Source: Phyllosticta citribraziliensis (Eukaryota). Taken from it: a stretch of DNA of 64,000 nucleotides. This document shows positions 1-64,000 of this stretch, in pieces. The stretch covers positions 2,294,001-2,358,000 of the forward strand of contig NW_027117338.1 in the NCBI RefSeq assembly GCF_038025025.1. The letters run 5' to 3'. The notes beneath the pieces are model-generated. The model was given only the letters and a program-made list of their open reading frames with translations, was not told where the DNA came from and made no database searches. Numbering within the stretch: position 1 is the stretch's first letter; each line of letters begins with the position of its first letter. The position numbers and the translations under genes are program-made.

Positions 1-474
1 ACCGAATGCCATACCTGACACACAGACATACGTGGGGCCGCTACGGGAGGGACGTGACGTGCGTGTGGGGGAGAGGGGATCATCATCATGCGGGGTCCCC
101 GGTTGTCGGGCGGAAGAAGTGGCAGACATGGATCTCACGACAACCTACCTAACCATCTCGGACTACACTGGATCAATTGAACGCGCGGGACGCCACTTGT
201 TGGAGAGTGAATGTAAGCAAGCGATTTCGGAGGGCCGTCCCGACGGACATGCATATTTGAAGTTTAGAAGTCCTGCTTGCGATGGATGGAGCAGCCGTCA
301 CATCGACTGCAAGGAATCGTCAACTTTGCTTTGCTGCACTTAACACCTCTTTCCAGGAGCATCCTGAACACGAATTGAGGAGAACAAACAATCGAGTCGT
401 CTGCAATAGCTCAGATAACTCGGAATCCCATTAACGCACTTAATTCATCCTACCAACCAAGCACGCCCCCCAAG

Positions 475-2082
475 ATGTCGCCAAATACACCGTCCTACAC
501 ATACCTCAAGAAGCCCTCACCCGCTTCTCAGAGCAACAGCACCTCCTCCAACGCGTCCGTCGCGACCATCGTCTCCAACGTAATCGACGACGTGCGCGCC
601 CGCGGCGACGCCGCCGTCCGCGCCTACTCGCAGAAATTCGACAAGTGGGACCCGCCGACAGGCTTTAAGCTGAGCGCGGCGCAGATCGAAGCAGCAATTG
701 CGGCGTGTCCGACGCAGCTGATTGACGACATCAAAACGGTGCAGGCGAATGTGAGGAGGTTTGCGCAGGCGCAGAGGGAGTCGTTGCGCGACTTTGAGAT
801 CGAGACGCAGCCGGGGGTCAGGTTGGGGCAGAAGAACGTTCCGGTTGAGAGTGTGGGAGCGTAGGTCATGCCTCTTCTATTTCTCTAGTAGTATTTCTCT
901 TGGTCTCTGCTTGTTTCTGGTGGTTTCATGATACTTCTCCCCCTGGAGGTCATTTGGTGCACGGCAGAGCTGGCGGGTTTGGTCAGACTCACTTGATAAC
1001 AACACCTCAGATACGTCCCTGGCGGTCGGTACCCGCTGCTCGCCAGCGCGCACATGACGATTCTGACGGCGCGCGTCGCGGGCGTCAAAAACGTCGTTGG
1101 CGCTACGCCGCCCATCGCTGGCGAAGTCCCCAATGCCACGGTGGCCGCCATGCACCTGGCGGGCGCCGACGAGATCTACCTGCTGGGCGGTGTACAGGCT
1201 ATCGCCGCCATGGCCATTGGCACTGAGACGATCAAGAAGGTCGACTTCCTCGCGGGTCCGGGTACGTTGATTTCCGGTTTGGTAGAACAAGTGGTTGTCC
1301 ATCCTGGGGAAGCCCAGCCCCTGAACGAAGACTGACACACGTCGCAACCAACAGGCAACGCCTTCGTCGCCGAAGCCAAACGCCAGCTCTTCGGCAGCGT
1401 AGGCATCGACCTCTTCGCCGGGCCCACCGAGATCCTCATCGTCGCCGACGACACAGCATCCCCGCAGACGGTCGCCGTCGACATACTCTCGCAAGCCGAG
1501 CACGGGCCGGACTCGCCCGCCGTAATCATCACGACGAGCGAGGCCGTCGGGCGCCGCGCCGTCCAGCTCATCGACGAGCTGCTCGCGGACCTGCCCACGG
1601 CCGAGCTGGCCGGCGCCAGCTGGCGCGACTGGGGCGAGTGCGTCGTCGTGCCCACGCTCGACGACGCGTGGCGCCTCGCCGACCGCTACGCCAGCGAGCA
1701 CGTGCAGATTCTGACCGAGAACCCGCGCGAGGCGCTGGACAGGATGCGCAATTATGGCGCCCTGTTCTTGGGCGAGATGACGTGCGTGTCGTATGGCGAC
1801 AAGGTTATTGGCACCAACCACGTCCTCCCCACGCGCGGCGCCGCCCGCTACACCGGCGGTCTGTGGGTGGGCAAGTATCTCAAGACGGTCACGTATCAGG
1901 AGGTTGTTGACCCCCGGGCAAGCGGCGAGCTGGGTCGGCTGTGCGGGCGCGCCGCGCGAGCGGAACGCTTCGAGGGGCATGCGCGCTCGGGAGACTTGCG
2001 GGCGCAGAAATATCTGGGAGATGAGTTTGAGTGGATCAAGCAGAGCGAGGGAGAGGCGGAGAAGCAAAGTAACGGTGCGTAG
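475..2082 (+). CDS. Monofunctional histidinol dehydrogenase-family (HisD/HpsN-like) NAD-dependent dehydrogenase, 3 exons (475-860, 1011-1261, 1355-2082), ~454 aa
   Basis: Family motifs [65 protein letters not shown] introns 861-1010 and 1262-1354 join the ORF fragments in frame. Confidence 0.9.
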
Positions 2083-2699
2083 ACTTTTCAAAAATGGCCT
2101 CGGAGGCGGGGATCCACTGCTTTGTGACCCTTTTCAGCACCTGGTGACCCGATTAGTTCGTGCCCCAATTGCACTCGAAGAAATGTCAAGTCCACTCACC
2201 AAAACATGTCATCTATCCTTTCCGCGAGGGACGTTTGGGAAAAACAGCAACAGACGTTAGCACACTGCCCTCACAGACAGAGACTCATATGCAAGTGATT
2301 TTCGAGCCGGTAAGCTATCGCAAGGCATGTCGTGATTCATTACTACTCGATTTTTGACTCCTATTTTCGCCAGATCAACTCGGCAAACCCACTCCAGGTG
2401 AACGAAAAGTCCGGTCGGGGAAGAAAGCAAGTCTACCCACCGAACGCCAACCAGGCCGACGAAAAGAATTGAGAAGAAAGAATGATGGAATGAAAGACGA
2501 AGTGTCATAGAAGTCGTGTCGGGGAGGTGGGTGTCAGCGGTTCCTTGGAAAACGAGGATGCCTTTCCGCGCTGTATCCCACCTTCCACCTTTCCTTGGTA
2601 GGTCATGTCGTCCATGAAGTAACTGAGAAGAGAAAACAAAACGAAGTCATGATCGATCTTCACCCAAGGTGGCCATGCGAAGCCGCTTTGATCCACCAC

Positions 2700-5600
2700 T
2701 CAGAGCCAGAACATGATGTCGTCCAGAGCAGGGTGCCATGGATTCAAGCGACTGCCCTTCAACTTGGGATCAACCGCCGGATTCTCCAACCAGGCGCGCC
2801 AGTATTGGCTTAGCTGGATTTGATTGGCCAAGCGCACGTCACGCTCCTTGGGCTTCTCGGTCTTCGTGCCATCCTTGTCGTAATTGTCGCCGATCAGAAA
2901 CTCGCGGAGGTAGTGTCTTCCACGCTCGCACAAGCGATCTGCATAGTAGGCAGGAGCACAGTATGAGACTGCCTTGGTTGCGCGGGCGTACGTGTAGCAA
3001 AGACCGTGAGCCTAATGATATATCAGTACGGGCACAAGTCAGTGTTGGGATGGGTCTTACAATCTGTTCGATCTCGTCAGCCACAAGGCCGATCTCGTTG
3101 ACAATCTCGATGTAGTGGGCAGGCTTTGCGGTTCCTTGCAGCGCGTCATGGGACTGTAGGAAGAAGTTGCATCGCTTTGGTAAAGTGACGACGCGATCGA
3201 TGACCAGACCGGGCTTGATGTTGCCTTTGTCATTGTAGATCTGGGACTCGTTCGAGGCGAAGAAGCGGCTGTGGTGCCTCTTCGAGACGACGTAGAAGCT
3301 AAGCTTGAGTTCTTTGGGGACGGTGGCCTTTCCATTCCGCTTGGCTTCACTCGCAGCCTGGTCCCAGGCAACTCGGATGGCCGAGGCCTCTTTCTGCTTG
3401 ATGATGGGGAATTGGCCCTCGGAGACTCCGTCACGGAACATGAGAATGTTGCTGGGCAGGCGCGCATTCTTCAACGCGAAGGCAGTGATTCGCTCCTTGG
3501 CCATGCCCGCCATATCCTCGATGTCCTCCTGGCGAGATGCCTGCAGACGCATGGATCCTGGCATGTTGGAGAACTGATCGTCGACAGAACCAACCACAGC
3601 AGCGATGGAGGGGCAGCCGTGGCAGCTACCCGCTCCCGGATGGGTGACGTCGGCTCCGAGAATAAGGGTGTTGACCATACCCTGAGGAGTGAAGAGCTTG
3701 CGGAATTCGCTCTTGTAGTCGAGGGCCTGGTTTGTGCCGCCGCACTTGAGGTTAAACTTCATGGCGAGGTTGGACAGCGTCTGCGGGTGGGGAGGGCCTT
3801 TTGAGAAATGTTTTGGGAGCGCAGCGACAGTACGGGTGCCCCATTTGCAATCTGCCCACTTCTTGAGCGCAGCGTACAAGTCCACGCTTGGTGAGGGAAG
3901 CACGACAAGAAGCATTCGTGGGGGGTTGCGAGCAAGATGGGCTGGGTTGCCTCGGAGTTCCCTCCTGAAGTCCTGTCTCAAAGATGGAAGCCTGATCTCT
4001 CGGACCTGATTGTCCTTGGGCCTCTGGACATTCATTCCGTGACCCGAAAGCGCTCGTTGCATCGCGTCCCATAACTGAGGTGCGTTGATCCTGGGAGGGG
4101 GTTGGCCTTGCTGGTTGATGACCATGACTTCCAAGCCTGGCACGGATGCAGGTTTGCTGAACTTGGTGTTGGCCAAGTTCCAACCCGCGTTCCTGACATT
4201 TGCCGGACGATTGCCAGCGTAGGTAACTTTGGGGACCGGCAACAGACGGCCTTCGATCTGGATCAAGTTGTTTCCAAGCTTCAGGCCAATTTTGCCCTGT
4301 TCAATGTTAGCGAAAGCACGGTGGAACGTACAACAAATGCACTTACGAAGAGAGCCTTGTCACCACGGATACCCAGCAGATCCATGCCCTCCTTGTAGAT
4401 CAAGTTCGCATTCTCCGCCGGCTTGCGGCATGCAACCTTGATGATGTTCTTGAGGTGCTCGGGAGTGATGACGCCCTTGTAGACCTCTTTGCGATCGATT
4501 TCCAGGTACTCCGGGGGAACCCAGACTGCCTTGTCGTCGTTGCCGGACCTGTCTTTAGGCTTGCCAATGTTGGCGCACGGGAGATATGGCTTCCGAAATT
4601 GATTGAGTGTAGCGTGGAAGTGCTGCCAAAGAGGAGCCCTTTCGCCAGGCGCGCTTTCGAACGGATGGAATGTTTGCGACTTGACGGGAGCTCCGAGCTC
4701 CTTCAGTTTGCGCCTCCTGTTAGGCTCCGTGTTGGGGTCAATGCGCTCATCCCACGTAGGGCGATCGTAGGTGATGCGCACATTGGTGCCCTTCAGAGAC
4801 GCCATGACTTCTCTGTTGCTCATGTTGAAAGGTGGGGCGCCCATCTTCTCGATCCAGTCGGAGACAGGGACGGGGTCGAAGAAGGCAGTGGTTGCTGCGT
4901 TGATATTCAAGAGGACTCTACCCTCTGCCGGCCGGGTTGAAAGAAAGTATGTGCGCGTCGCAAGTAGGCCACCAATGTCCATGTATCCACCATCCACTGC
5001 GAAACGATTCTGGCCAATCTGGGTGATGTCGTTGGGCTGATGGTCCATAATTTTGCGACCAATGAAAGCATTGATAGCACGTACGATGCATTCTGGCTGT
5101 TCGCTTGCCAGAATGTCCTCGGAGGCTTCGTTCATGCGTAGGATTTTGTTGTACCGAATCTGAACGGACTTGGTCGTGGTCGGCGCGCCATTGAGAGGAG
5201 AGCTGTAAGACACTGGTCCAACGTTGGTGGTGGTTTCGACATCGGGCATTCCTGGGAGAGGAGTCAAGGACCAGATAGCACCGGTCTCAAAGGCGAAGTC
5301 GGATGCGCCTTGGAGTGGTTCCATGCTCTTCATAGCCTCGAGAATGCGCCATTTCTCGGTGCGGTCCTTGATCTTGGCGTCAAAGGTGAGGGCGTACTCG
5401 TGGATCTCCTTGAATTGATGTGCCATCGTAAGGTAGTTGGCAGTGACCTGCATCTTCTGACCGCGAGTGCCATGAAGCAGGGCGTTTGACTGACCCGTGG
5501 GCTTCACGGGTTCGGTGGGTTCTTTGAAGACCTTGGAGTTCGTAAACGGCGGAGCAACAGGCTTGGGCCTCTTCAAAATGGGCGATTTGAACTGGCGGGC

Positions 5601-5711
5601 AGTGTCAGGTTTGACATTGATGAGTTTGGCATTCGGGCCAGGGCCACAGCTTCCGGAGTCCGAAGACTGGCCTGGCTTGGGGCCGCGGGTGGGCAAGGGT
5701 GGCGGTGGCAT
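2700..5711 (-). CDS. Argonaute protein A (N-L1-PAZ-L2-MID-PIWI), 3 exons (5711-4347, 4296-3061, 3011-2700), ~970 aa
   Basis: ArgoN GTRGQKMQVTANY; L1 STRPAEGRVLLNINAATTAFF; PAZ end WVPPEYLEI; MID NLAMKFNLKCGGTN; PIWI GADVTHP, FRDGVSEGQF, KRHHSRFF, FFLQSHDALQGTAKPAHY, PAYYADRLCER; C-terminus MFWL. Two GT-AG introns restore the frame. Confidence 0.95.
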
Positions 5712-6623
5712 TGTGTTCAGTCGAAATTGGTGAGGTTGTGTTGGAGTTGGGACATGCGTGAGCCGCTGGGCAATGGAGATGGGGAAACGTGACCGGGGCG
5801 GACGGTAGGTTGCAAGTGAAGAGGCCGAAGTTGAACGGAGGAATGTCGACAAGGGCCGTGTAGCTTAGGACGCGGGGAATGACGTAGGTCCTGGGCAGAC
5901 AATGGCCGCGGTCGACGTGCGGTCTAGGTCTAGGTCAAGGTCTAGGCGCGGGAAAAGCTGCTGTGTGAGAGAGTTAGCTTGTGCCGAAGCATTGGGGTTT
6001 GGGGAGTTTACATATTGCAGGACTCTGAGCAGAGGGCGGGCAACAGCAGGCGAGAAGGTTCGGGGTGAGAGAGAAAGACGAGGGTGGAGGAGGGAAAAAG
6101 AGAGGAGAGGGCAGAAGACTGTGGTACTGACATGAATATAACTGCCTGGGCCCTTCACCTTCCATTCGTACCTGCCCTGCTGCGTCCAGTCCAGGACCCG
6201 ACGTTTGCTAAGGCTCAGGTGTGCCGTTTGGCGCTAGGTCGGAAGCGGAAGGGACAGGCCCTGCGGGTCCTACTGACAGCGGCTGTGGTTGGTCTGCCTG
6301 TCGTCTGCCTGTGGAATGCCGCCTCCCCGTCCAAAGCAAATATCCCGAACCGACCATCCTGCAGCTTGCCATGGATTGCATTTGCCAATTGGATTGGACG
6401 CGCTGAGCCGATGCGATGGATGCTTGCACAATGCCAAAGTCAGTCTCTATGTGTGACTCTTCACTCCATGAATCGCGGACATGTGCAGTCAAAGTTTCTT
6501 GAGTTGAGTCTTCCGTACGCGTCTCTCGATCGTTTAGTTATCGTACGGTACCAAAGTGGGGATGCCCGGTTCTCCTACGCGCCTTTGTTCAATGTTTTGC
6601 TTTTCCGACGCGTCCGCCTGCAC

Positions 6624-7797
6624 TCAATGCGCGCCCAGCGTTCTCATGACGCCCTCAAACGCTACAAGGGCCATTGCGTTTGCTGGGAATGCCCGCAGGA
6701 AGCACGGGACAAAGCCTCGCCAGTACCCCCGCCACCCGTTCTCTTTCCAAACTGCTTTTGCTGCATCCTTCCACCGTGGGTACTTTCTCCCCTCGCCCAA
6801 TGGATCCGTCATGATGCGTTGTTTCACCACGTCGCAGGGGTAGCTTGTTAACCAAAAGATTTGGGCAGATAGCCCACCAGCCCAGAAATTGATGGCCGGT
6901 GCTGAAAGCGACGTGTTTGCCGAAAAGTACCGCGTCAAGACATCGTATGATCCCCACCAAGCAAAAAACCACGTGCGGAAGAGAATCGTCGCGGTCAAGC
7001 CGTGGAAGAGTCCGGGTAGGCCATGGCCGCGTATCTGGACGGTCAGAGGTCAGAATTATGGTGACCCGGAAAGCACGTCTGTGCCATTGAGGCTCACCAG
7101 CTTCATGCTACAATCTATCGGGCCGCTGTACAGTCTCTGTGCCTTGTCCGCGGCGTACTGCACTTGGAGCCGAGCCTTGACGTGCTCTACAGGAGCCGCG
7201 ATAAAGCTGACTGTCCATCCTGCCATGATGCCAGCAACCCCGTGTCCGACGGTTGGCAATTTGTGCGTCGATTGCTCGAGAGCATTGACGGGAGTGAAGA
7301 CGTGCTCGCGGAGAAGACGGCGGTATACGGTAAGGGATCCAAGCATCCTGTGCGCGAGCTATCAGCGGCCATAGCATTTGAACGGACAAGGACGACTCAC
7401 AGCGAGTCCATTGCCATCCACCCCACGAGTGGAGGAGTAGCGCCCTTGTACAGGCCTCGCATCCCCTCATTGCGGACAGTCTGCACCAGACATTCCAGGG
7501 GCCCCTTGAATTGCGACTTTTCGGAAGTCTGCAGGCGGACCTTGATGGTGTCGAAGCTTCAAGGCGGTTAACGGTCGATGTCGTCGATGAAAAGGTTGGA
7601 GACTTACGGGTGTCCAACTACACAGAGTCAGCCGTCGGACATGACAAGGGGTCCTATTTGTCCTCACCAACTAATTTGGTAATGCCAGAAAATATGCCAG
7701 CGACGAATCCCTTGTAGTTTGCGGGCGCGGGGGCTATCTTTTTTTCCTGCGAAGATGCGACGCCATGGTTGAGCGAGGAGCTCGCCGTTGCAGACAT
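6624..7797 (-). CDS. Mitochondrial carrier family protein (YMC1/carnitine-ornithine carrier-like), multi-exon
   Basis: Three carrier signatures: FDTIKVRLQ, PVEHVKARLQ, PCDVVKQRIM. N-terminus MSATASSSLNHG...NYKGFVAGIFSG; C-terminus GFVPCFLRAFPANA. Confidence 0.9.
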
Positions 7798-8396
7798 CAC
7801 CGGGGGAGAAACACACGGGGAAAAGAGGCAGCGCAGTCTTTGAACATGCCTGGTTCTGAGTCAATGTTCAATGGGCGCGCGTGTCGACGAAGCATTGCGC
7901 ACGCAGCGCAGGCGGGACGTCAACGGACATTTGATAAGCGGGCTCGATGGGCCAAGACGGAGCCGCTGCGGCTCTTCGGGCTGTTAATGACGGTATGCAA
8001 AAACCACCGAGATCGCCTGCAACAACAGGCATCCAGGATCAAAGACTTCGGCTAGATCTAAACCTCTTTTGCAAGTTTGCGCCATGAGTTTGCGACGCCA
8101 CCAGAAAATGGATGTTTTCAACGTGGGCAAAAACTGGGCCACGAGGGCGCCGGCGCGCGCTGACAGGCCCGATAAGCCATCCACTGGACCATTGGCGACG
8201 CGAGCCTGGGGGTGGGCCTCTGCGGCCGAGGCCTTCCTTTGGAGAGACCTTAGCCGATGATGTGACGATGTAGGTCCAAGGGCCCTCAGGTCAAGGGCGC
8301 GAGGCAGCCTTGCTTACCATATTGCCCTCTTCCTCTCCTTCGATTCTTCTCCTGCTCCTCCTTCTGCTGCCTCGTCTCCCTGTCCAACTCCTAGCA

Positions 8397-9492
8397 ATGT
8401 CCATCCAAGACGAAAAGAACGCGGCAGCTGTTGCTGCGGTAAACCCAGACCAGACGCGCGTGGTTGACTCCAGCAAAGGTGCGCGTGCGCTTCAACATTT
8501 CCGTCGGGACCTGTTCGCTGACCGAAGCGCCCAGTATGGACCACGTTAATCACAAACACGGCCTACCTGCCTGGCCTCCTTGCGCTCGACTTCTCACTGA
8601 AGCGCGTTGGCTCCAAACACCCGCTGGTTGCCCTCTACACGGATGCTTTCCCACCGGAAGGGCACCGCGCGCTAGACGTGCGCGGGATTCCCAAAAAGCA
8701 CATCCCTTACCTTTTGCCCACCTCGCACAAGGACTACTCGAATGACCCGCGCTTCTACGACTGCTGGAGCAAACTGACGCCCTTCAGCCTGGTAGAGTAT
8801 GACAGGGTTGTGCAGTTGGACTCGGACATGTTGGCGCTGCAGAACATGGACGAGCTGATGGAGCTAGAGCTGGATCCTCCGAGCCTTGAGGCCAAGGGCC
8901 AGAGAGTGTTTGCAGCGTCACATGCTTGCGTCTGCAATCCTCTGAAGAAGCCACACTACCCAGCAGACTGGTGAGTTTCGCCTTGGCCTTCGATCTGCGA
9001 CAACGGCTGAGACATGGCAGGATCCCGGAAAACTGCGCCTTCACGACCCAACATTCGAAGCCGAAGCTGGCACAGAGGGAAGGCGCGTCGCCAACGGCCG
9101 GTCTCGCCATGCCAAACGGCGGACTTCAAGTCGTAAACCCGTCGGCGGCTGCGTACGGTGCGATTCTGCGCGCGCTGCAATCTCCGACCAGCATGGCGTA
9201 TGAGTTTGCGGACCAGTCGCTCCTGTCGGACGTGTTCAGCGGTCGATGGGTCGGCATCCCGTACATCTACAATGCGCTCAAGACGATGCGGTGGAAGGGG
9301 GTCCACGATGCTATATGGAGAGATGAGCAGGTCAAGAACGTGCACTACCTCCTGGCGCCCAAGCCGTGGGAGGAAACGCCGGCGCAGAGGCAAAATCGTG
9401 ATAAGCGGACGGAAATAAATGCATGGTGGTGGGAGATCAACGAGGAGCGCAAAGGGGAGGAGATGGCGCGCGGCATCGACGACGGCTTCTGA
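8397..9492 (+). CDS. Glycosyltransferase family 8 protein (glycogenin/galactinol-synthase-like), 3 exons
   Basis: VWTTLITNTAYLPGLLAL, DxD motif VQLDSDML, FADQSLLS, YNALKT, VHYLLAPKPW. Introns at ~8479-8534 and 8971-9020. Confidence 0.88.
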
Positions 9493-10280
9493 GAGTGGCA
9501 TGATGGAGGGAGCATGGGGGGGCATGTAGCTAGATATAGACGGTAATTGCACGTAATTGCATCCAAGCAGATCATTGTGGCGCCACGGCAAGAGTGCTCG
9601 TCCTGGTCGTCTTCGGAGCGAGCCGAGCCCTACCTTAGCAGCAGCGGAGAGCAGTGGTTGGTGACCCGGCCCATGTCGTCGTCCTGGCGCGCGGCACTGG
9701 CTGGCAGGCCCTGCGGTGAGACAGTCTGACGCCCAAAATAAGCTGAGTTGCGTTGGCGACGACATGGACCTGAGTGAGTGCCAGCAAGGTGCACCGCATG
9801 ACGAGAGGACGAGGGACGCATGGCGGGGGGAGCGCATCTCTCCAGCAGATGAACGCGACGGGCGGGACGTGATGCCTGTAGGTATCGATTGGCGCCCCTG
9901 ACCACAACCTAAGCCTTACATCCAGGAACAACCCAACATCTTGCTCCCCACCCACCTCCGAGCTTCGTGCAAAAAAAGAGCCCCTTTACCGTCGCTCCCG
10001 CAGCCTGTATACTAGCCTGCGCTGTCCCGCTATCCGCTGCTGTCCATCCTCGACCTCGCTCGCGACACCCCCCTCCCTCACGCCTCACGCGCGCGCCGCG
10101 CCTCTCCCTGGCCATCCAAACGCTTTCTGCTGAGCCGGCGTTTCAACCCACTCCATCCCTCCTCACCTCTCCATCGGCCATTCTCCCATCTCCGCCGCGA
10201 CCCTTACGCCCTCATCGCCCGTCCTCCGTCCTCCGTCTTCTGTCCTCCACCCTCGCGTCAAAAACACTCCGGCCGTCAAC

Positions 10281-11060
<780 letters not shown>

Positions 11061-11743
11061 GGGCCTGGTTCTTGACCGCAACAGATGATACCCGCTCGTT
11101 GGTGCCTCATACCTACCAACGAGCCCTCGGACCTCTCCATACCCTTCAACAATCCTCTCTTTGCGAGTGCGACTCCGGCTCCCAAACGGACCAGTGCCTC
11201 GTTTTCGATGCTACTTTTCCCCTCCTCTCTCTCCTGCGTTGTTTCGCCTTACTTTCGTGGCGCACATTAGACTCGACGGCTTGACGGATGTTATTCATCC
11301 ACGACATCAAACTACAGCGTGTCTACCTCTCTGTAAAAACGGGTAGATCATTGTCTAGCTGCGAGAAGTCGCCCACAACTCCTTTTATACTCCAAAAATT
11401 CCGGCATCGATACCTTGTCTTAACAACGACTTTCCCCAAGATGCCGTCCTCAACATCCGTCGGCGCCTAGCTAGTTGCCTCTTCACTCGCTCCAAAGAAA
11501 TCCACACCCTTCTCCCACAGCAGAGCCCCTGGTCGTTTCCTTTTATCCCCTGCCTGTGAGCTCATGATACCTGTCGCGCTTTGCGTTTTTTCCTTGAGTC
11601 GATTTTCCTTGTGTTTTGATCTTGCCGCGTTCCGTCAGCCTTTTCCTTGCTGTTTTCCCACGTCTCTTGGCTACTTTTGTTTTTTGCTGTTGCTTTCCTT
11701 GAGTCTTAGTCTCTACCTTTTCCATTATCAGTAATCCTATTTC

Positions 11744-11778
11744 TCTCTCTATATCTCCATCTCTCTCTCTCTCTCTCT
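11744..11778. repeat. (CT)n microsatellite / pyrimidine tract
   Basis: ctctctctatatctccatctctctctctctctctct read directly. Confidence 0.7.
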
Positions 11779-13010
11779 CTACCGTTACAACTATGCTCAC
11801 CACAGCAAGCAAGCACTACCTACTTATTGCTGCTCCCTGCCTAATTGGGCTCATCACTACTATTCCTTAATTGCTCACCCCCGTCCATCCACACACACCT
11901 CTGGATGCCTTGGCCCCTTCCGTACGTACGCTTGCATGTGGTACATGAGTTCCCTTTTCTCTTAGACGGGCGGAAAGCGGGGGCGTCAAATCGTGGATTG
12001 TCGAATCTTCTGGGGGGAGAGTTGGCCGGACGGACTGGTGGTTTGTTCAATTGCGACAGGCCTCGTCTTTGAACGGCGACTCGCATCGCTTGGTCTTTGG
12101 AGTGCGTTGTTGCTGTTGCTGTTGCTGGAGGAGGCGGTCGGTCCTCGATCTTACAAGCCGAGAAAAGGGGAAGTTTGGTGGAAGGAAGATGCGCGAGGGC
12201 GGTGGCTGCAGGAGAAGCGGTCGAATTGGACGATCAGTACGGCTGGGTAGACTGGGGGCGTGGGCGGGAAGATGTCATTGGCTTTTGTTCGTTTTGGTCT
12301 TTATTGTCGTGTCAATTGTACTGTCTACCGTTGTGCTCGCTGCCTGTTCGCCTGTTTGTCTGTATCCGCCTGAGGCGACGAAAGAATCGGTGCAAAAACA
12401 AAAACAGAAAATAAAAGTCTTGTCTGTCCATGTACCTACCCATCGTGCCTGTGCTGTCTTGCCCTCCACTCATGAGCAACACGTGTCCATCATACACACT
12501 CCCTCTCAGCTGCGGCCTTCCCTCTTCTTCCAGCTCTCCCCCGCCAAGATGGACCGTCGACTCCAAGTGACACAAACGGCGCGCGTGGACGACACGAAAC
12601 CAGAGACGAAACGAGACGTCGTAAGCTGCCGTACATAGTCACCCACCTCTTGCTGGCCAAAACAGCCGATGATGGAGACGATTCATGTTTGAGACTGCCG
12701 AGGAGGAGGTGGAGGAGGCCGCGTCGTTGTCATCGTCGGACGAAGAACCACGACCAGCGACGGACGAATGTGGCTGGAGTTGCCTTCTGGGCTTGGTGTT
12801 TTGGCTTGCTGCCGAAGATGCGAATACAGGCAGCAAAGACGCACAGACAGAGGGATGGATGTTCAAAAAGGCCGAAATGGTATTACTACTACACGCTGCT
12901 TGCCCATTCTATCCTACAGTGTGGATATTTGTTTCTTCTCATCGTTGCTCATAACCTACGTGTTCTCGTTCCTTTCAATGGTAGTCTGCGTCAAGTTCAA
13001 TTCCCAGCCT

Positions 13011-14519
13011 CTAGAGCTTTTGCTTCTCCTCCAACTCGCAAAACGCCTTGAAAGTGACGAAGCTGTCGTCAGCGGCCTCGAGAACACACTCGGCCGTGGC
13101 GCCGACAAAGTAGACGAATCCCGGCTCGACGGGCTCCTTCTTCGGGCCCACCGAGATGGTGCCCTTGCCTTCGGTGCAGAGAACAATGCTAGGCCCCTCG
13201 ATGCCGTCAAACGTCGCCTTGGCGCCAGCCTTGTTCAGAGCCGTCCTGATGACGCTGAACTCCTCGATCGGCGGGTCGTACAGGATGGACGAGGAGGCGG
13301 ACGAGTAGGCCGGCACGTTGAGCGTCACATACGGGTAGTCCTTGGGCTCCATCTTCTGCTCCTCGATAGGCGCGTAATTGTACGTAAGCATTGACGTCAG
13401 CGTCGAGACGTCCTTGAACTTGGGCGTGAAGCCCGCGCGCACCACATTGTCCGACGACGCCATGCACTCGATGATGTCGCCCGACAGGTAGGCGTGAATG
13501 TCGTCGGCCTGCAGGAACATGGCTTCGCCTACGTCCAGCTTGACGTAGTTGAGGAAGAAGAGCACGAAGAGACCAATGTCGTTGGGGAACTGCGAATTGC
13601 AGCGTTGCACGAGCTCTGAGAGCTCGGCGCCGCTGTTGGAGGGCCCGCCTTCTCCTGCAAAAGCATCGCCCTCGGACTTGGCTTGCTCGAGTAGCTCTGG
13701 CGTCCTTGCTTCGATGTCCTCCGGCGTTGACGTCATGAGGGACGTAAAGGCCTTTTGGAGCGCTTCCTTGTTGGCCTTTTGGTCCTCCTCCTTGTCCGAT
13801 GTCTCATTGCCCTTGATCTTGCTCTCAAAGTGGGAAGCCACCTCCTCGCCCACAAGCTTGCGTAGAGAAGGTACCGTGGAAAGGAAGTGGGCGATTTCTG
13901 CCAGAGGGCGGAAACCACAAAGGCCGTCAAATGGCGTGATGGCAATAGTCATTTCGGGCTTGTGGTTGTCATCTGGCCTCAAGTCAGCCCCCTTGGCTTC
14001 CAAGAGCGTATCGGGCACAGTTGTATACCAGGATAGTTTTTGGGGTCTTTGGCGTGCAGCTGTTCGGCCAACTGCTTGTTCGGGTGGGCCTGAATGCTCA
14101 GCGCTTTGCGGATCGAAAGAACCTTGAACAAGAACGGCAGCCTCCCGCCATATTTTTCAGATATTTCCTGCGACATGAGCGCCTGGTTGTCCTGGACGAG
14201 CTCGAGCAGGCTCCTCTGAGTCTCGACATCCTTCGAAGGGAGCGACGGGTGTGTGCCCATCCATAGTTCTGCGTATGGCTTCTCTTCTTGTATGCTGAAG
14301 TCCGAGGGAGGAGTGGCAGAGGCGAATTTGGCCGCGGCAGAGGAGCTGCCGACCTTGCCTGGGAAATGTTAGAGGGGAAAAGTCTCGAGGCGGCGCTGTT
14401 TGGGAAGAGATACCCCAGTCGTAGCTGTTTACACCTTGGATTTGTTAGCGGCGACGCGATTGGCTAGATTTGGAGTTGACCGCATTACCGCACTGGAGTC
14501 TGATCAAGGGAACCTGCAT
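13011..14519 (-). CDS. manA: Mannose-6-phosphate isomerase (type I PMI), multi-exon
   Basis: [76 protein letters not shown]. Confidence 0.95.
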
Positions 14520-14952
14520 GGTGGCAGATGGAGGAGTCAAATGGGCCAAGAGTCGAGAGGAAAAGTAAAAGCAGAGAAGACTCGAATCTGGTTTGGTCTG
14601 GTGTCCGGAGGCTAAGCTAACGTCACTCGGGTCGGGCTGGCCAGAAGGCGCCAAGCTTTGGGCGCACGGTCTGCCTCGCGGGTCATGCAGTCAAAGGAGG
14701 GATCGACGCCTGACTCGCGCTCGAACTAGCACTAGCCCGGCCGGTAGCGCACCCGTTGGACACACTTCCCCATAACCTCCAACCTTCGACCACAGCACCT
14801 ACGACTTCGTTCAAAATCAAGCTCGCCCTGACCAGGGTCGCGTGCTTACTCTCCGCACCCTCCTGGGCGTTTCCACCTTCTTGCGCCTCTCTTCCGACTC
14901 GCTCTCAGGTTGCATGTAAACATCAACACAAAGGCTTCGCGCGCCGCCCGAA

Positions 14953-16489
14953 ATGACATCGCGGAGCCGTCCCCGCGGCAGCCAGATCAAAGATGATGCA
15001 GATGAAGAGCGCAGCATCTGGAACCAGCTTCGTACTGATGCCCGCAAGGTGGATGGCTTGGTGGTAAGTAGAAACCCTTGGAAGACACCACGGTCTCCAC
15101 ACTGTCTGCACAATCCATCCATGCTTGGCGCGCATACTGAGCTTGAAGCGCAGCTTTGCCGCGTTTTGATACTGTTGAGCTTACCATGGTCGTTGGTGGG
15201 CTGTGACCTGCGCAAGGCTTCGCTAATCAGTCCGACAGAGGGAATCAAATGAGATTGAAAAGCGCATCTACGAGCTAGGCGTAGCCCAGCAAACCATTGA
15301 AGGTGACCGATGTCTCTGACCTTTTCCTTTTTCCGTTACGTCATCTATCACGGTCTTTTCGTCATTTCTCAACCTGCAGTGTGCCTCATGCGCAGCCCAC
15401 CCCCCGGCGATTTCCCCAAGCATTGGCTAACGCACCTACAGCACGGGGAGACATGCCCCCCGCGGATATAGACAACGAGCTGGACGAGCTTGTCCGCAAG
15501 AATATCCGCCTGCACGAAGCCATCACTAGCCTGACAGACGGTTCTTCCTCCGACAGCAGCATGTCCATCACCCAAGGCCTTGAACTCCTGTCAGCCCTTC
15601 GCGCCGCTTCTGCAACCTCTCCCGACACCACGTCCAATGGCTCGCGGCAGGCCAGCGCCAAGGTCCAGCGCAACCCAAAACGAGCCAAGCTTGAGCCGAC
15701 TCTGAATGACGACAATGACTCCATGGCAGCAGAATCTCCCAAAATGAGTCTCATCAGCTCAGGCGTCAAAGATCGTCTTGGCGTTGGCGGCAGCAAGGCT
15801 GGGAGCAGAAGCGGCAGCGTCGGTGCCACGCGCGAAACCAGCGTCAAAGTCGAGGACGGCAACGACAGCATCGACAGCAAAGGTAAAGTTCACAAAGCCA
15901 CTGCGCATCTCTAACGACGACCTTTGCACCAAGTATCTTCCAGGGTTGGTCTGATACGTCTATCAAGTGTCCATCGGCGAGCGACATCGTCTCAGTGTCG
16001 GCACCGAGGTCTTTTACCGTAACAAGCAGAAGAACACAGAGGGCGAAGGCATACTCTGTGCTGTTACGGCAGTGATTGGCGAAGGAAAGCAAAGACGGTA
16101 ACCCAATCCCGAGCTAAATTATCTACTGCAACTCCGTTCCAACAACTCAATGCAGATACGAAATCATCGACTCAGACCCCGATCCCCCTACACCTCCCCA
16201 ACCCTACCGCGCCTCTGTAAATGCTCTTGTACCGATACCCAAAACAAACGAAGGACTGTCTGAACTCCCTCCTCGCAAGACTGTCCTTGCTGTATATCCC
16301 TTCACAACCACATTCTATAAGGCCGAGGTTGTGGCATCACGACCCGGGAAAGGACTAAAGAAAGATGGAAAAGACATTGGCGCGGATCTTAAAGAAGGCT
16401 ATGTGAGACTGCGATTTGAGGGCGAGGACGAAGCAGACACGGAAAAGGATGTGGAACGGAGGTACGTGCTACCTGAACCAGGAAGGTAA
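14953..16489 (+). CDS. SGF29: SAGA-associated factor 29 (tandem Tudor), multi-exon
   Basis: N-terminal coiled coil (EERSIWNQLR). C-terminal Tudor-like segments EGEGILCAVTAVIGEGKQ, YEIIDSDPD, VLAVYPFTTTFYKAEV, LRFEGEDE, VERRYVL. Internal exon boundaries approximate. Confidence 0.85.
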
Positions 16490-17411
16490 ATACCCAGACT
16501 CCATTGCGACAGACATGGCATGACCAACCTTTTGCAAGGGATGGTTTGATTTTGGAACTCCACTGAAAATTTGGCGTGGAATTTTCGTTCTCGTCTTGAT
16601 TACCTTCGGCCCCGAGACAAGATTTCTGCGACTTGTCTTGGTTACTATTTTAATGCAGCTTTCACGTCCAGAATGTGTGTGCTCCTTCTGTTGGTGCAAA
16701 TGCTGCCTCTATGGTAAACACGTTGGTATCATCATGACTGACACGCAGGTTTTACCAAAAACCGGCCCTCCGCTCTCCTCCCGCTCTCTCTGCGCAGTCT
16801 ACTGTACTGGCGTTGTTACAATCGGAAACACCGGAAATGGAGGTAGGCGCAACGTCAAATGGTCATCATGGGATTGCTGACGGATTTCGCTGTTGAATTA
16901 CTACATGTATTTGGCTGTTGCTCCGTCTAGCCATGGACAGGCTGGTTTTGCAACGCAGAGAATGCATCCTGCGCCGTCTAGACCAATTCTTGTTCGTCTA
17001 CAATCCATCTTTCTGGCAAAACAAAGCTTCTTTGCACAGGGAAATTAGTGTGGGCATTGCGGAATTCCCTCAGAGACCGTGGGCATTTGTGAAGAGTTGG
17101 TGTTGACCACAGTCGTTGCACGTCTAGGTTCAAACAGCTATCGACAACCGAATCTCATGAGTTTCTTGTGTTGCTGCGATTGGGGTTCCAACCAGCCTGC
17201 TGGGTTTGGCAGCTATCTTCAGTTGTGGATGTGGTGTTTTCTGCAAACACTGACGCGCAACACAAGCCCCCGAACTCCATATAAGACCGACGCTGGATCT
17301 CCGTGGTCCACGGCAGTCAGAACCTCTCGCATTCAAGAGTTTCTGATTTTCGACCTTCATTGCACTCACCTTTCGAAACTTCTCGCCTCGTTTCGACACC
17401 TCAATCTTACA

Positions 17412-20400
17412 ATGAGCTTCCAAAATTTCTTCAACAAGAAGCCGTGCCAGCGCTGTGGCTCTAAGGAGCATACTGCTAATCGTTGTGAAGATATTCGCGC
17501 ACTGACTGACAACCCAAGCAATGACCCGCTGATTTGGCCTGATGCTTTGACCGTGAAAAAGCGTATCGAATACGAAGTTGCTTTGGTCAAGAAGCGTGGA
17601 CACAGTTTTCAGTACCTTGGCGGACTAACCCTCGAGGAGTTCCGAAGGCGTATCGACGATAGAGCTTCTACTTCAGCTGCTGGCGCCAGTTCCTCCGCAA
17701 CCCCAGCCACGCTCGCCCCCGGTGGCAGCCCTGCCTCTTCAAGTGGCACTCCGTCACGCACTGCAGCTGATCTTGTGGCTATGCCAGTCCGCACGAAGCC
17801 TGCTGGCGCGCCTACAGGTGGAGGCAACCAGCCCAAAGGTGGCACTGCTTCTTCGACTTCTGTCTCAACACCTTCTGGTCCTCCGAACTCTCAGTCTGGA
17901 ACAGGTAACTCTGATTACGAAGTTTCGCGAAGCTTATGCTAACGTTCGATCAGACCACAGACCTTTGAGAAGGCAGAGCCTCAGTCTTCGTGATCGAAAA
18001 CCAGCGACGACGTCTGATCCATCCGCCGGCAGCTTTGCTCTGGTCGACAAGCGTGCTGTTTTCGAGAGTCTCTTGGCCAAGCAACAATCCGCGAAAAAAG
18101 CCGACGTCTTCCCTTTGCGTCCCGGCTTCGGTCTCAAGGACCAGAACGCGAACATCCACACGAATCACTTCAGAATGACGCTCCCCAAAACTTTGCATCG
18201 TTACACCATTGGTCTGACCAAGGTTTGCAGCTCCTGGAGCCAAGCTGCGCGGAAAAGACTCATCGAAGCTTTTTTCGACCACGTCAACCATTTTGGACAA
18301 GAGTCAGACTTCGCCACGGACTATCTTCTCAATATTGTCTCGTGGAAGGAGCTCAAATTCCCGCTTGTGGACCCGAATCTGAAGAAAGAAGCTCAGGATG
18401 TCTTTTCTTGTCCGTCATTGACGAACGACAACCTGGTCTTTTCGAGCAAAGTTCCTTTTGGAAGGAACCAAGAGCATGTCGCAATTTACAGCCATGGTCA
18501 GGTTGACCTCAACGGCTTCAAGAACTACGTCGAAGGCCAACCGGGCTGCCAGGAACACGACAACTCCATCGCTTGCCAGTCGCTCAGCATCATCATTTCC
18601 AAGGCCGCTAGGGCAACTCAGCCGGACTACCAAAGTTTCCAACTTGGCAGCAACAGGCTTTTCATTAAGAGTCGTTGGGATCCCCTGGACATCACATGGG
18701 TCCAGCTTGGACGTAACCCCATCGAAACTTCTAGAAACCTTGTCGTTTGCCATCATGGATTTTCCTTCATTGTCAAGCCGGCCATGGGAGGCGCGCTCCT
18801 CAATGTCAACAACGCGACGAGTGCATTTTTCCATCCACGTCTCGTTTCAGACTTCATCAGGCACCACAATGGTACGCCTGGCTTCCAACGCCTACTTCGA
18901 GGTGTTCGCGTCTACGTCGACTATCGCGGAAGACAAAGCCACTCCAACGACGACGATCCCAGCAACAAAATCAAAACCATCAACGGCTTTGGCGTCCCTG
19001 TGGACAAGCAGACCTTCGAAAAAGATGGCAAAATTGTCAGCGTCTATGATCATCTTACCAGCAAGTATCCTCACCAGAAGATTGATCGAGCGTCCTTGAG
19101 TGTGAACTTGGGTGGTAAGGACAAGATGAAGTTGTGGTACGCGCCTGAAATGCTTCGAATCCTCCCTTACCAGCCTTACCGTGCAAAGCTATCCCCCGAG
19201 CAGACGACGAACATGATCAACCTGGCTTGCAAAAGGCCCCCTGTCAAGGTCTCAGAAATCTTGGGTGATGGACTCCGTTCTATTAACATGGGAGTATCAA
19301 GCACAGTCGTCGTTCCGAATTCTGGTCTGGAGATCGACCCGCAGATGCTGACTGTTCCTTCGCGACAAGCCCCCGAGCCTCATCTTTTTTTCCGCTCAGT
19401 GAAAAATCTCCCACAGGTCCGTCAAGGAAGATGGTCACTTCCCCCCGGCGCCCAATTTTTTTCAACCGATACGGGAGTCGGAGGTGGATTTCATTACCTT
19501 TTCCTCGAAAGAGTGGTCAATGGCCTTGGGAGGAATGATCCGCATCCCGGACAAATTCATAATGATTTCGTAGGGGTACTGAGGAGTCTTGGAATTCGAT
19601 TCAGAGCACCCGTGGGCACGTACACGGCCATGCACAGCTATGATAGGGCGGAGATTGGTCGAGGTGTATCAGAAGCTGTGGCGAAGTCTGCTTCTCTGGT
19701 AGTACTTCTGATGATGACTCCATCAACTCAGGCGTACTCGGACTTCAAGACAGAAGCGGATCGACGGGTCGGTCTACAGTCAATCTGCCTTTCCAAGTAC
19801 TGGAAAAGCAAAAACAAGTCAGGCTATCTGAGGAATGTTGGGATGAAGGTAAACCTGAAGTTAGGCAACATCAACACCACTGTCAACAAGGGCCTTGGTA
19901 CTGCAGGAGGAAAACCCATCGACAAGAACGTCATGATCCTTGGAGCCGATGTCACGCATCCATCTGCACTGTCGTCGCATGGAACACCGTCAATTGCTGC
20001 GGTCGTTGGCAGTGTTGATGGCACCTTTGGGAAATTCCTTGGATCAATGAGATGGCAACAGCCTGACGAGAGGTCTGATGGAACCTTGAAGCAGAGCAAA
20101 GAGGTTTATATTCAACCCATGTTTTTCCAGATTCCATGGCAGACACTGACATGCAACAGATCATCGAGGACATGAGGTCCATGGTCAGAGAGCGCTTGAA
20201 TGCTTATTATTCGGTCAATAACAAACTTCCCGACCACATCATCTACTACCGCGACGGAGTGAGCGAAGCCCAGCGTGCAGAAGTCAAGAACAAGGAGGTT
20301 ACAGCAATCAAGGCAGCATACCAGGATATTGCAGGCACGAAGAATGTGCAGACCGCAGTGCCAGTGACTGCAATCATTGTCACAAAACGCCACGGTACAC

Positions 20401-20961
20401 GCTTTTTTCCACGCAGCAACGCTCAGAAGTCTGAAAAGGTCAATGACAACATCGTCCCTGGCACTGTCGTAGACACCTGTGTGACCTCTCCCTACTACTT
20501 TGACTTCTTTCTGTCTTCGCATGCCGGCATCCAGGGCACATCGAAACCAGCACACTACTTTGTCGTGGAAAACGGGCTGGGGTTCAACGCAACAGAGCTG
20601 CAAAATGTCGTAAGTCATCCTTCCAATTACCCATTTCCCGGAATCTCCACTCGCCACTATTCTCCTGCACCAAATCCCAGCCTCAATCCTCACGTTTGAC
20701 TAAACTAACACTCCCACGCGACAGACGCAAAATATTTGCGCCATCTACGTCCGCGCAATGATGACTGTCTCGTACGCATCGCCAACCTATTATGCGGACC
20801 GCTTGTGCGAGCGCGGTCGCATTTACCTTCGCGAGTTCTACGACGGTGCAATCCCTTCGGATTTAACTCCGGATCGATTCAGAATCAGGCTCAATGATAT
20901 CTGGAACAAGCACCAGAACCCCTGGCACGACAGATTGAGCGGCACGATGTTCTGGATGTGA
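17412..20961 (+). CDS. Argonaute protein B with N-terminal CCHC zinc knuckle, 4 exons (17412-17904, 17954-20103, 20160-20609, 20725-20961), ~1109 aa
   Basis: CQRCGSKEHTANRC; ArgoN FPLRPGFG...IHTNHF; L1 VKPAMGGALLNVNNATSAFF; PAZ end WYAPEMLRI; MID NVGMKVNLKLGNIN; PIWI GADVTHP, YYRDGVSE, KRHGTRFF, FFLSSHAGIQGTSKPAHY, PTYYADRLCER; C-terminus MFWM. Three GT-AG introns give one continuous frame. Confidence 0.95.
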
Positions 20962-21597
20962 GGGGGTATCTGCTGACGGCGGCGGTGGAGAAGTTCGGGT
21001 TTTCTGGATTTGGGCTTGTTGGAGTTTTGCATGGGTTGGTCAGGAGGGGCTGAGAGAAGTTGGAGGTGGTTGTTGATGCAGGAATGATTCGAGAGGGGCT
21101 TTTCTTTTGTACGGAGTTTGCACCAATCTTTGAGTTTTCAATTTGCTGTTGGTGCCAGTGATGCTGCATGGGGACAGCCCATGGGGACGCCTTTGTGAAA
21201 GTCTTACCACTCAATTGCAAATCCTTGTCGAGACTTTGAATCACCCAAGAAGAATTTCCATGTCACTGACAGCAGAGACGACCTTTTCCCAATCACAAGC
21301 AGTACTGTTGGAGAGCGGCTGGATAGCATGGTTAAGTTTTGAAATATTTTCAATTTGTAGTCGCATTTGCAGTCCAGTTAAGAACTCAAATGATGGCCAC
21401 GAAACCAGGAGACAACAGCTGAGCATGCCGCACTACGCCCATTGCCCCAAATCCGGATATCCAGAACGCCGTTGCCTGATTTCCACGCCTCCTGTATGCC
21501 ACTGAGTTGCGCGCTTGCAACCAAAGCCCAAATCTTGTACCAGAGGTCTGAAACCGCAGTTTTTTGCGCCAAAGTGACAGAGCAGTTACAAACCCGC

Positions 21598-22135
21598 TTA
21601 GATCATCAGCCTCTCGACCTTGTCCTTGAGGGAGCGGACCTGGCCCATGAGGTCGGATCCCTGTTGGAAATAGTGAGCGTCTGGTTTAGTGGAAGCTGGG
21701 AATTGTTACATACCTCGTTGGTGGTGATGCTGGCGGCAATGACAGCCCTGCTCACACCACAAGCGCGGCCAAGCGCCATCTTGCTGGGGACGTAGACGTA
21801 GGGGACGTTCTTGTCCTCGCAGAGGAGAGGAAGGTGGAGAAGGATGGCGAGAGGAGAAGTATCAGCGGCCAGAACGATGACCTCCGCAACACCACGGTTC
21901 AGAGTCTTGGTGGCCTCGTTGGCACCCCTAGAGCATACCGTTAGAACTCATTCGTTGGATATGACGCGCACGCGTTGTGGAGAGCATTCGCGAAACGCGC
22001 CAAGCTGCCGCTGGATATGGGCACTCACTTCTTGAGCTGCCTGTAGTGCTGGGCCTGTTGGACGAGGTCGAGAATCTCCTGGGAGAGGGAGGCATCGGCG
22101 ATGGGCCAGGCGGCGGAAGTATCTTGAGCGGACAT
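21598..22135 (-). CDS. SNU13: 13 kDa ribonucleoprotein-associated protein (L7Ae family, Snu13/15.5K), 3 exons
   Basis: [40 protein letters not shown]...[32 protein letters not shown]. Confidence 0.95.
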
Positions 22136-22569
22136 TTTGTGTTGTTGTGGGTGGCTGGAAATGCGCGGAATCGGGTGTCTTGCGGGAGATGGAGGTGGAA
22201 ATCGCTGGAGTCGATTCAAAAGGGTTCCTTTCCTGTGGGATCGCCCTTTCTTGTTGCGTCAGCGGGAGGTTGAGAGCTCGGTGGTGGAATAGGCGACTGG
22301 GGAAAAAATTCCGGCCAAGAGAAAGTTGAGTCGTGGTCCGAGCGTCATTGTGGCCTGAGGCAACAAACCACACGGTCTAAATCACGTGGCTGGGACGCCA
22401 AGAAGCTGCCGGTGGACGGGCAGCAGCTTCCCACAGCACCTCCATCGACTTCGTCCTCGTCGTCATCCATCTCCATCCCGCATCAACCGCCTCCCAACCG
22501 CCCGTTGTTTCCATCTGACCTTCCGTGCCAACTTCGCATCCGCAGAGTCTCAACCACATCACCGTCGCA

Positions 22570-23502
22570 ATGGCCACCGATCTCTGGTACGTCGCCGTCG
22601 TGCCGCGCTTCTGGACAGCTTGAGCGTCCCTCTTCGCAGGGACCAGCTTTGCCGTCATTGCCTTTTGCGCTTTCTGAGCTCTATACTTGATTCAATGAGA
22701 CGTCAAAGCTAACGAATGGAATTTACAGCCCCGTTTACGCCGTAAGTCCTGCCCTGGTGTTGCGATCCACCACACCGCCCGAGCGATCGAGCGGCCAGTA
22801 GCGCTCCTACTTCTCCCCGCGCCTCCCAGTCGACCCGTTATACACCAACATGTGTTCCAGGACCAAAAGCTGATTTTGCTCGTTAGCCCTTCTTCGGTGC
22901 GATGGGCTGCACGTCCGCCATCGTCTTCACCTGCTTCGGCGCTGCCTACGGTACCGCCAAGGCCGGTGTTGGTATCTCTGCCATGGGTGTTCTCAGGCCT
23001 GACCTGATCGTCAAGAGTACGGATTCCCCAAATGCCGACTTGATTGTCGAACGATAGCCTCCCACTGCGACACGGAGAGGCTTCGGTTCAGGCCACCAGC
23101 TAACTTACCCCAGACATTATCCCCGTCATTATGGCTGGTATCATTGGTATCTACGGTCTCGTCGTTTCGGTCCTGATCTCCAACGGCCTGTCGCAGAGAT
23201 CTGCACTGTTTACCAACTTCATCCAGCTGGGTGCTGGTTTGTCCGTCGGTCTGGCCGGTCTGGCCGCCGGGTTTGCTATTGGTATTGTCGGTGATGCTGG
23301 TGTCCGTGGAACTGCTCAGCAGCCCCGCCTCTTCGTCGGCATGATTCTCATTCTCATTTTCGCTGAAGTCCTGGGTATGAAAGCCATACTGCTGTCGCGC
23401 GCGAGCTTCACTGACGTGGAAACAGGTCTCTACGGTCTCATTGTCGCGCTGCTCATGAACTCCCGCGCCGACCAGGGTGTCGTTTGCTCCTACGACTCGT
23501 AA
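22570..23502 (+). CDS. VMA3: V-type H+-ATPase proteolipid subunit c, 5 exons including microexons
   Basis: [37 protein letters not shown]...[21 protein letters not shown]...[30 protein letters not shown]. Confidence 0.95.
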
Positions 23503-24358
23503 ACATTTTTTGGACACCAGAAATCCGGCAGCTTCGCCAAGTTACCTGTACGGATGAGGTACTGCGCTGTGAACGAACAAGGACTTGACACGGCAAGCCA
23601 ACATCTGGCTGACGCGAATGAATGAAAATTGGAACGAAAATTGCCCAGGGCCGTGTGTTGGCTTTGGGTACCAGCGGAGCTCTTGAGCGAGCGTGTTAAT
23701 GGGGCTCCGCCTTGTATGTCGATATATTCCACTTTTTTTGGGTGCTGTAGGACTTTGCAAGTAGATAACGGGCGTAAAACATTGTCTTTTCCGGTGGCGG
23801 CTATATTGATTAGCTTTCCTCGGAATGGGAGTTCTCGTGAGAAACACCTTGTCCTTGGCTTTGACATTCGCAATGATGGTAACACGAGGTGGGTATGTAT
23901 CACACCTGCGAGTCTTTCTACCTTTTTTGTTTTCCACAGTGTCTGCCATTTTTGACAGCTTCGGAACGCTCCATGACACATCCTGGAACCAAACCACGTT
24001 TGGGGAAATGACATTACTTATATTCTCCGCCGTAAACTGATAGGTACTCCGTGGCTCAATAGGACCTGTATTCTAATCACGAGCAACGCTCACACTCCAC
24101 AACTAATCATTGGCAGGGAACCACCGGGAATTCCAGATTTGTTCAAGTCTTCAAGCCGCCATCCTCAGCTGGCAACTTCTGTGCCGCTAACGATGCACGT
24201 GGCAACTGACGATGCAAACGAGATGCTCGAGACTAATCTTCAAATCCACAAGCTCAGAGACACTTGTCTAGAAAAGGCTGACCGACTTGTAGGTCTTGCA
24301 CTTCTCAATTGAATTTCTCACCTCATCGCAACACTCAACTCGCGGACCCAACATCAAT

Positions 24359-25537
24359 ATGGCAACACCATCTTCGCCTCCAAAGATTCTCCTGACAGGC
24401 GCAACCGGCTATGAAGGTGGAAGCGTGCTCCACCGCCTCTTCAAGCACCCCTCTCTTGCTTCCATCCTCTCCCCCTCCAACCCCGTGACTCTTCCCGTCC
24501 GCCCAGGCGGCGGCGACCGCATCTCCAAGCTCACAGAAACCTACGGGCCGCGCGTGAACCCCATCGCCATCACGTCCCTCGACGACGTAGAGACAGTGAA
24601 GGCGCTGGCGGCCGAGCACGACATGGTCATCAACGCGGGGACAGGCTTCCACCCGGCGTCGGCCGAAGCGCTGGTGCGCGGGCTGGCGGCGCGCAAGGCG
24701 GCGACGGGCCAGCCCGCCGTCTGGATGATCCACACGTCGGGCTGCTCCAACATCTCGGACAAGCCCATCACGGGCGCGGCGCGGCCCGACGTCGAGCACG
24801 ACGACGCCGACTCGGCGGCCGTGTTTGCGTTCGAGGCGGCCGAGAACGAGCGCGAGTGGTACGCGCAGCGCGCCGCCGAGCTCGTCGTGCTGCGCCTGGG
24901 CGAGGAGCTGGGCGTCAGCGCCATCAGCATCCAGGCGCCGTGCATCTTTGGCACTGGCGAGGGCCTGTTTCAGCAGGCTGGCTTGATGATTCCCGTCACG
25001 ATGGCGAGTGTCTTGCAGCAGGGCTATGGCGTCACTGTCGGCGATGGCACGGGGGATATCGACTATGTCCACATTGCCGACCTTGTCGATCTCTACGTCC
25101 TCTGCGTCCTCAATATCGTCGAGCACGGCGGCAGCAGTTTGGAGACGGGCAGGCATGGCATCATTTTCCCGACGGCTGGCCGGACGCTCACGCGCGATAT
25201 CGCGCTACGTTGTTTGGATGTCGCGTTTGCAGCGGGACACTTACCCAAGGAGGGTGGGCCTCAGACCAAGGAGATTCGCACGTTGAGCCTTGAAGAGTCG
25301 GCTGCGATGACGGCGGGCAATCTCTACATTGCCGAGACAGGGTTGGCGGGCCATCGCAAGACCAAGGGCACTGTTGCAAGGACGCGATTAGGGTGGGAAC
25401 CTGTCTATTTGGAAGACGCGTGGATGCAGGATTTTGAGACGGAGATGAAGGCTGCGTTGGAGGGGAAGAGGGGAAGTACCTTTGAGGCTTGTATTGCTGC
25501 TGAAGGGCACTCAAAAGAGATCTGTCAGTACTTTTAA
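24359..25537 (+). CDS. NAD-dependent epimerase/dehydratase (extended SDR) family protein, intronless
   Basis: Rossmann motif KILLTGATGYEGGSVL, MIHTSGCSN, IFGTGEG, DYVHIADL, ARTRLGWEP. Confidence 0.85.
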   Translation: MATPSSPPKILLTGATGYEGGSVLHRLFKHPSLASILSPSNPVTLPVRPGGGDRISKLTETYGPRVNPIAITSLDDVETVKALAAEHDMVINAGTGFHPASAEALVRGLAARKAATGQPAVWMIHTSGCSNISDKPITGAARPDVEHDDADSAAVFAFEAAENEREWYAQRAAELVVLRLGEELGVSAISIQAPCIFGTGEGLFQQAGLMIPVTMASVLQQGYGVTVGDGTGDIDYVHIADLVDLYVLCVLNIVEHGGSSLETGRHGIIFPTAGRTLTRDIALRCLDVAFAAGHLPKEGGPQTKEIRTLSLEESAAMTAGNLYIAETGLAGHRKTKGTVARTRLGWEPVYLEDAWMQDFETEMKAALEGKRGSTFEACIAAEGHSKEICQYF

Positions 25538-25749
25538 GCCATGGTTTACTCGTTCAGCACTGCTACTAACGGGGCTAGCACTGTTAATTTGTGCATCAAG
25601 AACACTTTGATCCCCAAAGTACAACGGGAGAATTATTTTTCATTCATTCGTCAGCTATGGACAGAAGGTCCTTGCAATGTGCAACCCAAGATGTTTTACA
25701 CTTCCAAGAGCCATGAGGCCATCCAACTGGCCGATGAAGCAACCCGGGC

Positions 25750-27835
25750 TTAGTGTTCCGAATTCACAACCACGGCACGGGTACGCCTTGCGTTGGAAGC
25801 GTAGGTCTCTCCAACGAACAAACCAAGCAAAAAGGCAAACCATCCGACGAAGAATGGCACGATTCCCAGGACCACGAAGAGCGCCCACTGGCTCTTTGCG
25901 TGCAGGCTGTGGTTTTCCTTGTGCGTCTTGGCCTGGTCCCAAAACGAAGCATATTCTCGCCGACGGTATCCATTTCCCTGGCGCGCCCACTGAAGAAATT
26001 CGGAGCTCAAGACCTCGGCGTCGTGGCTCTCAAAAAGGACACAGTGAGGAGGCTGATCAGCGTGGCTGAATGGGCTGCAAACCTTGAGGCCCAGGAAGTC
26101 GCCGTTGCTGAGGGATACTTTTTCGATGATGGCTGGATGTTCCTTGGGGGCTTCATCAAAACTGGCAGAATCAGGATGAGTCGCTGTGTCTGATCGCCAG
26201 GAGTGGCCGAGCTTGCGCTTAGAGAGTTCCTTAGAATCAAATGGAAGGGGATGCACCGAAGGACATTTCGGGTCGCCGTCCTTGCACCAGTAGTACATGC
26301 TCAGAACATACTTGTCATCGCTAGGAGCTCCACCACATGGATCATGGTAATCGCCTGCGCAAGGCATGGAGTCACACTGACCGCTGATACCAGTGCGCGG
26401 CAGACGATCAATCGGAGGTGGCGTGAAGGAGCAATAGCAGGTGTCGCCATTCTCAAGACCAGCCCAGTGCCTACCGGTTGCGTGGCAGTGATTAAGGCAA
26501 GTCTGCCTGGTCATGAAGCTGTCGGTCCATGCATTTGTCCATGTACGATTCGAGACGTCGTCTATTCCGCAGCCAAAGTGACTCCAGTAGGACGGACTGG
26601 CGACCACAGCTGAAATCCGGGAGCCAGCGACACGCGTGGGCGATACGGCCTTGTTGGATGAAGTCGTCGACTCGAAGAAACCACCATTCGAGTGATACTT
26701 TGTGGTCATGATGGACGTCGACAATGCCGGCGTGGTGTAAGGAGTAGGCGTGGGGGAAGCAAGCGCTGTGATGTATTCAGGCGCATGCTGTGTACCCGCA
26801 CAGCTCCCGAAGAAATCTGGACGGATGGTTTGATTGAGAAACGGATAGCAGGTTTTGTCAGCGGAGGGGCTCTGCCCGTTGCAATGAGAGATTGCTCGCT
26901 GAAAAGTGGCGTTGTCCCAGCCGTTGATCTTTGCAGAGTTAGCACAGGCTTGCAAAAGAAATTCAGGGTGGACACGTACGAAGGACCCTTGAAATCCGTA
27001 GCCAGTCGGATCGTTGATAAATCCGTTCTGACCCTTGTGGACAAAGACGAGATGAGGACGACTGTCTATGGCCAACTTGCCCTTGAAAGAAGTGAGATCG
27101 TAGAGCACATCGTACCACATCGAGACCAGACGGATGGGATGCGAGGAAGGACAGGTTCCATTGATGGGATAAGCCACGTGAGAGCCGTCTGTAGAAGACA
27201 ATCGTTTGCCGTCTCCGCACGAAGGGAAGCCAACTTTTGCACTGAGACCATCGGGACAGAACTCTTGAGGCAAGTGGGCCAAGGAGGATCTCACCCCGCC
27301 AGGAGCCTGCTTGTCATCACATTCGTACCGGATAACACCACCAGGGACGCCATTGTTTGGACGGCGCTTGGAGTCGTGCCCGGCAGACATCTGGAATCCG
27401 CCAGGGAAAGGCGCAGCTCGGGGGCTCAGGCTTCGATTGGAGGTGGGGCTTTGGCTGTGTGGGTTCAGTGTTTGTTCTTGAGCTCGGTCACAGGCCAACT
27501 GACTCATAGTGAACGGTGATGGTCTTCTCAGGCACAGCCAAGTAGCTTGTGCCGTCGTAGTAGAAGAGCTGAGAAGTCCAGTACAATGACATGTCACCCT
27601 TGGTTGAGCAAGAAGAACACTCCGCGTGACGCAGCTGGTTGTAGGTGATGTTCATGTTGACCGCGTTGGCGCCCGCAAAGAGGTTGAAAGAGCTGGAGAG
27701 CTTTCCAGGGCTGTGGATAGGATCAATGCGGTCGCGTAGGACTGGCTGGCACTTGACAGCCCAGCGTGCGGTTGCAGTCGTGGCGAGCAGAGCCAGCAGG
27801 ACGGCTATGACGCCGCCAAAGTTGGCCTGGCGCAT
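25750..27835 (-). CDS. Secreted/membrane DUF1996 + WSC domain protein with C-terminal TM helix
   Basis: Signal peptide MRQANFGGVIAVLLALLA; DUF1996-like RIDPIHSPG, CSSCSTKGDMSLYW, GTCPSSHPIRL, DPTGYGFQGSF, NGWD; WSC-like CLNHCHATGRHWAGLENGDTCYC...CAGDYHDPCGG; hydrophobic segment near the C-terminus. Confidence 0.8.
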
Positions 27836-29392
27836 AGCTGAGAACGAATATCCAAGCGAAAAGAGTGAGCGGGGCAAACGACGAGTAAAGACGGTGGTTG
27901 TGAGAAGGTGAAGGTTGTGAGGGAGATCGGTGGCAGGTGGTGCGTGATGGATGGCGCGAGCGAAGGCTTCTATCAACACCTCACCTCAACGCAACTTCCT
28001 CCAACCCACACGTCAAATTTCTGTCATCCACGTCAAAAGACAGGCTGATTGGAAACCTACAGCAGGGCGGGTGCCGATGCTCAACGCGAGGATACACTCT
28101 CACCTCTGTGACGAAGAAGAGCCGCATCGTAAGTACATGTGGACGGTGAGCTCACCAAGTAGGCCGCATTCCTGCTGAACTGAGGGTCCACTTGGAGACA
28201 ACGCCATTTGCTTTTCGCCCATCAATTCACCGCTGACCTTGCTGGAGCCAAACGTATGGCGGCTACAGCACTCTCGTCATGGAAGGATAAGAAAAGACTC
28301 TCGCGATCCTGAAAGCTGTGATACGGCCTTGCGACACTTTTTCGACGGACACAAATGCAACGCGTCAATTGAAACCACCAGAGTTAGCACGTCGGCCTTC
28401 AGGGTCATGCAGCGTGAAGTGCGTAGAACATGGCGAGGGAGGCTTTTCGACAGGTTGGTGGTTCCATTGCAAGCAAGAGCGGCGGTCAGGAGCGCAGAGC
28501 CCATGCCGGAGCCATCAGTCCCAGTCGGTATGAGCAGGTAAGAAATCCCTTTTCGACGCGAAGGCAACTTGGCACAATGGCTTGAATCGACCGTCAAGTT
28601 GGTTTCGTTGTCGTGGAAATGGAAAGAAACCGGAAGGCGAGGTTGGCCTCACGTGACGGGACTGTCCCGTCGCCGGATAATTTCGGCCCGAGAAGCTGCC
28701 AACCAAACCTTACGATGAGGTGGGGGATCCCTGCCTTCATTTTCGTCCCCTTCTTCCACTTCGTCATTCTCAGCTGGCCTGTCTTCGCTTTGGATGGCCG
28801 TTGAAGCGTCATGTCTTCACAGCATCTGAGATTGGATGCTCTCTGCCTGCCTTTGGTGATGCTATCCACAAATGCCGTCTTCCTTTCGCAACCGCTAGTG
28901 TCTCGAATCTCCGATAATCGCAAGATCAAGAAGACGAGCGTTCCAACTCCAACATTTCACCATGCCAACCGTCTATGAATGAAAAGTCCAATTTGTCCCT
29001 TCAAGAGCAGTGCAGCAAACGACACCGACGCCCGCGACCAAGGCTTGAAAGTGTTCCTGCTGCCATGCCAAGGACGGAGCGCATTGCTGCCGGGACTGTC
29101 TACCAATGCCGGTCGGCTCCGAAACTTTGTGGGGTGCCGAATTTTGCGGGGTGGCCCAAAAGAGCTCGCCGGCAGACGTTCCCGCAAGCCAGATCTACCG
29201 GCAGAGAAACTGCCCGATCTCGCTCTCATTGGTAGCCCAGCTGCCTCAAGTTTGACCAGCTTTCAGACGCGTCCTCCTGACGATCTTTGGCCACTGTCAT
29301 TGTCTGCATCGACTTCGCCCGCTCGTGCCCGAGTAGAACGTTGTTCGGAAGCTTCTTGATCAGTTATCAAACAGCCACAGCCCCCCAGCCGC

Positions 29393-29400
29393 TATATAAA
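29393..29400 (+). promoter_or_regulatory. Probable TATA box of the ALDH gene
   Basis: TATATAAA about 85 nt upstream of the ATG at 29482. Confidence 0.5.
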
Positions 29401-29481
29401 GTAGTCCCGACTTGCTACGCCCCTTATCTTGATAGCTTTCCTTCGCTCGTCTTCCTGCAGAGCTATCAGACTTTCGCGACC

Positions 29482-31099
29482 ATGGCCAGCAACAGCGACA
29501 TCAGAAACAAGCCGGAGACGCGTCTTTTCATCAACGGCAAGGTAGTGACCCGGAAGACTTTCCAGGACGTCACTAACATCCTGTCAGTTTGTCGAGTCGT
29601 CAGACAAACAGACCTTCCGACTCGTTTCTCCTTCAACACGGGAGCTGATTGCCGAAGGTAAGATGCGCCAAGCCTTGAAAAGCGTTCATCGTTGAATTTC
29701 CTTGCAGTTTCCGAAGCAAGTGCTCAGGATGTCAATACTGCCGTAGCAGCTGCAAAAGCTGCTCAACCCGCTTGGGCTGCACTTTCTCCGCCTGAACGAG
29801 GAGCTTGCTTGCGAAAATTCGGAGATCTCATGCGCGAGAACATGAAAGAGTTGGCCACTCTCGAGGCCATCAGCATGGGGCGCCCGGTCAGAGACTACAT
29901 CGATGTCTACGTCGGAGCTAGGCTGTGGGACTGGTTTTCAGAGGCTGGCTGGGCTATACAAGGATCAACAAGTCTCAATAATCCTGGGATGGTGGGCATG
30001 ACCCTACTACAACCATATGGCGTTGCTGCTGGTATCATCCCCTGGAATGCTCCCATGATTTTCTTCTCGTCCAAGGCAGCTCCTGCTCTGGCATGTGGAA
30101 ACTCGATCATCATCAAGAGCAGTGAAAAGGCGCCTCTGACAGTAAGACGCTTTCCGTTTAATGCCTGCTACTACCTTACTGACAAATCCCCAGTCCGCAT
30201 TCCTGGCGACACTTATCGAGAAGTCAGGATTTCCTCCTGGTGTCTTCAACATTCTCTCTGGACATGGTACCGTCTCTGGTGCCACCTTGGCCTCTCACAT
30301 GGACGTTCGAACGCTTTCTTTCACAGGATCAACTGCAACTGGACGTGCAATCTCCATCGCCGCGGCCAAGTCCAACCTCAAGAACTTGCACCTCGAGCTT
30401 GGTGGTAAATCCCCTGCGGTAGTATTCGAAGACGCAGACCTGGAGGCAGCTGCTGCCACAACTCAGTTCGGAATTGGTTGGAACGCCGGTCAGATTTGTA
30501 TGGGCAATTCTCGCATCTACGTTCAAGACACCGTCGCGGAAAAGTTTGTCAACCTCTTCAAAGAAAAATGGGGCAGTGTCAGAATGGGCAATCCTCTCGA
30601 TCCAGAGGTTGGGCTGGGTCCTGTCGCAGACTCACTGCAGTACGAGAAAGTCAACAAGTACATTGAAATCGGCAAGTCATCAGGGGCCAAAGTGGTTCTT
30701 GGTGGCGACAAGCCCACACAAAGCAATCAGCTGGGCGACGGCTACTACGTGCCAGCGACGATTTTTGGAGAAATTCCGGAGGATTCCAAGACAATGAAAG
30801 AGGAGGTGTTTGGGCCTGTTGTTTGTATAAACACATTCAAAACAGAGGAGGAGGTCATCGAGAAGGCAAACGACACAGAGTACGGCCTCTACGCCGCCGT
30901 TTTTACGACAAACCACGCCAGAGCCCTCCGAGTCGCCAAGGCTATTCAAGCTGGGACTGTCGGAATCAACTGTTCGGCCCCGACCAACTTGCCTGACCTG
31001 CCATTTGGTGGCTTCAAGTCATCAGGCGTTGGCAGGGAAGGCATGATACACAGCATGAGGAACTACTTGGAAGAGAAGTCGGTCATGACCAAGCTTTGA
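29482..31099 (+). CDS. Aldehyde dehydrogenase (NAD+), multi-exon
   Basis: RLFINGK, IIPWNAP, KSSEKAPLT, SFTGS, catalytic Glu LELGGKSP, catalytic Cys NAGQICMG, EEVFGPV, PFGGFKSSGVGRE. Confidence 0.93.
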
Positions 31100-31896
31100 G
31101 CGGACGCTGTCAAATGATGTTTTGCTTCTGTTTTAAATCCGCTCGATTTGGTAAGCGTGCTGAATACATGTACTTAGAGAACACTTCTGTTTGTAGATTG
31201 AATCGGATGCCTCGCAGTTTCTCATGAAGACCCTTGCGAACGCAACCGGCGCAACAATTCTCACCCAGTCGCTTTATCAATCACGCTTAGAGTCGGACTG
31301 TCGGATCCCCAAGTTAAACAGCGTCACGCTTGGCCCCAGCGAGATCGTCATTTACGGGACCTACAGGTTTCAATCAACCCCGCTGCGATTGGCGGAAGAG
31401 AAGATAAAGTGTGCGGGAGGATCCTCCTTGGCGTGTCTACCGGAAATCCTTCGACCCGGGGACCGATGCGAAAGCGAGATCTCAGAGAACTGAATCCAAA
31501 CTTGGCACTAAGACAAAGGCTTGCACGTGGAAACACGAGCTCATGGAAGATGCAGACCGATATCCGCGTGGCCTTGACAGGGTAGGGGCGGAGACAGTTT
31601 GACTGTGCCGTTGTTCCCCTGCATGGACGCAAGACGGAACCGCATCCGGCAGCGCTAACTGGCGCCCAGTGACGGAGGCACTAATTATCAAAGCATGCAG
31701 AGCAGTGGACCGCTGAGTTGCCCCAAGTGGATCCGCACAGACCATGCGACTGCATGAGTACTTCGCTTCAGTAGGCATCAAGTCCACCTCACACAAGACC
31801 CGCAGAAGTGGGGTCTGACGACTAGTCTGCGACCAATTCTTAAGGGCGTGTTTCTCAGCAGTCTCACGACAGTCTGCTGTTGCATCCTCGCCCAAC

Positions 31897-33697
31897 ATGA
31901 CCAGCCAGCCTTTACTTGCGTCCGGAGCCGCGGCGCTCGCAGGAGTGTTTACTTGGGCGTCATACTTCCACAAGGGAGAGCATCATCTCTATCCGTTGAG
32001 ATATGCTCGAATTTTCATCGCTTCGTTTCTACTGGGAACATTTGTCCTGGCAAAATTTGACCAAGTCAGCTACAGCAATGCCGCAACATACATGGCCACC
32101 ATTGCCGCAAGCTTTCTGGCCGGGATATTCACATCTCTCATTACATGGCGATTATTTTTCTCTCCATTGAACAGGTTTCCTGGTCCCTTCATGGCAAGGC
32201 TCTCGTCGTTCTGGATGGCGTTTCACGTTGGTAAGTCTGAGGCTTACAAGTTGGTCACCAAGCTCCACCAGGAACACGGCGACTTTGTAAGAGTCGGCTC
32301 CAACGACGTTTCCATTCTCAACCCCGACGCTGTCCCTTTGATCTACGGCTTCGGCACCAAGTGTGGCAAGGCAACATGGTATGACAACGATTACCCGCTC
32401 GCCTCGATGCACTCATCTCGCAACCGCCAATATCATGATGCGCGCCGGCGCCTCTGGAGCATTTCGTTCAGTGACAAGGCACTTCGTGGATATGAGCCTC
32501 GAGTGCAGAGGTACACATCCAGTCTGGTCCGACAGCTGTCTGCCTTTTCGGGACGGCCTGTGGACGCCACGAAATGGTTCGCCTTCTTCGCTTACGACGT
32601 CATGGGAGAGCTGGCCTTTGGAAAATCTTTTGGCACCCTCGAAAAGGGTCAGGAGCACTTTGCTATTACGCTGTTGGGCGAAGGCCTGCAGGGTTTGGCC
32701 TTTCTATGTGCGCATCCCGTCCTTTCATGTCGACCTATGGTCTTGCTAATGGTCGAACAGTGCCAACCTGGTTTTTCAGATGCTTGACAAACACCCCATT
32801 GGCAGCGTCGTACTGGCGCTTCATTCAATATTGTACCGCTCAGCTTGAGGAGCGTGTGAAGAACCAACCAGAAGTCCCTGACATTATGAGTCCTCTAATC
32901 GATCAGTTCTCTGGCAAGGAAATATCTGACGTGGAGAACGCTCGCCTCCAAGGCGACTCGCGGCTGATAATTGTTGCGGGAAGGTATGCAATCCTCCCAG
33001 AGCTCTTGTGCTCGCTTCAAAATCTCTGTCCCCGAAATCTCACAAATCGACGCTAGTGACACCACATCCGCAACCCTCACCCACGCCATGTACCACCTCG
33101 CCCTTGAGCCCCATCACATGGACAAGCTCCGCGAGGAAATCACTCCCAAAGTCCAACCCGACGGCTCAATCAATCACCGCGACATCCAAGACCTCCCGCA
33201 CCTGAATGGCGTCATCAACGAGGCGTTGCGGCTTCATCCAGCAGTGCCCACCGCGCTGCAGCGAGTTACGCCACCCGAAGGCATCGAGATTAACGGCACG
33301 TACATTCCCGGCGAGACAACCGTGTGGTGCCCTCAATGGGCACTCGGGCGCAGCGAGAAGGTGTATGCCGAGCCGAATCGATTCCTGCCCGAGCGATGGT
33401 ATGCGAAGAAGGAGATGGTCAAGAAGGAAAAGGCATTCTTCCCTTTTAGCACTGGTAAGTTTATCCCTTCGTTCCCTGAAATGTGTTCTCACAAATACAG
33501 GTGTGTATGGATGCATAGGCAAACCTTTAGCGCTCATGGAGCTCCGTCTCGTCATCGCAAAGCTCCTTATGGCCTTTGATATAACGTTCGCGCCGGGCGA
33601 GACTGGCGATGACTTGTTGAACAGGACGCGTGATCACTTTACGATTGAGTGTGGAGAGCTTCATTTGGTGTTCAAGGAGAGAACTGCCGCTTCATGA
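31897..33697 (+). CDS. Cytochrome P450 monooxygenase (4 exons)
   Basis: N-terminal TM, FPGP hinge, I-helix AGSDTT (spliced), EALR, PERW, heme motif FPFSTGVYGCIG. Introns 32708-32760, ~32983-33056, 33454-33500. Confidence 0.92.
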
Positions 33698-34437
33698 GAA
33701 AGCTTTTGATGAATTGAACGACCCAAGAGGAGTTTTGGCTCAGACTCGAAATGTCAGCGTAGCGCGTTGTGGTGGAATTAGCTTGAAAGAGTCTGGTAAA
33801 GCTACTGCTCTGCTCAATTCAAACGATACCTTGATCGCCTCCTTCAATCTTGAAGCTGTTCTATCGTGGTAATCAGGTAATTCGCACAGCGGTAGTCAGT
33901 CAGTGTCCTCTGCATCTACAAATTCTCGCATCCGCAACTAACAATAGTTCCCATTAGCTCCGTGAATCCATCATTCGCGAATTCTTTTCTTCGACCATCA
34001 GTTTTCTACCACATAGCTCGTCTTCAGGTGCACTGTCGACGCACCGTCAACAGAACTTACAACACCGAGCACCGTGTCCTCAGTGCACAGTGTAGAGACT
34101 CACGGGAATAAAACAAGTAAGGGTAAGCCTCCACAACGACCAGCGCCGGACCCCCCTGACCCCTGCATTTCCCCGCAAAAAGCCCTCCAACCCCACATTC
34201 TCCTCCACATCTCCATTCGCCAATCTGCACCACCTGGCCGTCCCACACGCCCGGCACTTGTCTCCACGCCAGCTTGCCGATGTCAGACAACTGACAAAAC
34301 CCCAGATCCCTGATGGCCGCCGAATGAACACCATTCCAAGCATCGCCGCGTCCTTTCCCACGGGGTTCGCGGAGCACCGTTATTCGGACCGGTCTACCCA
34401 CACAAAAATCGCCGAGCGGAAAACGATTCAATCGGGC

Positions 34438-36543
34438 ATGGCTACGGCGCTCTCGGACGCGCTCGGGGAGCTAGGGCTGGTGTTGCGGCAGCACCCGTTT
34501 GCGACGCTGGCGGGCCTGGCGCTCGTGCTACTGGCGGCGGACTATGGACGGATGCTGTGGCTGCGGGCGAAAATGGTAGAGTCCGTTTTACTTTGCTTTC
34601 GCACTTCCTGTCTTTTCGCTCTGCTCCGTGAGAGAGAAAAAGGAAGAGGAGAATGCTGTGACGACAGTGAGGAAGAAATCCTGTTCTTGCAATTGCTCTC
34701 TCAAAATACATCACTTACTTACATCTGCTGCTAGCCCCCGGGCCCGCTGCCATGGCCCATCGTTGGGAATACTTTCTCGCTGCCAGACAATAAACCATGG
34801 ATCTTCTTTGAGAAGCTGGCCAAACAGTACCAAGCGCCAATGGTAACCTTTTGGATAGGAAGGTAGGCCACAACGGCAACGTCTCCGTTGGGAGCTTGCG
34901 ACAACTTCCCCCGACGCAAGACAAACAAACAGCTCACTGCATCCCGCACGCACATAGGAACCCAACAATCTGGATCTGCAACGCGCAAGCGGCGTCCGAC
35001 CTGCTCGACAAGCGCGCGGGAACCTACTCGTCGCGGCCGCGCATGGTCGTCTTCGCCGAGTGCGGCCCGGGCCAGGCGAACCTGGTCAACATGTACACGT
35101 TCACGGCGGCGCAGCGCGAGCGGTGGCGCATCCACCGCAAGGTGACGCACGCGGGCGTCGGCGTCCAGCAGGTGCGCCGCTACCGCTCGTTCCAGGACAA
35201 CGAGAACCGCGTCGTTGCGCGAGACCTGCTGGCCGCGCCGCACAAGTTTGCCGAGCACTTTGAGCGCTACGCCACGAGCGTCGTGTCCATTGTGGCGTTT
35301 GGCAGGCGCGTCGCCCGCGACGACGATCCGATCATTACGGAGGTTATTGCGGCCATGCAGTTGGCGGCGATTTTGAATGTGCCGGGTTTGTGTCCTTCCT
35401 TGGTTGTGGAGATGGAGGAAAAGCTCGGGAGAGGACGTTTGCTGACAAGAGACCAGACAAAACCTTTCCAATGCTCATGGAAACATTCCCCAGTGAGTCC
35501 ACTCCTCCTCCCATCTTGACCTGAATCACAATTCTGACAAGGCCGCGCCAGTCCTCGCCAAGTTCCCACCCGAAATCGCCCCCTGGAAGCGCGGCCTCGG
35601 CGCCCGTCGCAAAGGCGGGAACCACACCTTCTTCTACAGCCTGGCCAAGGAAGCCCTCGAGACGCCCGGCCACGACGAGTGCTACGCGAAGCAGCTCTTC
35701 GCCGCCGCGCCCAAGCACGGCCTGTCGCCCGAGGAAATCTCGTCGCTGGCCGGCAACCTGTTCGGCGCCGGCTCCGACACGTCGTCGTCGACGCTCATCA
35801 CGTTCGTGCTGGCGTGCTGCGCGTTCCCGGACGTCCTGCCGCCGGCGTGGGAGGAGCTCGACCGCGTCGTGGGCTCGCACCGCAGCCCGTCGTTTGACGA
35901 CCAGGCCGACCTGCCGTACGTCAACGCGTTCGTCAAGGAGGTTTTCCGCTGGCGGAGCGTGGCAATCATAGGCGGCCAGCCGCACGCGCCCGTCCAGGAC
36001 GATGTGTACCGCGGCTGGTTGATCCCAAAGGGCACCTGGGTCCAGGGCAACGTGTGGGCCATCCACCGCGACCCCGAGTACTTCCCCGACCCGGACCGCT
36101 TCAATCCGGAGCGCTTCCTGAATGGCGGGCTGAAGACTGCAAAGCCCTTCCCCGCTGAGCGCGGCTACATGACGTTTGGCTGGGGCCGTCGCGTGTGTTC
36201 GGGCCAGGCGTTGGCTGAGCAGGGCACCTTTCTGAGCATCGCGAGACTCCTGTGGGGATTCAGGATCGAGAAGGCGAGAGATGCGAGTGGTCGCGAGATT
36301 CCGGTCGACATTTTTGCGTATACGTAGGTTCTGACTTGCCCTGTATGGCGTTTGACGCGAGACTGACCGCACAGCAGAGACGGCTTAAACATGAGACCGC
36401 AGCCGTTCAAGTGCAGCATCACGCCCAGGAGTGAGGAGATTCGCCAAACGATTGAGAGAGAAGGGAAGCAGGCTTTGGAGGACTTGGCCGAGTACGAAGG
36501 ATCAACAAGCTATACGCTGTCACTGTTTGCTTCCAAAAGCTAG
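34438..36543 (+). CDS. Cytochrome P450 monooxygenase (CYP64-clan-like), multi-exon
   Basis: TM anchor, PPGPLPWPIVGN, YSSRPR, AGSDTSS, KEVFR, FNPERF, heme motif FGWGRRVCSG. Confidence 0.92.
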
Positions 36544-36980
36544 GGGTTGCCGCTCATTCTCGGATTAGAATCTGAACCGGTCATGAAGAAACATTTGCGA
36601 CGAGTCTGCAGTATCTGTCAGTCCAGACATTCCGGGTTGGGGTGAGATGATACTTGCAAGCTTTTGTCAACCACCACCAGCACTATGCGTCTTTGGAACA
36701 GAGTGAAGAAAGAATGCATGGTATTGGTATCAAAAATGGACGAATCTCCGATCGTCTTGATGATATCCCAAAGTCTCCCAAAACGCCGCCAATGTCCCTC
36801 GATGGAAACGACTGCAATGCGAATCAACAATAAGAGAGCGCCATCCAGGCATGCTCCGAGGTCCAACGCCGTCCTAATGCCCGGACATTTGACCGCCGTG
36901 AAAACGCCAGTACATACCATTTCCACAAAGACAGCCGTACCCACATGCTCTCAACGAAAGACAGGTCTTCCAACACGCGC

Positions 36981-37828
36981 CTAATGCAAATGGTCTTCGT
37001 CTCTCTGCTCCTCCTCATCATCGCTGTCGCTCACTTCTTCCCAGCCCGCCAGTCTCCTCAAGAGCTTGTTTTCAGCCTTGAGTTCCTTGATTTTTCGTTC
37101 GTGCGGCAGGCTTGCCTCGGAGCTTTCTTTCAACGCAGCCCGAGCGAATTGAGCAGCGCGCCCCAAACCTGCCTGCCATTCCTGATGCTCCAACCTGAGC
37201 TCCAGATTTTGCTGCCGTTCCTTCTCCAACAGAGTATTATAATGAGAGTGCAAAGCGAGGATGGCTTGCTCGTGTCGAAAGGTGAATGGTCGCAATTTTT
37301 CGAGAATCGCGGTGACGGAGGATTCGTAGTCTGATACGAGGCCTTGCAATGCGGAATTTTGCGATTCGAGAGAGGAGATTTTGCTTTGCGCGGCCTGAAG
37401 TTGGGTGCGAAGGGAGTTTATTTCTGCGAGTTGGGCGCGGTTGTTGGCAGCAGAAATATCGCCGTTCACTTGGGCGACGGTGGGTGGGGATCCATCTTGG
37501 GCGGCGCGAGCCTGTCCGAGGAATCGTTAGAATCTTGGACAGAGGATTGTTCAGGTTCAGCACATGCCTGTATTTGCTGCACGCTGTTCATGATATTGGC
37601 CGTCTGACTTCTATTCTCGGCGAGCACGTCGGACAGCTGCTGGACAACCTGCCACAAGTGGTTCATGTCGGTTTGGTGTCCTCCGCTCAGAAGACCGTTG
37701 ACGAGATTGGGCATGCCGCCGGAGCCGTTTGGTTGGTGGCCCGGGCCCGGCGATGGAGATTGTCGAGGAAGCGAGTTTGCCATGACGTTGTTGTTCGGGG
37801 AGTCGATATAGTGCGGAGGCTGATTCAT
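36981..37828 (-). CDS. Coiled-coil protein, probable SIKE/FGFR1OP2-like STRIPAK adaptor (SCI1/SipB-type); exons 37828-37568 and 37511-36981, ~263 aa
   Basis: Helical N-terminus DMNHLWQVVQQLSDVLAENR. QNSALQGLVSDYESSVTAILEKLR and IKELKAENKLLRRL resemble SIKE-family coiled coils (recalled similarity, not searched). A 56-nt GC-AG intron joins the two frames. Confidence 0.65.
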
Positions 37829-40800
37829 AATCCTTCGCACAGCGTTGGCGTTGACAAAGTCGACGTCGGGTGGATGTTGTGTTCCCGCGCGGGAGAGGAG
37901 GGGGGTCAAGCGACGAAGGACGAGGTCGTCATCGGACGACAGGAAGAAGTCTCTCTGGTGGGAAGCAAAAGGTAGAGCCCGGCTGGGAAGGGTCGTGGAG
38001 CGCTCGCTCCTGCTGTGGGATGCGGAGGAGGAAGAGGTTGTTGTTGGTCGTCTTGGACGTCGGAGGCGCGAACGACGTGGGCTGGCACCGCGGCCTGGGG
38101 GGTCCGAGCGCTGGTCCGCGGCCCGCTGTGGTCGCTCCTGGGCCCGTGCGTCCCGTTCGGCTTCAGAGGGCGATGTGCCTTTTTTGCCGCTCTCCTCCGC
38201 TTCGGATGACGACGCTCCCTCGGCCTCTGCAGATGGTCCAGAGTCGCGCTTGGCCGGTGGCTGTCCTGATTCTGCTGATCCGACCTCTTGCGCCGACTCG
38301 CTCACTTCGGGCTGCGTCTGCTCTTCCTTTGACACATCCTCAATGTGCTCCACATTGGAAGAACTCGGCTCTCCCACATCTTCAACGTACTGCACATCAG
38401 GCGAGTCGGAACGTGGAAAGTCTGGTCGGGGGTCCAAAATACTTCCCGTAAGTCCAACTCGGAAGGCCGTCTGTACCGAAGTATCAGAGGCCGCATCGTC
38501 GTCTCCGACTCGGAAAGCTGTCAGCACTGAACGATCAGAAGTTGCATCATCGGAGCTCCCTGCGTGCGCTTCACCGTCGCTTTCTCCCGTCCCATCTCCT
38601 TGGTCGGTCGACTTGGATGCACCCTCGGACTGACCCGACTTTTTCCTGAACGGATCGGAGAATAGTGCAGGCTTCCCCGCCGGCGTCTTGATTGGAGTCA
38701 TCCTGAGCTCCGGTGGCAGCGGTGGTAGGCCCGAGTCTGGGACACTGCTTCTAGGCGAGACGGTGTCGCCTTGAGATTTCTTTCTTTCCTTTTCCTCCCG
38801 TGCGGCGATACTTTTGGCGACCCATTCTATGATGCCGCGACTTTTCCTTCCCTCCGTTTTCCGCATTTCCCTTGCCGGTTCACCTCCCTTGCCGGTGGAT
38901 TTGACGCCGTCGCCCCCTTTGGCCATGGTCGCTTGTTCCTGATTGTGATCTCTTTCCGTGGCGGCCGTAAATCTCTCTGCCCTGCGTGTCCAGACTCTGT
39001 CCTTCAGCCTATGAATACTCCAGTCAAGCATCCAATCAGCTATTTTGGGACTCGGATCAGGATCATCCACGTCAACCTGGGGACTCTCCTTTTGGCCAGA
39101 TGACCTTGAAGCTACGGCGATGGACTGAGCTTGGTCTGGCGTCGCTGGATGGCTGGTTCCAGCTGTCAAATCCATAACAGGCCTCATCATATGGAGACTC
39201 AAATCAGGATTGTCCCGAAAGTTCTCTTGAATGGGCTTCGGCTTCGGCGGAATCGATCGGAACGTTCTCAACTTTTCGGCCAACCTCATCTTCGTCATCT
39301 TCTGGTACTCACTGCGCGTCCATGGATCTCTCATTTGACGCATCAGAAAGTCAACGACGCCCTCAGGGATGTCTCCGACCTCGCGAGCTGTCTTCTGAAT
39401 ATGAGCCCGCAGCTGCTTAAGTTTTGACTCCGAAGGAATGTCGGTAGACCAAAGACCGAGATGCCGTGGACTCCTTTCTTCCGCTGCATAGACAGGGGCG
39501 AAGCCGTCATCGGATTTCTCATCAAAACCAAAGTCGAACGGGGTAGTACTAGTACTACCAGCTGTCGAGGTGGCTTCGCTTGCAGTCACAGGTCCCTTGA
39601 CGATTGTCGTGCCTGGAAGAATTTGCTGATCAACAACGTGGCTTGACTCTGTTGATGTTGCGGTAGTTCCAACAGCTGGCTCTGCAGCGGTCGTCGACAA
39701 AGGATCTGCAGATGTAGATGAATCCTGAGAAGCATCGGCAGCGATGTCATCTTCGACCGTTGCTCGTCTCTTCCCGTCGCGCGCCTCGCGAAGGGCACGA
39801 CGGTGGGCCTCGTCCTCGAGAGTGGTGGGCAGCTCCTCATCTTCGTCATTCGCGCCATCCATTCCAAGACCCCAGTTATCTTGCTTCCAGTTGGAGGTAT
39901 CCGCGTCCTGTGTAACAGTGTCGCGTTCCATGCGCTCTTTTCGACGCGCCTCTTCTTGCTCAGGCGTCGTATAGAGCTCTTCAGGATCATCGTCGCCGTC
40001 TTGCGGCTTGCCTGTACCCCAGTAGTCCTTTCGCTGCAACAGCGCAGAGTCAGGATCTGGGATTGCGGTCTGGTCTGGAAAGGCAGGTCTCTCGTCTCCG
40101 GAGGCCGAACCATGGTCACTAGCCTCTGGTGTCGGGAAAGGTTCGTCGCTGTCTTCGCTAAAGGCATCGTCAAACGGATTGGCTGCAGACTCACGAGAAG
40201 GCCTAGATCCAGAGGGGAACGAGGGCAGCTTGGCGTCACCAGGATCAGAATTCGGACTGGACGATGCGCTGGTGTAGTCCTCATTGGAATCCTCTGACTG
40301 GCCTGTCGTTTGTCGCCACTTTCGATTGGCCTCGTCTGTCTGCGTCGTACCGCCAACGTTGAGCGCAGTCTTTGCGCGTCGAGCTCCAAAGAGGCGCTCG
40401 TTCAGCTCCGTATCGCTGCCCTCAACTTCTTCTTCACGAAGAAACGCGCTGGACTTTTGCATCATTCGAAGCGCAGAGTCGCGCGCCGCTTCGCGCTCGG
40501 CACGCTCATCTTCACTCTCGGGGCGATCAGGATCCTCTTCATCGCTTGAGTCAAGATAGCCGGCGAGCTCAGTCCGAGTGATTGCATCCAGCCAAAGTTC
40601 ATCCTCAGATTGAGCTCGGTCTGGTGTTTCGACTTCGTCGTCGGAGAGGAACCTGACAATTTCAGCCCGTCGAATTGCTGTGAAAAATAGCTCGTCCAGC
40701 ATCTCGCACTCTTTGTCGTCAAATTCGAGTCCCTCGGCACTGGAGCTGCCAATACCACTGACACTGTTACGCGGTGGAAGTGAGGGAGGTGAATGAAGTT

Positions 40801-43800
40801 GCTCTGACCTAGAATCCCCCTTGGTAACGTCTTTACGCTGTTTGTCGGCTTCTCCTGTCGCCTCGACCCGTGGATTGGCTTCCTGGCCCGTGCCTTTGTT
40901 CCCAAAGTGCATGGAAGACCTGTGCATCTTGTCTGATGGCTCCTTTCCAGTCTCCTTGTTGGGTTTAACGGTCTCTGTCGATGAATCTGATGACCTCGAC
41001 GATCCTGATGAGCTTGTGCGTTTCAAAACGCCCCTTCTCGGGCTACTCGTCGTCGATGACGGACTTATTGGCTGGCTCGGATCGCGAACCTCTTCTGGCG
41101 GCTCGTCGAACAAAAATTCGCGGTGTTCTGTTTCGGCGCGGAACGAAACTCTTTGGCCAGCTCCAGCAGGCTGAGGATTCGTTACGATGGGGGTCAATGG
41201 GGTAAGCGGCGGTCCACTTCGAAGAGTAGGATCACGCAGACGTCGAGATGGACTCGGAAAGTTGATGTCACTTTTACTGCGGCGCCGACTGCCTGCTTCG
41301 ACGAGAGTATCAGAGCTTGATGCACTGTACGTGGGCGGAAGGTCGTCGTTTGGATTGCAGTCTCGAGGACTGTCGCTCAAGCTGGTCGATGAGCTTCGTC
41401 GCAGAGGTAAAGATGGACTTGGAGGACCTGTGAGTGCGGAGGAAATAGAAGAAGCGGGCGTTGCAGCTTGTTGAACAGCAGATTCTTGCTGTGGCGAAGG
41501 CTGCGGGCCACCAGTGTCATCCAGATTCGGAGTGGTGTCTTCAGCATCAAAATCGCCGTCCAAGGGCGCGTCCAGCGCATCTTGTACTGAGACGGACTCC
41601 TCTGTTGAGCTAGCCCTTCTCTCGCTCGAAGACCGTTGAGTGGTAGTACCGGGAGCGCCGTCCAACGGTGCGGGTGAGTTTGCGGTAACGGTCCTTGATA
41701 GCGCACCATCGTCACCCCTTGACTGACGTGTGTCGTTCCCAACTTCGCCGCCATCGTCACGAGCTGATTGTCCCGTGAAAGAAAAGACATTGAGCCGGTT
41801 GTTGTCAGCCTTCTTCCTGTTCCACACCGCATTCTTGCCCAGCAAGTACCGGAGAAACTCCTCGTTGGTTGCGTGAGGCAAACACTTGACGCACAGTTTG
41901 TGGCCACGACAGCACTTCACTCGACCGCGAGATGAGTCAACCATTGGCCGTTTTGATCGTAGGAGCGAGACCTCATTCGTCAATCCGGCTCCGTTGCCAA
42001 ACGTCGAAAACGACCCCTTCGAGCGCCGCTCAAGGAACCATTGAGGCGGCCCATCGTCTTGCTTCTCTGACGGACAGAGCCATCCACTTTCCAGCTTGTT
42101 AGCGCCGCTCGTACTGGATGTATGGCCACTCCCCAAGTCCAGCGATCTTCCCCGCACCGACAGTCTTGGTTCGACCAGTTCTGTCGAAACATCAAAATAG
42201 TCGCGCGGGAAAATTGCCAAATGAAGTTGAAGTTGACCACGACTAGAGGCGCCTCCGCGTCCGCTCCCACTGGGTTGAGAGGAACCAGCATTGCCGGGTC
42301 CACTCGGTGGCTGACTGCGTCTGCTACGGTGAGAAGGACCAGGACTAGGTGGAAGTGGACTCCGACCACTAGGATTTTCAGGTACACTCCGTTGTCGATC
42401 ACGTGCTGGCTGAGGGTTTGCTGGACCAGGAACGGCGGAACGAGAGGGATTGCCCAGAGAGCCAGCTCTAGAACCAGCGGCAGACGGCGCCCTTACAGAG
42501 CCGGGACGGCTTGTGTGGTGCCTGGCGGGGTATTGAGAACCAGCTGTGGAAGCTCCCGGAGACTGGGCAACAGGTCGTGGGATGCCACTCGGTCTGGAAA
42601 GCCTTGATTGCTGTGAATGTACCGAAGGGGCAGGACCATTGTGACCACTGCTTGGTCCAACAGGTCTGTCAACTGGCTGAGTTCCATCCTGACCACCACT
42701 TGGTCCAACAGGTCTGTCAGTAGGCTGAGCTCCACCCGGACCATCACTCGGTCTAACAGGTTTTTCAGTAGGCTGAGTTCCTCCCTGACCACCACTTGGT
42801 CTAACAGGTCTGCCGACTGGCCGAGTTCCAGGTTGAGCACCGCCTGGCCCACCATTTCGAAAAGCTGGATGATTTCCAATAGTGTCGAAGCCATCCAAAG
42901 TATTTGGATTCGTGGCCCTAGGCGGATCTGACGCAGGGGGAGGTGCTGTCTGAAGCAGCAAACTCGATCTTTCGATATCAGTGTTGGGACGAGGATCTCG
43001 AGGCTGTCGTCTGAGAGCGGTCAAGATCCGTCTTGCCAAATCTCGACCGCTCCGACGTTGTTGGCTGCCGCGTCTTGCTGGACTTGGAGACTTTTGAACG
43101 GCTCCAGAACGATCGTTTCTGTTTTCGCCCCTCAAGCGTTGCACCAATCGCCGGAGCCGAGATGGCCTTTGCCTTGGTACCGCGGGGCTCGGACGGCGGT
43201 GAGCCGTCTCGCGTCTCGATGCCCTGGGTGGGTGGGTGATCGGTGCGTGACTTCTTGGACGATCAGCTCTATCATTCCGCCTCAAATTATCAGGCTCGTC
43301 TCGCGTTCGTCGTTCAGGAGGACGTTCTCTGTCTTGCCTTTCAGGGCGTCCTCTGTTCTGCCTTTCAGGGCGTGGAGTTGGAGTCCGAGGATTCATGAAA
43401 AAACGATTGTCTCTTTCTGGTTGGTTCGGATCCTGTGGAAGCCATGGCCATGGTAGCCCTCCTTGTGGTTGATCTCCCTCATTTCTGGGCCTTGGCCTCG
43501 ACCGAGGCTCGGAAGGGCCTGCACTTTGACGGTATCCATCAGAGTCATGATTACCATCGCCGCCGTGGTTGTTTTCTCGAGCGTACCCGCCTTGTGTGCC
43601 GCGTTCGTAATTTTGGCCGTTGTGGTGATTTATATCGAAGTACCCGCTTTGTTGACCAGACTCATCCTGGTTGCGGCGGTGATCTTGTTCGGTGTAACCG
43701 CCTTGTTGACTACGGTCATTTCGATTCTCGTTACCATCACGAGGCAATCTCCACGAAGCGCCTGCGCTTGTCGAGCTCTGAGATAAGCTATTGGGTTGAG

Positions 43801-45187
43801 GAATCTGAGGCTGGTGCGGAGGCGGATCTCTGTTCTCAGGGGGGCTGCCTGGAGGGGAAACTCTAGCTGCAAGCCGAGCCTGACGCTCCGCCGCGATTCT
43901 CCTCCTCCACGCGGTATCACGCGGCGGTTTGCCCCAGCCCTCTGAAGAGCTCCTGGAGCGTGAAGGGTCGCGAATGTCCGCTCGTAGAGGGAAAATGTGT
44001 GGAGGCCACGGTGTAAAAGTGGACGGTGGTTCTGCTTCCGCTGCTTGCTCTTGAACATCGGCTTGATCGTAATCTTCAAAGTACCCAAGTCCATCGACAA
44101 GCTCTTCTTCTGGCGGAGGTGGTTCAGGTTGTCCAAAATGGAGAGACGGTCTTGGACGGTGCGCTTGTAGAGGATGATTGCTCCGCGATCGGTCCCGAGC
44201 CCACATCTGGCGTGCTTCTGAAGGCGTAATTTCATGCTGCGTGCTGGCTGGCCTCGCTTGACGGCGTGCTTGACCTCGAGTAAGTTCCAAATGTCGATCG
44301 ATCCACGGTCCAGTGGAGTACAAGGGTACGCCTTGACGAACGTAGAGTTGAGTGGTTCCATATGCGTAAAGAGTCTCTTCTCTGCTTGTATGGGCTGGGG
44401 TTCGATCACGATGTCCAACCAAACGGCTCCCGTGGTTCCTTGTCGAACTCCGCACTCCAGACGGGGCGCTGTGTCTGATGCTGTGAAGCCCCGAGCTCGC
44501 TCCAGACCGGTCTTGACGCCTGTTGCCAACCACAGGCGGATGAACGATCAATTCAGACGTCGACCCTGCTCTTGGGCTGTATTGCTGTGGGGTCCTATGG
44601 TTAATTAAAGAGGGTTGGTTAGACGGACCAGCTACCGGGCGGTTTTGACCCTGAGGCCCGTTGCCGGTGGTAGCAGTACGGGGAGCGACGTTGACCCGAC
44701 CAGTTTGTTGGTGTTGTTGCGGAGCAGCGCCGTGGTCAGTCCCAGCTGGTCCAGGAGCAAGATTGGACGGACCAGCTTCTGGTTGGTTTTGATGTTGCCC
44801 GAAGCCAGTATCAGTTTCAACAGCGACAAGGGTGTTTGTGAACAGACCCGTTTCTGGATCGTAACGCGTTTGAAAACTGGGCATCATCACAGGTGGGAGT
44901 TGAGCCATGTTAGCCTGAACAGTTATCGGATGGATTTGCCCACGACCCCAGCCGATCTCAACTGGGCGTTCAACAATGTTGGCCAGACGAGGTCTTGGTC
45001 GAGCAAGATCAGGCGGTCCAATTCTGCGCGTCAATTGCCCCTGTAGCCCCCGGGGAACTTGAGGTGCCGCTGCTGCCGGAACTCCTGCATCCCCATGTCC
45101 CAGGACCCATCGTGCCACACTGGAGGGCTCATTCCCGCGAGGGTAGGATTCGAGCTGCATTCGGCCGAGCGTCATGCCCTGACCCAC
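37466..45187 (-). CDS. Very large, mostly low-complexity/disordered hypothetical protein ORF (2573 codons), in frame with the SIKE-like gene at its 3' end
   Basis: 7.7 kb stop-free frame; P/S/R/G/Q-rich N-terminal half, acidic C-terminal half; internal frame-preserving repeats; no recognisable domain. Confidence 0.7.
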   Translation of the reverse strand: MGQGMTLGRMQLESYPRGNEPSSVARWVLGHGDAGVPAAAAPQVPRGLQGQLTRRIGPPDLARPRPRLANIVERPVEIGWGRGQIHPITVQANMAQLPPVMMPSFQTRYDPETGLFTNTLVAVETDTGFGQHQNQPEAGPSNLAPGPAGTDHGAAPQQHQQTGRVNVAPRTATTGNGPQGQNRPVAGPSNQPSLINHRTPQQYSPRAGSTSELIVHPPVVGNRRQDRSGASSGLHSIRHSAPSGVRSSTRNHGSRLVGHRDRTPAHTSREETLYAYGTTQLYVRQGVPLYSTGPWIDRHLELTRGQARRQARPASTQHEITPSEARQMWARDRSRSNHPLQAHRPRPSLHFGQPEPPPPEEELVDGLGYFEDYDQADVQEQAAEAEPPSTFTPWPPHIFPLRADIRDPSRSRSSSEGWGKPPRDTAWRRRIAAERQARLAARVSPPGSPPENRDPPPHQPQIPQPNSLSQSSTSAGASWRLPRDGNENRNDRSQQGGYTEQDHRRNQDESGQQSGYFDINHHNGQNYERGTQGGYARENNHGGDGNHDSDGYRQSAGPSEPRSRPRPRNEGDQPQGGLPWPWLPQDPNQPERDNRFFMNPRTPTPRPERQNRGRPERQDRERPPERRTRDEPDNLRRNDRADRPRSHAPITHPPRASRRETAHRRPSPAVPRQRPSRLRRLVQRLRGENRNDRSGAVQKSPSPARRGSQQRRSGRDLARRILTALRRQPRDPRPNTDIERSSLLLQTAPPPASDPPRATNPNTLDGFDTIGNHPAFRNGGPGGAQPGTRPVGRPVRPSGGQGGTQPTEKPVRPSDGPGGAQPTDRPVGPSGGQDGTQPVDRPVGPSSGHNGPAPSVHSQQSRLSRPSGIPRPVAQSPGASTAGSQYPARHHTSRPGSVRAPSAAGSRAGSLGNPSRSAVPGPANPQPARDRQRSVPENPSGRSPLPPSPGPSHRSRRSQPPSGPGNAGSSQPSGSGRGGASSRGQLQLHLAIFPRDYFDVSTELVEPRLSVRGRSLDLGSGHTSSTSGANKLESGWLCPSEKQDDGPPQWFLERRSKGSFSTFGNGAGLTNEVSLLRSKRPMVDSSRGRVKCCRGHKLCVKCLPHATNEEFLRYLLGKNAVWNRKKADNNRLNVFSFTGQSARDDGGEVGNDTRQSRGDDGALSRTVTANSPAPLDGAPGTTTQRSSSERRASSTEESVSVQDALDAPLDGDFDAEDTTPNLDDTGGPQPSPQQESAVQQAATPASSISSALTGPPSPSLPLRRSSSTSLSDSPRDCNPNDDLPPTYSASSSDTLVEAGSRRRSKSDINFPSPSRRLRDPTLRSGPPLTPLTPIVTNPQPAGAGQRVSFRAETEHREFLFDEPPEEVRDPSQPISPSSTTSSPRRGVLKRTSSSGSSRSSDSSTETVKPNKETGKEPSDKMHRSSMHFGNKGTGQEANPRVEATGEADKQRKDVTKGDSRSEQLHSPPSLPPRNSVSGIGSSSAEGLEFDDKECEMLDELFFTAIRRAEIVRFLSDDEVETPDRAQSEDELWLDAITRTELAGYLDSSDEEDPDRPESEDERAEREAARDSALRMMQKSSAFLREEEVEGSDTELNERLFGARRAKTALNVGGTTQTDEANRKWRQTTGQSEDSNEDYTSASSSPNSDPGDAKLPSFPSGSRPSRESAANPFDDAFSEDSDEPFPTPEASDHGSASGDERPAFPDQTAIPDPDSALLQRKDYWGTGKPQDGDDDPEELYTTPEQEEARRKERMERDTVTQDADTSNWKQDNWGLGMDGANDEDEELPTTLEDEAHRRALREARDGKRRATVEDDIAADASQDSSTSADPLSTTAAEPAVGTTATSTESSHVVDQQILPGTTIVKGPVTASEATSTAGSTSTTPFDFGFDEKSDDGFAPVYAAEERSPRHLGLWSTDIPSESKLKQLRAHIQKTAREVGDIPEGVVDFLMRQMRDPWTRSEYQKMTKMRLAEKLRTFRSIPPKPKPIQENFRDNPDLSLHMMRPVMDLTAGTSHPATPDQAQSIAVASRSSGQKESPQVDVDDPDPSPKIADWMLDWSIHRLKDRVWTRRAERFTAATERDHNQEQATMAKGGDGVKSTGKGGEPAREMRKTEGRKSRGIIEWVAKSIAAREEKERKKSQGDTVSPRSSVPDSGLPPLPPELRMTPIKTPAGKPALFSDPFRKKSGQSEGASKSTDQGDGTGESDGEAHAGSSDDATSDRSVLTAFRVGDDDAASDTSVQTAFRVGLTGSILDPRPDFPRSDSPDVQYVEDVGEPSSSNVEHIEDVSKEEQTQPEVSESAQEVGSAESGQPPAKRDSGPSAEAEGASSSEAEESGKKGTSPSEAERDARAQERPQRAADQRSDPPGRGASPRRSRLRRPRRPTTTSSSSASHSRSERSTTLPSRALPFASHQRDFFLSSDDDLVLRRLTPLLSRAGTQHPPDVDFVNANAVRRIMNQPPHYIDSPNNNVMANSLPRQSPSPGPGHQPNGSGGMPNLVNGLLSGGHQTDMNHLWQVVQQLSDVLAENRSQTANIMNSVQQIQACAEPEQSSVQDSNDSSDRLAPPKMDPHPPSPK
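38454..38552 (-). repeat. Two-copy 51-nt coding repeat (DxxSDxSVxTAFRVG)
   Basis: DDATSDRSVLTAFRVG followed by DDDAASDTSVQTAFRVG. Confidence 0.75.
42643..42832 (-). repeat. About four copies of a 48-nt (16-aa) coding tandem repeat, GGQDGTQPxDRPVGPS-type
   Basis: cttggtccaacaggtctgtc...gaccacca unit recurs every 48 nt. Confidence 0.85.
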
Positions 45188-45340
45188 TGGTAATGGAGAA
45201 ACGGTCGCCCTACTGTGAGGGTAAAGGGTAGAGATACTTGGACTCGAAGCGTGTCGGCTGCTACAAGCCGGTGCCGAGTTGTTGCTTGTTCCAACCCGAG
45301 TCCAAGGCCGAGCTTCGCTTCCAATGTTTCTGTGTGGTTG

Positions 45341-46618
45341 CTAGCCACGTTCTGGTATGTCCGCCAAACTGCCAAGCCTTCGGGGGATACCTTGCCAGCC
45401 AAGAGTAGGAAGACCCGTCATGGGATAGACAAATTCGGGGACGTTTGAGGTTTGTGGAACCAAGATGGGGTCGAAATCGGGGAACGGGACTCTGCCTGGC
45501 TCCGGTTCTGAGGCTGTTCGTCTACGCGTTCGCACAGGGCGCGCATGTTGTCGAACAGAGCGAAGGAATACGGAATACACGTTTGTCGGGTCATGGAAGT
45601 ACATTGGCCCAATTTTTTCGAGCGGATCTTTGACTTCCTGTGCCTCTTTGACTGCCTTGCCAGAAGTTTTAATGTCCAGCGAAGTTCTTCTGGAACGAAT
45701 CCAAGGCAAATCGTAGACAGGGGTGTCGTGGCGATCATCAATTGCTGGAGAATTGGGAGATCGATCACATTTGGGAGAAAGACTTCGGGTTCCATATGGA
45801 GCAGGCACTGGAGAGCCAGCACTGTTTACCTCTGGGCCAGCAGTCCAGTAAGCATCATCGTGTCTGTCGGCTGGAATATACTCATAAAGGTAGATCCGAT
45901 TTCCGTGGCCGTCTCTCTGTCCTATTTCGTCGAGGTTGAGAAATAGTCGTCCGCAACGAGGGTGAAAGAAAGAGCTGTAGCGAGGGTGCCTATCAGGGGT
46001 GGCGAGATCTCGCAGATTGTCTCCCAGCATCGGGATCGAGTCATCGGAATGACCGGCCGGTAAGTTGGGGTAAAGTGGATTATATTTGGGCGCGTCGGCG
46101 GTATCCTGAGAATCCTCGAAATCGTAAGGTCTTTGGCCACCAATGCCTGCTGGAAATACGGTGAGATTTTCCGGGCGAGAAGGATTCGTCAAGGCCAGAA
46201 GCTCCGAAGTCCTGTCCTGGGCCGCAGGAGCCTTGCCATCCAACAGATCAAGCAGTCTCTGCAGCAAACCTGGAAGTGGTTTCTTGGAAGGGTTTTCGCT
46301 GGATCCACTGCTAGATCGAAAGACGTGAGTCTTTTTCAAAGGAGGGTTTGAGTGGCTGGGTGCCGTGCGGACGGGCCGTCTGGGTCTTGTACAAGCCGGG
46401 TGTTGGAAAGAGGTGAGTGAGTGCGCATCGAAGCCGGCCTCAATTTCTCGTGCGCCAGGCGTGAAAGCCGGAGGAGACGCTCGAGACCTGGAAACGTGGC
46501 AACCAGCGTGCTGCCCTGTTGCGGTCTCTCGGCGACGGCTTCTCACAGACGAGACAAGAGTGCGACGGTAGTAAGGACCGCAGGGGTCTTGAGAACACCG
46601 CCTGCGTGGCCTTGCCAT
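45341..46618 (-). CDS. Hypothetical protein ORF (first ATG 46618), in frame with the downstream 2573-codon ORF and separated from it by one TAG
   Basis: 448-codon ORF in the track. The spacing from 45343 to 45187 is 156 nt and the intervening codons contain no stop. Confidence 0.55.
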   Translation of the reverse strand: MARPRRRCSQDPCGPYYRRTLVSSVRSRRRETATGQHAGCHVSRSRASPPAFTPGAREIEAGFDAHSLTSFQHPACTRPRRPVRTAPSHSNPPLKKTHVFRSSSGSSENPSKKPLPGLLQRLLDLLDGKAPAAQDRTSELLALTNPSRPENLTVFPAGIGGQRPYDFEDSQDTADAPKYNPLYPNLPAGHSDDSIPMLGDNLRDLATPDRHPRYSSFFHPRCGRLFLNLDEIGQRDGHGNRIYLYEYIPADRHDDAYWTAGPEVNSAGSPVPAPYGTRSLSPKCDRSPNSPAIDDRHDTPVYDLPWIRSRRTSLDIKTSGKAVKEAQEVKDPLEKIGPMYFHDPTNVYSVFLRSVRQHARPVRTRRRTASEPEPGRVPFPDFDPILVPQTSNVPEFVYPMTGLPTLGWQGIPRRLGSLADIPERG

Positions 46619-47374
46619 TGCGGAGGTGCGTCGAGCCTGGTGGTTCTGAAGATGAAAGGGCTCGACCAAAGAGCGTCGTGTTGACAAGGTGGATGAGAAT
46701 TAAAGTGGAAGTGGTGGTGATGATGGTGGAATGAATATGTAAGCTTGCTTGCTTGTTGTTGATTTCCAGGTGAGTGAAATGGTAAGACTGCCTGGGAGAG
46801 TGGAGATGTTATTCGTCGTAAACGATGACAATGTTGGGTATAATGCGATGAGGGATCGTGGATCTGAGATCGATCTGGGACTGGAACTCCACGCGATGAA
46901 CCGCTGGGAGGCGCGGAGCTCCCTCCTGGCCGAGCGACATCGTCGCTTCCTGATGTTGTAGCGTTTTCCGTGGCGACGGCGTGATGTTGGCAGGCTTTGA
47001 AGAAGGACACGTCGGACAGATCATGAGTTCCACGGTGGTTTCCTTGCAAGATTTCCAACAAGCAGAGATGCAAGGAAGGAAGAAATTCGTACGCAAGATG
47101 CACCTGGACATGGAGCCAACCAGTACCGAAAGTCGGGGTTCTCTGCAGCAGGATTGTGCTTGAGGGAGCCGTGGCGCAAAGCGCGTTCGAGGCCAAACTT
47201 TGACTCTTGTCGGAAGTGCAGGTGAAATGTGCTGTGGCGGCGACATGGTGCACGCCGTGGTAGTAGCAGTGGTAAACAGGCAGACGACATCACCCACCAA
47301 CCACCAGGCGCCAGAACCACCAAACCTCTGCAAGTTAAAGTCTCCACAATTCGCCTTCCTTCCATCAACAAAAA

Positions 47375-47531
47375 TCCATTGTGGTGTAATGGTAACACAA
47401 CAGACTACGAAAGCCGGTCGTGGAAGCTGGCACTATCAGGGGAGAAATGGCGCTTGTCGCCTATCCTGCTGGCCGCCGAAGCGGTAGGCGGTAAATGTCT
47501 GGAGACCTGAGTTCAATCCTCGGCAATGGAA
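47375..47531 (+). tRNA. tRNA-Arg(ACG) with ~86-nt intron (47411-47496)
   Basis: Acceptor stem TCCATTG/CAATGGA; D arm GTGT-AATGGTA-ACAC; anticodon loop CT-ACG-A; 3' stem TCTGG; T arm CTGAG-TTCAATC-CTCGG; downstream TTTT terminator. Confidence 0.75.
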
Positions 47532-47935
47532 TACCTTTTGCGTTGGTGGGCGTCTTGTCCTTTTTGTTTGCTGCTGGGTGAGTGTTTATTTTGGTTGTTT
47601 CGTGGCTTGTGGTGGAAGGAGAGGAGCTGCGTTGGGCGTGAGGCCCCTCTCCGCCCCTGTGGATGTTTCTGTAAAGCGGCCTTACTTGGAGAGTCAAGTT
47701 GTCAGTCACCTCGCCCCGCGAGAAAACATTTCTTCTAACAAAGCCAATAATGAGGGAGGTAGACAAAGGGTGGAGCAAACTCCGGTCATGACAAACAAAG
47801 AATTTCCTTGACGTGTAGGTACTTGTGAATCGAAATCTGGTATCGCCGCCCCAAACAAAGCTTTCGCCCGTTCAAAATCATAAATGCCGCCCAGTCTAAA
47901 CAATCAAATGTAATGACAAGAAATAACCAAATCTC

Positions 47936-50519
47936 CTAAATCTCAACGGCAACACTGCCCCTCAGATCTCTAGAGCTGCTACCCACGGAAAACGTGTATG
48001 TGCCCTTGGCCAGCGCCCACTCCTTGGCCGCCGTGTCCCAGTGGCTGATATCCTTGCGGCGCACCTCGAACGTGACGGTGCTCTTGGCGCCCTTGTCGAG
48101 AGGCACCTTCTCGAAGCCGCGCAGCTGCCTCACCGGCTGGTTGGCGGCGGCCGGGTACGAGACGTAGAGCTGGGCGACTTCGGCGCCGGAGCGCGAGCCG
48201 GTGTTGGTCAGCGTTGTGGTGATGGTCAGGACGGTGTCGAAAAGGTCGGTCTGTGGATTTGTTTGTTAGTCATAGATTTGTTTGATGCCTGCATGAGATA
48301 CTGACCTTGCCACCAATAGCAATGGGTCCGCTGGGGTACGTCGCGCTCAGTGCCGTCTCGTTCGTCTTCTTGGCCGTCACATCACCGTACTCAAACGTCG
48401 TGTACGAAAGGCCGTGGCCGAAGGGGTAGCGCGGCGTGACGTTGAAGCGGTCAAAGTGGCGGTAGTCAATGTAGACGCCCTCGTCAAAGTCGCACTGTGC
48501 CGTGTAGCAAAGTTTGACCGGGTAGTCGCTCTCGTTCTTTGCAAGGGTGCTGATCAGCTTGCCGCTAGGGTTGACGTCGCCGTAAAGGACGTCGGCAATG
48601 GCGTTACCGCTCTCCTGGCCCAGCATGCCGCCGTAAAGCACAGCCGTCACATTTTCAAGCTCAATCCAGGCGTCAACGAGGCGAGGTCCGACAGTGTTGA
48701 TAACAACGACAGTGTTGTTGCACTCGGAGGCGACCGACTGGACGAGCGTGTCTTGGTCGGTGTTGTACAGCTCTTCCCTGTCAGCACCCTCGCCGGAGAA
48801 TGAGTTCAGGAAGACGAGGCAGACTTCAGAGTCCTCTGCATAATTGGTGATGGAGGGCGTAACTGCTGTGCCTTGGCCGAGGTTGGAGAGCGCATTGCCG
48901 CCGCCTCCGCCACCTCCCCTGGAGGCTCCGGACCCGCTGCTCGTGCTGCTGGAGCTAGAGTTGCTGGATCCGCTGGGACCCCCAGTGCCTCCAGTGGTGG
49001 GTGGCGAGCCCATGCCCATACCAGAAGAAGAGGAAGAAGTGTACGTGTCGTTGAGGATCCAGCGAATCATGCTGCCATCGGCAGCAGCCCGCGTCGTGAG
49101 ACTCTGGTAAGGAGTAATGAGGTAGGAGAAGGAGAGTTGACCGCTGCCGCTGCCCGATGCCAAGTGGCCCTGGTACGTAGGACCGCTCGACCCTTGGACA
49201 CTGAATGCCTGGTTGGGGCCGGCCATGGCAGGGCCAGCATGAGCACCAAACACGCTGATGGACTTGGGGCGATCCAAGGGAAGACCGCCGCCGTTTGTGG
49301 CGTTATTCTTCAGAAGGACAAGAGACGCGGCGCTGACCTCGCGGATCAGAGCCGAGTGGTTGGAGCGGACATCGCGGTAGTCGGTCGAGCCGGCCTCAGA
49401 GGGTTGCTTGCCGTTGTCCAGTCCGACATAGTAGTATCCAATGACGTTGCGGATGGCCATGTCGTCGAGACGCGCCTGGGTGAAGGAGCCGTTGCTAATG
49501 CCAGCCTCCAAAATCGTTGACGTCCAGAGAGAGCTTGATCCGTAGTCCAGGCCAGCGTTAGCTGAGCCGTAAGAGGTCGATTGCGAGTTTACGTCTGGGA
49601 AGACCATGCCGGGGAAGCCAAGCTCCTCCTTGAGAAGTTCAGAGACAATGTGGCTGTTTTCGCACGACTGCGAGTTGTTCACCCGGGACATGGCGCACAT
49701 GACAGCGGCCATGCCTGCCTTCACACCGTCCTGGAACGGCCAGAGGTAGAGTTCATGGATAGTCTATGTGGGTCAGTTTCCTTGCTGTCAGCTCAAAGGG
49801 GCTAGGATATACCTTATCATCAGCGTTGGACGAATACACCGAGGACGTCGAGTCCGACGTGCCAGTGGATCTGTTCGTCTCCTGCTCATTGAGCAGAAAG
49901 TGCCTACCGCCTGCAACGACGCCAGCTGAGTTCATTCCACCAATGGTTTTGGCCAGGGCAACGCCGCTAAGGTACGGGTCAGGCGAGAAAGCTTCTGATT
50001 GGCGACCGCCCCACGGGGTGCGACCAAGAGGCCCAGCCTCGGGACCGTTGATCAGGTTGTAGCCCATGAGATAAAACTCACGACCCGAAGCTTTGGCCTC
50101 GGCTTCAAAGTAGTCTTTGTCCCAGGTCATGGCCAAGGCATTGCCCATGGGGAAACCAGAGACGTAGTATTGGTAGTTGATTCCAGCAAAGCCATCCTTG
50201 TTGGCAAGAGCTGTCCAAGAGGAGCCATTGGTCGAGTCGACATCGCTGCCGGTAATTATGGAAACCTTTTGCGCGTTGGTCAGTCCAGACACAAAGGCTT
50301 TGGCTTTCGCATAAGCTTCAGCAAAGTCGCCGAGATCCTGAACTGTTCGTCAAAACAATTAGCCATCAAGCAAAGTGTGCAACCTCGGCCGACTCCCAGT
50401 TCAGGGCCAGGGCACATACCATGTCCAGATGACAGAATGGCCGCGTTGGACGAGTTTGATGCTGCACTCACGCCGCAAAACAGCGTCGAGGCAAGACCGA
50501 AAGCTGCCGCAGCTTTCAT
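47936..50519 (-). CDS. Secreted glycoside hydrolase family 3 beta-glucosidase (BglD-like) with FnIII domain, 4 exons
   Basis: Signal peptide, GPLGRTPWGGR, DPYLSG, HFLLNEQE, LLKEELGFPGMVFPD (nucleophile Asp), GQESGNAIADVLYGDVNPSGKL, PFGHGLSYT, QLRGFEKV. Confidence 0.93.
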
Positions 50520-53500
50520 CTTGGAGAATCGGAAAACCCAAAAAGAGTGTATAGACGATGACGAAACGAAAGGACTGACTGGTTCTGAAGAAGGCAAAGG
50601 AAACAGGGGGATCGGTCAACTATGTATACCAGACCCCAAGGCTTTTTTGATATAGAGCGTCGCCATCATCGCACAGGCCGTCCTAGGACCAAGTTTCTCA
50701 GATAGGGTGCTGTCGTAACCCCAGGATCGCCCGCGAGTATGGCCGACACCAAGGTGTTTTTTGATTAGTCCAGGAGGCCCGACAATGCCAAAGGGAGGGC
50801 AGTACGCGTCGTCATGGTCCACGAAGCGTTCATGAGGTGTCCAGCGCGAGCGCGCGGCAGCGGAGTGGTTGGCCGTTGGATGGAAAGGCGCGAGTGTGGA
50901 CCCACCAAAATTCGGAGCTCGGGATTTTGCTTTTGCTGTGCAGTGCTGCTCGTCACCGGCTCACCAGCCCGAACTGGCAGTTTGCGACATTCAACGGGCT
51001 GTGCTCTTCTCCACTGACTGTGTGTCGGAAAAGCTTGGCTTTCTTTAAAGTATCCGCATCGGCGGCGAAATCTGACGTCGCATCTTGTCTGGACTGCGCG
51101 GTTCAATATTGCTGCGCGCGCGCGGAGTAGGAGTTGGATTCCCCTTCTTCTGCGGGGAAGATCCTAGCACATTTCCCACAAGCTTTCCAAGGGTTTTTGC
51201 TGCGAAGATGAACAATAACCATGTTCTGCTATTCGGTGAGATGGCTCTCGACCATAGAAAAAATAGGCGTTGTCAACTGCAAGGGAGACAATAACGCGCT
51301 GCGCGACAGGCAGAGAGCGTCTAGACCCTTGGACAAACGCGCCGATGCAAATTGCCCGGTCCATGTGTTCTATGCAGGAAGTCCATCGCAACGTGCGTGA
51401 GACACATGGCACCCCGCAAACTGTAGAAGCACCTCCCCTGGCCAACTTCCTCTTGTTACGTCGTCATAGCGCAGTCAATTTCCGGCCTGGAGTACGCCCA
51501 AACACATTTACAGGATGTTCTGGCGATAACTTTGCTTTGCCTACCTCAGGTGTGATCTTGCTTCTATTGACAAGCAGGGATGGTGCATTGCCCGACTGCC
51601 ACGCGGCTCTGTAAGGAGGTCAAAATAAGGCCCTTGGCAATCCGCCAATGAAGCTCCTCGAGCAGGAAAATGTGCCAGGAACACTCGGAAATTCCGAGTT
51701 TGCGGCTGCTTCCGCCTCCGATCGGACTGCGAACGGCCAGCCTTACGGCCATCTTTAAGCGAAAACCAACCACGTCCACGCAATCAACGCCAGCGACAAC
51801 GTCAGAGCGTCCTGCTTGTGTCATGTTTCCCGCTGATACCAGTCGCAGAGATCAGCGTTTTTTGGATACCGTAGGCGAGAGCGCTTGGCACCATGTATTC
51901 CCGCTGCACCCCGTGTCTCCACCAGGCCGATTGCGGCACCAGGGAAAAAGAGAGGGAAAAGGGGGAAAAGAAAGCAGAGACGAGGCAAAGTCAATGTGAC
52001 CGATAACTGCGCTATTCCACTTTGCAATGCTGATCGCAAAAAGTGGAGTTTCGGGGGCCGTCGATTTGAAATTTTGGCAGGGGCGAAGAAGTTGGGGCAA
52101 AGTTGGAGCCCTTGTGGGGATGAGGGGGATTCAAGCGATTCCCCGGGAAGGGTCTGAATGAAGAAGACACAAGACCAGCTTTCCAGTGACAGGGATTCCA
52201 GCGTGTTCTCCATGACACAAAAGTGCTGCGTGTTCCCCATCTCTTTGGAAAAAGCAGCGAACGAACGTTGTCTGTCCCCGCATCTTCTGGACAACTTCGG
52301 TCTTCTTGTTTTGGTGCAAGTACGACCTGGGCGAGGTTGCGATAGTGCCGTCGCTAGGCATCACAGCCAAATTCGGAGTTTTCATTGCGAAGATTGCCTG
52401 CAGATGGACGGTTCCTGCTCGTCTTACCAGAGGAGAGGTTTGTGCAATAAAGGAAGAAGACGCTCGAACTGCTGAAGCGCCCGATGCTGCGGGTTCACAG
52501 GGACGGAAATTTTCCAAGCCTTCCCAGCGCTGGGCAGCAAGTTGAAGTGGTCTCCAGGCTTAGAGCTGATTCAAATTCAATTAGTCCTCGGCTCGAAAAC
52601 GCAAGTTTGGGACTTGTCTTCGTCATTTGAACATCTGCTTCGACCAGAGCAGAACGCGTCGGCGTCGTGGAACTACGCAAGAACGCAGGTTGTTGCCTCG
52701 ACGCTTGACGGAATTGGCAGGATGACCTTTCAAACAGGGCACAAATTTTGAAGTGCTCTGCATAGTCTAGTCCATCACCACCGAGCGGACATCCTTGCAC
52801 GCAAAAGCTAGCCCGGTCCATGGGACCGTGGAGGCCTTTTCGAGACAAAGAACCATTGATTCCAGATTTACTCTAGCTAAAGCCAGAGGCTTGAGCAGGA
52901 GAATTCTATTGATCGTTAGCGAGCCGGAAAGGCAACGACCTCGACCAAACATCTTGCAACTTACCCACACCAGCGAAGCTCTCCGGAATGGCATCGAATC
53001 CAATCGTGCAAGCATTCCCGTCACACAAAACCATACCACCGACCTGGTTGTGTCTTGGCCAACGCCCCAGAGTCACGGGCTCCCCTGTCCACAAAGAGCG
53101 CTCGCACAACCATGTTGCTCCTAGTATTCTGATCCTTCTCCATGTACTGGCTTCTCTGCGACGGGGTCGCCGAGGATGAGTCCTGTAGGAAGACCGGTTC
53201 CACGCGTGCCTCGCGCCGTGTCACTTGCTCACGCACGTTCCATCGAATTCGGGTGCAAACGAGGTCCTTAGAAGGCGGCGCTATAGTTTGTCTCAGCTTC
53301 CATCAGCGCTGAAATGGACAAGCAAGGCAATCTGCACTACTGCTGAATCCTTGGGTCCAGAAGCCACGGTATTGGTGGAGCAGAAAATGAATGCTTCGGG
53401 GCCCTGCTCCGAAGGGTGGCTTTCAAAAGTTCGCGAGATAGGTGGTCTGAGAACACGAGACGGTTGGAAGGGGGTTTGAAAGGATCCTTGGCATCTTGCC

Positions 53501-53834
53501 ATCACAGTCCGCGAGGACGTCACGGAGAGGGGGGTAAAAGTTGATCTGTCGAAAGCCTCATTGAATCCTTCTTTGACCAAAGTACCATCGTGAGCGGGAC
53601 AATATCATGGTACGGCTTGAGGCAATTGGAACCGTATCACCAATCATCGGTCGTAAGATCGTTTTTGGACGGCATGTCTCAATTCAAACAAATTTTTGAT
53701 GCCGTCTTGGATTCCTTTGGAGTATTTATTCTTCTGGTCTGTCGTCCTGCTCAAGCTGATTTGGAGGGCAGCAGCGTCGACAAAGCCAAGCGCCACTGAC
53801 TGCAGCAGCTGCCGGTAAGAAACACCATCTCGTC

Positions 53835-55028
53835 ATGGAGTCTCTCACGGATTTCGTCGTTCTCTTTTTTGCCGCGAGTTCCTTGGTGTCTCTGGCCGCA
53901 GCGCATCCACAAGTCTCCTTTTCGACGACTTCTACTGATGCGACAACCACTTTGACAACGTCCGATTCGATAACTTTGGGGACGCTCACGGCCTCAACGC
54001 TTTCGTTTGCCACGAAGTCTGTGGCCACGTGCAATGACGCGTGGTTCAGCTCGCTCTCTGCGTTGGGTCCCGAGGCTACCGCCTTTTGCTCTGGGTGGCT
54101 CAATATTTCGGATTCGACAGCAACGGCAACTGTGGTCAACTCGACGACTGCGAGTCCTCCTACCACCACAGCTACCTTGACGTTGCTAGACACGACGTGA
54201 GAAGCCCCAGGAATACTCTGAGATTCGTCCAATTCTGACTTCGATTAGTTCGAGCTATGTGACAACCGTCACAGTTACGGGGAATGCGACGACTTACACG
54301 TACAATGGTCCAAACACTTTCGCATCTAACATCACCACTGCGCCAGAGACCATGTGGGGAGGATTTGGTGTCGCTGAGGCCACCGATACTGCAGGTATCA
54401 AGTCGAGTATTTGTTCTTGTTTCAGCATCACACCTTCAGTCACGACCGAAATAACCAGCACTCTGGTCACGGTTGGACCTTCGACGGTATGTGAGAAGAC
54501 TCCGAAAGCTGGATGTTAAATGATGATCTGAACAAGACACAGACATTTACCAGCCTCGACGTTGTTTTTTCCACGACCACAGTTGAAGCCACGACGACGA
54601 CCACTGTCGCCGGGCCGACAGTCAGCAGCTGCTTCGACTTTGAGCATGACGTCAACAATGTTGGCTATCAATACCTCAGTGAAGATCAGGCGAATCAGCT
54701 GAGCAAGTGGTATGGAAACAGCACCGAAAACACCGGAGACTGGGTGAACTGCTGCAATACCTGCTACCAGAGGCAAGACTGCGTTGTGTACCGCTTCAGC
54801 AATAGCTCAGCAGGCAACCGATGCGAGCTGTGGACAACGAAATTCGGTACCAGTCTGAACGTGTCTGACATTATCGACTTCACCAACTCCACAGGCTCCT
54901 CCAACTCCAGCAAGTTTTGCCCCCATGGCATTGTGGAGGGAACTAGGCAGGAAATCAATGGAACGGGCAGCAGCAACAGCCCAATTGCCATTGGGCCGTG
55001 CCTCAATGCCGTTTGGGAGGTGATGTAA
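53835..55028 (+). CDS. Secreted Ser/Thr-rich protein with Cys-rich C-terminal (apple/PAN-like) module, 3 exons
   Basis: Signal peptide MESLTDFVVLFFAASSLVSLAAA; ATAFCSGWL; SSICSCF; CCNTCYQRQDCVVYRF...CELW. GT-AG introns near 54197-54249 and 54488-54542. Confidence 0.7.
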
Positions 55029-56231
55029 ACGTGGAGGGAGAGCCGGATTAAAGTTGAAACTGTTGAACATGGGCGTTTCGCGGATTCTATCCGTCGCTTT
55101 CTTCGTCACAAGCTGTCTGTCGCTCCTTTGGCCGAGATGATGGAAGCTTTTGGGATTTTCCGAGTCGTTTCGGACAATTGTTGTGTACCGAGTAGGACTT
55201 GTAGTGCAATTCAATGTCACGTGCTGGAGCTTTGTCTCGTGGTGGTTCCGTTTCGATTAGGTTTCAAACGTCCAACCGTCCGCGGACCTTCACGCCACGC
55301 TCATGGTCGACGGTGCTATCATGTCAGTGCAGGCGGACAATGGCCCGTGGCGTGTCCGACGGCGCCGACCGACAGCCACCAGGGCCGAGAGGATTACCAC
55401 CTCAGCGACATGGAGATTGATTGATAGCAGCCGCTTCGTATCATTGCCACATTGTTACTGCCGAATCGAGCACCAGCGATGCAGCCGCCAATGGATCAGC
55501 TTTACCCCAGAGTGGACGATTGTGGACGAAGGTTGACAGGCGAGGGCCGGGCCAGAGCCACGCGAGCACAGAGGCTGCGACCTTACGGGCGTTGGAGGCC
55601 TTGTTCATGGAGGCTTGAAGGAGGTGGAGGGTAAGGCTGTCCCTGGGCGATGATTGCCGGCCATGGCCAATCACGGCGGCGAGAGTGGCGAGCTGGCTGG
55701 TGGTCGATGCAACGTTGCAGAGAAGCCGACTGGCGAGGAATGCGGCACGGCGAGCTTCTCGAAGGACCGCGGACGGCGAAGGTTGGGGTCTAGGTTGGAG
55801 CCAAGGTTTGAGGCGCGGGGAGAAGGAGCTGAGGACTTGATATGGCGCCAGAAGGGGAGTTGAGGCCGGAGAGCCGTTATCAAGTCGAAGGCGACGTCTG
55901 AGTTTGCCGGGCCGCTTGGCGGTCAGCGTGCAGCGATAGGCCTGATAACATGAACATGTTGCACCAACAATTCGGCGGACATGAGCGACACGATACCACG
56001 GCCGGTAACTGCAATGGGAAGCTGCCAAGGGCATCTCTGGGGATGCAGGAGATACAAATCCAGGTGGCGGCCCATGTCAGGCCCGGCTGGCTCCATCTGG
56101 TCGCGCGACACGACACGCCCTTCGGTTTAAACCAAGACTAACGTACGGTAGTCGGTGCGCACGCGTCTGATTTTTTTTCTTTCCTCGCCCGCCACCCTCA
56201 ATTCTCTTCCTTCTCCTCCTCCCAGGACACA

Positions 56232-58337
56232 ATGGACGCCGAGAAGCACCACGACGAGCCCAAGGCCACGCAGGCTCCGTCGCTGGACATGTCGCGCGAG
56301 CATCACCACCCGCCCGTCCACCACGGCCATGGCGCCGACAAGGAGGGAATTGCTTACACGAAAAGCCTGGTCCCGGACGCCGCAGCCTTTCCCTCGGGCA
56401 AAATGGGCGAAAAGGACGGTGTGACGGACATTTCTGATCCGGAGAGAGGGAGCACCAGTCCCGTCAACACGGTGCCGTCCGAGGAGCACCAGCGCGGCTA
56501 CGTCTCCAGATTCTACCACCGCTACAGGATCTTTGTCCACATCTTCATCTGGCTCTTCTTCACCGGGTATGTCTCCATCTGTCAGGTGGTTCGACGGATT
56601 CGAGAGGAGGAGAAAAGCTTTAGCCGAGCCGAGCTTGAGCACGGGAGGGTAGCGCCGCCACCCGAACAAGACTGACGTCCTACTTTTGTGCCAGATGGTG
56701 GATTGCCAGCCTGATCCTGCACCGCCATGACAAGAATTGGATCATTCCATTCTTGTTCTATCTCGCCATCACGCTCCGGATCATCTTTCTCCATGTCCCC
56801 ATCTCCATCATCATAAGGCCCGCTCGCTGGGTGTGGGGAAATACGGCGGTCCGCTTTGCTGCGCTGATCCCGGAGAAACTGAGAATGCCGGCCTTTGCCC
56901 TCCTGACCATTGCCGTCATCGTGGTTGGGACGTTTGCCAGTCCAACAAGTCAAGACAACACGCTTGACAATCGCGGCATCAGTTTGCTTGGCCTTGTCGT
57001 CTTCATCTTTCTCCTCTGGGCAACGTCCCGGAACAGGAAACTGATCAAATGGCACACGGTCATCATGGGCATGCTCATGCAATTCATCATTGCTTTGTTT
57101 GTCTTGCGGACCACGGCTGGATAGTGAGTCTATCTCAACGGAGCTCTCTTTCCAGCCCGCGCTGACCTTGATAGTGACATTTTCAACTTCATCTCTACCC
57201 TGGCCAGAGAGTTGCTCGGCTTTGCCGACGACGGAACGGCGTTTTTGACTTCGGACGACGTCGTCAGCACCTACAGCTGGTTCCTGATTACGACTCTTCC
57301 GGCAGTCATCTTCTTCGTGTCCCTGGTGCAAATCCTCTACTACATTGGTCTCGTCCAGTGGCTCGTCGGCAAGTTTGCCAGCTTCTTCTTTTGGAGCATG
57401 CGCATTTCCGGCGCCGAGGCTGTGGTTGCTGCTGCTTCCCCCTTCATTGGTCAGGGAGAATCAGCCATGCTGATCAAGCCCTTTGTGGCTCATCTCACAA
57501 TGGCCGAAATTCACCAGGTCATGTGCTCTGGGTTCGCGACCATCGCTGGATCCGTCTTGGTTTCGTACATTGCCATGGGAGTCAACCCGCAGGCCCTCGT
57601 CTCCTCTTGCGTCATGAGCATTCCCGCATCCATCGCGATGAGCAAGCTCCGGTGGCCAGAAGAGGAGGAGACGCTAACAAACGGCCGGGTTGTCGTTCCA
57701 GAGGACGACACGAACAGGGCTGCAAATGCTCTGCAGGCATTTGCCAATGGCGCATGGCTGGGTCTCAAGATTGCGGGAATGATTATGTGCAACCTCCTTT
57801 GCATCATTGCGTTGATTGCGCTGATTGATGGTCTCCTGACTTGGTGGGGGCGCTGTAAGTATTCCAAAATGATTCTGAAAAGGCAGGTATTGATTTGTTC
57901 CAGACATCAATCTTCACGGCGACTATGACCTCACCCTTGAGCTGATCCTTGGCTATATCTTCTACCCCGTCGCTTTCCTTCTCGGCGTAGACCGTGACGG
58001 TGACGACATTCTCAAAGTAGCCAGGCTCATAGGCATCAAAATCGTGGCGAATGAGTACGTGGCCTACTCGGACCTTGCAACTGGCGCGGAATTCGCCAAC
58101 CTCAGCACGCGTTCGCGTCTTATCGCGACATACTCCCTTTGTGGTTTCGGCAACATTGGTTCCGTCGGCAACCAAATCGGCGTGTTGACGCAGCTCAGTC
58201 CCACCCGAAGTGGCGATGTGAGTAGAGTGGCCATTAGCGCGCTTTTGACGGGTATTTTGGCGACTTTGAGCAGTGCAAGTATTGCTGGGTTGGTCATTAT
58301 AGATCAGGCTGGCTTCACGACCCCGTCTACTGCCTGA
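56232..58337 (+). CDS. Concentrative nucleoside transporter (CNT/SLC28 family), 4 exons
   Basis: IKWHTVIMGMLMQFIIALFVLRT, SGAEAVVAAASPFIGQGES, GFATIAGSVL, NEYVAY, YSLCGFGNIGSVG. Confidence 0.93.
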
Positions 58338-59508
58338 AAGAATGGCGAGTAGAATGGCGTTTGGAGAGGAGTTCAGAAAAAGACGGTGACATGCCGCAAC
58401 GGCGCGCTTTTCCATATGTGTGGGAGGTAAGTTTTGAACATGCATGGAAGGCGTCGACTTGGATTTTCTATCTTTCATAATTGGATGAATGACGCCCGAG
58501 GAGCGTTTTGTTCTGCGAGGCTGAAAATGTTTCGGATACCCCGAAGAGTCGATGAATGTAGCTTTAATCAGGCGTCGTGCCCATAAGCTTACTTTAGCGT
58601 GCCCGCGTCCCACCAGCCACACCGTCCCCGCCTCGAGCATCTTGCACTTTTCTTCTCTGCCAATCATCAATTTCACAAGGCGACATCCAGACTGGCTGAT
58701 GCATCGACCTGGTGGCCCGTCTCGAGCAGTTCCGGCCGCCGCGAGTCCCAAGTTCGAGCACACAAAGGGACCGAGGCCCAGGACGTGCAGTACTGAACCT
58801 CAATTTTCAGCGCGCGGGACAGCCAACTGAAGCTTACAGCGGGCCGCCGCATCAAGTGGACCACTTGTCATCGGCAAAAGTCTCGCCGCTTTCCGCTCCG
58901 CTCGTCTCACTTATCGCCGACTACTCGTAGTTCCTACACCATTGACGTAGCGCACCTTTGTTCCAGCCGTCGTTTGTGCCCATCTCTTTCTGTCCTGTCG
59001 CGCTTCTCCGTGCGCGTTCTCGATAGCGAGCTCGCCGTCTTGTTTTGAGCGAGCACTCGACCAGCCCGAGGCCGCTGATGTTGCTGCTGCTTGTCCCACT
59101 CTGCAACTCATTTTAGCTCCCGTCAACCCCCACAACGTTCAGCCCTCGGCCTTGAGAATATTGCACACATCATCCATTCTCAGCCAAATTGACCACGAAC
59201 TCCACCAATCGAGCTCCCTTTTCGCAATCGCGCAATCGTCGACCCTTGCCGGACCGGACCGAGCCGTTGAATCGCACGCCCCAGTCAGGTGGCGACTGAT
59301 TTAACGCCAGAATCCTGACTGCGTTGGGCCGCAGGAACCGCGCGGCGTCAAATCGCACCAATTGCAGGAACACGAGAGAAACAGAATCGTCTGAATCCGT
59401 GCGATTCGCCTTGTCGCAGGGCAGATTTGGGACAGCTTGATTCCTTGACTCCCGCGGCTTCTTTTCATCCAAGGCATTAATCCACGTGGATATTTGTCAC
59501 TTGGCGAC

Positions 59509-61907
59509 ATGGCTGACAATTTACCCTCTATATTCGGCTTCAACATGCAGGCCGAATTTGGAGAAACCAGCTCCACGGCAGGTCTCGAACTCGGAGCGAG
59601 GGGCCGCCAGATATACCAGTCACCGCTGCAACAGCCGCCAACCACTCAACAACAAGGTTCTGCCTTGACTCCCAACAATGGAGGTGGCGCGCCGGCAGGA
59701 AACCCCGTTCCACTTGCCTGCGTGCCATGTCGGTCGAAGCACTTGAAGTGCAGCGGAGGTGAACCATGTGCGCGGTGCAGGGATGATGGCAAGGCTGGAG
59801 AGTGCAGCTATGTCAAGAGCAGAAGGGTAAGTAGGCTCGAGTCTTTGGAATAATGTGTCCTAGCTTCTTCAACCTCCCCTTCCCATCTCGCTAATCATCT
59901 CATAGGGCTATAAAGGTCCGCGTAAGAGAAACGCTCTGGGTGAACCCATTCCAAATCCCTCTAGCGGCAATGTAGGTGAATCAAGTCAAGAACGCCGTTC
60001 GACCTGTAAGTCCGTGCCTGCCCTTCGATGCTCAATTCTGACTTCCATTAGCAGCAGCCCCTTCAGCAACTGAATCGCGAGAAATGTCCAATCTTGAGCC
60101 CGAGCAGACTTTCCCGAGTCTCGCCTACGCTTCGGCGGAGGCGGCAGATTCTCCTGAGACATCATCAATTTTCTCTATTTCTCTGGAAGACGGCGCGACT
60201 GTTGCATTTTCGGGCCAGTCAAATTTGGACTACTCGGCTAGTGGCAATCAAACGTCCCCTACCAACATCTGTCCCATTGCAGGTGCATTCTTCACCAACT
60301 TTGCCGCAGCGCATCCGTTTCTCCCGCCACGGCCACTTCTTTTCCAGCTCTTGAGGAACAAGCACATGCCCCATCTCGAACTGGCCATCCAGTATCTAGG
60401 ATCTTTCTACATCCCAAACGTCTCCACTGCCCCTGTAGAAGAGGCGCTCAATCGAGCCTTGCGCGGGCAAGCCAACGCACGAGACGGCTTCATGGTCCAA
60501 GCGCTCCTTCTCTACGCCATCGGTCTCAAGGCAAACGACAAGACTGACAAGGCCGAAGAGGCACTGAGCGAAGCGATTGACATTGCAATCGGCATCGGCA
60601 TGCATGAGCGCGAGTTTGCAGCGCGCAACGGCGTCGGCAATCGCGTCATGGAAGAGAGCTGGCGGCGCACATGGTGGGAACTGTACGTTGTCGACGGATT
60701 CTTTGCCGGAGTCAGTCAAAAGGAGACTTTTCGACTGAAGGACATGGTTACAGACGTGCCGTTGCCGTGCGAGGAGGCAGATTATTCGACCGGAGTAAGC
60801 TGAGAAACATTCTGTGAGAAGACTCCTGCTGACAAGTTGCAGTACATTACTGGAATCTCCCGCACGATTCAAGAGTACGATGACGCCGCCTTCGCAGACG
60901 ACGATGCGGAATTCTCATCTTACGCGTATCGAATCGATGCCGTCCGCAATCTCGGACGGGTTCTTGCAGTGGCCAGAGTAGACGTGTTCGACACTGGGGT
61001 TCTCGACGCCGTTGACTCGTACCTCGTCAACTGGCGCCTCCATCTGCCCGAAAGTAAAAGCGAGTTCGTGAGCCGCGACGGCCAGTTGGACCACATGCTC
61101 TTTCAGGCCCACATGATTGCAGAATCGTGCGTCCACCTCCCATCGTGTAGTTTCCGCAATCGAACGCGGCGAAGCTAATGAGGATTCAGAAGCTCCATCC
61201 TTCTCCACCAACCGCGTTCCTCCCTCGACCCATCCCACAGCACAACCACAGCACCCATCCGCACCTGCGTAGGCCCCATCCCATCAACCACCAACCAAAA
61301 CACTTCGCTCAGCACGCTTCCATCCCCGCACGCGCCCAACACAGGGCCCTTCCAAGCGCTGAGCAGCGCGCACACCTCAACCACGCTCGCATCCGCCTCG
61401 CGCCTCTGCTCACTTCTCCGCCTTCCCACGCCACTCCACAAGCACACACCCTTCCTGACATGCGGCACCGTCATGGCTGCCGTCGTGCACCTGGCGCGCT
61501 GGGCCCTCGTCGCCCCCAACGAGCGCGACGACGCCCTCAAGGAGCTCATCAAGATCGAGGTCGGCTCGCTGCGCGGGCTCGCTGCCGTCTGGCCTCTCGC
61601 CGCCCGCGCCGTCGGCCAGGTGCGCGGCGTCGCTGGCGAGCTGTGGCGTGTCAAGGGCGAGGTGCGTCGGCTGTGGGCGCAGGGGCAATTTCCGCAACAG
61701 CACCAAAGCGATGCCGCTCAGGACAACGTCGGGCTTTTGGGCGTGGGCTCAGGGGCGCGGTTTGCTGGCGGCGGCGGTGTGGCGCAGATTCAGCAGGCAG
61801 CTGTTGAGCCGCCTGAAGAGACGGACGGCGACGAGATCATGCGCTTGATAGAGGACGCTGTCACGGCGGCTGGCCAGACGCGTGGCATCGGTGCTGTGAG
61901 CAGTTGA
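59509..61907 (+). CDS. Zn(II)2Cys6 fungal transcription factor with middle homology region, multi-exon
   Basis: ACVPCRSKHLKCSGGEPCARCRDDGKAGECSY; HPFLP; ESWRRTWWELYVVD; VPLPCEE. Confidence 0.9.
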
Positions 61908-63674
61908 GAGAGTATGTCTTTCTACTGCGACGTGATATTCCAGAAAAGCCGTTCTTGACGTCTTCAGGACATGGCGGCTGTAATTGATCGGTCAGTCGGA
62001 CTGAAGACAAGTAGCGGCAGCAGTCTGGTCGATGGGAGTCGAGGCGTCGTTGATCAACCAGATACCAATGTCATCTTTCTCTACTCCGCAGTCAATAGTC
62101 TTTCACCGAGCTGCTGGCAGCTATGACAAGTTACTTTCCAGAGTGCGTCCGCAATTCCTACGTGTTGTCGCTCGAATGCTCCTTGCGATCGTTCCCCATG
62201 GTGAAGACGTGGCTGATACTTGTCCCAAGGCGCTGGATAAGGGTGTCATGCTGCGATGGCTTTTGGTGGCGCAAGACTTGCAGAGAAACGATTCGATTGT
62301 GTTCGGACCGCCGCTTCCTGTGTCGTGGGTGAGTCTGGCGTTGTTCTTGTCGGCCCAACTGGTGGAATAGACAGAGTCAACATTTCAGTTTGCGGTTCCA
62401 TTTCGCGAGCTCTTTACTGAGTAACATACCTCGAGCAAGGCAAACGCGTCATCGTCGCGTTTTTTGTTTTTGGGATGCGCGCGCAGTGCTGAAAAAAGCA
62501 AAAGCTGCACAGAGTGACGTCGAAGGCTACAGCCAAGGAGATGTACGCTTTGCGTGCAGACACTTGAGCCAGTCCCTGCATGGAACCGCGGGATAAGAAG
62601 GCTGGCGCATACACCTGAAATTATTGTCGCGAGCTTTTGCGTTGTTTGGAATAGTATGGCGGGACAGAGTCTCCAGTGATCCCCTGAGTGACTTTTGCAA
62701 CGATGGAAATCGGAGAGAGGGAGGCAGGGACTGATCGGACCCTTTGGAGACCGAATCCGACACTGACTGTCAGGCTCGTCAGATTCTGTGGTCGACTCTC
62801 TCGTGCGAACTCGCTCACCGATGATTCGCAGACGATCTGACGGTAGGCGTCGTCAGGTAGGGGCGCGATCTCGCATTGCAACCTGTGAGCTTGAGCTGAC
62901 TTCCCTGAACGGGCAAAGAGTGAAGAGAAGGGGGTTGGCTCTGTCTTCTGGTCTAGTGGGGTCCGCCACGAGCGGTCGACAGCTCTTGTATGTCTGTGTG
63001 ACAGGTGCGACCTCACGTCAGAGTAAAATGTCCGACGCTGTGGTCCAGGGCAGCCTGTCGCTGCACTGGCGTCTTCCCTGAGAAAACTCCAGCTCATGGT
63101 TGGTTGTGTCTTGGAGGTAGTCTTGAAGTACCCCCGCATCTTTGTTCTACTATCGCTACACGTGTGGAGAGGCGGATTCGGGGGCTCCGTGGAGAGGCGA
63201 TCAGTACAGGTAAACACAGTGAGCGTTGTCAAGCTGCTGCCTGAGAATATATTGCCTTCAACAAATCTTTCTTCCCTCTATTCGATCAGTCTTGAGCCCA
63301 GTCAGGATAAGCCTCGGCTCTAAAGAAAACGCGGGACAAGTAAACTCTTTTGTCGGTGAAAGGGATGGTTCTTGTTTTGTTTGCCGTTTTAGAAGGTGTT
63401 CGCGCTTCAAGGCAGCAATGACGTGTGAGGGATGTTAGTGGTACTAACACAACGTTGTTGCAACTGCATCGCAGCCCTAGCCAAGCATTTTGTTTTAGGT
63501 CCCCCACCGCACACTCCGCAAATTCCGCTGCGTTGTAGGACTAATCTCACTTCCTCGAGTGCTGTAAGAGAGCCGCGTGGTGGTGGAGGGATGCCTTTTG
63601 AACACTGGGTATGTATATATACTTGAGCGTCCCTATTGCAGTCAGCTTGAACCAACGAAATAATGATCGAAAAA

Positions 63675-64000
63675 ATGGCGCAACCAGACACCGGAGCCAT
63701 CGGCCCTCAATTACGCAGTTCTTGCGATTCGTGCAACTCAGCAAAGGTCAAATGTACCAAGAATCGACCCAAGTGTGAACGATGCGTGGCTCGCGGTACC
63801 GAATGCGTGTACAGCATATCGCTGCGTTCTATCAAGCGCAAGAGGGGCTTGGGACAACAGCACTTCCGCTCGCCATCGAAAGCCCTCAACACCCCGACAA
63901 GTACGATCTTGGATGATTTTGTCGATTTCGATCCCTCGGCGGCAGAGATGGGCGTACTACCGGTATCCTTGGATGAATGGAACGTCGACTTCGAAATGCC
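63675..64000 (+). CDS. Zn(II)2Cys6 transcription factor, 5' part (AflR-like cluster), truncated by window end
   Basis: MAQPDTGAIGPQLRSSCDSCNSAKVKCTKNRPKCERCVARGTECVYS, open to the end of the window. Confidence 0.85.
   Translation, partial: MAQPDTGAIGPQLRSSCDSCNSAKVKCTKNRPKCERCVARGTECVYSISLRSIKRKRGLGQQHFRSPSKALNTPTSTILDDFVDFDPSAAEMGVLPVSLDEWNVDFEM

Follow-up and report, generated by a model that had tools for sequence, protein, structure and literature searches.

Two divergent Argonaute genes around a five-gene block in Phyllosticta citribraziliensis: probable members of a third filamentous-ascomycete clade

Fungal RNAi is usually divided into a quelling branch and a meiotic silencing branch. 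Many ascomycetes associated with plants also have extra Argonautes with no assigned job. BcAGO3 and BcAGO4 of Botrytis cinerea and BdAgo4 of Botryosphaeria dothidea are such extra proteins, which fall outside the quelling and MSUD clades in genomes with four Argonautes (PMC12054834, PMC7325678). For Pyricularia oryzae, PMC5946944 describes MoAGO2 as a DEDD protein of a third group without a Neurospora counterpart, which binds siRNAs of viral and transposon origin in competition with the main effector. Ago1, Ago3 and Ago4 of Zymoseptoria tritici are Dothideomycete Argonautes with highly distinct allele groups, and PMC8303167 reports their discordant genealogy from 36 assemblies.

The locus described here lies in a window of 64,000 nt, the whole stretch of DNA that was analysed from P. 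citribraziliensis, a fungus associated with citrus. AgoA (2700..5711, minus strand; 970 aa) has exons 5711-4347, 4296-3061 and 3011-2700, and AgoB (17412..20961, plus strand; 1109 aa) has exons 17412-17904, 17954-20103, 20160-20609 and 20725-20961. Both models have GT-AG introns throughout and an open frame, and the public protein P0182 is identical to the AgoA model. The two complete genes point away from each other, with 11,701 bp between their start codons, and bracket five housekeeping genes, as an earlier note made from the sequence had described. Pfam supports these five, GT8 only below cut-off. They comprise a mitochondrial carrier gene (6624..7798, minus; PF00153 above cut-off, start codon from sequence), a glycosyltransferase family 8-like gene (GT8; 8397..9492, plus; PF01501 below cut-off on two single exons), an ARF-family GTPase (10281..11060, plus; PF00025 above cut-off; labelled ARF6 in that note), phosphomannose isomerase (PMI; 13011..14519, minus; Pfam above cut-off, named orthologues) and SGF29 (14953..16489, plus; PF07039, SGF29_Tudor, above cut-off). 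Introns of the carrier, GT8, ARF and SGF29 genes are skipped in RNA contigs, and the GT8 gene is conserved at 8 of 80 PMI loci. No Dicer or RdRP is present in the window, again as first noted; the genome's two Dicer_dimer and three RdRP matches are all on other contigs. B. dothidea shares this genome's set of two Dicers, four Argonautes and three RdRPs.

Spliced RNA contigs cover AgoA. Its first coding-region intron (4297..4346, minus) is skipped in contig 1 of run X1, and its last (3012..3060, minus; phase 0, between EQI and AHG) in contig 19 of run X2. A piece of X1 contig 1 stops at 5960 with 150 more letters beyond, which is the basis for a probable 5' UTR intron at 5961..6011 (minus; GT...AG and a branch-like site); the joint itself does not appear among the RNA matches listed. 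For AgoB, contig pieces stop at splice sites and spliced RNA is found in two runs. At its last intron (20610..20724, plus; phase 0, between QNV and TQN) a piece of X2 contig 23 starts at 20725, and no spliced contig is seen for the first intron among the RNA matches listed. The spacer between SGF29 and AgoB (16490..17411, plus) has a TATA-like site near 17279, and an SGF29 RNA contig reaches 17398, 14 nt short of the AgoB start. Contig depth (X1: AgoA 696, AgoB 50; X2: 53 and 19.5) is discarded as an expression level since it cannot rank genes, and the missing cover of the AgoB 5' part in X2 is not counted as a finding. The conditions of runs X1 and X2 are unstated, and run X15 contains short pieces only.

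AgoA has the domain order N-L1-PAZ-L2-MID-PIWI, and in AgoB the same order follows a zinc knuckle and a low-complexity linker. The slicer tetrads claimed earlier are indeed intact and read DEDD, with D671/E712/D744/D892 in AgoA (from alignment with the catalytic residues of human Ago2) and D830/E881/D913/D1056 in AgoB (by alignment to AgoA). Pfam identifies Piwi and ArgoL1 above cut-off and ArgoL2 below it in AgoA, and Piwi and ArgoN in AgoB. It gives no PAZ match in AgoA and only matches below or near cut-off in AgoB orthologues; the AlphaFold models of AgoA (pLDDT 88.4) and of AgoB exon 2 (pLDDT 82.8) are confident through the PAZ region, and the latter aligns to the human Ago2 structure over about 680 columns (E 9e-34). 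The Tyr/Lys/Lys/Lys of the MID 5'-phosphate pocket are kept in both proteins, and the pocket Gln of human Ago2 is replaced by Val or Ile, as it is in the QDE-2 alignment. The AgoB knuckle (C-x2-C-x4-H-x4-C, residues 12-25; 17445..17486, plus; Pfam zf-CCHC_3 E 0.011, below cut-off) is absent from AgoA.

On sequence comparison, we consider it likely that AgoA and AgoB are both functional and belong to a third filamentous-ascomycete Argonaute clade, called here the NPWH clade after its C-terminal motif, apart from the QDE-2 and SMS-2 groups. The clade has support of 100/99, and its best position is as sister to a QDE-2-like clade (97/96); in a 142-row FastTree it comprises 87 rows with support of 99. 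QDE-2 of Neurospora crassa (quelling; PDB 2yhb) resembles AgoA and AgoB in domain order, the DEDD tetrad and clade relationship, and the last intron position is common to QDE-2-side genes. The QDE-2 orthologue in this genome is, however, C19, which lies away from the pair; AgoA and AgoB fall in a separate clade, sister to the group with C19. Scores against QDE-2, for queries of differing length, are 303 bits for C19, 182 for AgoA, 168.5 for the AgoB orthologue P0001 and 151 for C15, the genome's fourth Argonaute, also located elsewhere. QDE-2 further differs from the pair in its tail and from AgoB in the knuckle. A tail motif (ADR-C-RG and NPWH) occurs in 79 of 87 clade rows versus 1 of 47 QDE-2-side rows, and a loose CCHC motif in 16 of 64 full-length members versus 1 of 31. 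BcAGO3, BcAGO4 and BdAgo4 may belong to the NPWH clade, the genus link being Botrytis paeoniae P0021, which falls within it; the trees were built without named SMS-2, MoAGO2 or BcAGO3/4 sequences. MoAGO2, unlike AgoB, may sit within the QDE-2 side. An ESM Atlas search returned generic Argonaute clusters only.

The two genes differ strongly, as the earlier note held, in both rate and architecture. Against the sister species, identity is 98.7% for PMI, 95.0% for AgoA and 67.1% for AgoB, so that AgoB diverges about 8 times faster than AgoA; GC3 is 0.575 in AgoB versus 0.688 in AgoA. This fast change could be relaxed selection, with AgoB a decaying, low-use paralogue, AgoA alone of importance and no arms race needed. 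Such decay would fit the rate gap, the lower GC3 and the broken or fragmentary B-type relatives (a broken gene at the Pleosporales locus L085, P0003 and P0174 broken or fragmentary, gapped or fragmentary models in P. citriasiana), as well as the premature stop of BcAGO4 in one strain (PMC12054834) and the truncated, weakly expressed third and fourth Argonautes of Z. tritici (PMC6620828). It is nevertheless improbable, given that the AgoB frame is open over 3.3 kb, that spliced RNA is present in two runs and the fold is confident, and that the three catalytic Asp and the MID Tyr and Lys are kept in all nine AgoB rows reaching them. The Glu finger is read in P0001, P0171, P0176, P0004, P0005 and P0177, whereas a splice point removes it from the models of P0002, P0003 and P0173. 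Conservation is moreover graded by domain, with PIWI (64-78%) ranking first or second and MID at 51-63%. No RIP signature is seen in either gene (TpA/ApT 0.37 and 0.46). Being intact, transcribed and constrained, both copies appear still to be under selection, as had been proposed. Trans-species polymorphism of AgoB was considered and not adopted: the best tree departs from the species pattern in pairing AgoB with the citricarpa group (84/89), but a species-like grouping is not significantly worse (p-AU 0.16). AgoB shares unusually deep divergence with the Z. tritici genes (PMC8303167), and not their demonstrated discordance.

The earlier note had read the pair as an old local inverted duplication. 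A duplication in the Phyllosticta or Botryosphaeriales stem, with copies since grown too different for trees to join, is very unlikely. It would account for two members of one clade 11.7 kb apart, a proximity that is a priori unlikely by chance, for their linkage in the 12 sister-species assemblies described below, for stems of 0.65-0.68 changes per site, and for AgoA and AgoB being each other's best paralogue match over N-PAZ. Trees that make them sisters are rejected, however, under LG+G4 (p-AU 5.6e-5, 2.6e-5) and under a C20 mixture (0.0044), so the two are not closest relatives and their split is far older than Phyllosticta; AgoA as sister of the whole B subclade is not rejected (p-AU 0.075). 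The proteins are 33% identical over 742 columns, no higher than AgoA with Alternaria P0020 (31%) or C19 (29%), both of which give a higher bit score, and likeness at the DNA level is confined to 103 nt at 72% (2899-3001 versus 20735-20837). The shared tail and the phase-0 last intron cited for the pair are real, the intron lying at the identical aligned position, but neither is special to it: among unspliced fragments carrying the anchor motif, the break falls at this intron, judged by eye, in 10 of 12 from the clade and all 8 from the QDE-2 side. Tail and intron are, from these alignments, old traits of the whole clade. Pleosporales genes at the same block are also more closely related to AgoB than AgoA is; AgoB groups (100/99) with the genes linked to the block at L075 and L085 and with P0156, Plenodomus P0140 and Elasticomyces P0129, and Pleosporales and Elasticomyces proteins are present on the A side as well as the B side. 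A duplication private to the lineage is therefore already largely refuted; a very old tandem that was later inverted is the part of the claim that may survive, and the inverted orientation need not be as old as the duplication.

Gene order in named relatives was taken from accession spacing as a proxy. Among assemblies from four sister species, all 12 that could be tested keep the order AgoA, block, AgoB; it is broken in P. capitalensis, where AgoB is about 140 genes off (5/5 assemblies). A B-type Argonaute adjoins the same block at the Pleosporales loci L075 and L085, where no second Argonaute is seen in the less than 1 kb covered beyond each gene; the L075 open frame 10774-11475 was considered as one and dropped, as it is not among the top matches to the protein set compared. 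At L078 and L079 the block has the same order with no Argonaute in the flanks covered. Nothing on the block turned up in the supplementary files searched, 12 of 29 for PMC3516569 and 12 of 35 for PMC7325678.

The split of the A and B lineages would predate the divergence of the Pleosporales, Botryosphaeriales and black-yeast lineages. Beside the SGF29-PMI-ARF-GT8-carrier block, a B-type gene may have stood since at least the Pleosporales-Botryosphaeriales split, and AgoA since at least the common ancestor of the sampled Phyllosticta species. Intrachromosomal inversions are typical of Dothideomycetes, and the head-away order would be their outcome. Our preferred reading, held at somewhat better than even confidence, is that one inversion turned a pair which had long stood head to tail beside the block (in the order block, A, B), and the SGF29-AgoB spacer (16490..17411) would then be the breakpoint region relative to P. 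capitalensis. An origin of AgoA from elsewhere is a less probable alternative, though a substantial one. Standing against the old tandem are the missing second Argonaute at L075 and L085 and the location of candidate AgoA orthologues, clade members on the A side or at the base from Aplosporella, Massariosphaeria and Botrytis paeoniae, on contigs other than that of PMI. The four B. dothidea Argonaute gene numbers are also far apart, so that there is no linked pair in that species (PMC7325678). The linkage is probably a by-product of inversions, and the five intervening genes would be neighbours of the Argonautes by history and not their partners.

The earlier note also proposed a resemblance of the tail to SMS-2, and an SMS-2-like role of the pair in meiotic silencing is highly improbable. 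A union of the NPWH clade with the SMS-2-like group narrowly escapes rejection (p-AU 0.054), yet no best tree places AgoA or AgoB within the C15/P0012 group, and the best tree joins their clade to the QDE-2-like group. C15 would instead hold the SMS-2-like place, a label given by tetrad and elimination. With SMS-2 of N. crassa and MoAGO1 the pair, which falls in a separate clade, shares the Argonaute fold only; C15 and MoAGO1 (PMC5946944) have a DEDH tetrad, whereas AgoA and AgoB have DEDD. Both genes appear in RNA runs whose unstated conditions give no pointer to meiosis. That the arrangement itself is selected, for shared regulation or co-inherited compatible alleles, is barely credible: its retention in this genome and in four sister species and the SGF29 RNA contig running up to AgoB are outweighed by the P. 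capitalensis break, the general macrosynteny of the Phyllosticta species examined (bioRxiv 2021.11.27.470207), blocks without an Argonaute in the flanks covered at L078 and L079, and promoters that the two genes do not share.

From their conserved motifs, AgoA and AgoB are predicted to be accessory siRNA slicers. Small RNAs made by the genome's unlinked Dicers and RdRPs would load via the MID pocket and PAZ, after which PIWI would cut the target. AgoA may be the stable accessory effector. AgoB is probably in conflict with RNA parasites, its fast change most likely shaped by mycoviruses or transposons, and it may act as an effector or as a small-RNA competitor, for which MoAGO2 is the model (PMC5946944). 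A bolder version is unlikely as a whole. It would make AgoB a hypervariable zinc-knuckle antiviral or anti-transposon Argonaute with old allelic lineages that cross species under balancing selection and AgoA its conserved partner, both descended from a tandem pair that predates the Dothideomycete orders and together defining an uncharacterised third branch of fungal RNAi.

The locus provides two members of such a clade, both intact and expressed, in a genus that has many sequenced genomes and includes harmless endophytes suited to experiments. With one Argonaute that is stable and one that changes about 8 times faster between sister species, the question of what the extra Argonautes bind, and why one of them races, becomes directly testable.

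The two Argonaute genes of the window, AgoA (5711-2700, minus strand) and AgoB (17412-20961, plus strand), are both complete, as the earlier note had claimed. Their models consist of three exons encoding 970 amino acids and four exons encoding 1109 amino acids, respectively, with canonical GT-AG splicing throughout, and their start codons are separated by 11,701 bp. The public protein P0182, named Phyllosticta citribraziliensis, is identical to the AgoA model, and orthologues of both proteins come from Phyllosticta species. The catalytic tetrad is retained in AgoA (D671/E712/D744/D892, matching the human Ago2 positions) and in AgoB (D830/E881/D913/D1056), as are the MID Tyr and Lys residues. 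The proteins share 33% identity over 742 columns, and DNA similarity is confined to 103 nt at 72%. Confident AlphaFold models (pLDDT 88.4 for AgoA and 82.8 for AgoB exon 2) and a match of the AgoB model to human Ago2 over about 680 columns indicate that the weak Pfam PAZ signal reflects divergence, not loss of the domain. The pair encloses the five housekeeping genes originally described: a mitochondrial carrier, a GT8-like gene (below the cut-off), an ARF GTPase, phosphomannose isomerase (PMI) and SGF29. The 3' region of ARF contains a CT simple repeat (11732-11790), which was skipped when sequencing runs were compared with the window. Immediately downstream of AgoA, and convergent with it, lies a histidinol dehydrogenase-like gene (474-2082, plus strand), which we take to be stand-alone, unlike the trifunctional HIS4 type. 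Elsewhere, a Ser/Pro/Arg/Gly-rich open frame of 2624 codons (37466-45340, minus strand) has no Pfam match and contains a short internal repeat at 42642-42854.

Expression evidence comes from 4 of 24 listed runs, which were compared with the window. Two of these, X1 and X2, skip the housekeeping-gene introns, the behaviour expected of RNA. Both AgoA coding introns are spliced: 4346-5960 is linked directly to 3060-4295 in X1 contig 1, and 3060-4058 to 2464-3010 in X2 contig 19. For AgoB, a piece of X1 contig 5 (18558-20101) stops at the second intron, the contig continuing for another 863 letters, and a piece of X2 contig 23 starts at the last acceptor (20725); no splicing of the first intron or of the exon encoding an N-terminal CCHC knuckle was seen in the RNA contig rows examined. 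Contig depth is unsuited to ranking AgoA against AgoB expression. Another X1 contig (16155-17398, plus strand) extends from the final exon of SGF29 across a TATA-like site near 17279 and stops 14 nt short of the AgoB start codon; either the 3' end of SGF29 is long or the contig merges it with the AgoB 5' UTR.

A PIWI search of the genome returns four genes, namely AgoA, AgoB and one each on contigs C19 and C15. The genome's two Dicer and three RdRP matches all sit on other contigs than AgoA and AgoB, which agrees with the absence of both from the window noted before; equal Dicer, Argonaute and RdRP numbers are reported for Botryosphaeria dothidea (PMC7325678). Against QDE-2 (PDB 2yhb), the C19 gene scores 303 bits, AgoA MID-PIWI 182, the AgoB orthologue P0001 168.5 and the C15 gene 151. 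The C19 gene is the QDE-2-like one; it is intronless (L006 3519-6572, minus strand), and its contig measures only 35 kb. The C15 Argonaute has a DEDH tetrad, as does the SMS-2 homologue MoAGO1, with DEDD described for the third group and for the homologue of QDE-2 (PMC5946944). The C15 gene is provisionally classed as SMS-2-like by its tetrad and by elimination.

Relatives were collected with an AgoA PIWI search (best 150 of 6071 representatives), and a FastTree was built from the 142 PIWI-covering rows among 172 proteins, leaving out 30 fragments. AgoA and AgoB fall inside an 87-row clade (support 99) whose named members are Botrytis, Candelina, Sclerophora, Zasmidium, Tothia, Aplosporella, Elasticomyces and several Pleosporales. 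With 32 chosen rows plus outgroups, the clade is recovered at 100/99 as sister to the QDE-2-like group (97/96). The suggested resemblance of the pair to SMS-2 fails on this best tree; forcing the clade together with the C15 group is 32 log units worse, although not rejected (p-AU 0.054). Two features thought to unite the pair are real but not specific to it. The tail present in both proteins is a signature of the whole clade, with the ADR-C-RG motif in 79/87 clade rows versus 1/47 QDE-2-side rows and the NPW tail in 73/87 versus 0/47. For the shared phase-0 intron, 24 unspliced fragments were surveyed, of which 20 have the anchor motif; by counts read by eye, a GT-encoded Val occurs at this point in 10/12 clade and 8/8 QDE-2-side anchor-bearing fragments. 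The intron therefore is not confined to the pair, and it is older than the clade's tail signature. The Argonaute gene of the metagenome locus L075 has a phase-0 intron at the identical position.

A 38-row tree places AgoB with Elasticomyces P0129, Plenodomus P0140, P0156 and the Argonaute genes of metagenome loci L075 and L085 (100/99), and AgoA in a separate group (93/92) with Tothia, Aplosporella, another Elasticomyces protein and other Pleosporales. In these trees, which use hand-picked rows and sampling seeded by AgoA, have long A and B stems and include no named Botryosphaeriaceae orthologue, a single clade of AgoA and AgoB is rejected (p-AU 5.6e-5 with 36 rows, 2.6e-5 with 38, and 0.0044 with 20 rows under the C20 mixture), and the proposed local inverted duplication, read as a recent event, fails on that evidence. 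AgoA as sister to the whole B group, a grouping named after the tree was seen, is not rejected (p-AU 0.075). Because Pleosporales and Elasticomyces occur on both sides, the split predates those lineages; the age given for the Dothideomycete ancestor is > 280 million years (Ohm et al., PMC3516569). An old tandem origin of the pair is possible.

GenBank protein numbers run along a contig, so accession spacing serves as a proxy for gene order. As a check of this proxy, PMI lies 4 from AgoA and 2 from AgoB, as in the window, in 8/8 assemblies listing all three. The A-B spacing is 6 in 12/12 testable assemblies of P. citrichinensis, P. citricarpa, P. paracitricarpa and P. citriasiana, a count outside which falls one extra AgoB accession with no AgoA listed. 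On a 10,250-nt DNA contig of a relative (run X19), SGF29 and the SNU13 region stand as far apart as in the window, and AgoB pieces lie between them. By accession spacing in P. capitalensis, AgoA and PMI are 5 apart (6/6 assemblies) and AgoB is 138-148 away, beyond AgoA (5/5 assemblies); one large inversion with a break adjoining AgoB would give this arrangement, and large inversions are reported for the species (bioRxiv 10.1101/2021.11.27.470207).

Among 80 metagenome PMI loci, many of them short, SGF29 is nearby in 35, ARF in 23, GT8 in 8 and the carrier in 6. An Argonaute is near PMI in two, L075 (intact) and L085 (broken), both B-type, located at the block end distal to the PMI promoter and directed away; the PMI proteins of these loci are 85-92% identical to Pleosporales proteins. 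The block-linked L085 gene (16784-20112, plus strand) has an in-frame stop and a frameshift and is a probable pseudogene. In L075, an open frame starting 250 nt behind the Argonaute (10774-11475, plus strand) runs past the sequence end and has no match among the proteins compared. In two further loci, L078 and L079, the five genes follow one another exactly as in the window, and the flanks covered contain no Argonaute. A single inversion would turn that order, with AgoA and AgoB following it head to tail, into the arrangement of the window; an old head-to-tail pair beside the block, flipped once, is the most economical route, though not a demonstrated one. In Aplosporella, Massariosphaeria and Botrytis paeoniae, however, the clade members are on contigs other than PMI's, and the B. 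dothidea Argonaute gene numbers show no close pair. In Parastagonospora nodorum, SnAGO2 and SnAGO3 carry the locus numbers SNOG_10544 and SNOG_10546 (PMC10792503); being two apart, they may be a linked pair or one split gene model.

The two genes differ in rate. Identities to the window's PMI, AgoA and AgoB proteins are 98.7, 95.0 and 67.1% in P. citrichinensis, 94.8, 84.7 and 70.2% in P. citricarpa, and 93.7, 81.5 and 55.9% in P. capitalensis, giving B/A Poisson distance ratios of 7.8, 2.1 and 2.8. Between two P. capitalensis assemblies the identities are 98.7, 99.0 and 85.0%, and the ratio is 16. The AgoB tetrad is retained, and PIWI is 64-78% conserved versus 51-63% for MID and 50-67% for L2. 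No RIP signature was found at the thresholds applied. At short distances the excess in AgoB points to old alleles or to selective bursts, a pattern that saturation can mimic and that is reported for Z. tritici Ago1, 3 and 4 (PMC8303167). Discordance of the AgoB tree with the species pattern is not significant (p-AU 0.16).

AgoB also starts with a CCHC zinc-knuckle, C-x2-C-x4-H-x4-C (17445-17486, plus strand), which AgoA lacks. A loose form of the motif is enriched in the clade, occurring in 16/64 full-length members versus 1/31 QDE-2-side rows (Fisher p 0.009, the rows not being independent; shuffle mean 0.012). Several public AgoB models begin downstream of the knuckle, so the AgoB start is provisional. 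The L075 B-type Argonaute seems to open with an RGG-rich segment (approximately 6883-7100, plus strand) and no knuckle.

We infer that both Argonautes would load Dicer-made small RNAs and then slice, with AgoA as a stable accessory effector and AgoB, as effector or competitor, engaged in a conflict with viruses or transposons; for a competitor, MoAGO2 is the model. No contribution of the five genes between them is evident. Since deletions of BcAGO3 and BcAGO4 are reported to leave small-RNA profiles and the cross-kingdom silencing tested unaffected (PMC12054834), the role of AgoA and AgoB is, by analogy, likely to be subtle or conditional. Pezizomycotina are reported to have 1-7 Argonautes each, mostly DD[DEK] (PMC4290597; related papers PMC6694225, PMC6620828), and fungal Argonautes beyond the quelling and MSUD clades are already published (PMC12054834, PMC7325678, PMC5946944). 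The literature searched, mostly by title and with few subscription papers, gave none on Phyllosticta Argonautes, this linkage or knuckle-bearing fungal Argonautes. AgoA and AgoB are real, intact and expressed genes that add to a kind of Argonaute already recognised though uncharacterised; of their features, the difference in rate and the knuckle merit further attention.

Follow-up and report, generated by a model that had tools for sequence, protein, structure and literature searches.

A long Phyllosticta reading frame continues in frame into a conserved SIKE gene and may specify nested long and short isoforms

Introduction

The SIKE subunit of STRIPAK is treated as a small adaptor. In a 64,000 nt stretch of the Phyllosticta citribraziliensis genome (the window), a compact gene of this kind lies at the end of a giant reading frame in the same phase, which raises the question of whether the locus specifies a small adaptor, a giant protein that contains it, or both. 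STRIPAK in fungi is described as controlling hyphal fusion, fruiting-body formation, secondary metabolism and pathogenicity (PMC8226480, PMC6438568). SIKE proteins are described as pairing with SLMAP/PRO45/SipD inside the complex, of which SCI1 and SipB are reported members (PMC6438568, PMC9588061).

Results

The short gene encodes a SIKE family protein

The compact gene is read from the minus strand and comprises the following elements.

37828-37568, minus strand: SIKE exon 1, 87 codons from the ATG at 37828
37567-37512, minus strand: GC-AG intron of 56 nt with donor GCATGT, branch site TCTAAC and acceptor CAG
37511-36981, minus strand: SIKE exon 2, 176 codons plus the TAG at 36983-36981, with most of the SIKE/coiled-coil domain
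37829-38032, minus strand: probable 5′UTR of the short SIKE transcript, which is also the least conserved in-frame, open spacer of the giant frame
36471-36980, minus strand: SIKE 3′UTR, overlapping the 3′ end of a convergent P450 gene

The two-exon sequence specifies a product of 263 aa, and the original prediction of a compact gene with its first exon from 37828 and a GC-AG intron was confirmed in its coordinates. The intron is removed in RNA contigs of the runs X1, X2 and X3 (joint 37509>37566, with 6 letters of slack); the joint is absent in the DNA-like run X5. The same exon junction is found in P0001, a full-length orthologue that is 94% identical and has the same exon structure. The public model P0002 mis-splices at the GC-AG intron and gains 9 extra residues. 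Both public gene models at the locus appear to be wrong, apparently because of this intron. On the 3′ side, the SIKE contigs begin at 36471 (X1) and 36644 (X2), while that of X3 continues into the P450 gene. On the 5′ side, they end at 38032 (X2) and 38030 (X3), which gives, from two runs of different organisms, a weak hint of a separate start for the short mRNA; the loose letters at the X2 end are adapter-like. The 204 nt preceding the ATG are 62% C+T, as expected from the CT-rich stretch noted there earlier.

Sequence comparison supports the assignment of the short product to the SIKE family, which had been proposed from similarity. Against the PF05769 gathering cut-off of 24.3 bits, P0001 reaches 27.2 bits with an alignment to profile positions 4-176 of 180, exon 2 of the window alone scores 23.9 bits, just below the cut-off, over positions 44-176, and PF05769 stands in the precomputed list for P0002. 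Exon 2 has 33 homologues and is 100% identical to P0002. The Met-Asn start is common to 12 of the 14 aligned sequences, the remaining two being fragments. Orthologues of 255-284 aa occur across Dothideomycetes, and all relatives annotated outside the genus are stand-alone proteins of ~260 aa.

The AF2 model of P0001, built with 14 aligned sequences, predicts helices at residues 55-93 and 99-241 with pLDDT up to 98, whereas residues 1-52 and 246-263 stay below 50. The exon 1 product is accordingly predicted to begin with ~52 disordered residues before the first helix, so an added N-terminal arm need not disturb the helices. When the profile of the 14 fungal sequences was compared with PDB chains, no SIKE1 chain was found at E ≤ 1, the top hit being an unrelated coiled-coil chain (E 0.01). 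The long predicted helices fit the architecture of the SIKE family. Fungal SIKE proteins are not all small, which corrects the earlier description of SIKE-like adaptors as small coiled-coil subunits.

A giant frame without stops precedes the SIKE gene

Upstream of the SIKE gene, the same phase remains open over a far longer distance.

37829-45187, minus strand: giant disordered frame in frame with SIKE exon 1 (stop-to-stop 45340-37469; first ATG 45175)
45343-45341, minus strand: single in-frame TAG between two long frames, covered by an X1 contig with 0 differences
46687-45344, minus strand: upstream frame in the same phase, 448 codons, first ATG 46618
42642-42830, minus strand: tandem repeat, 48 nt × 3.9, encoding a 16-aa Pro/Gly-rich unit
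38948-39490, minus strand: best-conserved island (…MRQMRDPWTR…), 51% identical to P0034 and 97% identical to P0035

The stretch 45340-37469 comprises 2,624 codons with 0 stops and lies in the frame of SIKE exon 1, as originally predicted. The five remaining frames carry 45, 136, 54, 87 and 71 stops across the same interval, which excludes openness by chance. The predicted fusion would be 2,716 aa if started at 45187, 2,712 aa if started at the first ATG (45175), or 3,193 aa if started at 46618, close to the earlier estimates of ~2,700 aa from 45187 and ~3,190 aa past the TAG. A scan for canonical minus-strand introns across this TAG found no candidate, and the 448-codon upstream frame matched neither a Pfam family nor P0034.

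The giant frame is rich in S, P, R and G, and no Pfam domain was found in it. Per 150 aa, its first half carries a net charge of +4 to +19 and much of its second half one of −14 to −23, roughly the basic N-half and acidic C-half that had been claimed. GC3 is 0.42-0.54, below that of the neighboring genes (about 0.57-0.86).

The giant frame is probably conserved as a reading frame within Phyllosticta

The sole detected homologue of similar length is P0034, a gene model of Phyllosticta capitalensis, with 41% identity over 1,731 columns. No homologue of the giant frame was found outside the genus Phyllosticta, to which the frame appears to be restricted on information from two species. The AF2 model of the best-conserved island is weak (mean pLDDT 55.9), with helices within residues 21-79 at about 70-80.

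Among the small length changes listed in relatives, 11 of 12 fall inside the giant frame, all being net multiples of three, and the twelfth is in the SIKE 3′UTR. The larger changes, where known among the rows listed, measure 96, 63, 3, 237 and 42 nt. The copy number of the 48 nt repeat varies in frame, X3 being 96 nt shorter. By a hand count over a small part of the rows, the giant frame holds 18 listed X3 substitutions, 10 of them on third codon positions. These patterns suggest that the giant frame is under selection as a reading frame.

The junction with SIKE exon 1 is open here and in the P. capitalensis gene model

P0034 reads in frame from the giant part via …VDFVNA..RRIM NQ.PQYIDS through the whole of SIKE exon 1. 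Frame continuity is thus kept in the one relative with a giant-frame homologue (1/1); since P0034 is a gene model rather than DNA, the predictor could have spliced around a stop. Protein-level conservation with P0034 extends as far as …ASPRRSRLRRP near 38040, no more than about 14 codons from the ends of the SIKE contigs. The spacer that follows, which corresponds to the SIKE 5′UTR, showed no alignable amino-acid similarity to P0034 (alignment residues ~110-178); it differs between the two species in length and sequence yet remains in frame.

The openness of the junction by itself is weak evidence and could be luck, because stops are scarce there in all three frames (0, 1 and 2 in 137 codons). 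What carries weight is the lack of any stop codon belonging to the giant frame itself, which makes a giant fusion protein plausible. As a control, the DMNHLW motif was located in 27 of 32 SIKE loci; two of the 27 run off the contig, leaving 25 other fungal loci with a defined upstream stop. In these, 60-192 open codons precede the motif, compared with 2,557 here. A crude splice scan, which does recover the true SIKE intron, returned nothing better than weak GC-donor candidates in 37829-38700.

The splice junctions seen across the giant frame are antisense

RNA contigs also cover the giant frame, separated from those of the SIKE gene by a gap.

38033-38238, no strand assigned: gap between the SIKE contig ends and the giant-region contig starts, 68% GC, the minus strand still coding-like
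38224-47215, plus strand: RNA contigs over the giant frame (X1 38239-47215; X3 38224-46510)
38448-38541, plus strand: antisense intron 1, 94 nt, GTAAGT...AAG, joint in X1 and X2
42716-42768, plus strand: antisense intron 2, 53 nt, GTCAGT...TCTAAC...CAG, joint found in X1 alone (shorter side 30 letters)
45848-45893, plus strand: antisense intron 3, 46 nt, GTAAGC...TAG, joints in X1 (shorter side 255 letters) and X2

Because these splice junctions are plus-strand GT-AG, at least part of the RNA that covers the giant frame is antisense. Intron 2 sits within the 48 nt tandem repeat, and at intron 3 the spliced contig is the sole X1 piece listed. With intron 1 removed, the relative P0035 aligns end to end at 296/315 identical positions; without removal, residues 1-267 align. 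The plus-strand RNA contains no long reading frame, the longest being 191 codons after splicing.

None of the listed joints or contig pieces connects the giant frame with the SIKE exons, no X1 contig covers the SIKE start codon, and the listed joints of the giant region include none on the minus strand. The RNA seen so far comes from the short gene and an antisense transcript only; RNA contigs cannot show the absence of a transcript. The DNA-like run X5 continues across 38051-38504. The stretch 38033-38238 may be an internal bidirectional promoter.

The earlier idea of nested isoforms thus stands in part: SIKE identity, splicing of the intron and frame continuity agree with it, but no listed joint or contig runs from the giant frame into SIKE, and the junctions seen in the giant region are antisense.

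Discussion

The explanation that we prefer, to which we give about an even chance, is that the locus combines a conserved SIKE gene with a lineage-specific addition in a shared frame, producing nested long and short isoforms. It derives from the logic of the reading frame: having no stop of its own, the giant frame, if translated completely, would have to pass through the SIKE 5′UTR into exon 1. With the same GC-AG intron removed, translation would continue through the whole SIKE coiled coil. The short adaptor would come from an internal promoter near 38030-38240, and an upstream promoter would yield a far larger protein (about 2,700 aa, at most 3,193 aa), in which a charge-patterned disordered arm would be joined to the already disordered N-terminus of a STRIPAK-binding module. 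The internal promoter may fire both ways; the second product would be a spliced antisense transcript of about 9 kb covering the giant frame, and it could repress the long sense transcript under the sampled conditions. Points against nested isoforms are the antisense introns, the first of them also spliced in P0035, the lack of a link to the SIKE exons among the listed joints, the unconserved and stop-poor spacer, the status of P0034 as a gene model, the restriction of the information to two species, the lower GC3 and the in-frame TAG that splits the 5′ part.

It is unlikely that two independent genes merely abut here, the giant protein stopping before SIKE through an unseen minus-strand splice or another event and the continuity being incidental. 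The SIKE contigs stop at 38030/38032 and the giant-region contigs start at 38224/38239 in different runs, a weak hint of separation; the junction is poor in stops in every frame, the amino acids of the spacer are not conserved, and the annotated relatives outside the genus all stand alone at about 260 aa. Against such an arrangement, however, the giant frame lacks a closing stop in both species, and conservation of coding sequence extends to about 38040, so that a stop and a 3′UTR would not fit in ahead of the SIKE transcription unit. In 37829-38700 the crude splice scan gave nothing beyond weak GC-donor candidates, and the joints listed for the giant region are never on the minus strand. Still less probable is a giant protein that carries SIKE exon 1 only, through a kept intron or early polyadenylation, and ends at the TGA at 37468-37466 without a functional SIKE domain. 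The frame does stay open about 33 codons into the intron, and the public P0034 model was built with the intron kept. However, the SIKE contigs of X1, X2 and X3 have the intron removed, and the ending of P0034 is most simply a failure of the predictor on the GC donor, at which P0002 mis-splices too.

We likewise consider it improbable, though slightly less so, that the giant frame is a relic, not or no longer translated here, and that the locus mainly yields a long spliced plus-strand non-coding RNA diverging from the SIKE promoter. The three plus-strand introns, the lack of a plus-strand frame above 191 codons after splicing, the atypical codon-position GC, the in-frame TAG at 45343-45341 and the failure to find a homologue outside the genus would fit such a relic. 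A relic, however, would not hold 2,624 codons open where the other frames carry 45-136 stops, would not stay open in a species only 41% identical, and would not limit length changes in relatives to multiples of three.

A bolder version of nested isoforms, possible but doubtful, is that a genus-specific gene of ~8-9 kb for a charge-patterned disordered protein has been welded onto SIKE, so that the old SIKE promoter now lies inside coding sequence and is bidirectional, with the short adaptor mRNA on one side and a spliced 9-kb antisense RNA across the giant frame on the other. The fusion, made from an upstream promoter, would tether or sequester STRIPAK, and the locus would act as a three-way transcriptional switch between free adaptor and a tethered adaptor of ~300 kDa. 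A lineage-specific SIKE protein of ~2,700 aa would be a new route to re-target a conserved phosphatase complex, and would clearly illustrate how a young disordered gene that evolves fast can gain function through the capture of an old domain. Compact and found in a plant-associated fungus, the locus also lends itself to the study of promoter-in-ORF architecture and of antisense control.

Two general mechanisms are comparable: alternative promoters can produce nested long and short isoforms, and bidirectional promoters in fungi can give rise to divergent antisense RNAs. Such patterns would be matched by an internal start in the long frame together with a divergent transcript that begins ~190-200 nt from it on the opposite strand, although here the strand of the RNA is known from splice-site orientation only.

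The short product resembles the SIKE/FGFR1OP2 family (PF05769; STRIPAK subunits human SIKE1, Sordaria macrospora SCI1, Aspergillus nidulans SipB) in its PF05769 match and its two predicted long helices behind a disordered head, and the Dothideomycete orthologues in its length of about 260 aa. The difference from the family is that 2.5-3.2 thousand lineage-specific disordered codons precede the gene in frame without a stop. SipB of A. nidulans is described as a 444 aa protein with a C-terminal SIKE-like domain (PMC6438568) and is, from that description, likewise a fungal SIKE protein with an N-terminal addition before the SIKE domain. Judged from 444 aa against the 180-position Pfam profile, the SipB addition should be a few hundred residues long and belongs to the one product described there, whereas the addition here would be at least 10 times longer, confined to one genus and present beside a separately transcribed short form. 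In P0036, a 774-aa ORF called on a fungal metagenome contig and known in that form, at least 453 in-frame codons precede a recognizable SIKE Met-Asn start, with no sequence similarity to the giant frame. SipB and P0036 thus provide precedent for N-terminal additions to SIKE.

The short gene encodes a SIKE-family protein

The compact gene at the end of the giant frame consists of the following parts (window positions).

37828-37568, minus strand: SIKE exon 1, 87 codons at the end of the giant frame, starting at the ATG 37828 (MNQPPHYIDS...VQQIQ)
37567-37512, minus strand: GC-AG intron of 56 nt (GCATGT...TCTAAC...CAG)
37511-36981, minus strand: SIKE exon 2, 176 codons, ending at the TAG 36983-36981

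Exon 2 alone scored 23.9 bits against the SIKE family PF05769, just below the cut-off of 24.3, over profile positions 44-176. The 263-aa orthologue P0001, which is 94% identical, scored 27.2 bits over positions 4-176 of 180 and carries exactly the exon junction predicted from the GC-AG intron, with QQIQ followed directly by AR. A homology search returned 33 proteins, and the best named match is P0002, a public model labelled as a partial hypothetical protein of Phyllosticta citribraziliensis, which covers 95% of exon 2 at 100% identity. Orthologues in Botryosphaeriales and Pleosporales are 255-284 aa long and mostly contain PF05769; the Met-Asn start lies at the same column in 12 of 14 aligned sequences, the remaining two being fragments. 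AlphaFold2 applied to this 14-sequence alignment predicted residues 1-52 to be disordered (pLDDT <50) and residues 55-93 and 99-241 to form helices (pLDDT up to 98). A fungal SIKE profile matched no SIKE1 chain in the PDB. The SIKE assignment is borne out by PF05769 as far as family membership is concerned, and the gene for the short product is a genuine, ordinary member. Its probable connection to STRIPAK is based on Pfam membership and on the literature (PMC6438568, PMC8226480, PMC9588061).

Runs X1 and X2 share an organism code, and X3 carries a second one, about 4-5% different. These runs were taken as RNA solely because their contigs skip both the SIKE intron and the GT-AG intron 36324-36377 of the neighboring cytochrome P450 gene; X5 skips neither intron and behaves as DNA. 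The SIKE contigs were as follows.

X1: 36471-37509 joined to 37566-37767
X2: 36644-37509 joined to 37566-38032
X3: contig continuing through 37566-38030

In all three runs 56 nt are skipped at 37509>37566 with 6 letters of slack, which fits splicing of the predicted intron 37512-37567. P0002 mis-models this intron, using a GT donor 27 nt downstream that adds 9 extra residues and leaves a 29-nt intron, and P0034, the model of the giant frame in P. capitalensis, runs straight into it, to a stop. The GC-AG intron is real and was missed by both public protein models.

A giant reading frame found only in Phyllosticta

The following features lie upstream of the SIKE gene.

45340-37469, minus strand: giant frame, 2,624 codons, stop-free by ORF listing and direct translation
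46687-45344, minus strand: a further open stretch of 448 codons, in phase with the giant frame and separated from it by a single TAG (45343-45341)
42642-42830: in-frame tandem repeat, 48 nt x 3.9
38453-38552: in-frame tandem repeat, 51 nt x 2

The remaining five frames contain 45, 136, 54, 87 and 71 stops over the same 7.9 kb, so the openness of the giant frame is not due to chance. No canonical intron was found that would bypass the TAG; splicing from a GTATCC donor at 45390 would remove 61 or 50 nt and so put the two parts out of frame. All coordinates and lengths of the original prediction were reproduced (263 aa for the short product, ~2,700 aa for the long one and ~3,190 aa with the TAG bypassed).

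The giant frame is rich in Ser (11.7%), Pro (10.7%), Arg (10.4%) and Gly (8.3%), with ~17% hydrophobic residues. Net charge, counted per 150 aa, is positive in the first half, where it reaches +19, and lies at -14 to -23 in much of the second. GC3 is 0.42-0.54 and lower than GC1, an atypical feature by which the frame differs from the neighboring genes. The copy number of the tandem repeats varies among relatives: 96 nt (42668-42765) are absent from X3 and 237 nt (42715-42953) from X5, which also carries a duplication of 42 nt at 38340-38381. Pfam recognized no family in the giant frame, the upstream 448-codon frame, P0034 or P0036, a 774-aa SIKE ORF from a fungal metagenome. An ESM Atlas search gave a top score of 0.80 with low recognition and no lead, and the best-conserved island yielded an AF2 model (mean pLDDT 55.9) too weak for a fold search.

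In a word-seeded search of proteins of 1,397-4,445 aa, the sole relative was P0034, a 2,446-aa hypothetical protein, which is 41% identical over 1,731 columns corresponding to the C-terminal ~1,550 residues; the N-terminal ~990 residues did not align to it. A HMMER search of 1.84 billion representatives, with the 1,200 residues immediately preceding the SIKE ATG as query, returned only P0035, a 315-aa fragment from a relative (94% identical); this library is incomplete, as it also failed to return P0034. Neither long frame had a tblastn match in 32 fungal metagenome loci with a SIKE gene. Within the limits of these protein searches and 32 loci, the giant frame appears to be restricted to Phyllosticta.

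The frame is still open in P. capitalensis, where P0034 is a gene model, despite only 41% identity. All 11 of the small length changes listed inside it in X3 and X5 net to multiples of three; the sole exception among the listed changes is +A at 36769 in the SIKE 3′UTR. The larger listed differences with both sides known measure 96, 63, 3, 237 and 42 nt. Third codon positions are hit by 10 of the 18 listed X3 substitutions within the frame, a hand count over a small share of the rows. These patterns are evidence of selection on the giant frame as a reading frame.

The giant frame continues into the SIKE gene

No stop closes the giant frame ahead of the SIKE gene: it first meets either the TGA 37468-37466 in the SIKE intron or, once spliced, the SIKE stop. 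P0034 likewise lacks such a stop and passes through ...NVDFVNARSPRRRIMNQSPQYIDS... and the whole of exon 1. Protein conservation between the two extends to ...ASPRRSRLRRP at ~38040, beyond which ~68 codons in the window and ~78 in P0034 are unalignable yet in frame. Twenty-five further fungal SIKE loci have a defined upstream stop, and in these 60-192 open codons precede the DMNHLW motif, about 50-70 of them belonging to the SIKE protein itself, compared with 2,557 in the window; the motif occurs in 27 of the 32 loci, two of which run off the contig, and many loci are duplicates of one species. The junction is stop-poor in all frames (0, 1 and 2 stops per 137 codons), a caveat on continuity, and the evidence comes from two species, one represented by a gene model. 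Continuity is kept in the sole relative with the giant frame, and these arguments favor its belonging to the SIKE gene.

RNA over the giant frame is at least partly spliced antisense RNA

As contigs give neither strand, ends nor absence, only joints and bridges were counted. Contigs cover the giant frame in X1 (38239-47215) and X3 (38224-46510), and three joints were found there.

38447>38542, plus strand: 94 nt, intron 38448-38541, GTAAGT...AAG, in X1 and X2
42715>42769, plus strand: 53 nt, GTCAGT...TCTAAC...CAG, in X1
45847>45894, plus strand: 46 nt, GTAAGC...TAG, in X1 and X2

With zero slack, all three read GT..AG on the plus strand, where their sequences are good fungal introns, and CT..AC on the minus strand. 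For P0035 to align end-to-end with the minus strand (296 of 315 residues identical in one block, then a stop), 38448-38541 has to be taken out; with this segment left in, the alignment is confined to residues 1-267. This alignment independently supports splicing of 38448-38541 in a relative. Repeat collapse is an unlikely source of the joints: the two introns that fall within repeats measure 94 and 53 nt, which do not correspond to whole numbers of the 51- and 48-nt units, and no end letters are shared. After removal of the three introns the longest plus-strand frame is 191 codons. Thus, the giant-frame RNA of organism A is at least partly spliced antisense and apparently non-coding. The 8.2-kb contig of X3 keeps all three intron segments and may represent sense mRNA or unspliced antisense RNA.

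SIKE contigs of two runs from different organisms end at almost the same point, only 2 nt apart and ~200 nt ahead of the start codon, and X5 runs on across 38051-38504; the ends at 38030/38032 are a weak hint of an RNA end. The first giant-frame contig starts ~190-200 nt from there. Contigs are missing from 38033-38223 in X2 and X3 and from 37768-38238 in X1, and the listed pieces explain all of the depth recorded. Such gaps prove nothing, because the X1 gap includes the SIKE start codon, necessarily present in its RNA. With dUTP-stranded libraries, 38032 and 38224 would be 5′ ends of minus- and plus-strand RNA, respectively, but this argument from adapter orientation is unsupported.

Possible gene organizations

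The original prediction of nested isoforms, a giant-SIKE fusion and a short SIKE protein, stands in part: the SIKE gene has its own mRNA and the frame is continuous, but the giant-frame joints read as antisense, and the long sense transcript would have to be present under conditions not sampled. We give this organization about an even chance. Such a transcript, if existing, must enter SIKE exon 1 and most likely would encode the fusion. The short mRNA would arise from an internal promoter at ~38030-38240, which is read as bidirectional and would also produce the antisense RNA.

Two independent genes would require an ending of the giant frame that is unseen in the window and in P0034, and we consider them unlikely. 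If the giant frame were a relic, overlain by a long non-coding RNA and not translated, this would fit the antisense joints and sit poorly with length changes in multiples of three; this is improbable. Least probable is termination within a retained SIKE intron, where the TGA is available and where P0034 ends, in an intron that the contigs of X1-X3 skip.

N-terminal extensions of other SIKE proteins

According to the literature, A. nidulans SipB has 444 aa with the SIKE domain at the C-terminus, an N-terminal addition (PMC6438568), and the N-terminal half of S. macrospora SCI1 is bound by PRO45/SLMAP (PMC9588061), so that an N-terminal arm would adjoin that interface. Among SIKE homologues of 309-2,000 aa, the search yielded only P0036. 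On its 42,552-nt contig, at least 453 Ser/Pro-rich codons precede the SIKE Met-Asn start in frame; unrelated in sequence to the giant frame, they may represent another case of a SIKE gene extended N-terminally, independent of this one. The novelty here lies in the size (at least 10 times any precedent found), in an occurrence confined to a single genus, and in the pairing with antisense RNA and with a short form that is transcribed separately. Literature searches on STRIPAK/SIKE alternative promoters or isoforms, Phyllosticta antisense transcription and the P. citribraziliensis genome listed no account of such a locus.

Neighboring genes and transcripts

The following features flank the locus.

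34812-36673, plus strand: cytochrome P450 gene (PF00067, 177 bits for the 35497-36324 piece), GT-AG intron 36324-36377 spliced in X1-X3
46546-47289, minus strand, other phase: 248-codon open frame with no Pfam family
48273-49763, minus strand: glycoside hydrolase family 3 gene (PF01915, 163.7 bits; PF00933, 32.3 bits), upstream of the giant frame and in the same orientation

The P450 gene is convergent with the SIKE gene, and one X3 contig spans both; their 3′ ends thus overlap or abut at ~36471-36673. The 248-codon frame is overlapped by the X1 RNA contig extending to 47215, and is a candidate 5′UTR, upstream exon or 3′ part of the antisense RNA. Some X1 and X2 contigs match the window solely at 37694-37731 in SIKE exon 1, with unrelated flanks and loose ends of up to 255 letters; they may derive from another transcript with a short similar stretch or be chimeric.

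Follow-up and report, generated by a model that had tools for sequence, protein, structure and literature searches.

A single in-frame UAG in a CARYYA context divides a reading frame of more than 3,000 codons in Phyllosticta and may be a recoding switch

The Drosophila genes kelch and headcase are animal genes whose long readthrough extensions have been shown experimentally, with other stop codons or contexts than the one described here, and we know of no fungal cellular gene with a readthrough extension of ~2,600 codons. The SIKE/FGFR1OP2 family has a fungal member, which we take to be SCI1 of the STRIPAK complex, and its known fungal members are small proteins. Passages from two papers state that UAG is read through when CARYYA lies 3' of it, both in plants and in mammalian cells, and that in yeast the similar motif CARNBA has this effect (PMC3542737, PMC4132726). 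In Fusarium graminearum, A-to-I editing by Tad2/Tad3 corrects premature stops, with CHE1, PUK1, AMD1 and 71 ‘pseudogenes’ as the cases described (PMC10776026). Passages from two further sources describe a fungal preference for U at -1, G or A at +1 and +3, and an edited A in a hairpin loop (PMC11156358, PMC11169179). In the same passages, a review reports genome-wide editing from Sordariomycetes and a single Pezizomycete alone, names Aspergillus nidulans and Botrytis cinerea as species where A-to-I mRNA editing was not found, and leaves it undetermined for the fungal class considered here. The CHE1 paper treats the N-terminal-only or C-terminal-only annotation of relatives as an artefact, produced by an edited stop that is conserved.

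The window analyzed here is a 64,000-nucleotide stretch of Phyllosticta citribraziliensis DNA; its features are collected in Table 1. The minus strand reads ...GAA CGT GGC TAG CAA CCA CAC AGA..., and the first-pass annotation had described 46618 to 37466 as one frame with one stop, which direct reading and six-frame stop counts confirmed. Over a span of 3,077 codons the TAG-bearing frame held 1 stop; the plus-strand frames held 62, 105 and 80, and the two remaining frames of the minus strand 51 and 151. With one stop against 51-151 in the other five, this frame is open far beyond chance. Upstream of the TAG it is open from 46699 to 45344, which amounts to 452 codons from stop to stop and 425 from the first ATG; downstream it stays open to its closing TGA. 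The sizes of 448 and 2573 codons given earlier differ from the present counts only in the choice of start. The window has fifteen junctions with a single stop and 120 or more open codons on each side; of these the TAG junction (452/2624) was by far the largest, the runner-up having flanks of 122/527. Both ORFs flanking the TAG share an unusual composition, with GC3 of 0.50 in each compared to 0.57-0.76 in ten other ORFs of the window (GC1/2/3 of the two, 0.60/0.54/0.50 and 0.63/0.57/0.50). There is zero intergenic space between the TAG and the next coding sequence, whereas the ATG is preceded by a space of 1.5 kb.

Table 1. Coordinates of the features at and around the in-frame TAG (positions in the window)
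Feature	Position	Strand	Remarks
Single in-frame TAG, codon 426	45341..45343	-	Direct reading; last residue of P0001 is likewise G425
CAACCA hexanucleotide directly 3' of TAG	45335..45340	-	Fits CARYYA and yeast CARNBA
Hairpin GUGG[CUAGCAA]CCAC, 4-bp stem, 7-nt loop	45334..45348	-	A of UAG is loop position 3, after U
Upstream 425-codon ORF, ATG 46618	45344..46618	-	Conserved but disordered protein; no family in Pfam search
Downstream 2,624-codon open frame	37469..45340	-	Low-complexity, disordered protein; TGA 37468-37466
144-codon in-frame open stretch, TAG to M571	44909..45340	-	
48-nt tandem repeat inside downstream frame	42642-42830		
Last part of giant frame, resembling a SIKE-like gene's exon 1 (MANSLPRQ...VQQIQ)	37568..37783	-	
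Putative 56-nt GC-AG intron (GCATGT ... CTAAC ... ACAG)	37512..37567	-	Predicted from sequence
SIKE-like coiled-coil exon 2	36984..37511	-	Stop 36983-36981
46-nt GT..AG intron of antisense transcript	45848..45893	+	Donor GTAAGC, acceptor TAG

The exact CARYYA fit of the CAA CCA after the stop had also been claimed before, and it stands. Among the 765 TAG trinucleotides on both strands of the window, only the one at 45343-45341 is followed by CARYYA, a context expected by chance at a rate of 0.002-0.005; of the 3,049 codon pairs in the giant ORF, 14 read CARYYA in frame. The GGC 5' of the stop is not among the bases known to favour yeast readthrough. As type I (tobamovirus) readthrough is described in the passages cited above, the locus resembles it in the UAG followed by an exact CAR-YYA, and resembles the TMV replicase in an in-frame open extension far longer than the default product. 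It differs in being a cellular fungal gene rather than a virus, and in its predicted extension of ~2,600 codons. With kelch and headcase it would share a stop lying, in a cellular gene, between a shorter default protein and a much longer isoform.

The 425-aa upstream product was 92% identical to the 425-aa model P0001 of the sister species P. citrichinensis and 45% identical to the 386-aa model P0002, and the N-terminus MARPRRRCSQDP was invariant in all three (3/3). An Atlas entry matched the 425-aa sequence letter for letter, and its model has a pLDDT of 0.32. Similarity to P0002 extends to residue 400 (45419), and P0002 terminates ~10 residues sooner in the alignment. Since the P. citrichinensis protein ends at the very residue of the TAG, neither an error in sequencing nor an allele private to one strain accounts for the TAG; judged from the ends of both models, the stop is old. 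The proposal of a conserved stop in relatives thus held for P. citrichinensis, at the level of the protein model, and the proposed default product of ~425 aa is backed by conserved gene models in relatives.

A Pfam search with the product of the downstream frame returned no family. This product was 41% identical, over query residues 1465-3022, to the 2,446-aa model P0005 of P. capitalensis, and 42% identical to the 902-aa P0003, a model from a distant relative. The relatives' models are N-terminal-only (P0001, P0002) or C-terminal-only (P0003, P0005), and no protein in the databases reaches across the stop. The part of the product resembling exon 1 of a SIKE-like gene follows the C-terminal end of P0005 almost letter for letter as far as ...QQIQ and diverges after it. 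Exon 2 alone gave a borderline match to PF05769 SIKE (E = 4e-5, 24.0 bits, cut-off 24.3), and among PDB structures the SIKE-like segment had generic coiled-coil matches and no specific one. The likeness to the SIKE/FGFR1OP2 family is that the end of the giant frame continues, after a putative intron, into a PF05769-matching coiled coil; the difference is that here and in P0005 the segment is preceded, in the same frame, by more than 2,400 codons.

Two related sequences were compared with the window. For the contigs of a 14%-divergent relative (X4), the indel and substitution figures come from the 40 of 422 differences listed. Among these, three indel clusters of 6, 9 and 12 nt lie inside the frame, all multiples of 3 and on both sides of the TAG, the one of 9 nt (net) being the sole indel between the TAG and M571; a cluster upstream of the ATG is net -1. 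Among the same differences, 7/12 substitutions in the spacer from TAG to M571 were synonymous, compared to 7/19 and 2/9 in the flanking coding parts, counts that carry little power and point to weak constraint. The second relative (X5) was closer, with 125 differences in 2,343 nt (~5% nucleotide divergence) and no gaps.

Our preferred reading, which we hold tentatively, is that 46618 to 37469 is one translational unit with a retained leaky UAG and context-driven readthrough. Most ribosomes would stop at codon 426 and release the conserved 425-aa disordered protein. A minority would decode the UAG by a near-cognate tRNA, aided by the CAA-CCA (TMV-type, type I), and would travel ~2,600 codons through the disordered region to the SIKE-like coiled-coil end. 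We infer the passage of ribosomes through the UAG, its route, and the conditional product of more than 3,000 aa. The programmed readthrough proposed in the first-pass annotation is supported in part, by the TAG, its exact CARYYA, the lack of a convincing intron, the stop kept in P. citrichinensis and the multiple-of-3 indels among the differences listed; against it stands the lack of a database protein spanning the stop.

The strongest competitor, possible though on our judgement doubtful, is that two cistrons or an old gene fission are involved and no recoding takes place. The TAG would be the true end of the 425-aa gene, the giant protein would have an ATG of its own (M482, M487 or M571) behind a promoter inside the unit, and the shared frame and context would be leftovers or coincidence. 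The division of the relatives' models into N-terminal (425 and 386 aa) and C-terminal ones (902 and 2,446 aa) agrees with this, although the passages from the CHE1 paper attribute the same pattern to a conserved edited stop. The first ATGs after the TAG are at 45175 (M482), 45160 (M487) and 44908 (M571). M571 has the strong context AACATGG and lies 2 residues ahead of the conserved motif QLPPVMMPSFQ, where P0003 also starts, which fits an independent start. A 55-codon spacer to M482 would stay open by chance with a probability of 0.22-0.25, or ~0.08 if it must also be in frame (0.22-0.25 x 1/3). For M571, however, the 144-codon spacer has a probability of 0.02-0.03, again x 1/3 for the shared frame. 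If one ancestral gene was split by a nonsense mutation, the shared frame needs zero coincidence. Even so, separate cistrons would leave both the CARYYA and the anticodon-like hairpin (4-9/765) to chance, lack space for a terminator and promoter, and sit poorly with the multiple-of-3 spacer indel among the differences listed for X4. In addition, an orthologous stop in P0002 would make the split an old one, and decay would then be expected of an untranslated spacer. Far less probable is that the frame is a pseudogene in decay, or that the stop is a sequencing error or a nonsense allele private to the strain. A lone nonsense codon in a long frame does resemble a fresh mutation, and the low GC3 and weak constraint would suit decay, but the stop at the same residue in P. 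citrichinensis and the exact 425-aa sequence in Atlas argue against it; at ~5% divergence from X5, a dead 7.9-kb frame should show more stops or frameshifts, and it shows zero. We consider it least probable of all, and barely credible, that the TAG lies inside a spliceosomal intron and is removed. The GTATCC donor noted earlier at 45390 is present; with the AG at 45330 it spans 61 nt, not a multiple of 3, and with the AG at 45313 it spans 78 nt and is in frame. The latter pair has an AAG acceptor, no branch site and a donor lacking G at +5. No GTRAGY-type donor was found within 400 nt of the TAG, and the GT/GC..AG pairs around it that keep the frame and span less than 384 nt had no CTRAY branch site. 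Such an intron was rejected, as no candidate combined a consensus donor, a branch site and a frame-preserving length, and the reach of the P0002 similarity leaves only poor donors. The aligned contigs had no joint across the TAG, with one 3,675-nt X5 contig and two X4 contigs running through it; contigs of the RNA-like run X3 leave out 45148-45365, which includes the TAG. The sole joint seen was on the opposite strand, in one X3 contig (depth 2.5) that joins 45847 to 45894 and is the basis of the antisense intron in Table 1.

A-to-I editing is an unlikely alternative route through the same codon, less probable than a split gene and well ahead of a pseudogene. Tad2/Tad3 (ADAT) would deaminate the A at 45342, placed like A34 in a mimic of an anticodon loop, and the resulting UIG would be read as UGG (Trp), perhaps in a limited stage, opening the frame of more than 3,000 aa. 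The loop reads C-U-A-G-C-A-A, which puts ‘AGC’ in the anticodon position, as in tRNA-Ala(AGC), a natural ADAT substrate. The same hairpin formed in folds of 31, 61 and 101 nt, with an MFE of -4.2 kcal/mol. Its geometry (7-nt loop, A at position 3) recurred at 9/765 TAGs of the window, and at 4/765 when the stem had 4 bp or more. Against this, the hairpin is weak (z = -1.23; 29/200 shuffles fold as well), membership of a hairpin loop is uninformative at a background of 55% (418/765 TAGs), and the exact CARYYA would be a coincidence. The U at -1, G at +1, A at +3 and A in the loop match the fungal preferences given in the passages (PMC11156358, PMC11169179). As far as those passages describe CHE1-type editing in F. 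graminearum, the likeness includes a UAG that is in frame, lies in a hairpin loop and has U at -1, and a premature stop kept in close relatives that are annotated N-terminal-only or C-terminal-only, exactly the CHE1 pattern. CHE1 differs in having zinc fingers, whereas the downstream part in Phyllosticta is without a recognisable domain. The host class differs too: the relatives matched here are Phyllosticta (Dothideomycetes) and not Sordariomycetes, the review passages confine genome-wide editing to the groups named above, and our literature search for A-to-I mRNA editing in any Dothideomycete found no report. The editing candidate of the first-pass annotation therefore gains an anticodon-loop-like hairpin that fits the ADAT preference in the passages and loses by the lack of such a report. 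More improbable again, in our estimate, is a two-key switch in which ADAT editing in a Dothideomycete and the CARYYA together would convert a 425-aa protein into one of more than 3,000 aa with a STRIPAK-type SIKE coiled-coil end.

Whichever reading holds, the current Phyllosticta models present the pieces of one conserved frame as unrelated “hypothetical proteins” and overlook that a SIKE-like coiled coil of STRIPAK type is linked to it in frame. Two cistrons would make the TAG a normal gene boundary whose context misleads. Passage by A-to-I editing would bring restorative mRNA editing to this fungal class. The TAG may be a recoding switch, as its context and its retention in P. citrichinensis suggest; if ribosomes do pass it, the locus would hold the longest stop-codon extension proposed, to our knowledge, for a fungal cellular gene, and would be a clean natural case of CARYYA outside viruses.

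The minus-strand codons around the stop read GAA CGT GGC TAG CAA CCA CAC AGA, with the TAG at 45343-45341. The open stretch upstream of it (46699-45344) is 452 codons long from stop to stop and 425 codons when counted from the first ATG at 46618, and the open stretch downstream (45340-37469) comprises 2,624 codons and is closed by a TGA at 37468-37466. Over the 3,077 codons, a single stop is present in the TAG-bearing frame compared to 51, 151, 62, 105 and 80 in the other five frames, confirming the first-pass annotation that one in-frame TAG splits a minus-strand frame of about 3,000 codons. The two ORFs were given there as 448 and 2573 codons; the frames are real, and the figures differ from 425 and 2,624 solely because of where the start was placed. 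The window contains 15 junctions at which a single stop is flanked on both sides by 120 or more open codons, and the TAG junction is the largest of them by far. The two ORFs have an unusual base composition in common. The GC contents at the three codon positions (GC1/2/3) were 0.60/0.54/0.50 for the upstream ORF and 0.63/0.57/0.50 for the downstream ORF; GC3 ranged from 0.57 to 0.76 in ten other ORFs of the window.

We analyzed the sequence surrounding the stop for recoding signals. The CAA-CCA at the 3' side of the TAG is an exact match to CARYYA and also satisfies the yeast CARNBA consensus, as defined in sections of PMC3542737 and PMC4132726. With both strands of the window counted there are 765 TAG trinucleotides, and only the stop in question is followed by CARYYA; the UAG-CAR-YYA context proposed earlier was thus borne out. 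The background frequency of CARYYA is 0.0018-0.0021 per position, with 14 occurrences among the 3,049 in-frame codon pairs of the ORF. The stop also lies in a small hairpin (see table), identical in folds of 31, 61 and 101 nt, in which loop positions 2 and 3 are the U and then the A of the UAG, a geometry like that of U33-A34 of an anticodon loop. The stability of the hairpin was not significant (z = -1.23). Because the A of 418 of the 765 window TAGs falls within some hairpin loop, a background of 55%, we dropped this property as evidence; the specific loop geometry was found at 9 of the 765 TAGs, and at 4 when the stem had to be 4 bp or longer. According to sections of a review and the Fusarium CHE1 paper (PMC11156358, PMC11169179), fungal ADAT (Tad2/Tad3) editing favours a U at -1, a G or A at +1 and +3, and hairpin loops, and each of the preferences named there is present at the TAG. 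A search of Rfam over 44800-45900 gave no match, and with ARAGORN the window yielded no tRNA gene, hence none for comparison with the hairpin.

Contigs from sequencing runs X3, X4, X5 and X11 aligned to the locus, and none of the listed runs is on record as RNA. X3 resembles RNA-seq by its behaviour, since it consists of short contigs with adapter ends and one spliced joint. Its sequence is identical to the window, and its contigs flank the stop, with none over 45148-45365. The spliced joint belongs to an antisense transcript that falls inside the upstream ORF, and the plus-strand ORF over its intron (45512-45943) matched no Pfam family. Cover from X11 extends to 9 of 30 bins, none of them at the TAG. 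X4 contains two forms of the locus (44300-46750), about 3% and about 14% divergent and unequal in depth, meaning that two related fungi or haplotypes were present in one sample. X5 yielded a single gapless contig of 3,675 nt, about 5% divergent, whose end at 46642 lies 24 nt before the ATG (46618) and which runs on across the TAG over more than 2.3 kb. If X5 is an RNA run, the kind of run being a guess, one transcript would extend across the stop.

We further analyzed the spacer, the open stretch between the TAG and M571, which is the third of the first downstream methionines. By Markov simulation, a 55-codon spacer stays open with a chance of 0.22-0.25 and a 144-codon spacer with a chance of 0.02-0.03, and both values need a further factor of 1/3 to allow for the shared frame. 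Among the 12 indels listed out of 15 for the aligned contigs, the 14% form of X4 had clusters inside the frame in the upstream ORF (6 nt), at residues 567-570 of the spacer (9 nt) and downstream (12 nt), and its cluster upstream of the ATG had a net change of -1. Among the 40 substitutions listed out of 422, we counted 7 synonymous and 5 non-synonymous changes in residues 427-570 of the spacer, 7 and 12 in residues 575-762, and 2 and 7 in the upstream ORF; the test is low in power because constraint is weak in all regions. The frame as a whole (37469-46618) is fast-evolving, with about 60% of these listed substitutions non-synonymous, and low in codon bias, yet stop-free apart from the TAG.

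Neither ORF belongs to a Pfam family. The 425-aa protein is predicted to be disordered because its ESM Atlas model has a pLDDT of 0.32; the Atlas provided no family lead for it (top score 0.84), and a metagenome scan for its relatives gave 95 pattern matches, none of which was confirmed. Two database relatives carry a species name: P0001, a 425-aa hypothetical protein of Phyllosticta citrichinensis with 92% identity to the upstream ORF, and P0005, a 2,446-aa hypothetical protein of P. capitalensis with 41% identity over query residues 1465-3022. These relatives point to a Phyllosticta-like Dothideomycete as the host, and not to the Sordariomycetes implied by the first-pass annotation. No protein spanning the stop was found in two large protein collections, and the gene models in relatives are N-terminal-only (P0001, P0002) or C-terminal-only (P0003, P0005). 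The start of P0003 (902 aa) lies 4 residues ahead of the conserved motif QLPPVMMPSFQ, and that of P0005 lies further inside the frame. The section of the CHE1 paper that bears on this attributes the same pattern to mis-annotation around a conserved premature stop that is edited; a pair of genuine genes would produce it equally. The match to P0004, a light-harvesting polyprotein, was due to repeats and was discarded. The giant frame contains a 48-nt tandem repeat (42642-42830, 3.9 copies, 80% match) that encodes 16-residue G/P/Q-rich units, and P0003 carries a related but different repeat (GEGPSGTQP...).

The last 72 codons of the giant frame (37783-37568, MANSLPRQ...VQQIQ) match the C-terminal end of P0005 almost exactly as far as QQIQ and diverge thereafter. 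From the sequence, the terminus of the giant frame looks like it is not its own, and the frame appears to continue as the first exon of a SIKE-like gene through a putative intron. A search of the PDB with the SIKE-like exon returned generic coiled coils only. P0005 of P. capitalensis has the same in-frame arrangement, though it is 41% identical elsewhere, and for this reason we suggest that the giant region may be an N-terminal extension of a SIKE-like, STRIPAK-type protein, a proposal that combines our reading of the sequence with one borderline profile match.

Features at the locus and its surroundings
Feature	Position	Strand	Details
Hairpin GUGG[CUAGCAA]CCAC	45348-45334	minus	4-bp stem, 7-nt loop around the stop
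First downstream ATGs	M482, 45175; M487; M571, 44908	minus	from sequence; AACATGG context at M571
Intron of antisense transcript	45848-45893 (46 nt)	plus	one X3 contig, depth 2.5; joint 45847 to 45894; GT..AG, donor GTAAGC
Putative GC-AG intron	37567-37512 (56 nt)	minus	GCATGT...CTAAC...ACAG; CTAAC branch
SIKE-like exon 2	37511-36984	minus	PF05769, borderline (24.0 against a cut-off of 24.3 bits)
GH3 glycosidase	48270-50349	minus	1.5 kb upstream of the ATG
Cytochrome P450	34812-36324	plus	convergent with the SIKE-like gene
Aldehyde dehydrogenase and second P450	30146-32784	plus	neighbours

We evaluated the possibility that the stop is removed by splicing by listing all GT/GC..AG pairs 40-400 nt long with the TAG between them. 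There is no GTRAGY-type donor within 400 nt of the TAG, and a CTRAY branch site is absent from all in-frame pairs shorter than 384 nt. The intron from the GTATCC donor at 45390, raised earlier as a refutation, did not withstand this analysis: with the AG at 45330 it is 61 nt long and breaks the frame, and with 45313 it is 78 nt long but has an AAG acceptor. Similarity to P0002 reaches residue 400 (45419), and therefore any donor is confined to the last 76 nt. Contigs from two runs span the TAG site without a joint, the sole joint seen being on the opposite strand. We consider a spliceosomal intron around the TAG extremely improbable. It is also very unlikely that the locus is a pseudogene or that the TAG is a sequence error or private allele. 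P0001 terminates at the same residue as the upstream ORF (...DIPERG), which speaks against the sequencing error or strain-specific nonsense allele suggested in the first-pass annotation; P0002 (386 aa, 45% identical) stops about 10 aligned residues short of that point. The ESM Atlas contains the 425-aa sequence of the window letter for letter. The X5 contig differs from the window at 125 of 2,343 positions with no gaps, and a dead 7.9-kb frame at this distance should accumulate stops and frameshifts; it has none, which argues that the downstream frame is still translated somehow.

We tentatively favour, at somewhat below an even chance, a single translational unit in which the leaky UAG would be passed by context-driven readthrough. 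Such readthrough would explain why the frame is open, why no intergenic space is present, why the stop is retained and why CARYYA is matched exactly; we know of no fungal precedent for a readthrough extension of such length. That the locus harbors two cistrons, or the remains of an old fission, with internal initiation is possible but doubtful: the N-only and C-only gene models and the well-placed M571 would be accounted for, but the CARYYA match would have to arise by chance (about 0.005), as would the open in-frame spacer (about 0.01) if M571 were the start. ADAT-type A-to-I editing of the UAG appears unlikely. Editing would account for the loop geometry and for an annotation pattern like that described in the cited section on CHE1, but the exact CARYYA becomes a coincidence and the Dothideomycetes are a class without reported mRNA editing. 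Our literature search recovered no report of A-to-I mRNA editing in any Dothideomycete, and the review, in its relevant section, gives mRNA editing as not found in A. nidulans or B. cinerea and undetermined elsewhere. Readthrough and editing are not mutually exclusive, and we place the chance that the stop is recoded by either at a little over one half. The TAG is a credible candidate for recoding. That a UAG should be retained in frame, in a canonical leaky context, inside a conserved frame of 3,000 codons is a real feature of the locus and not a trivial one.
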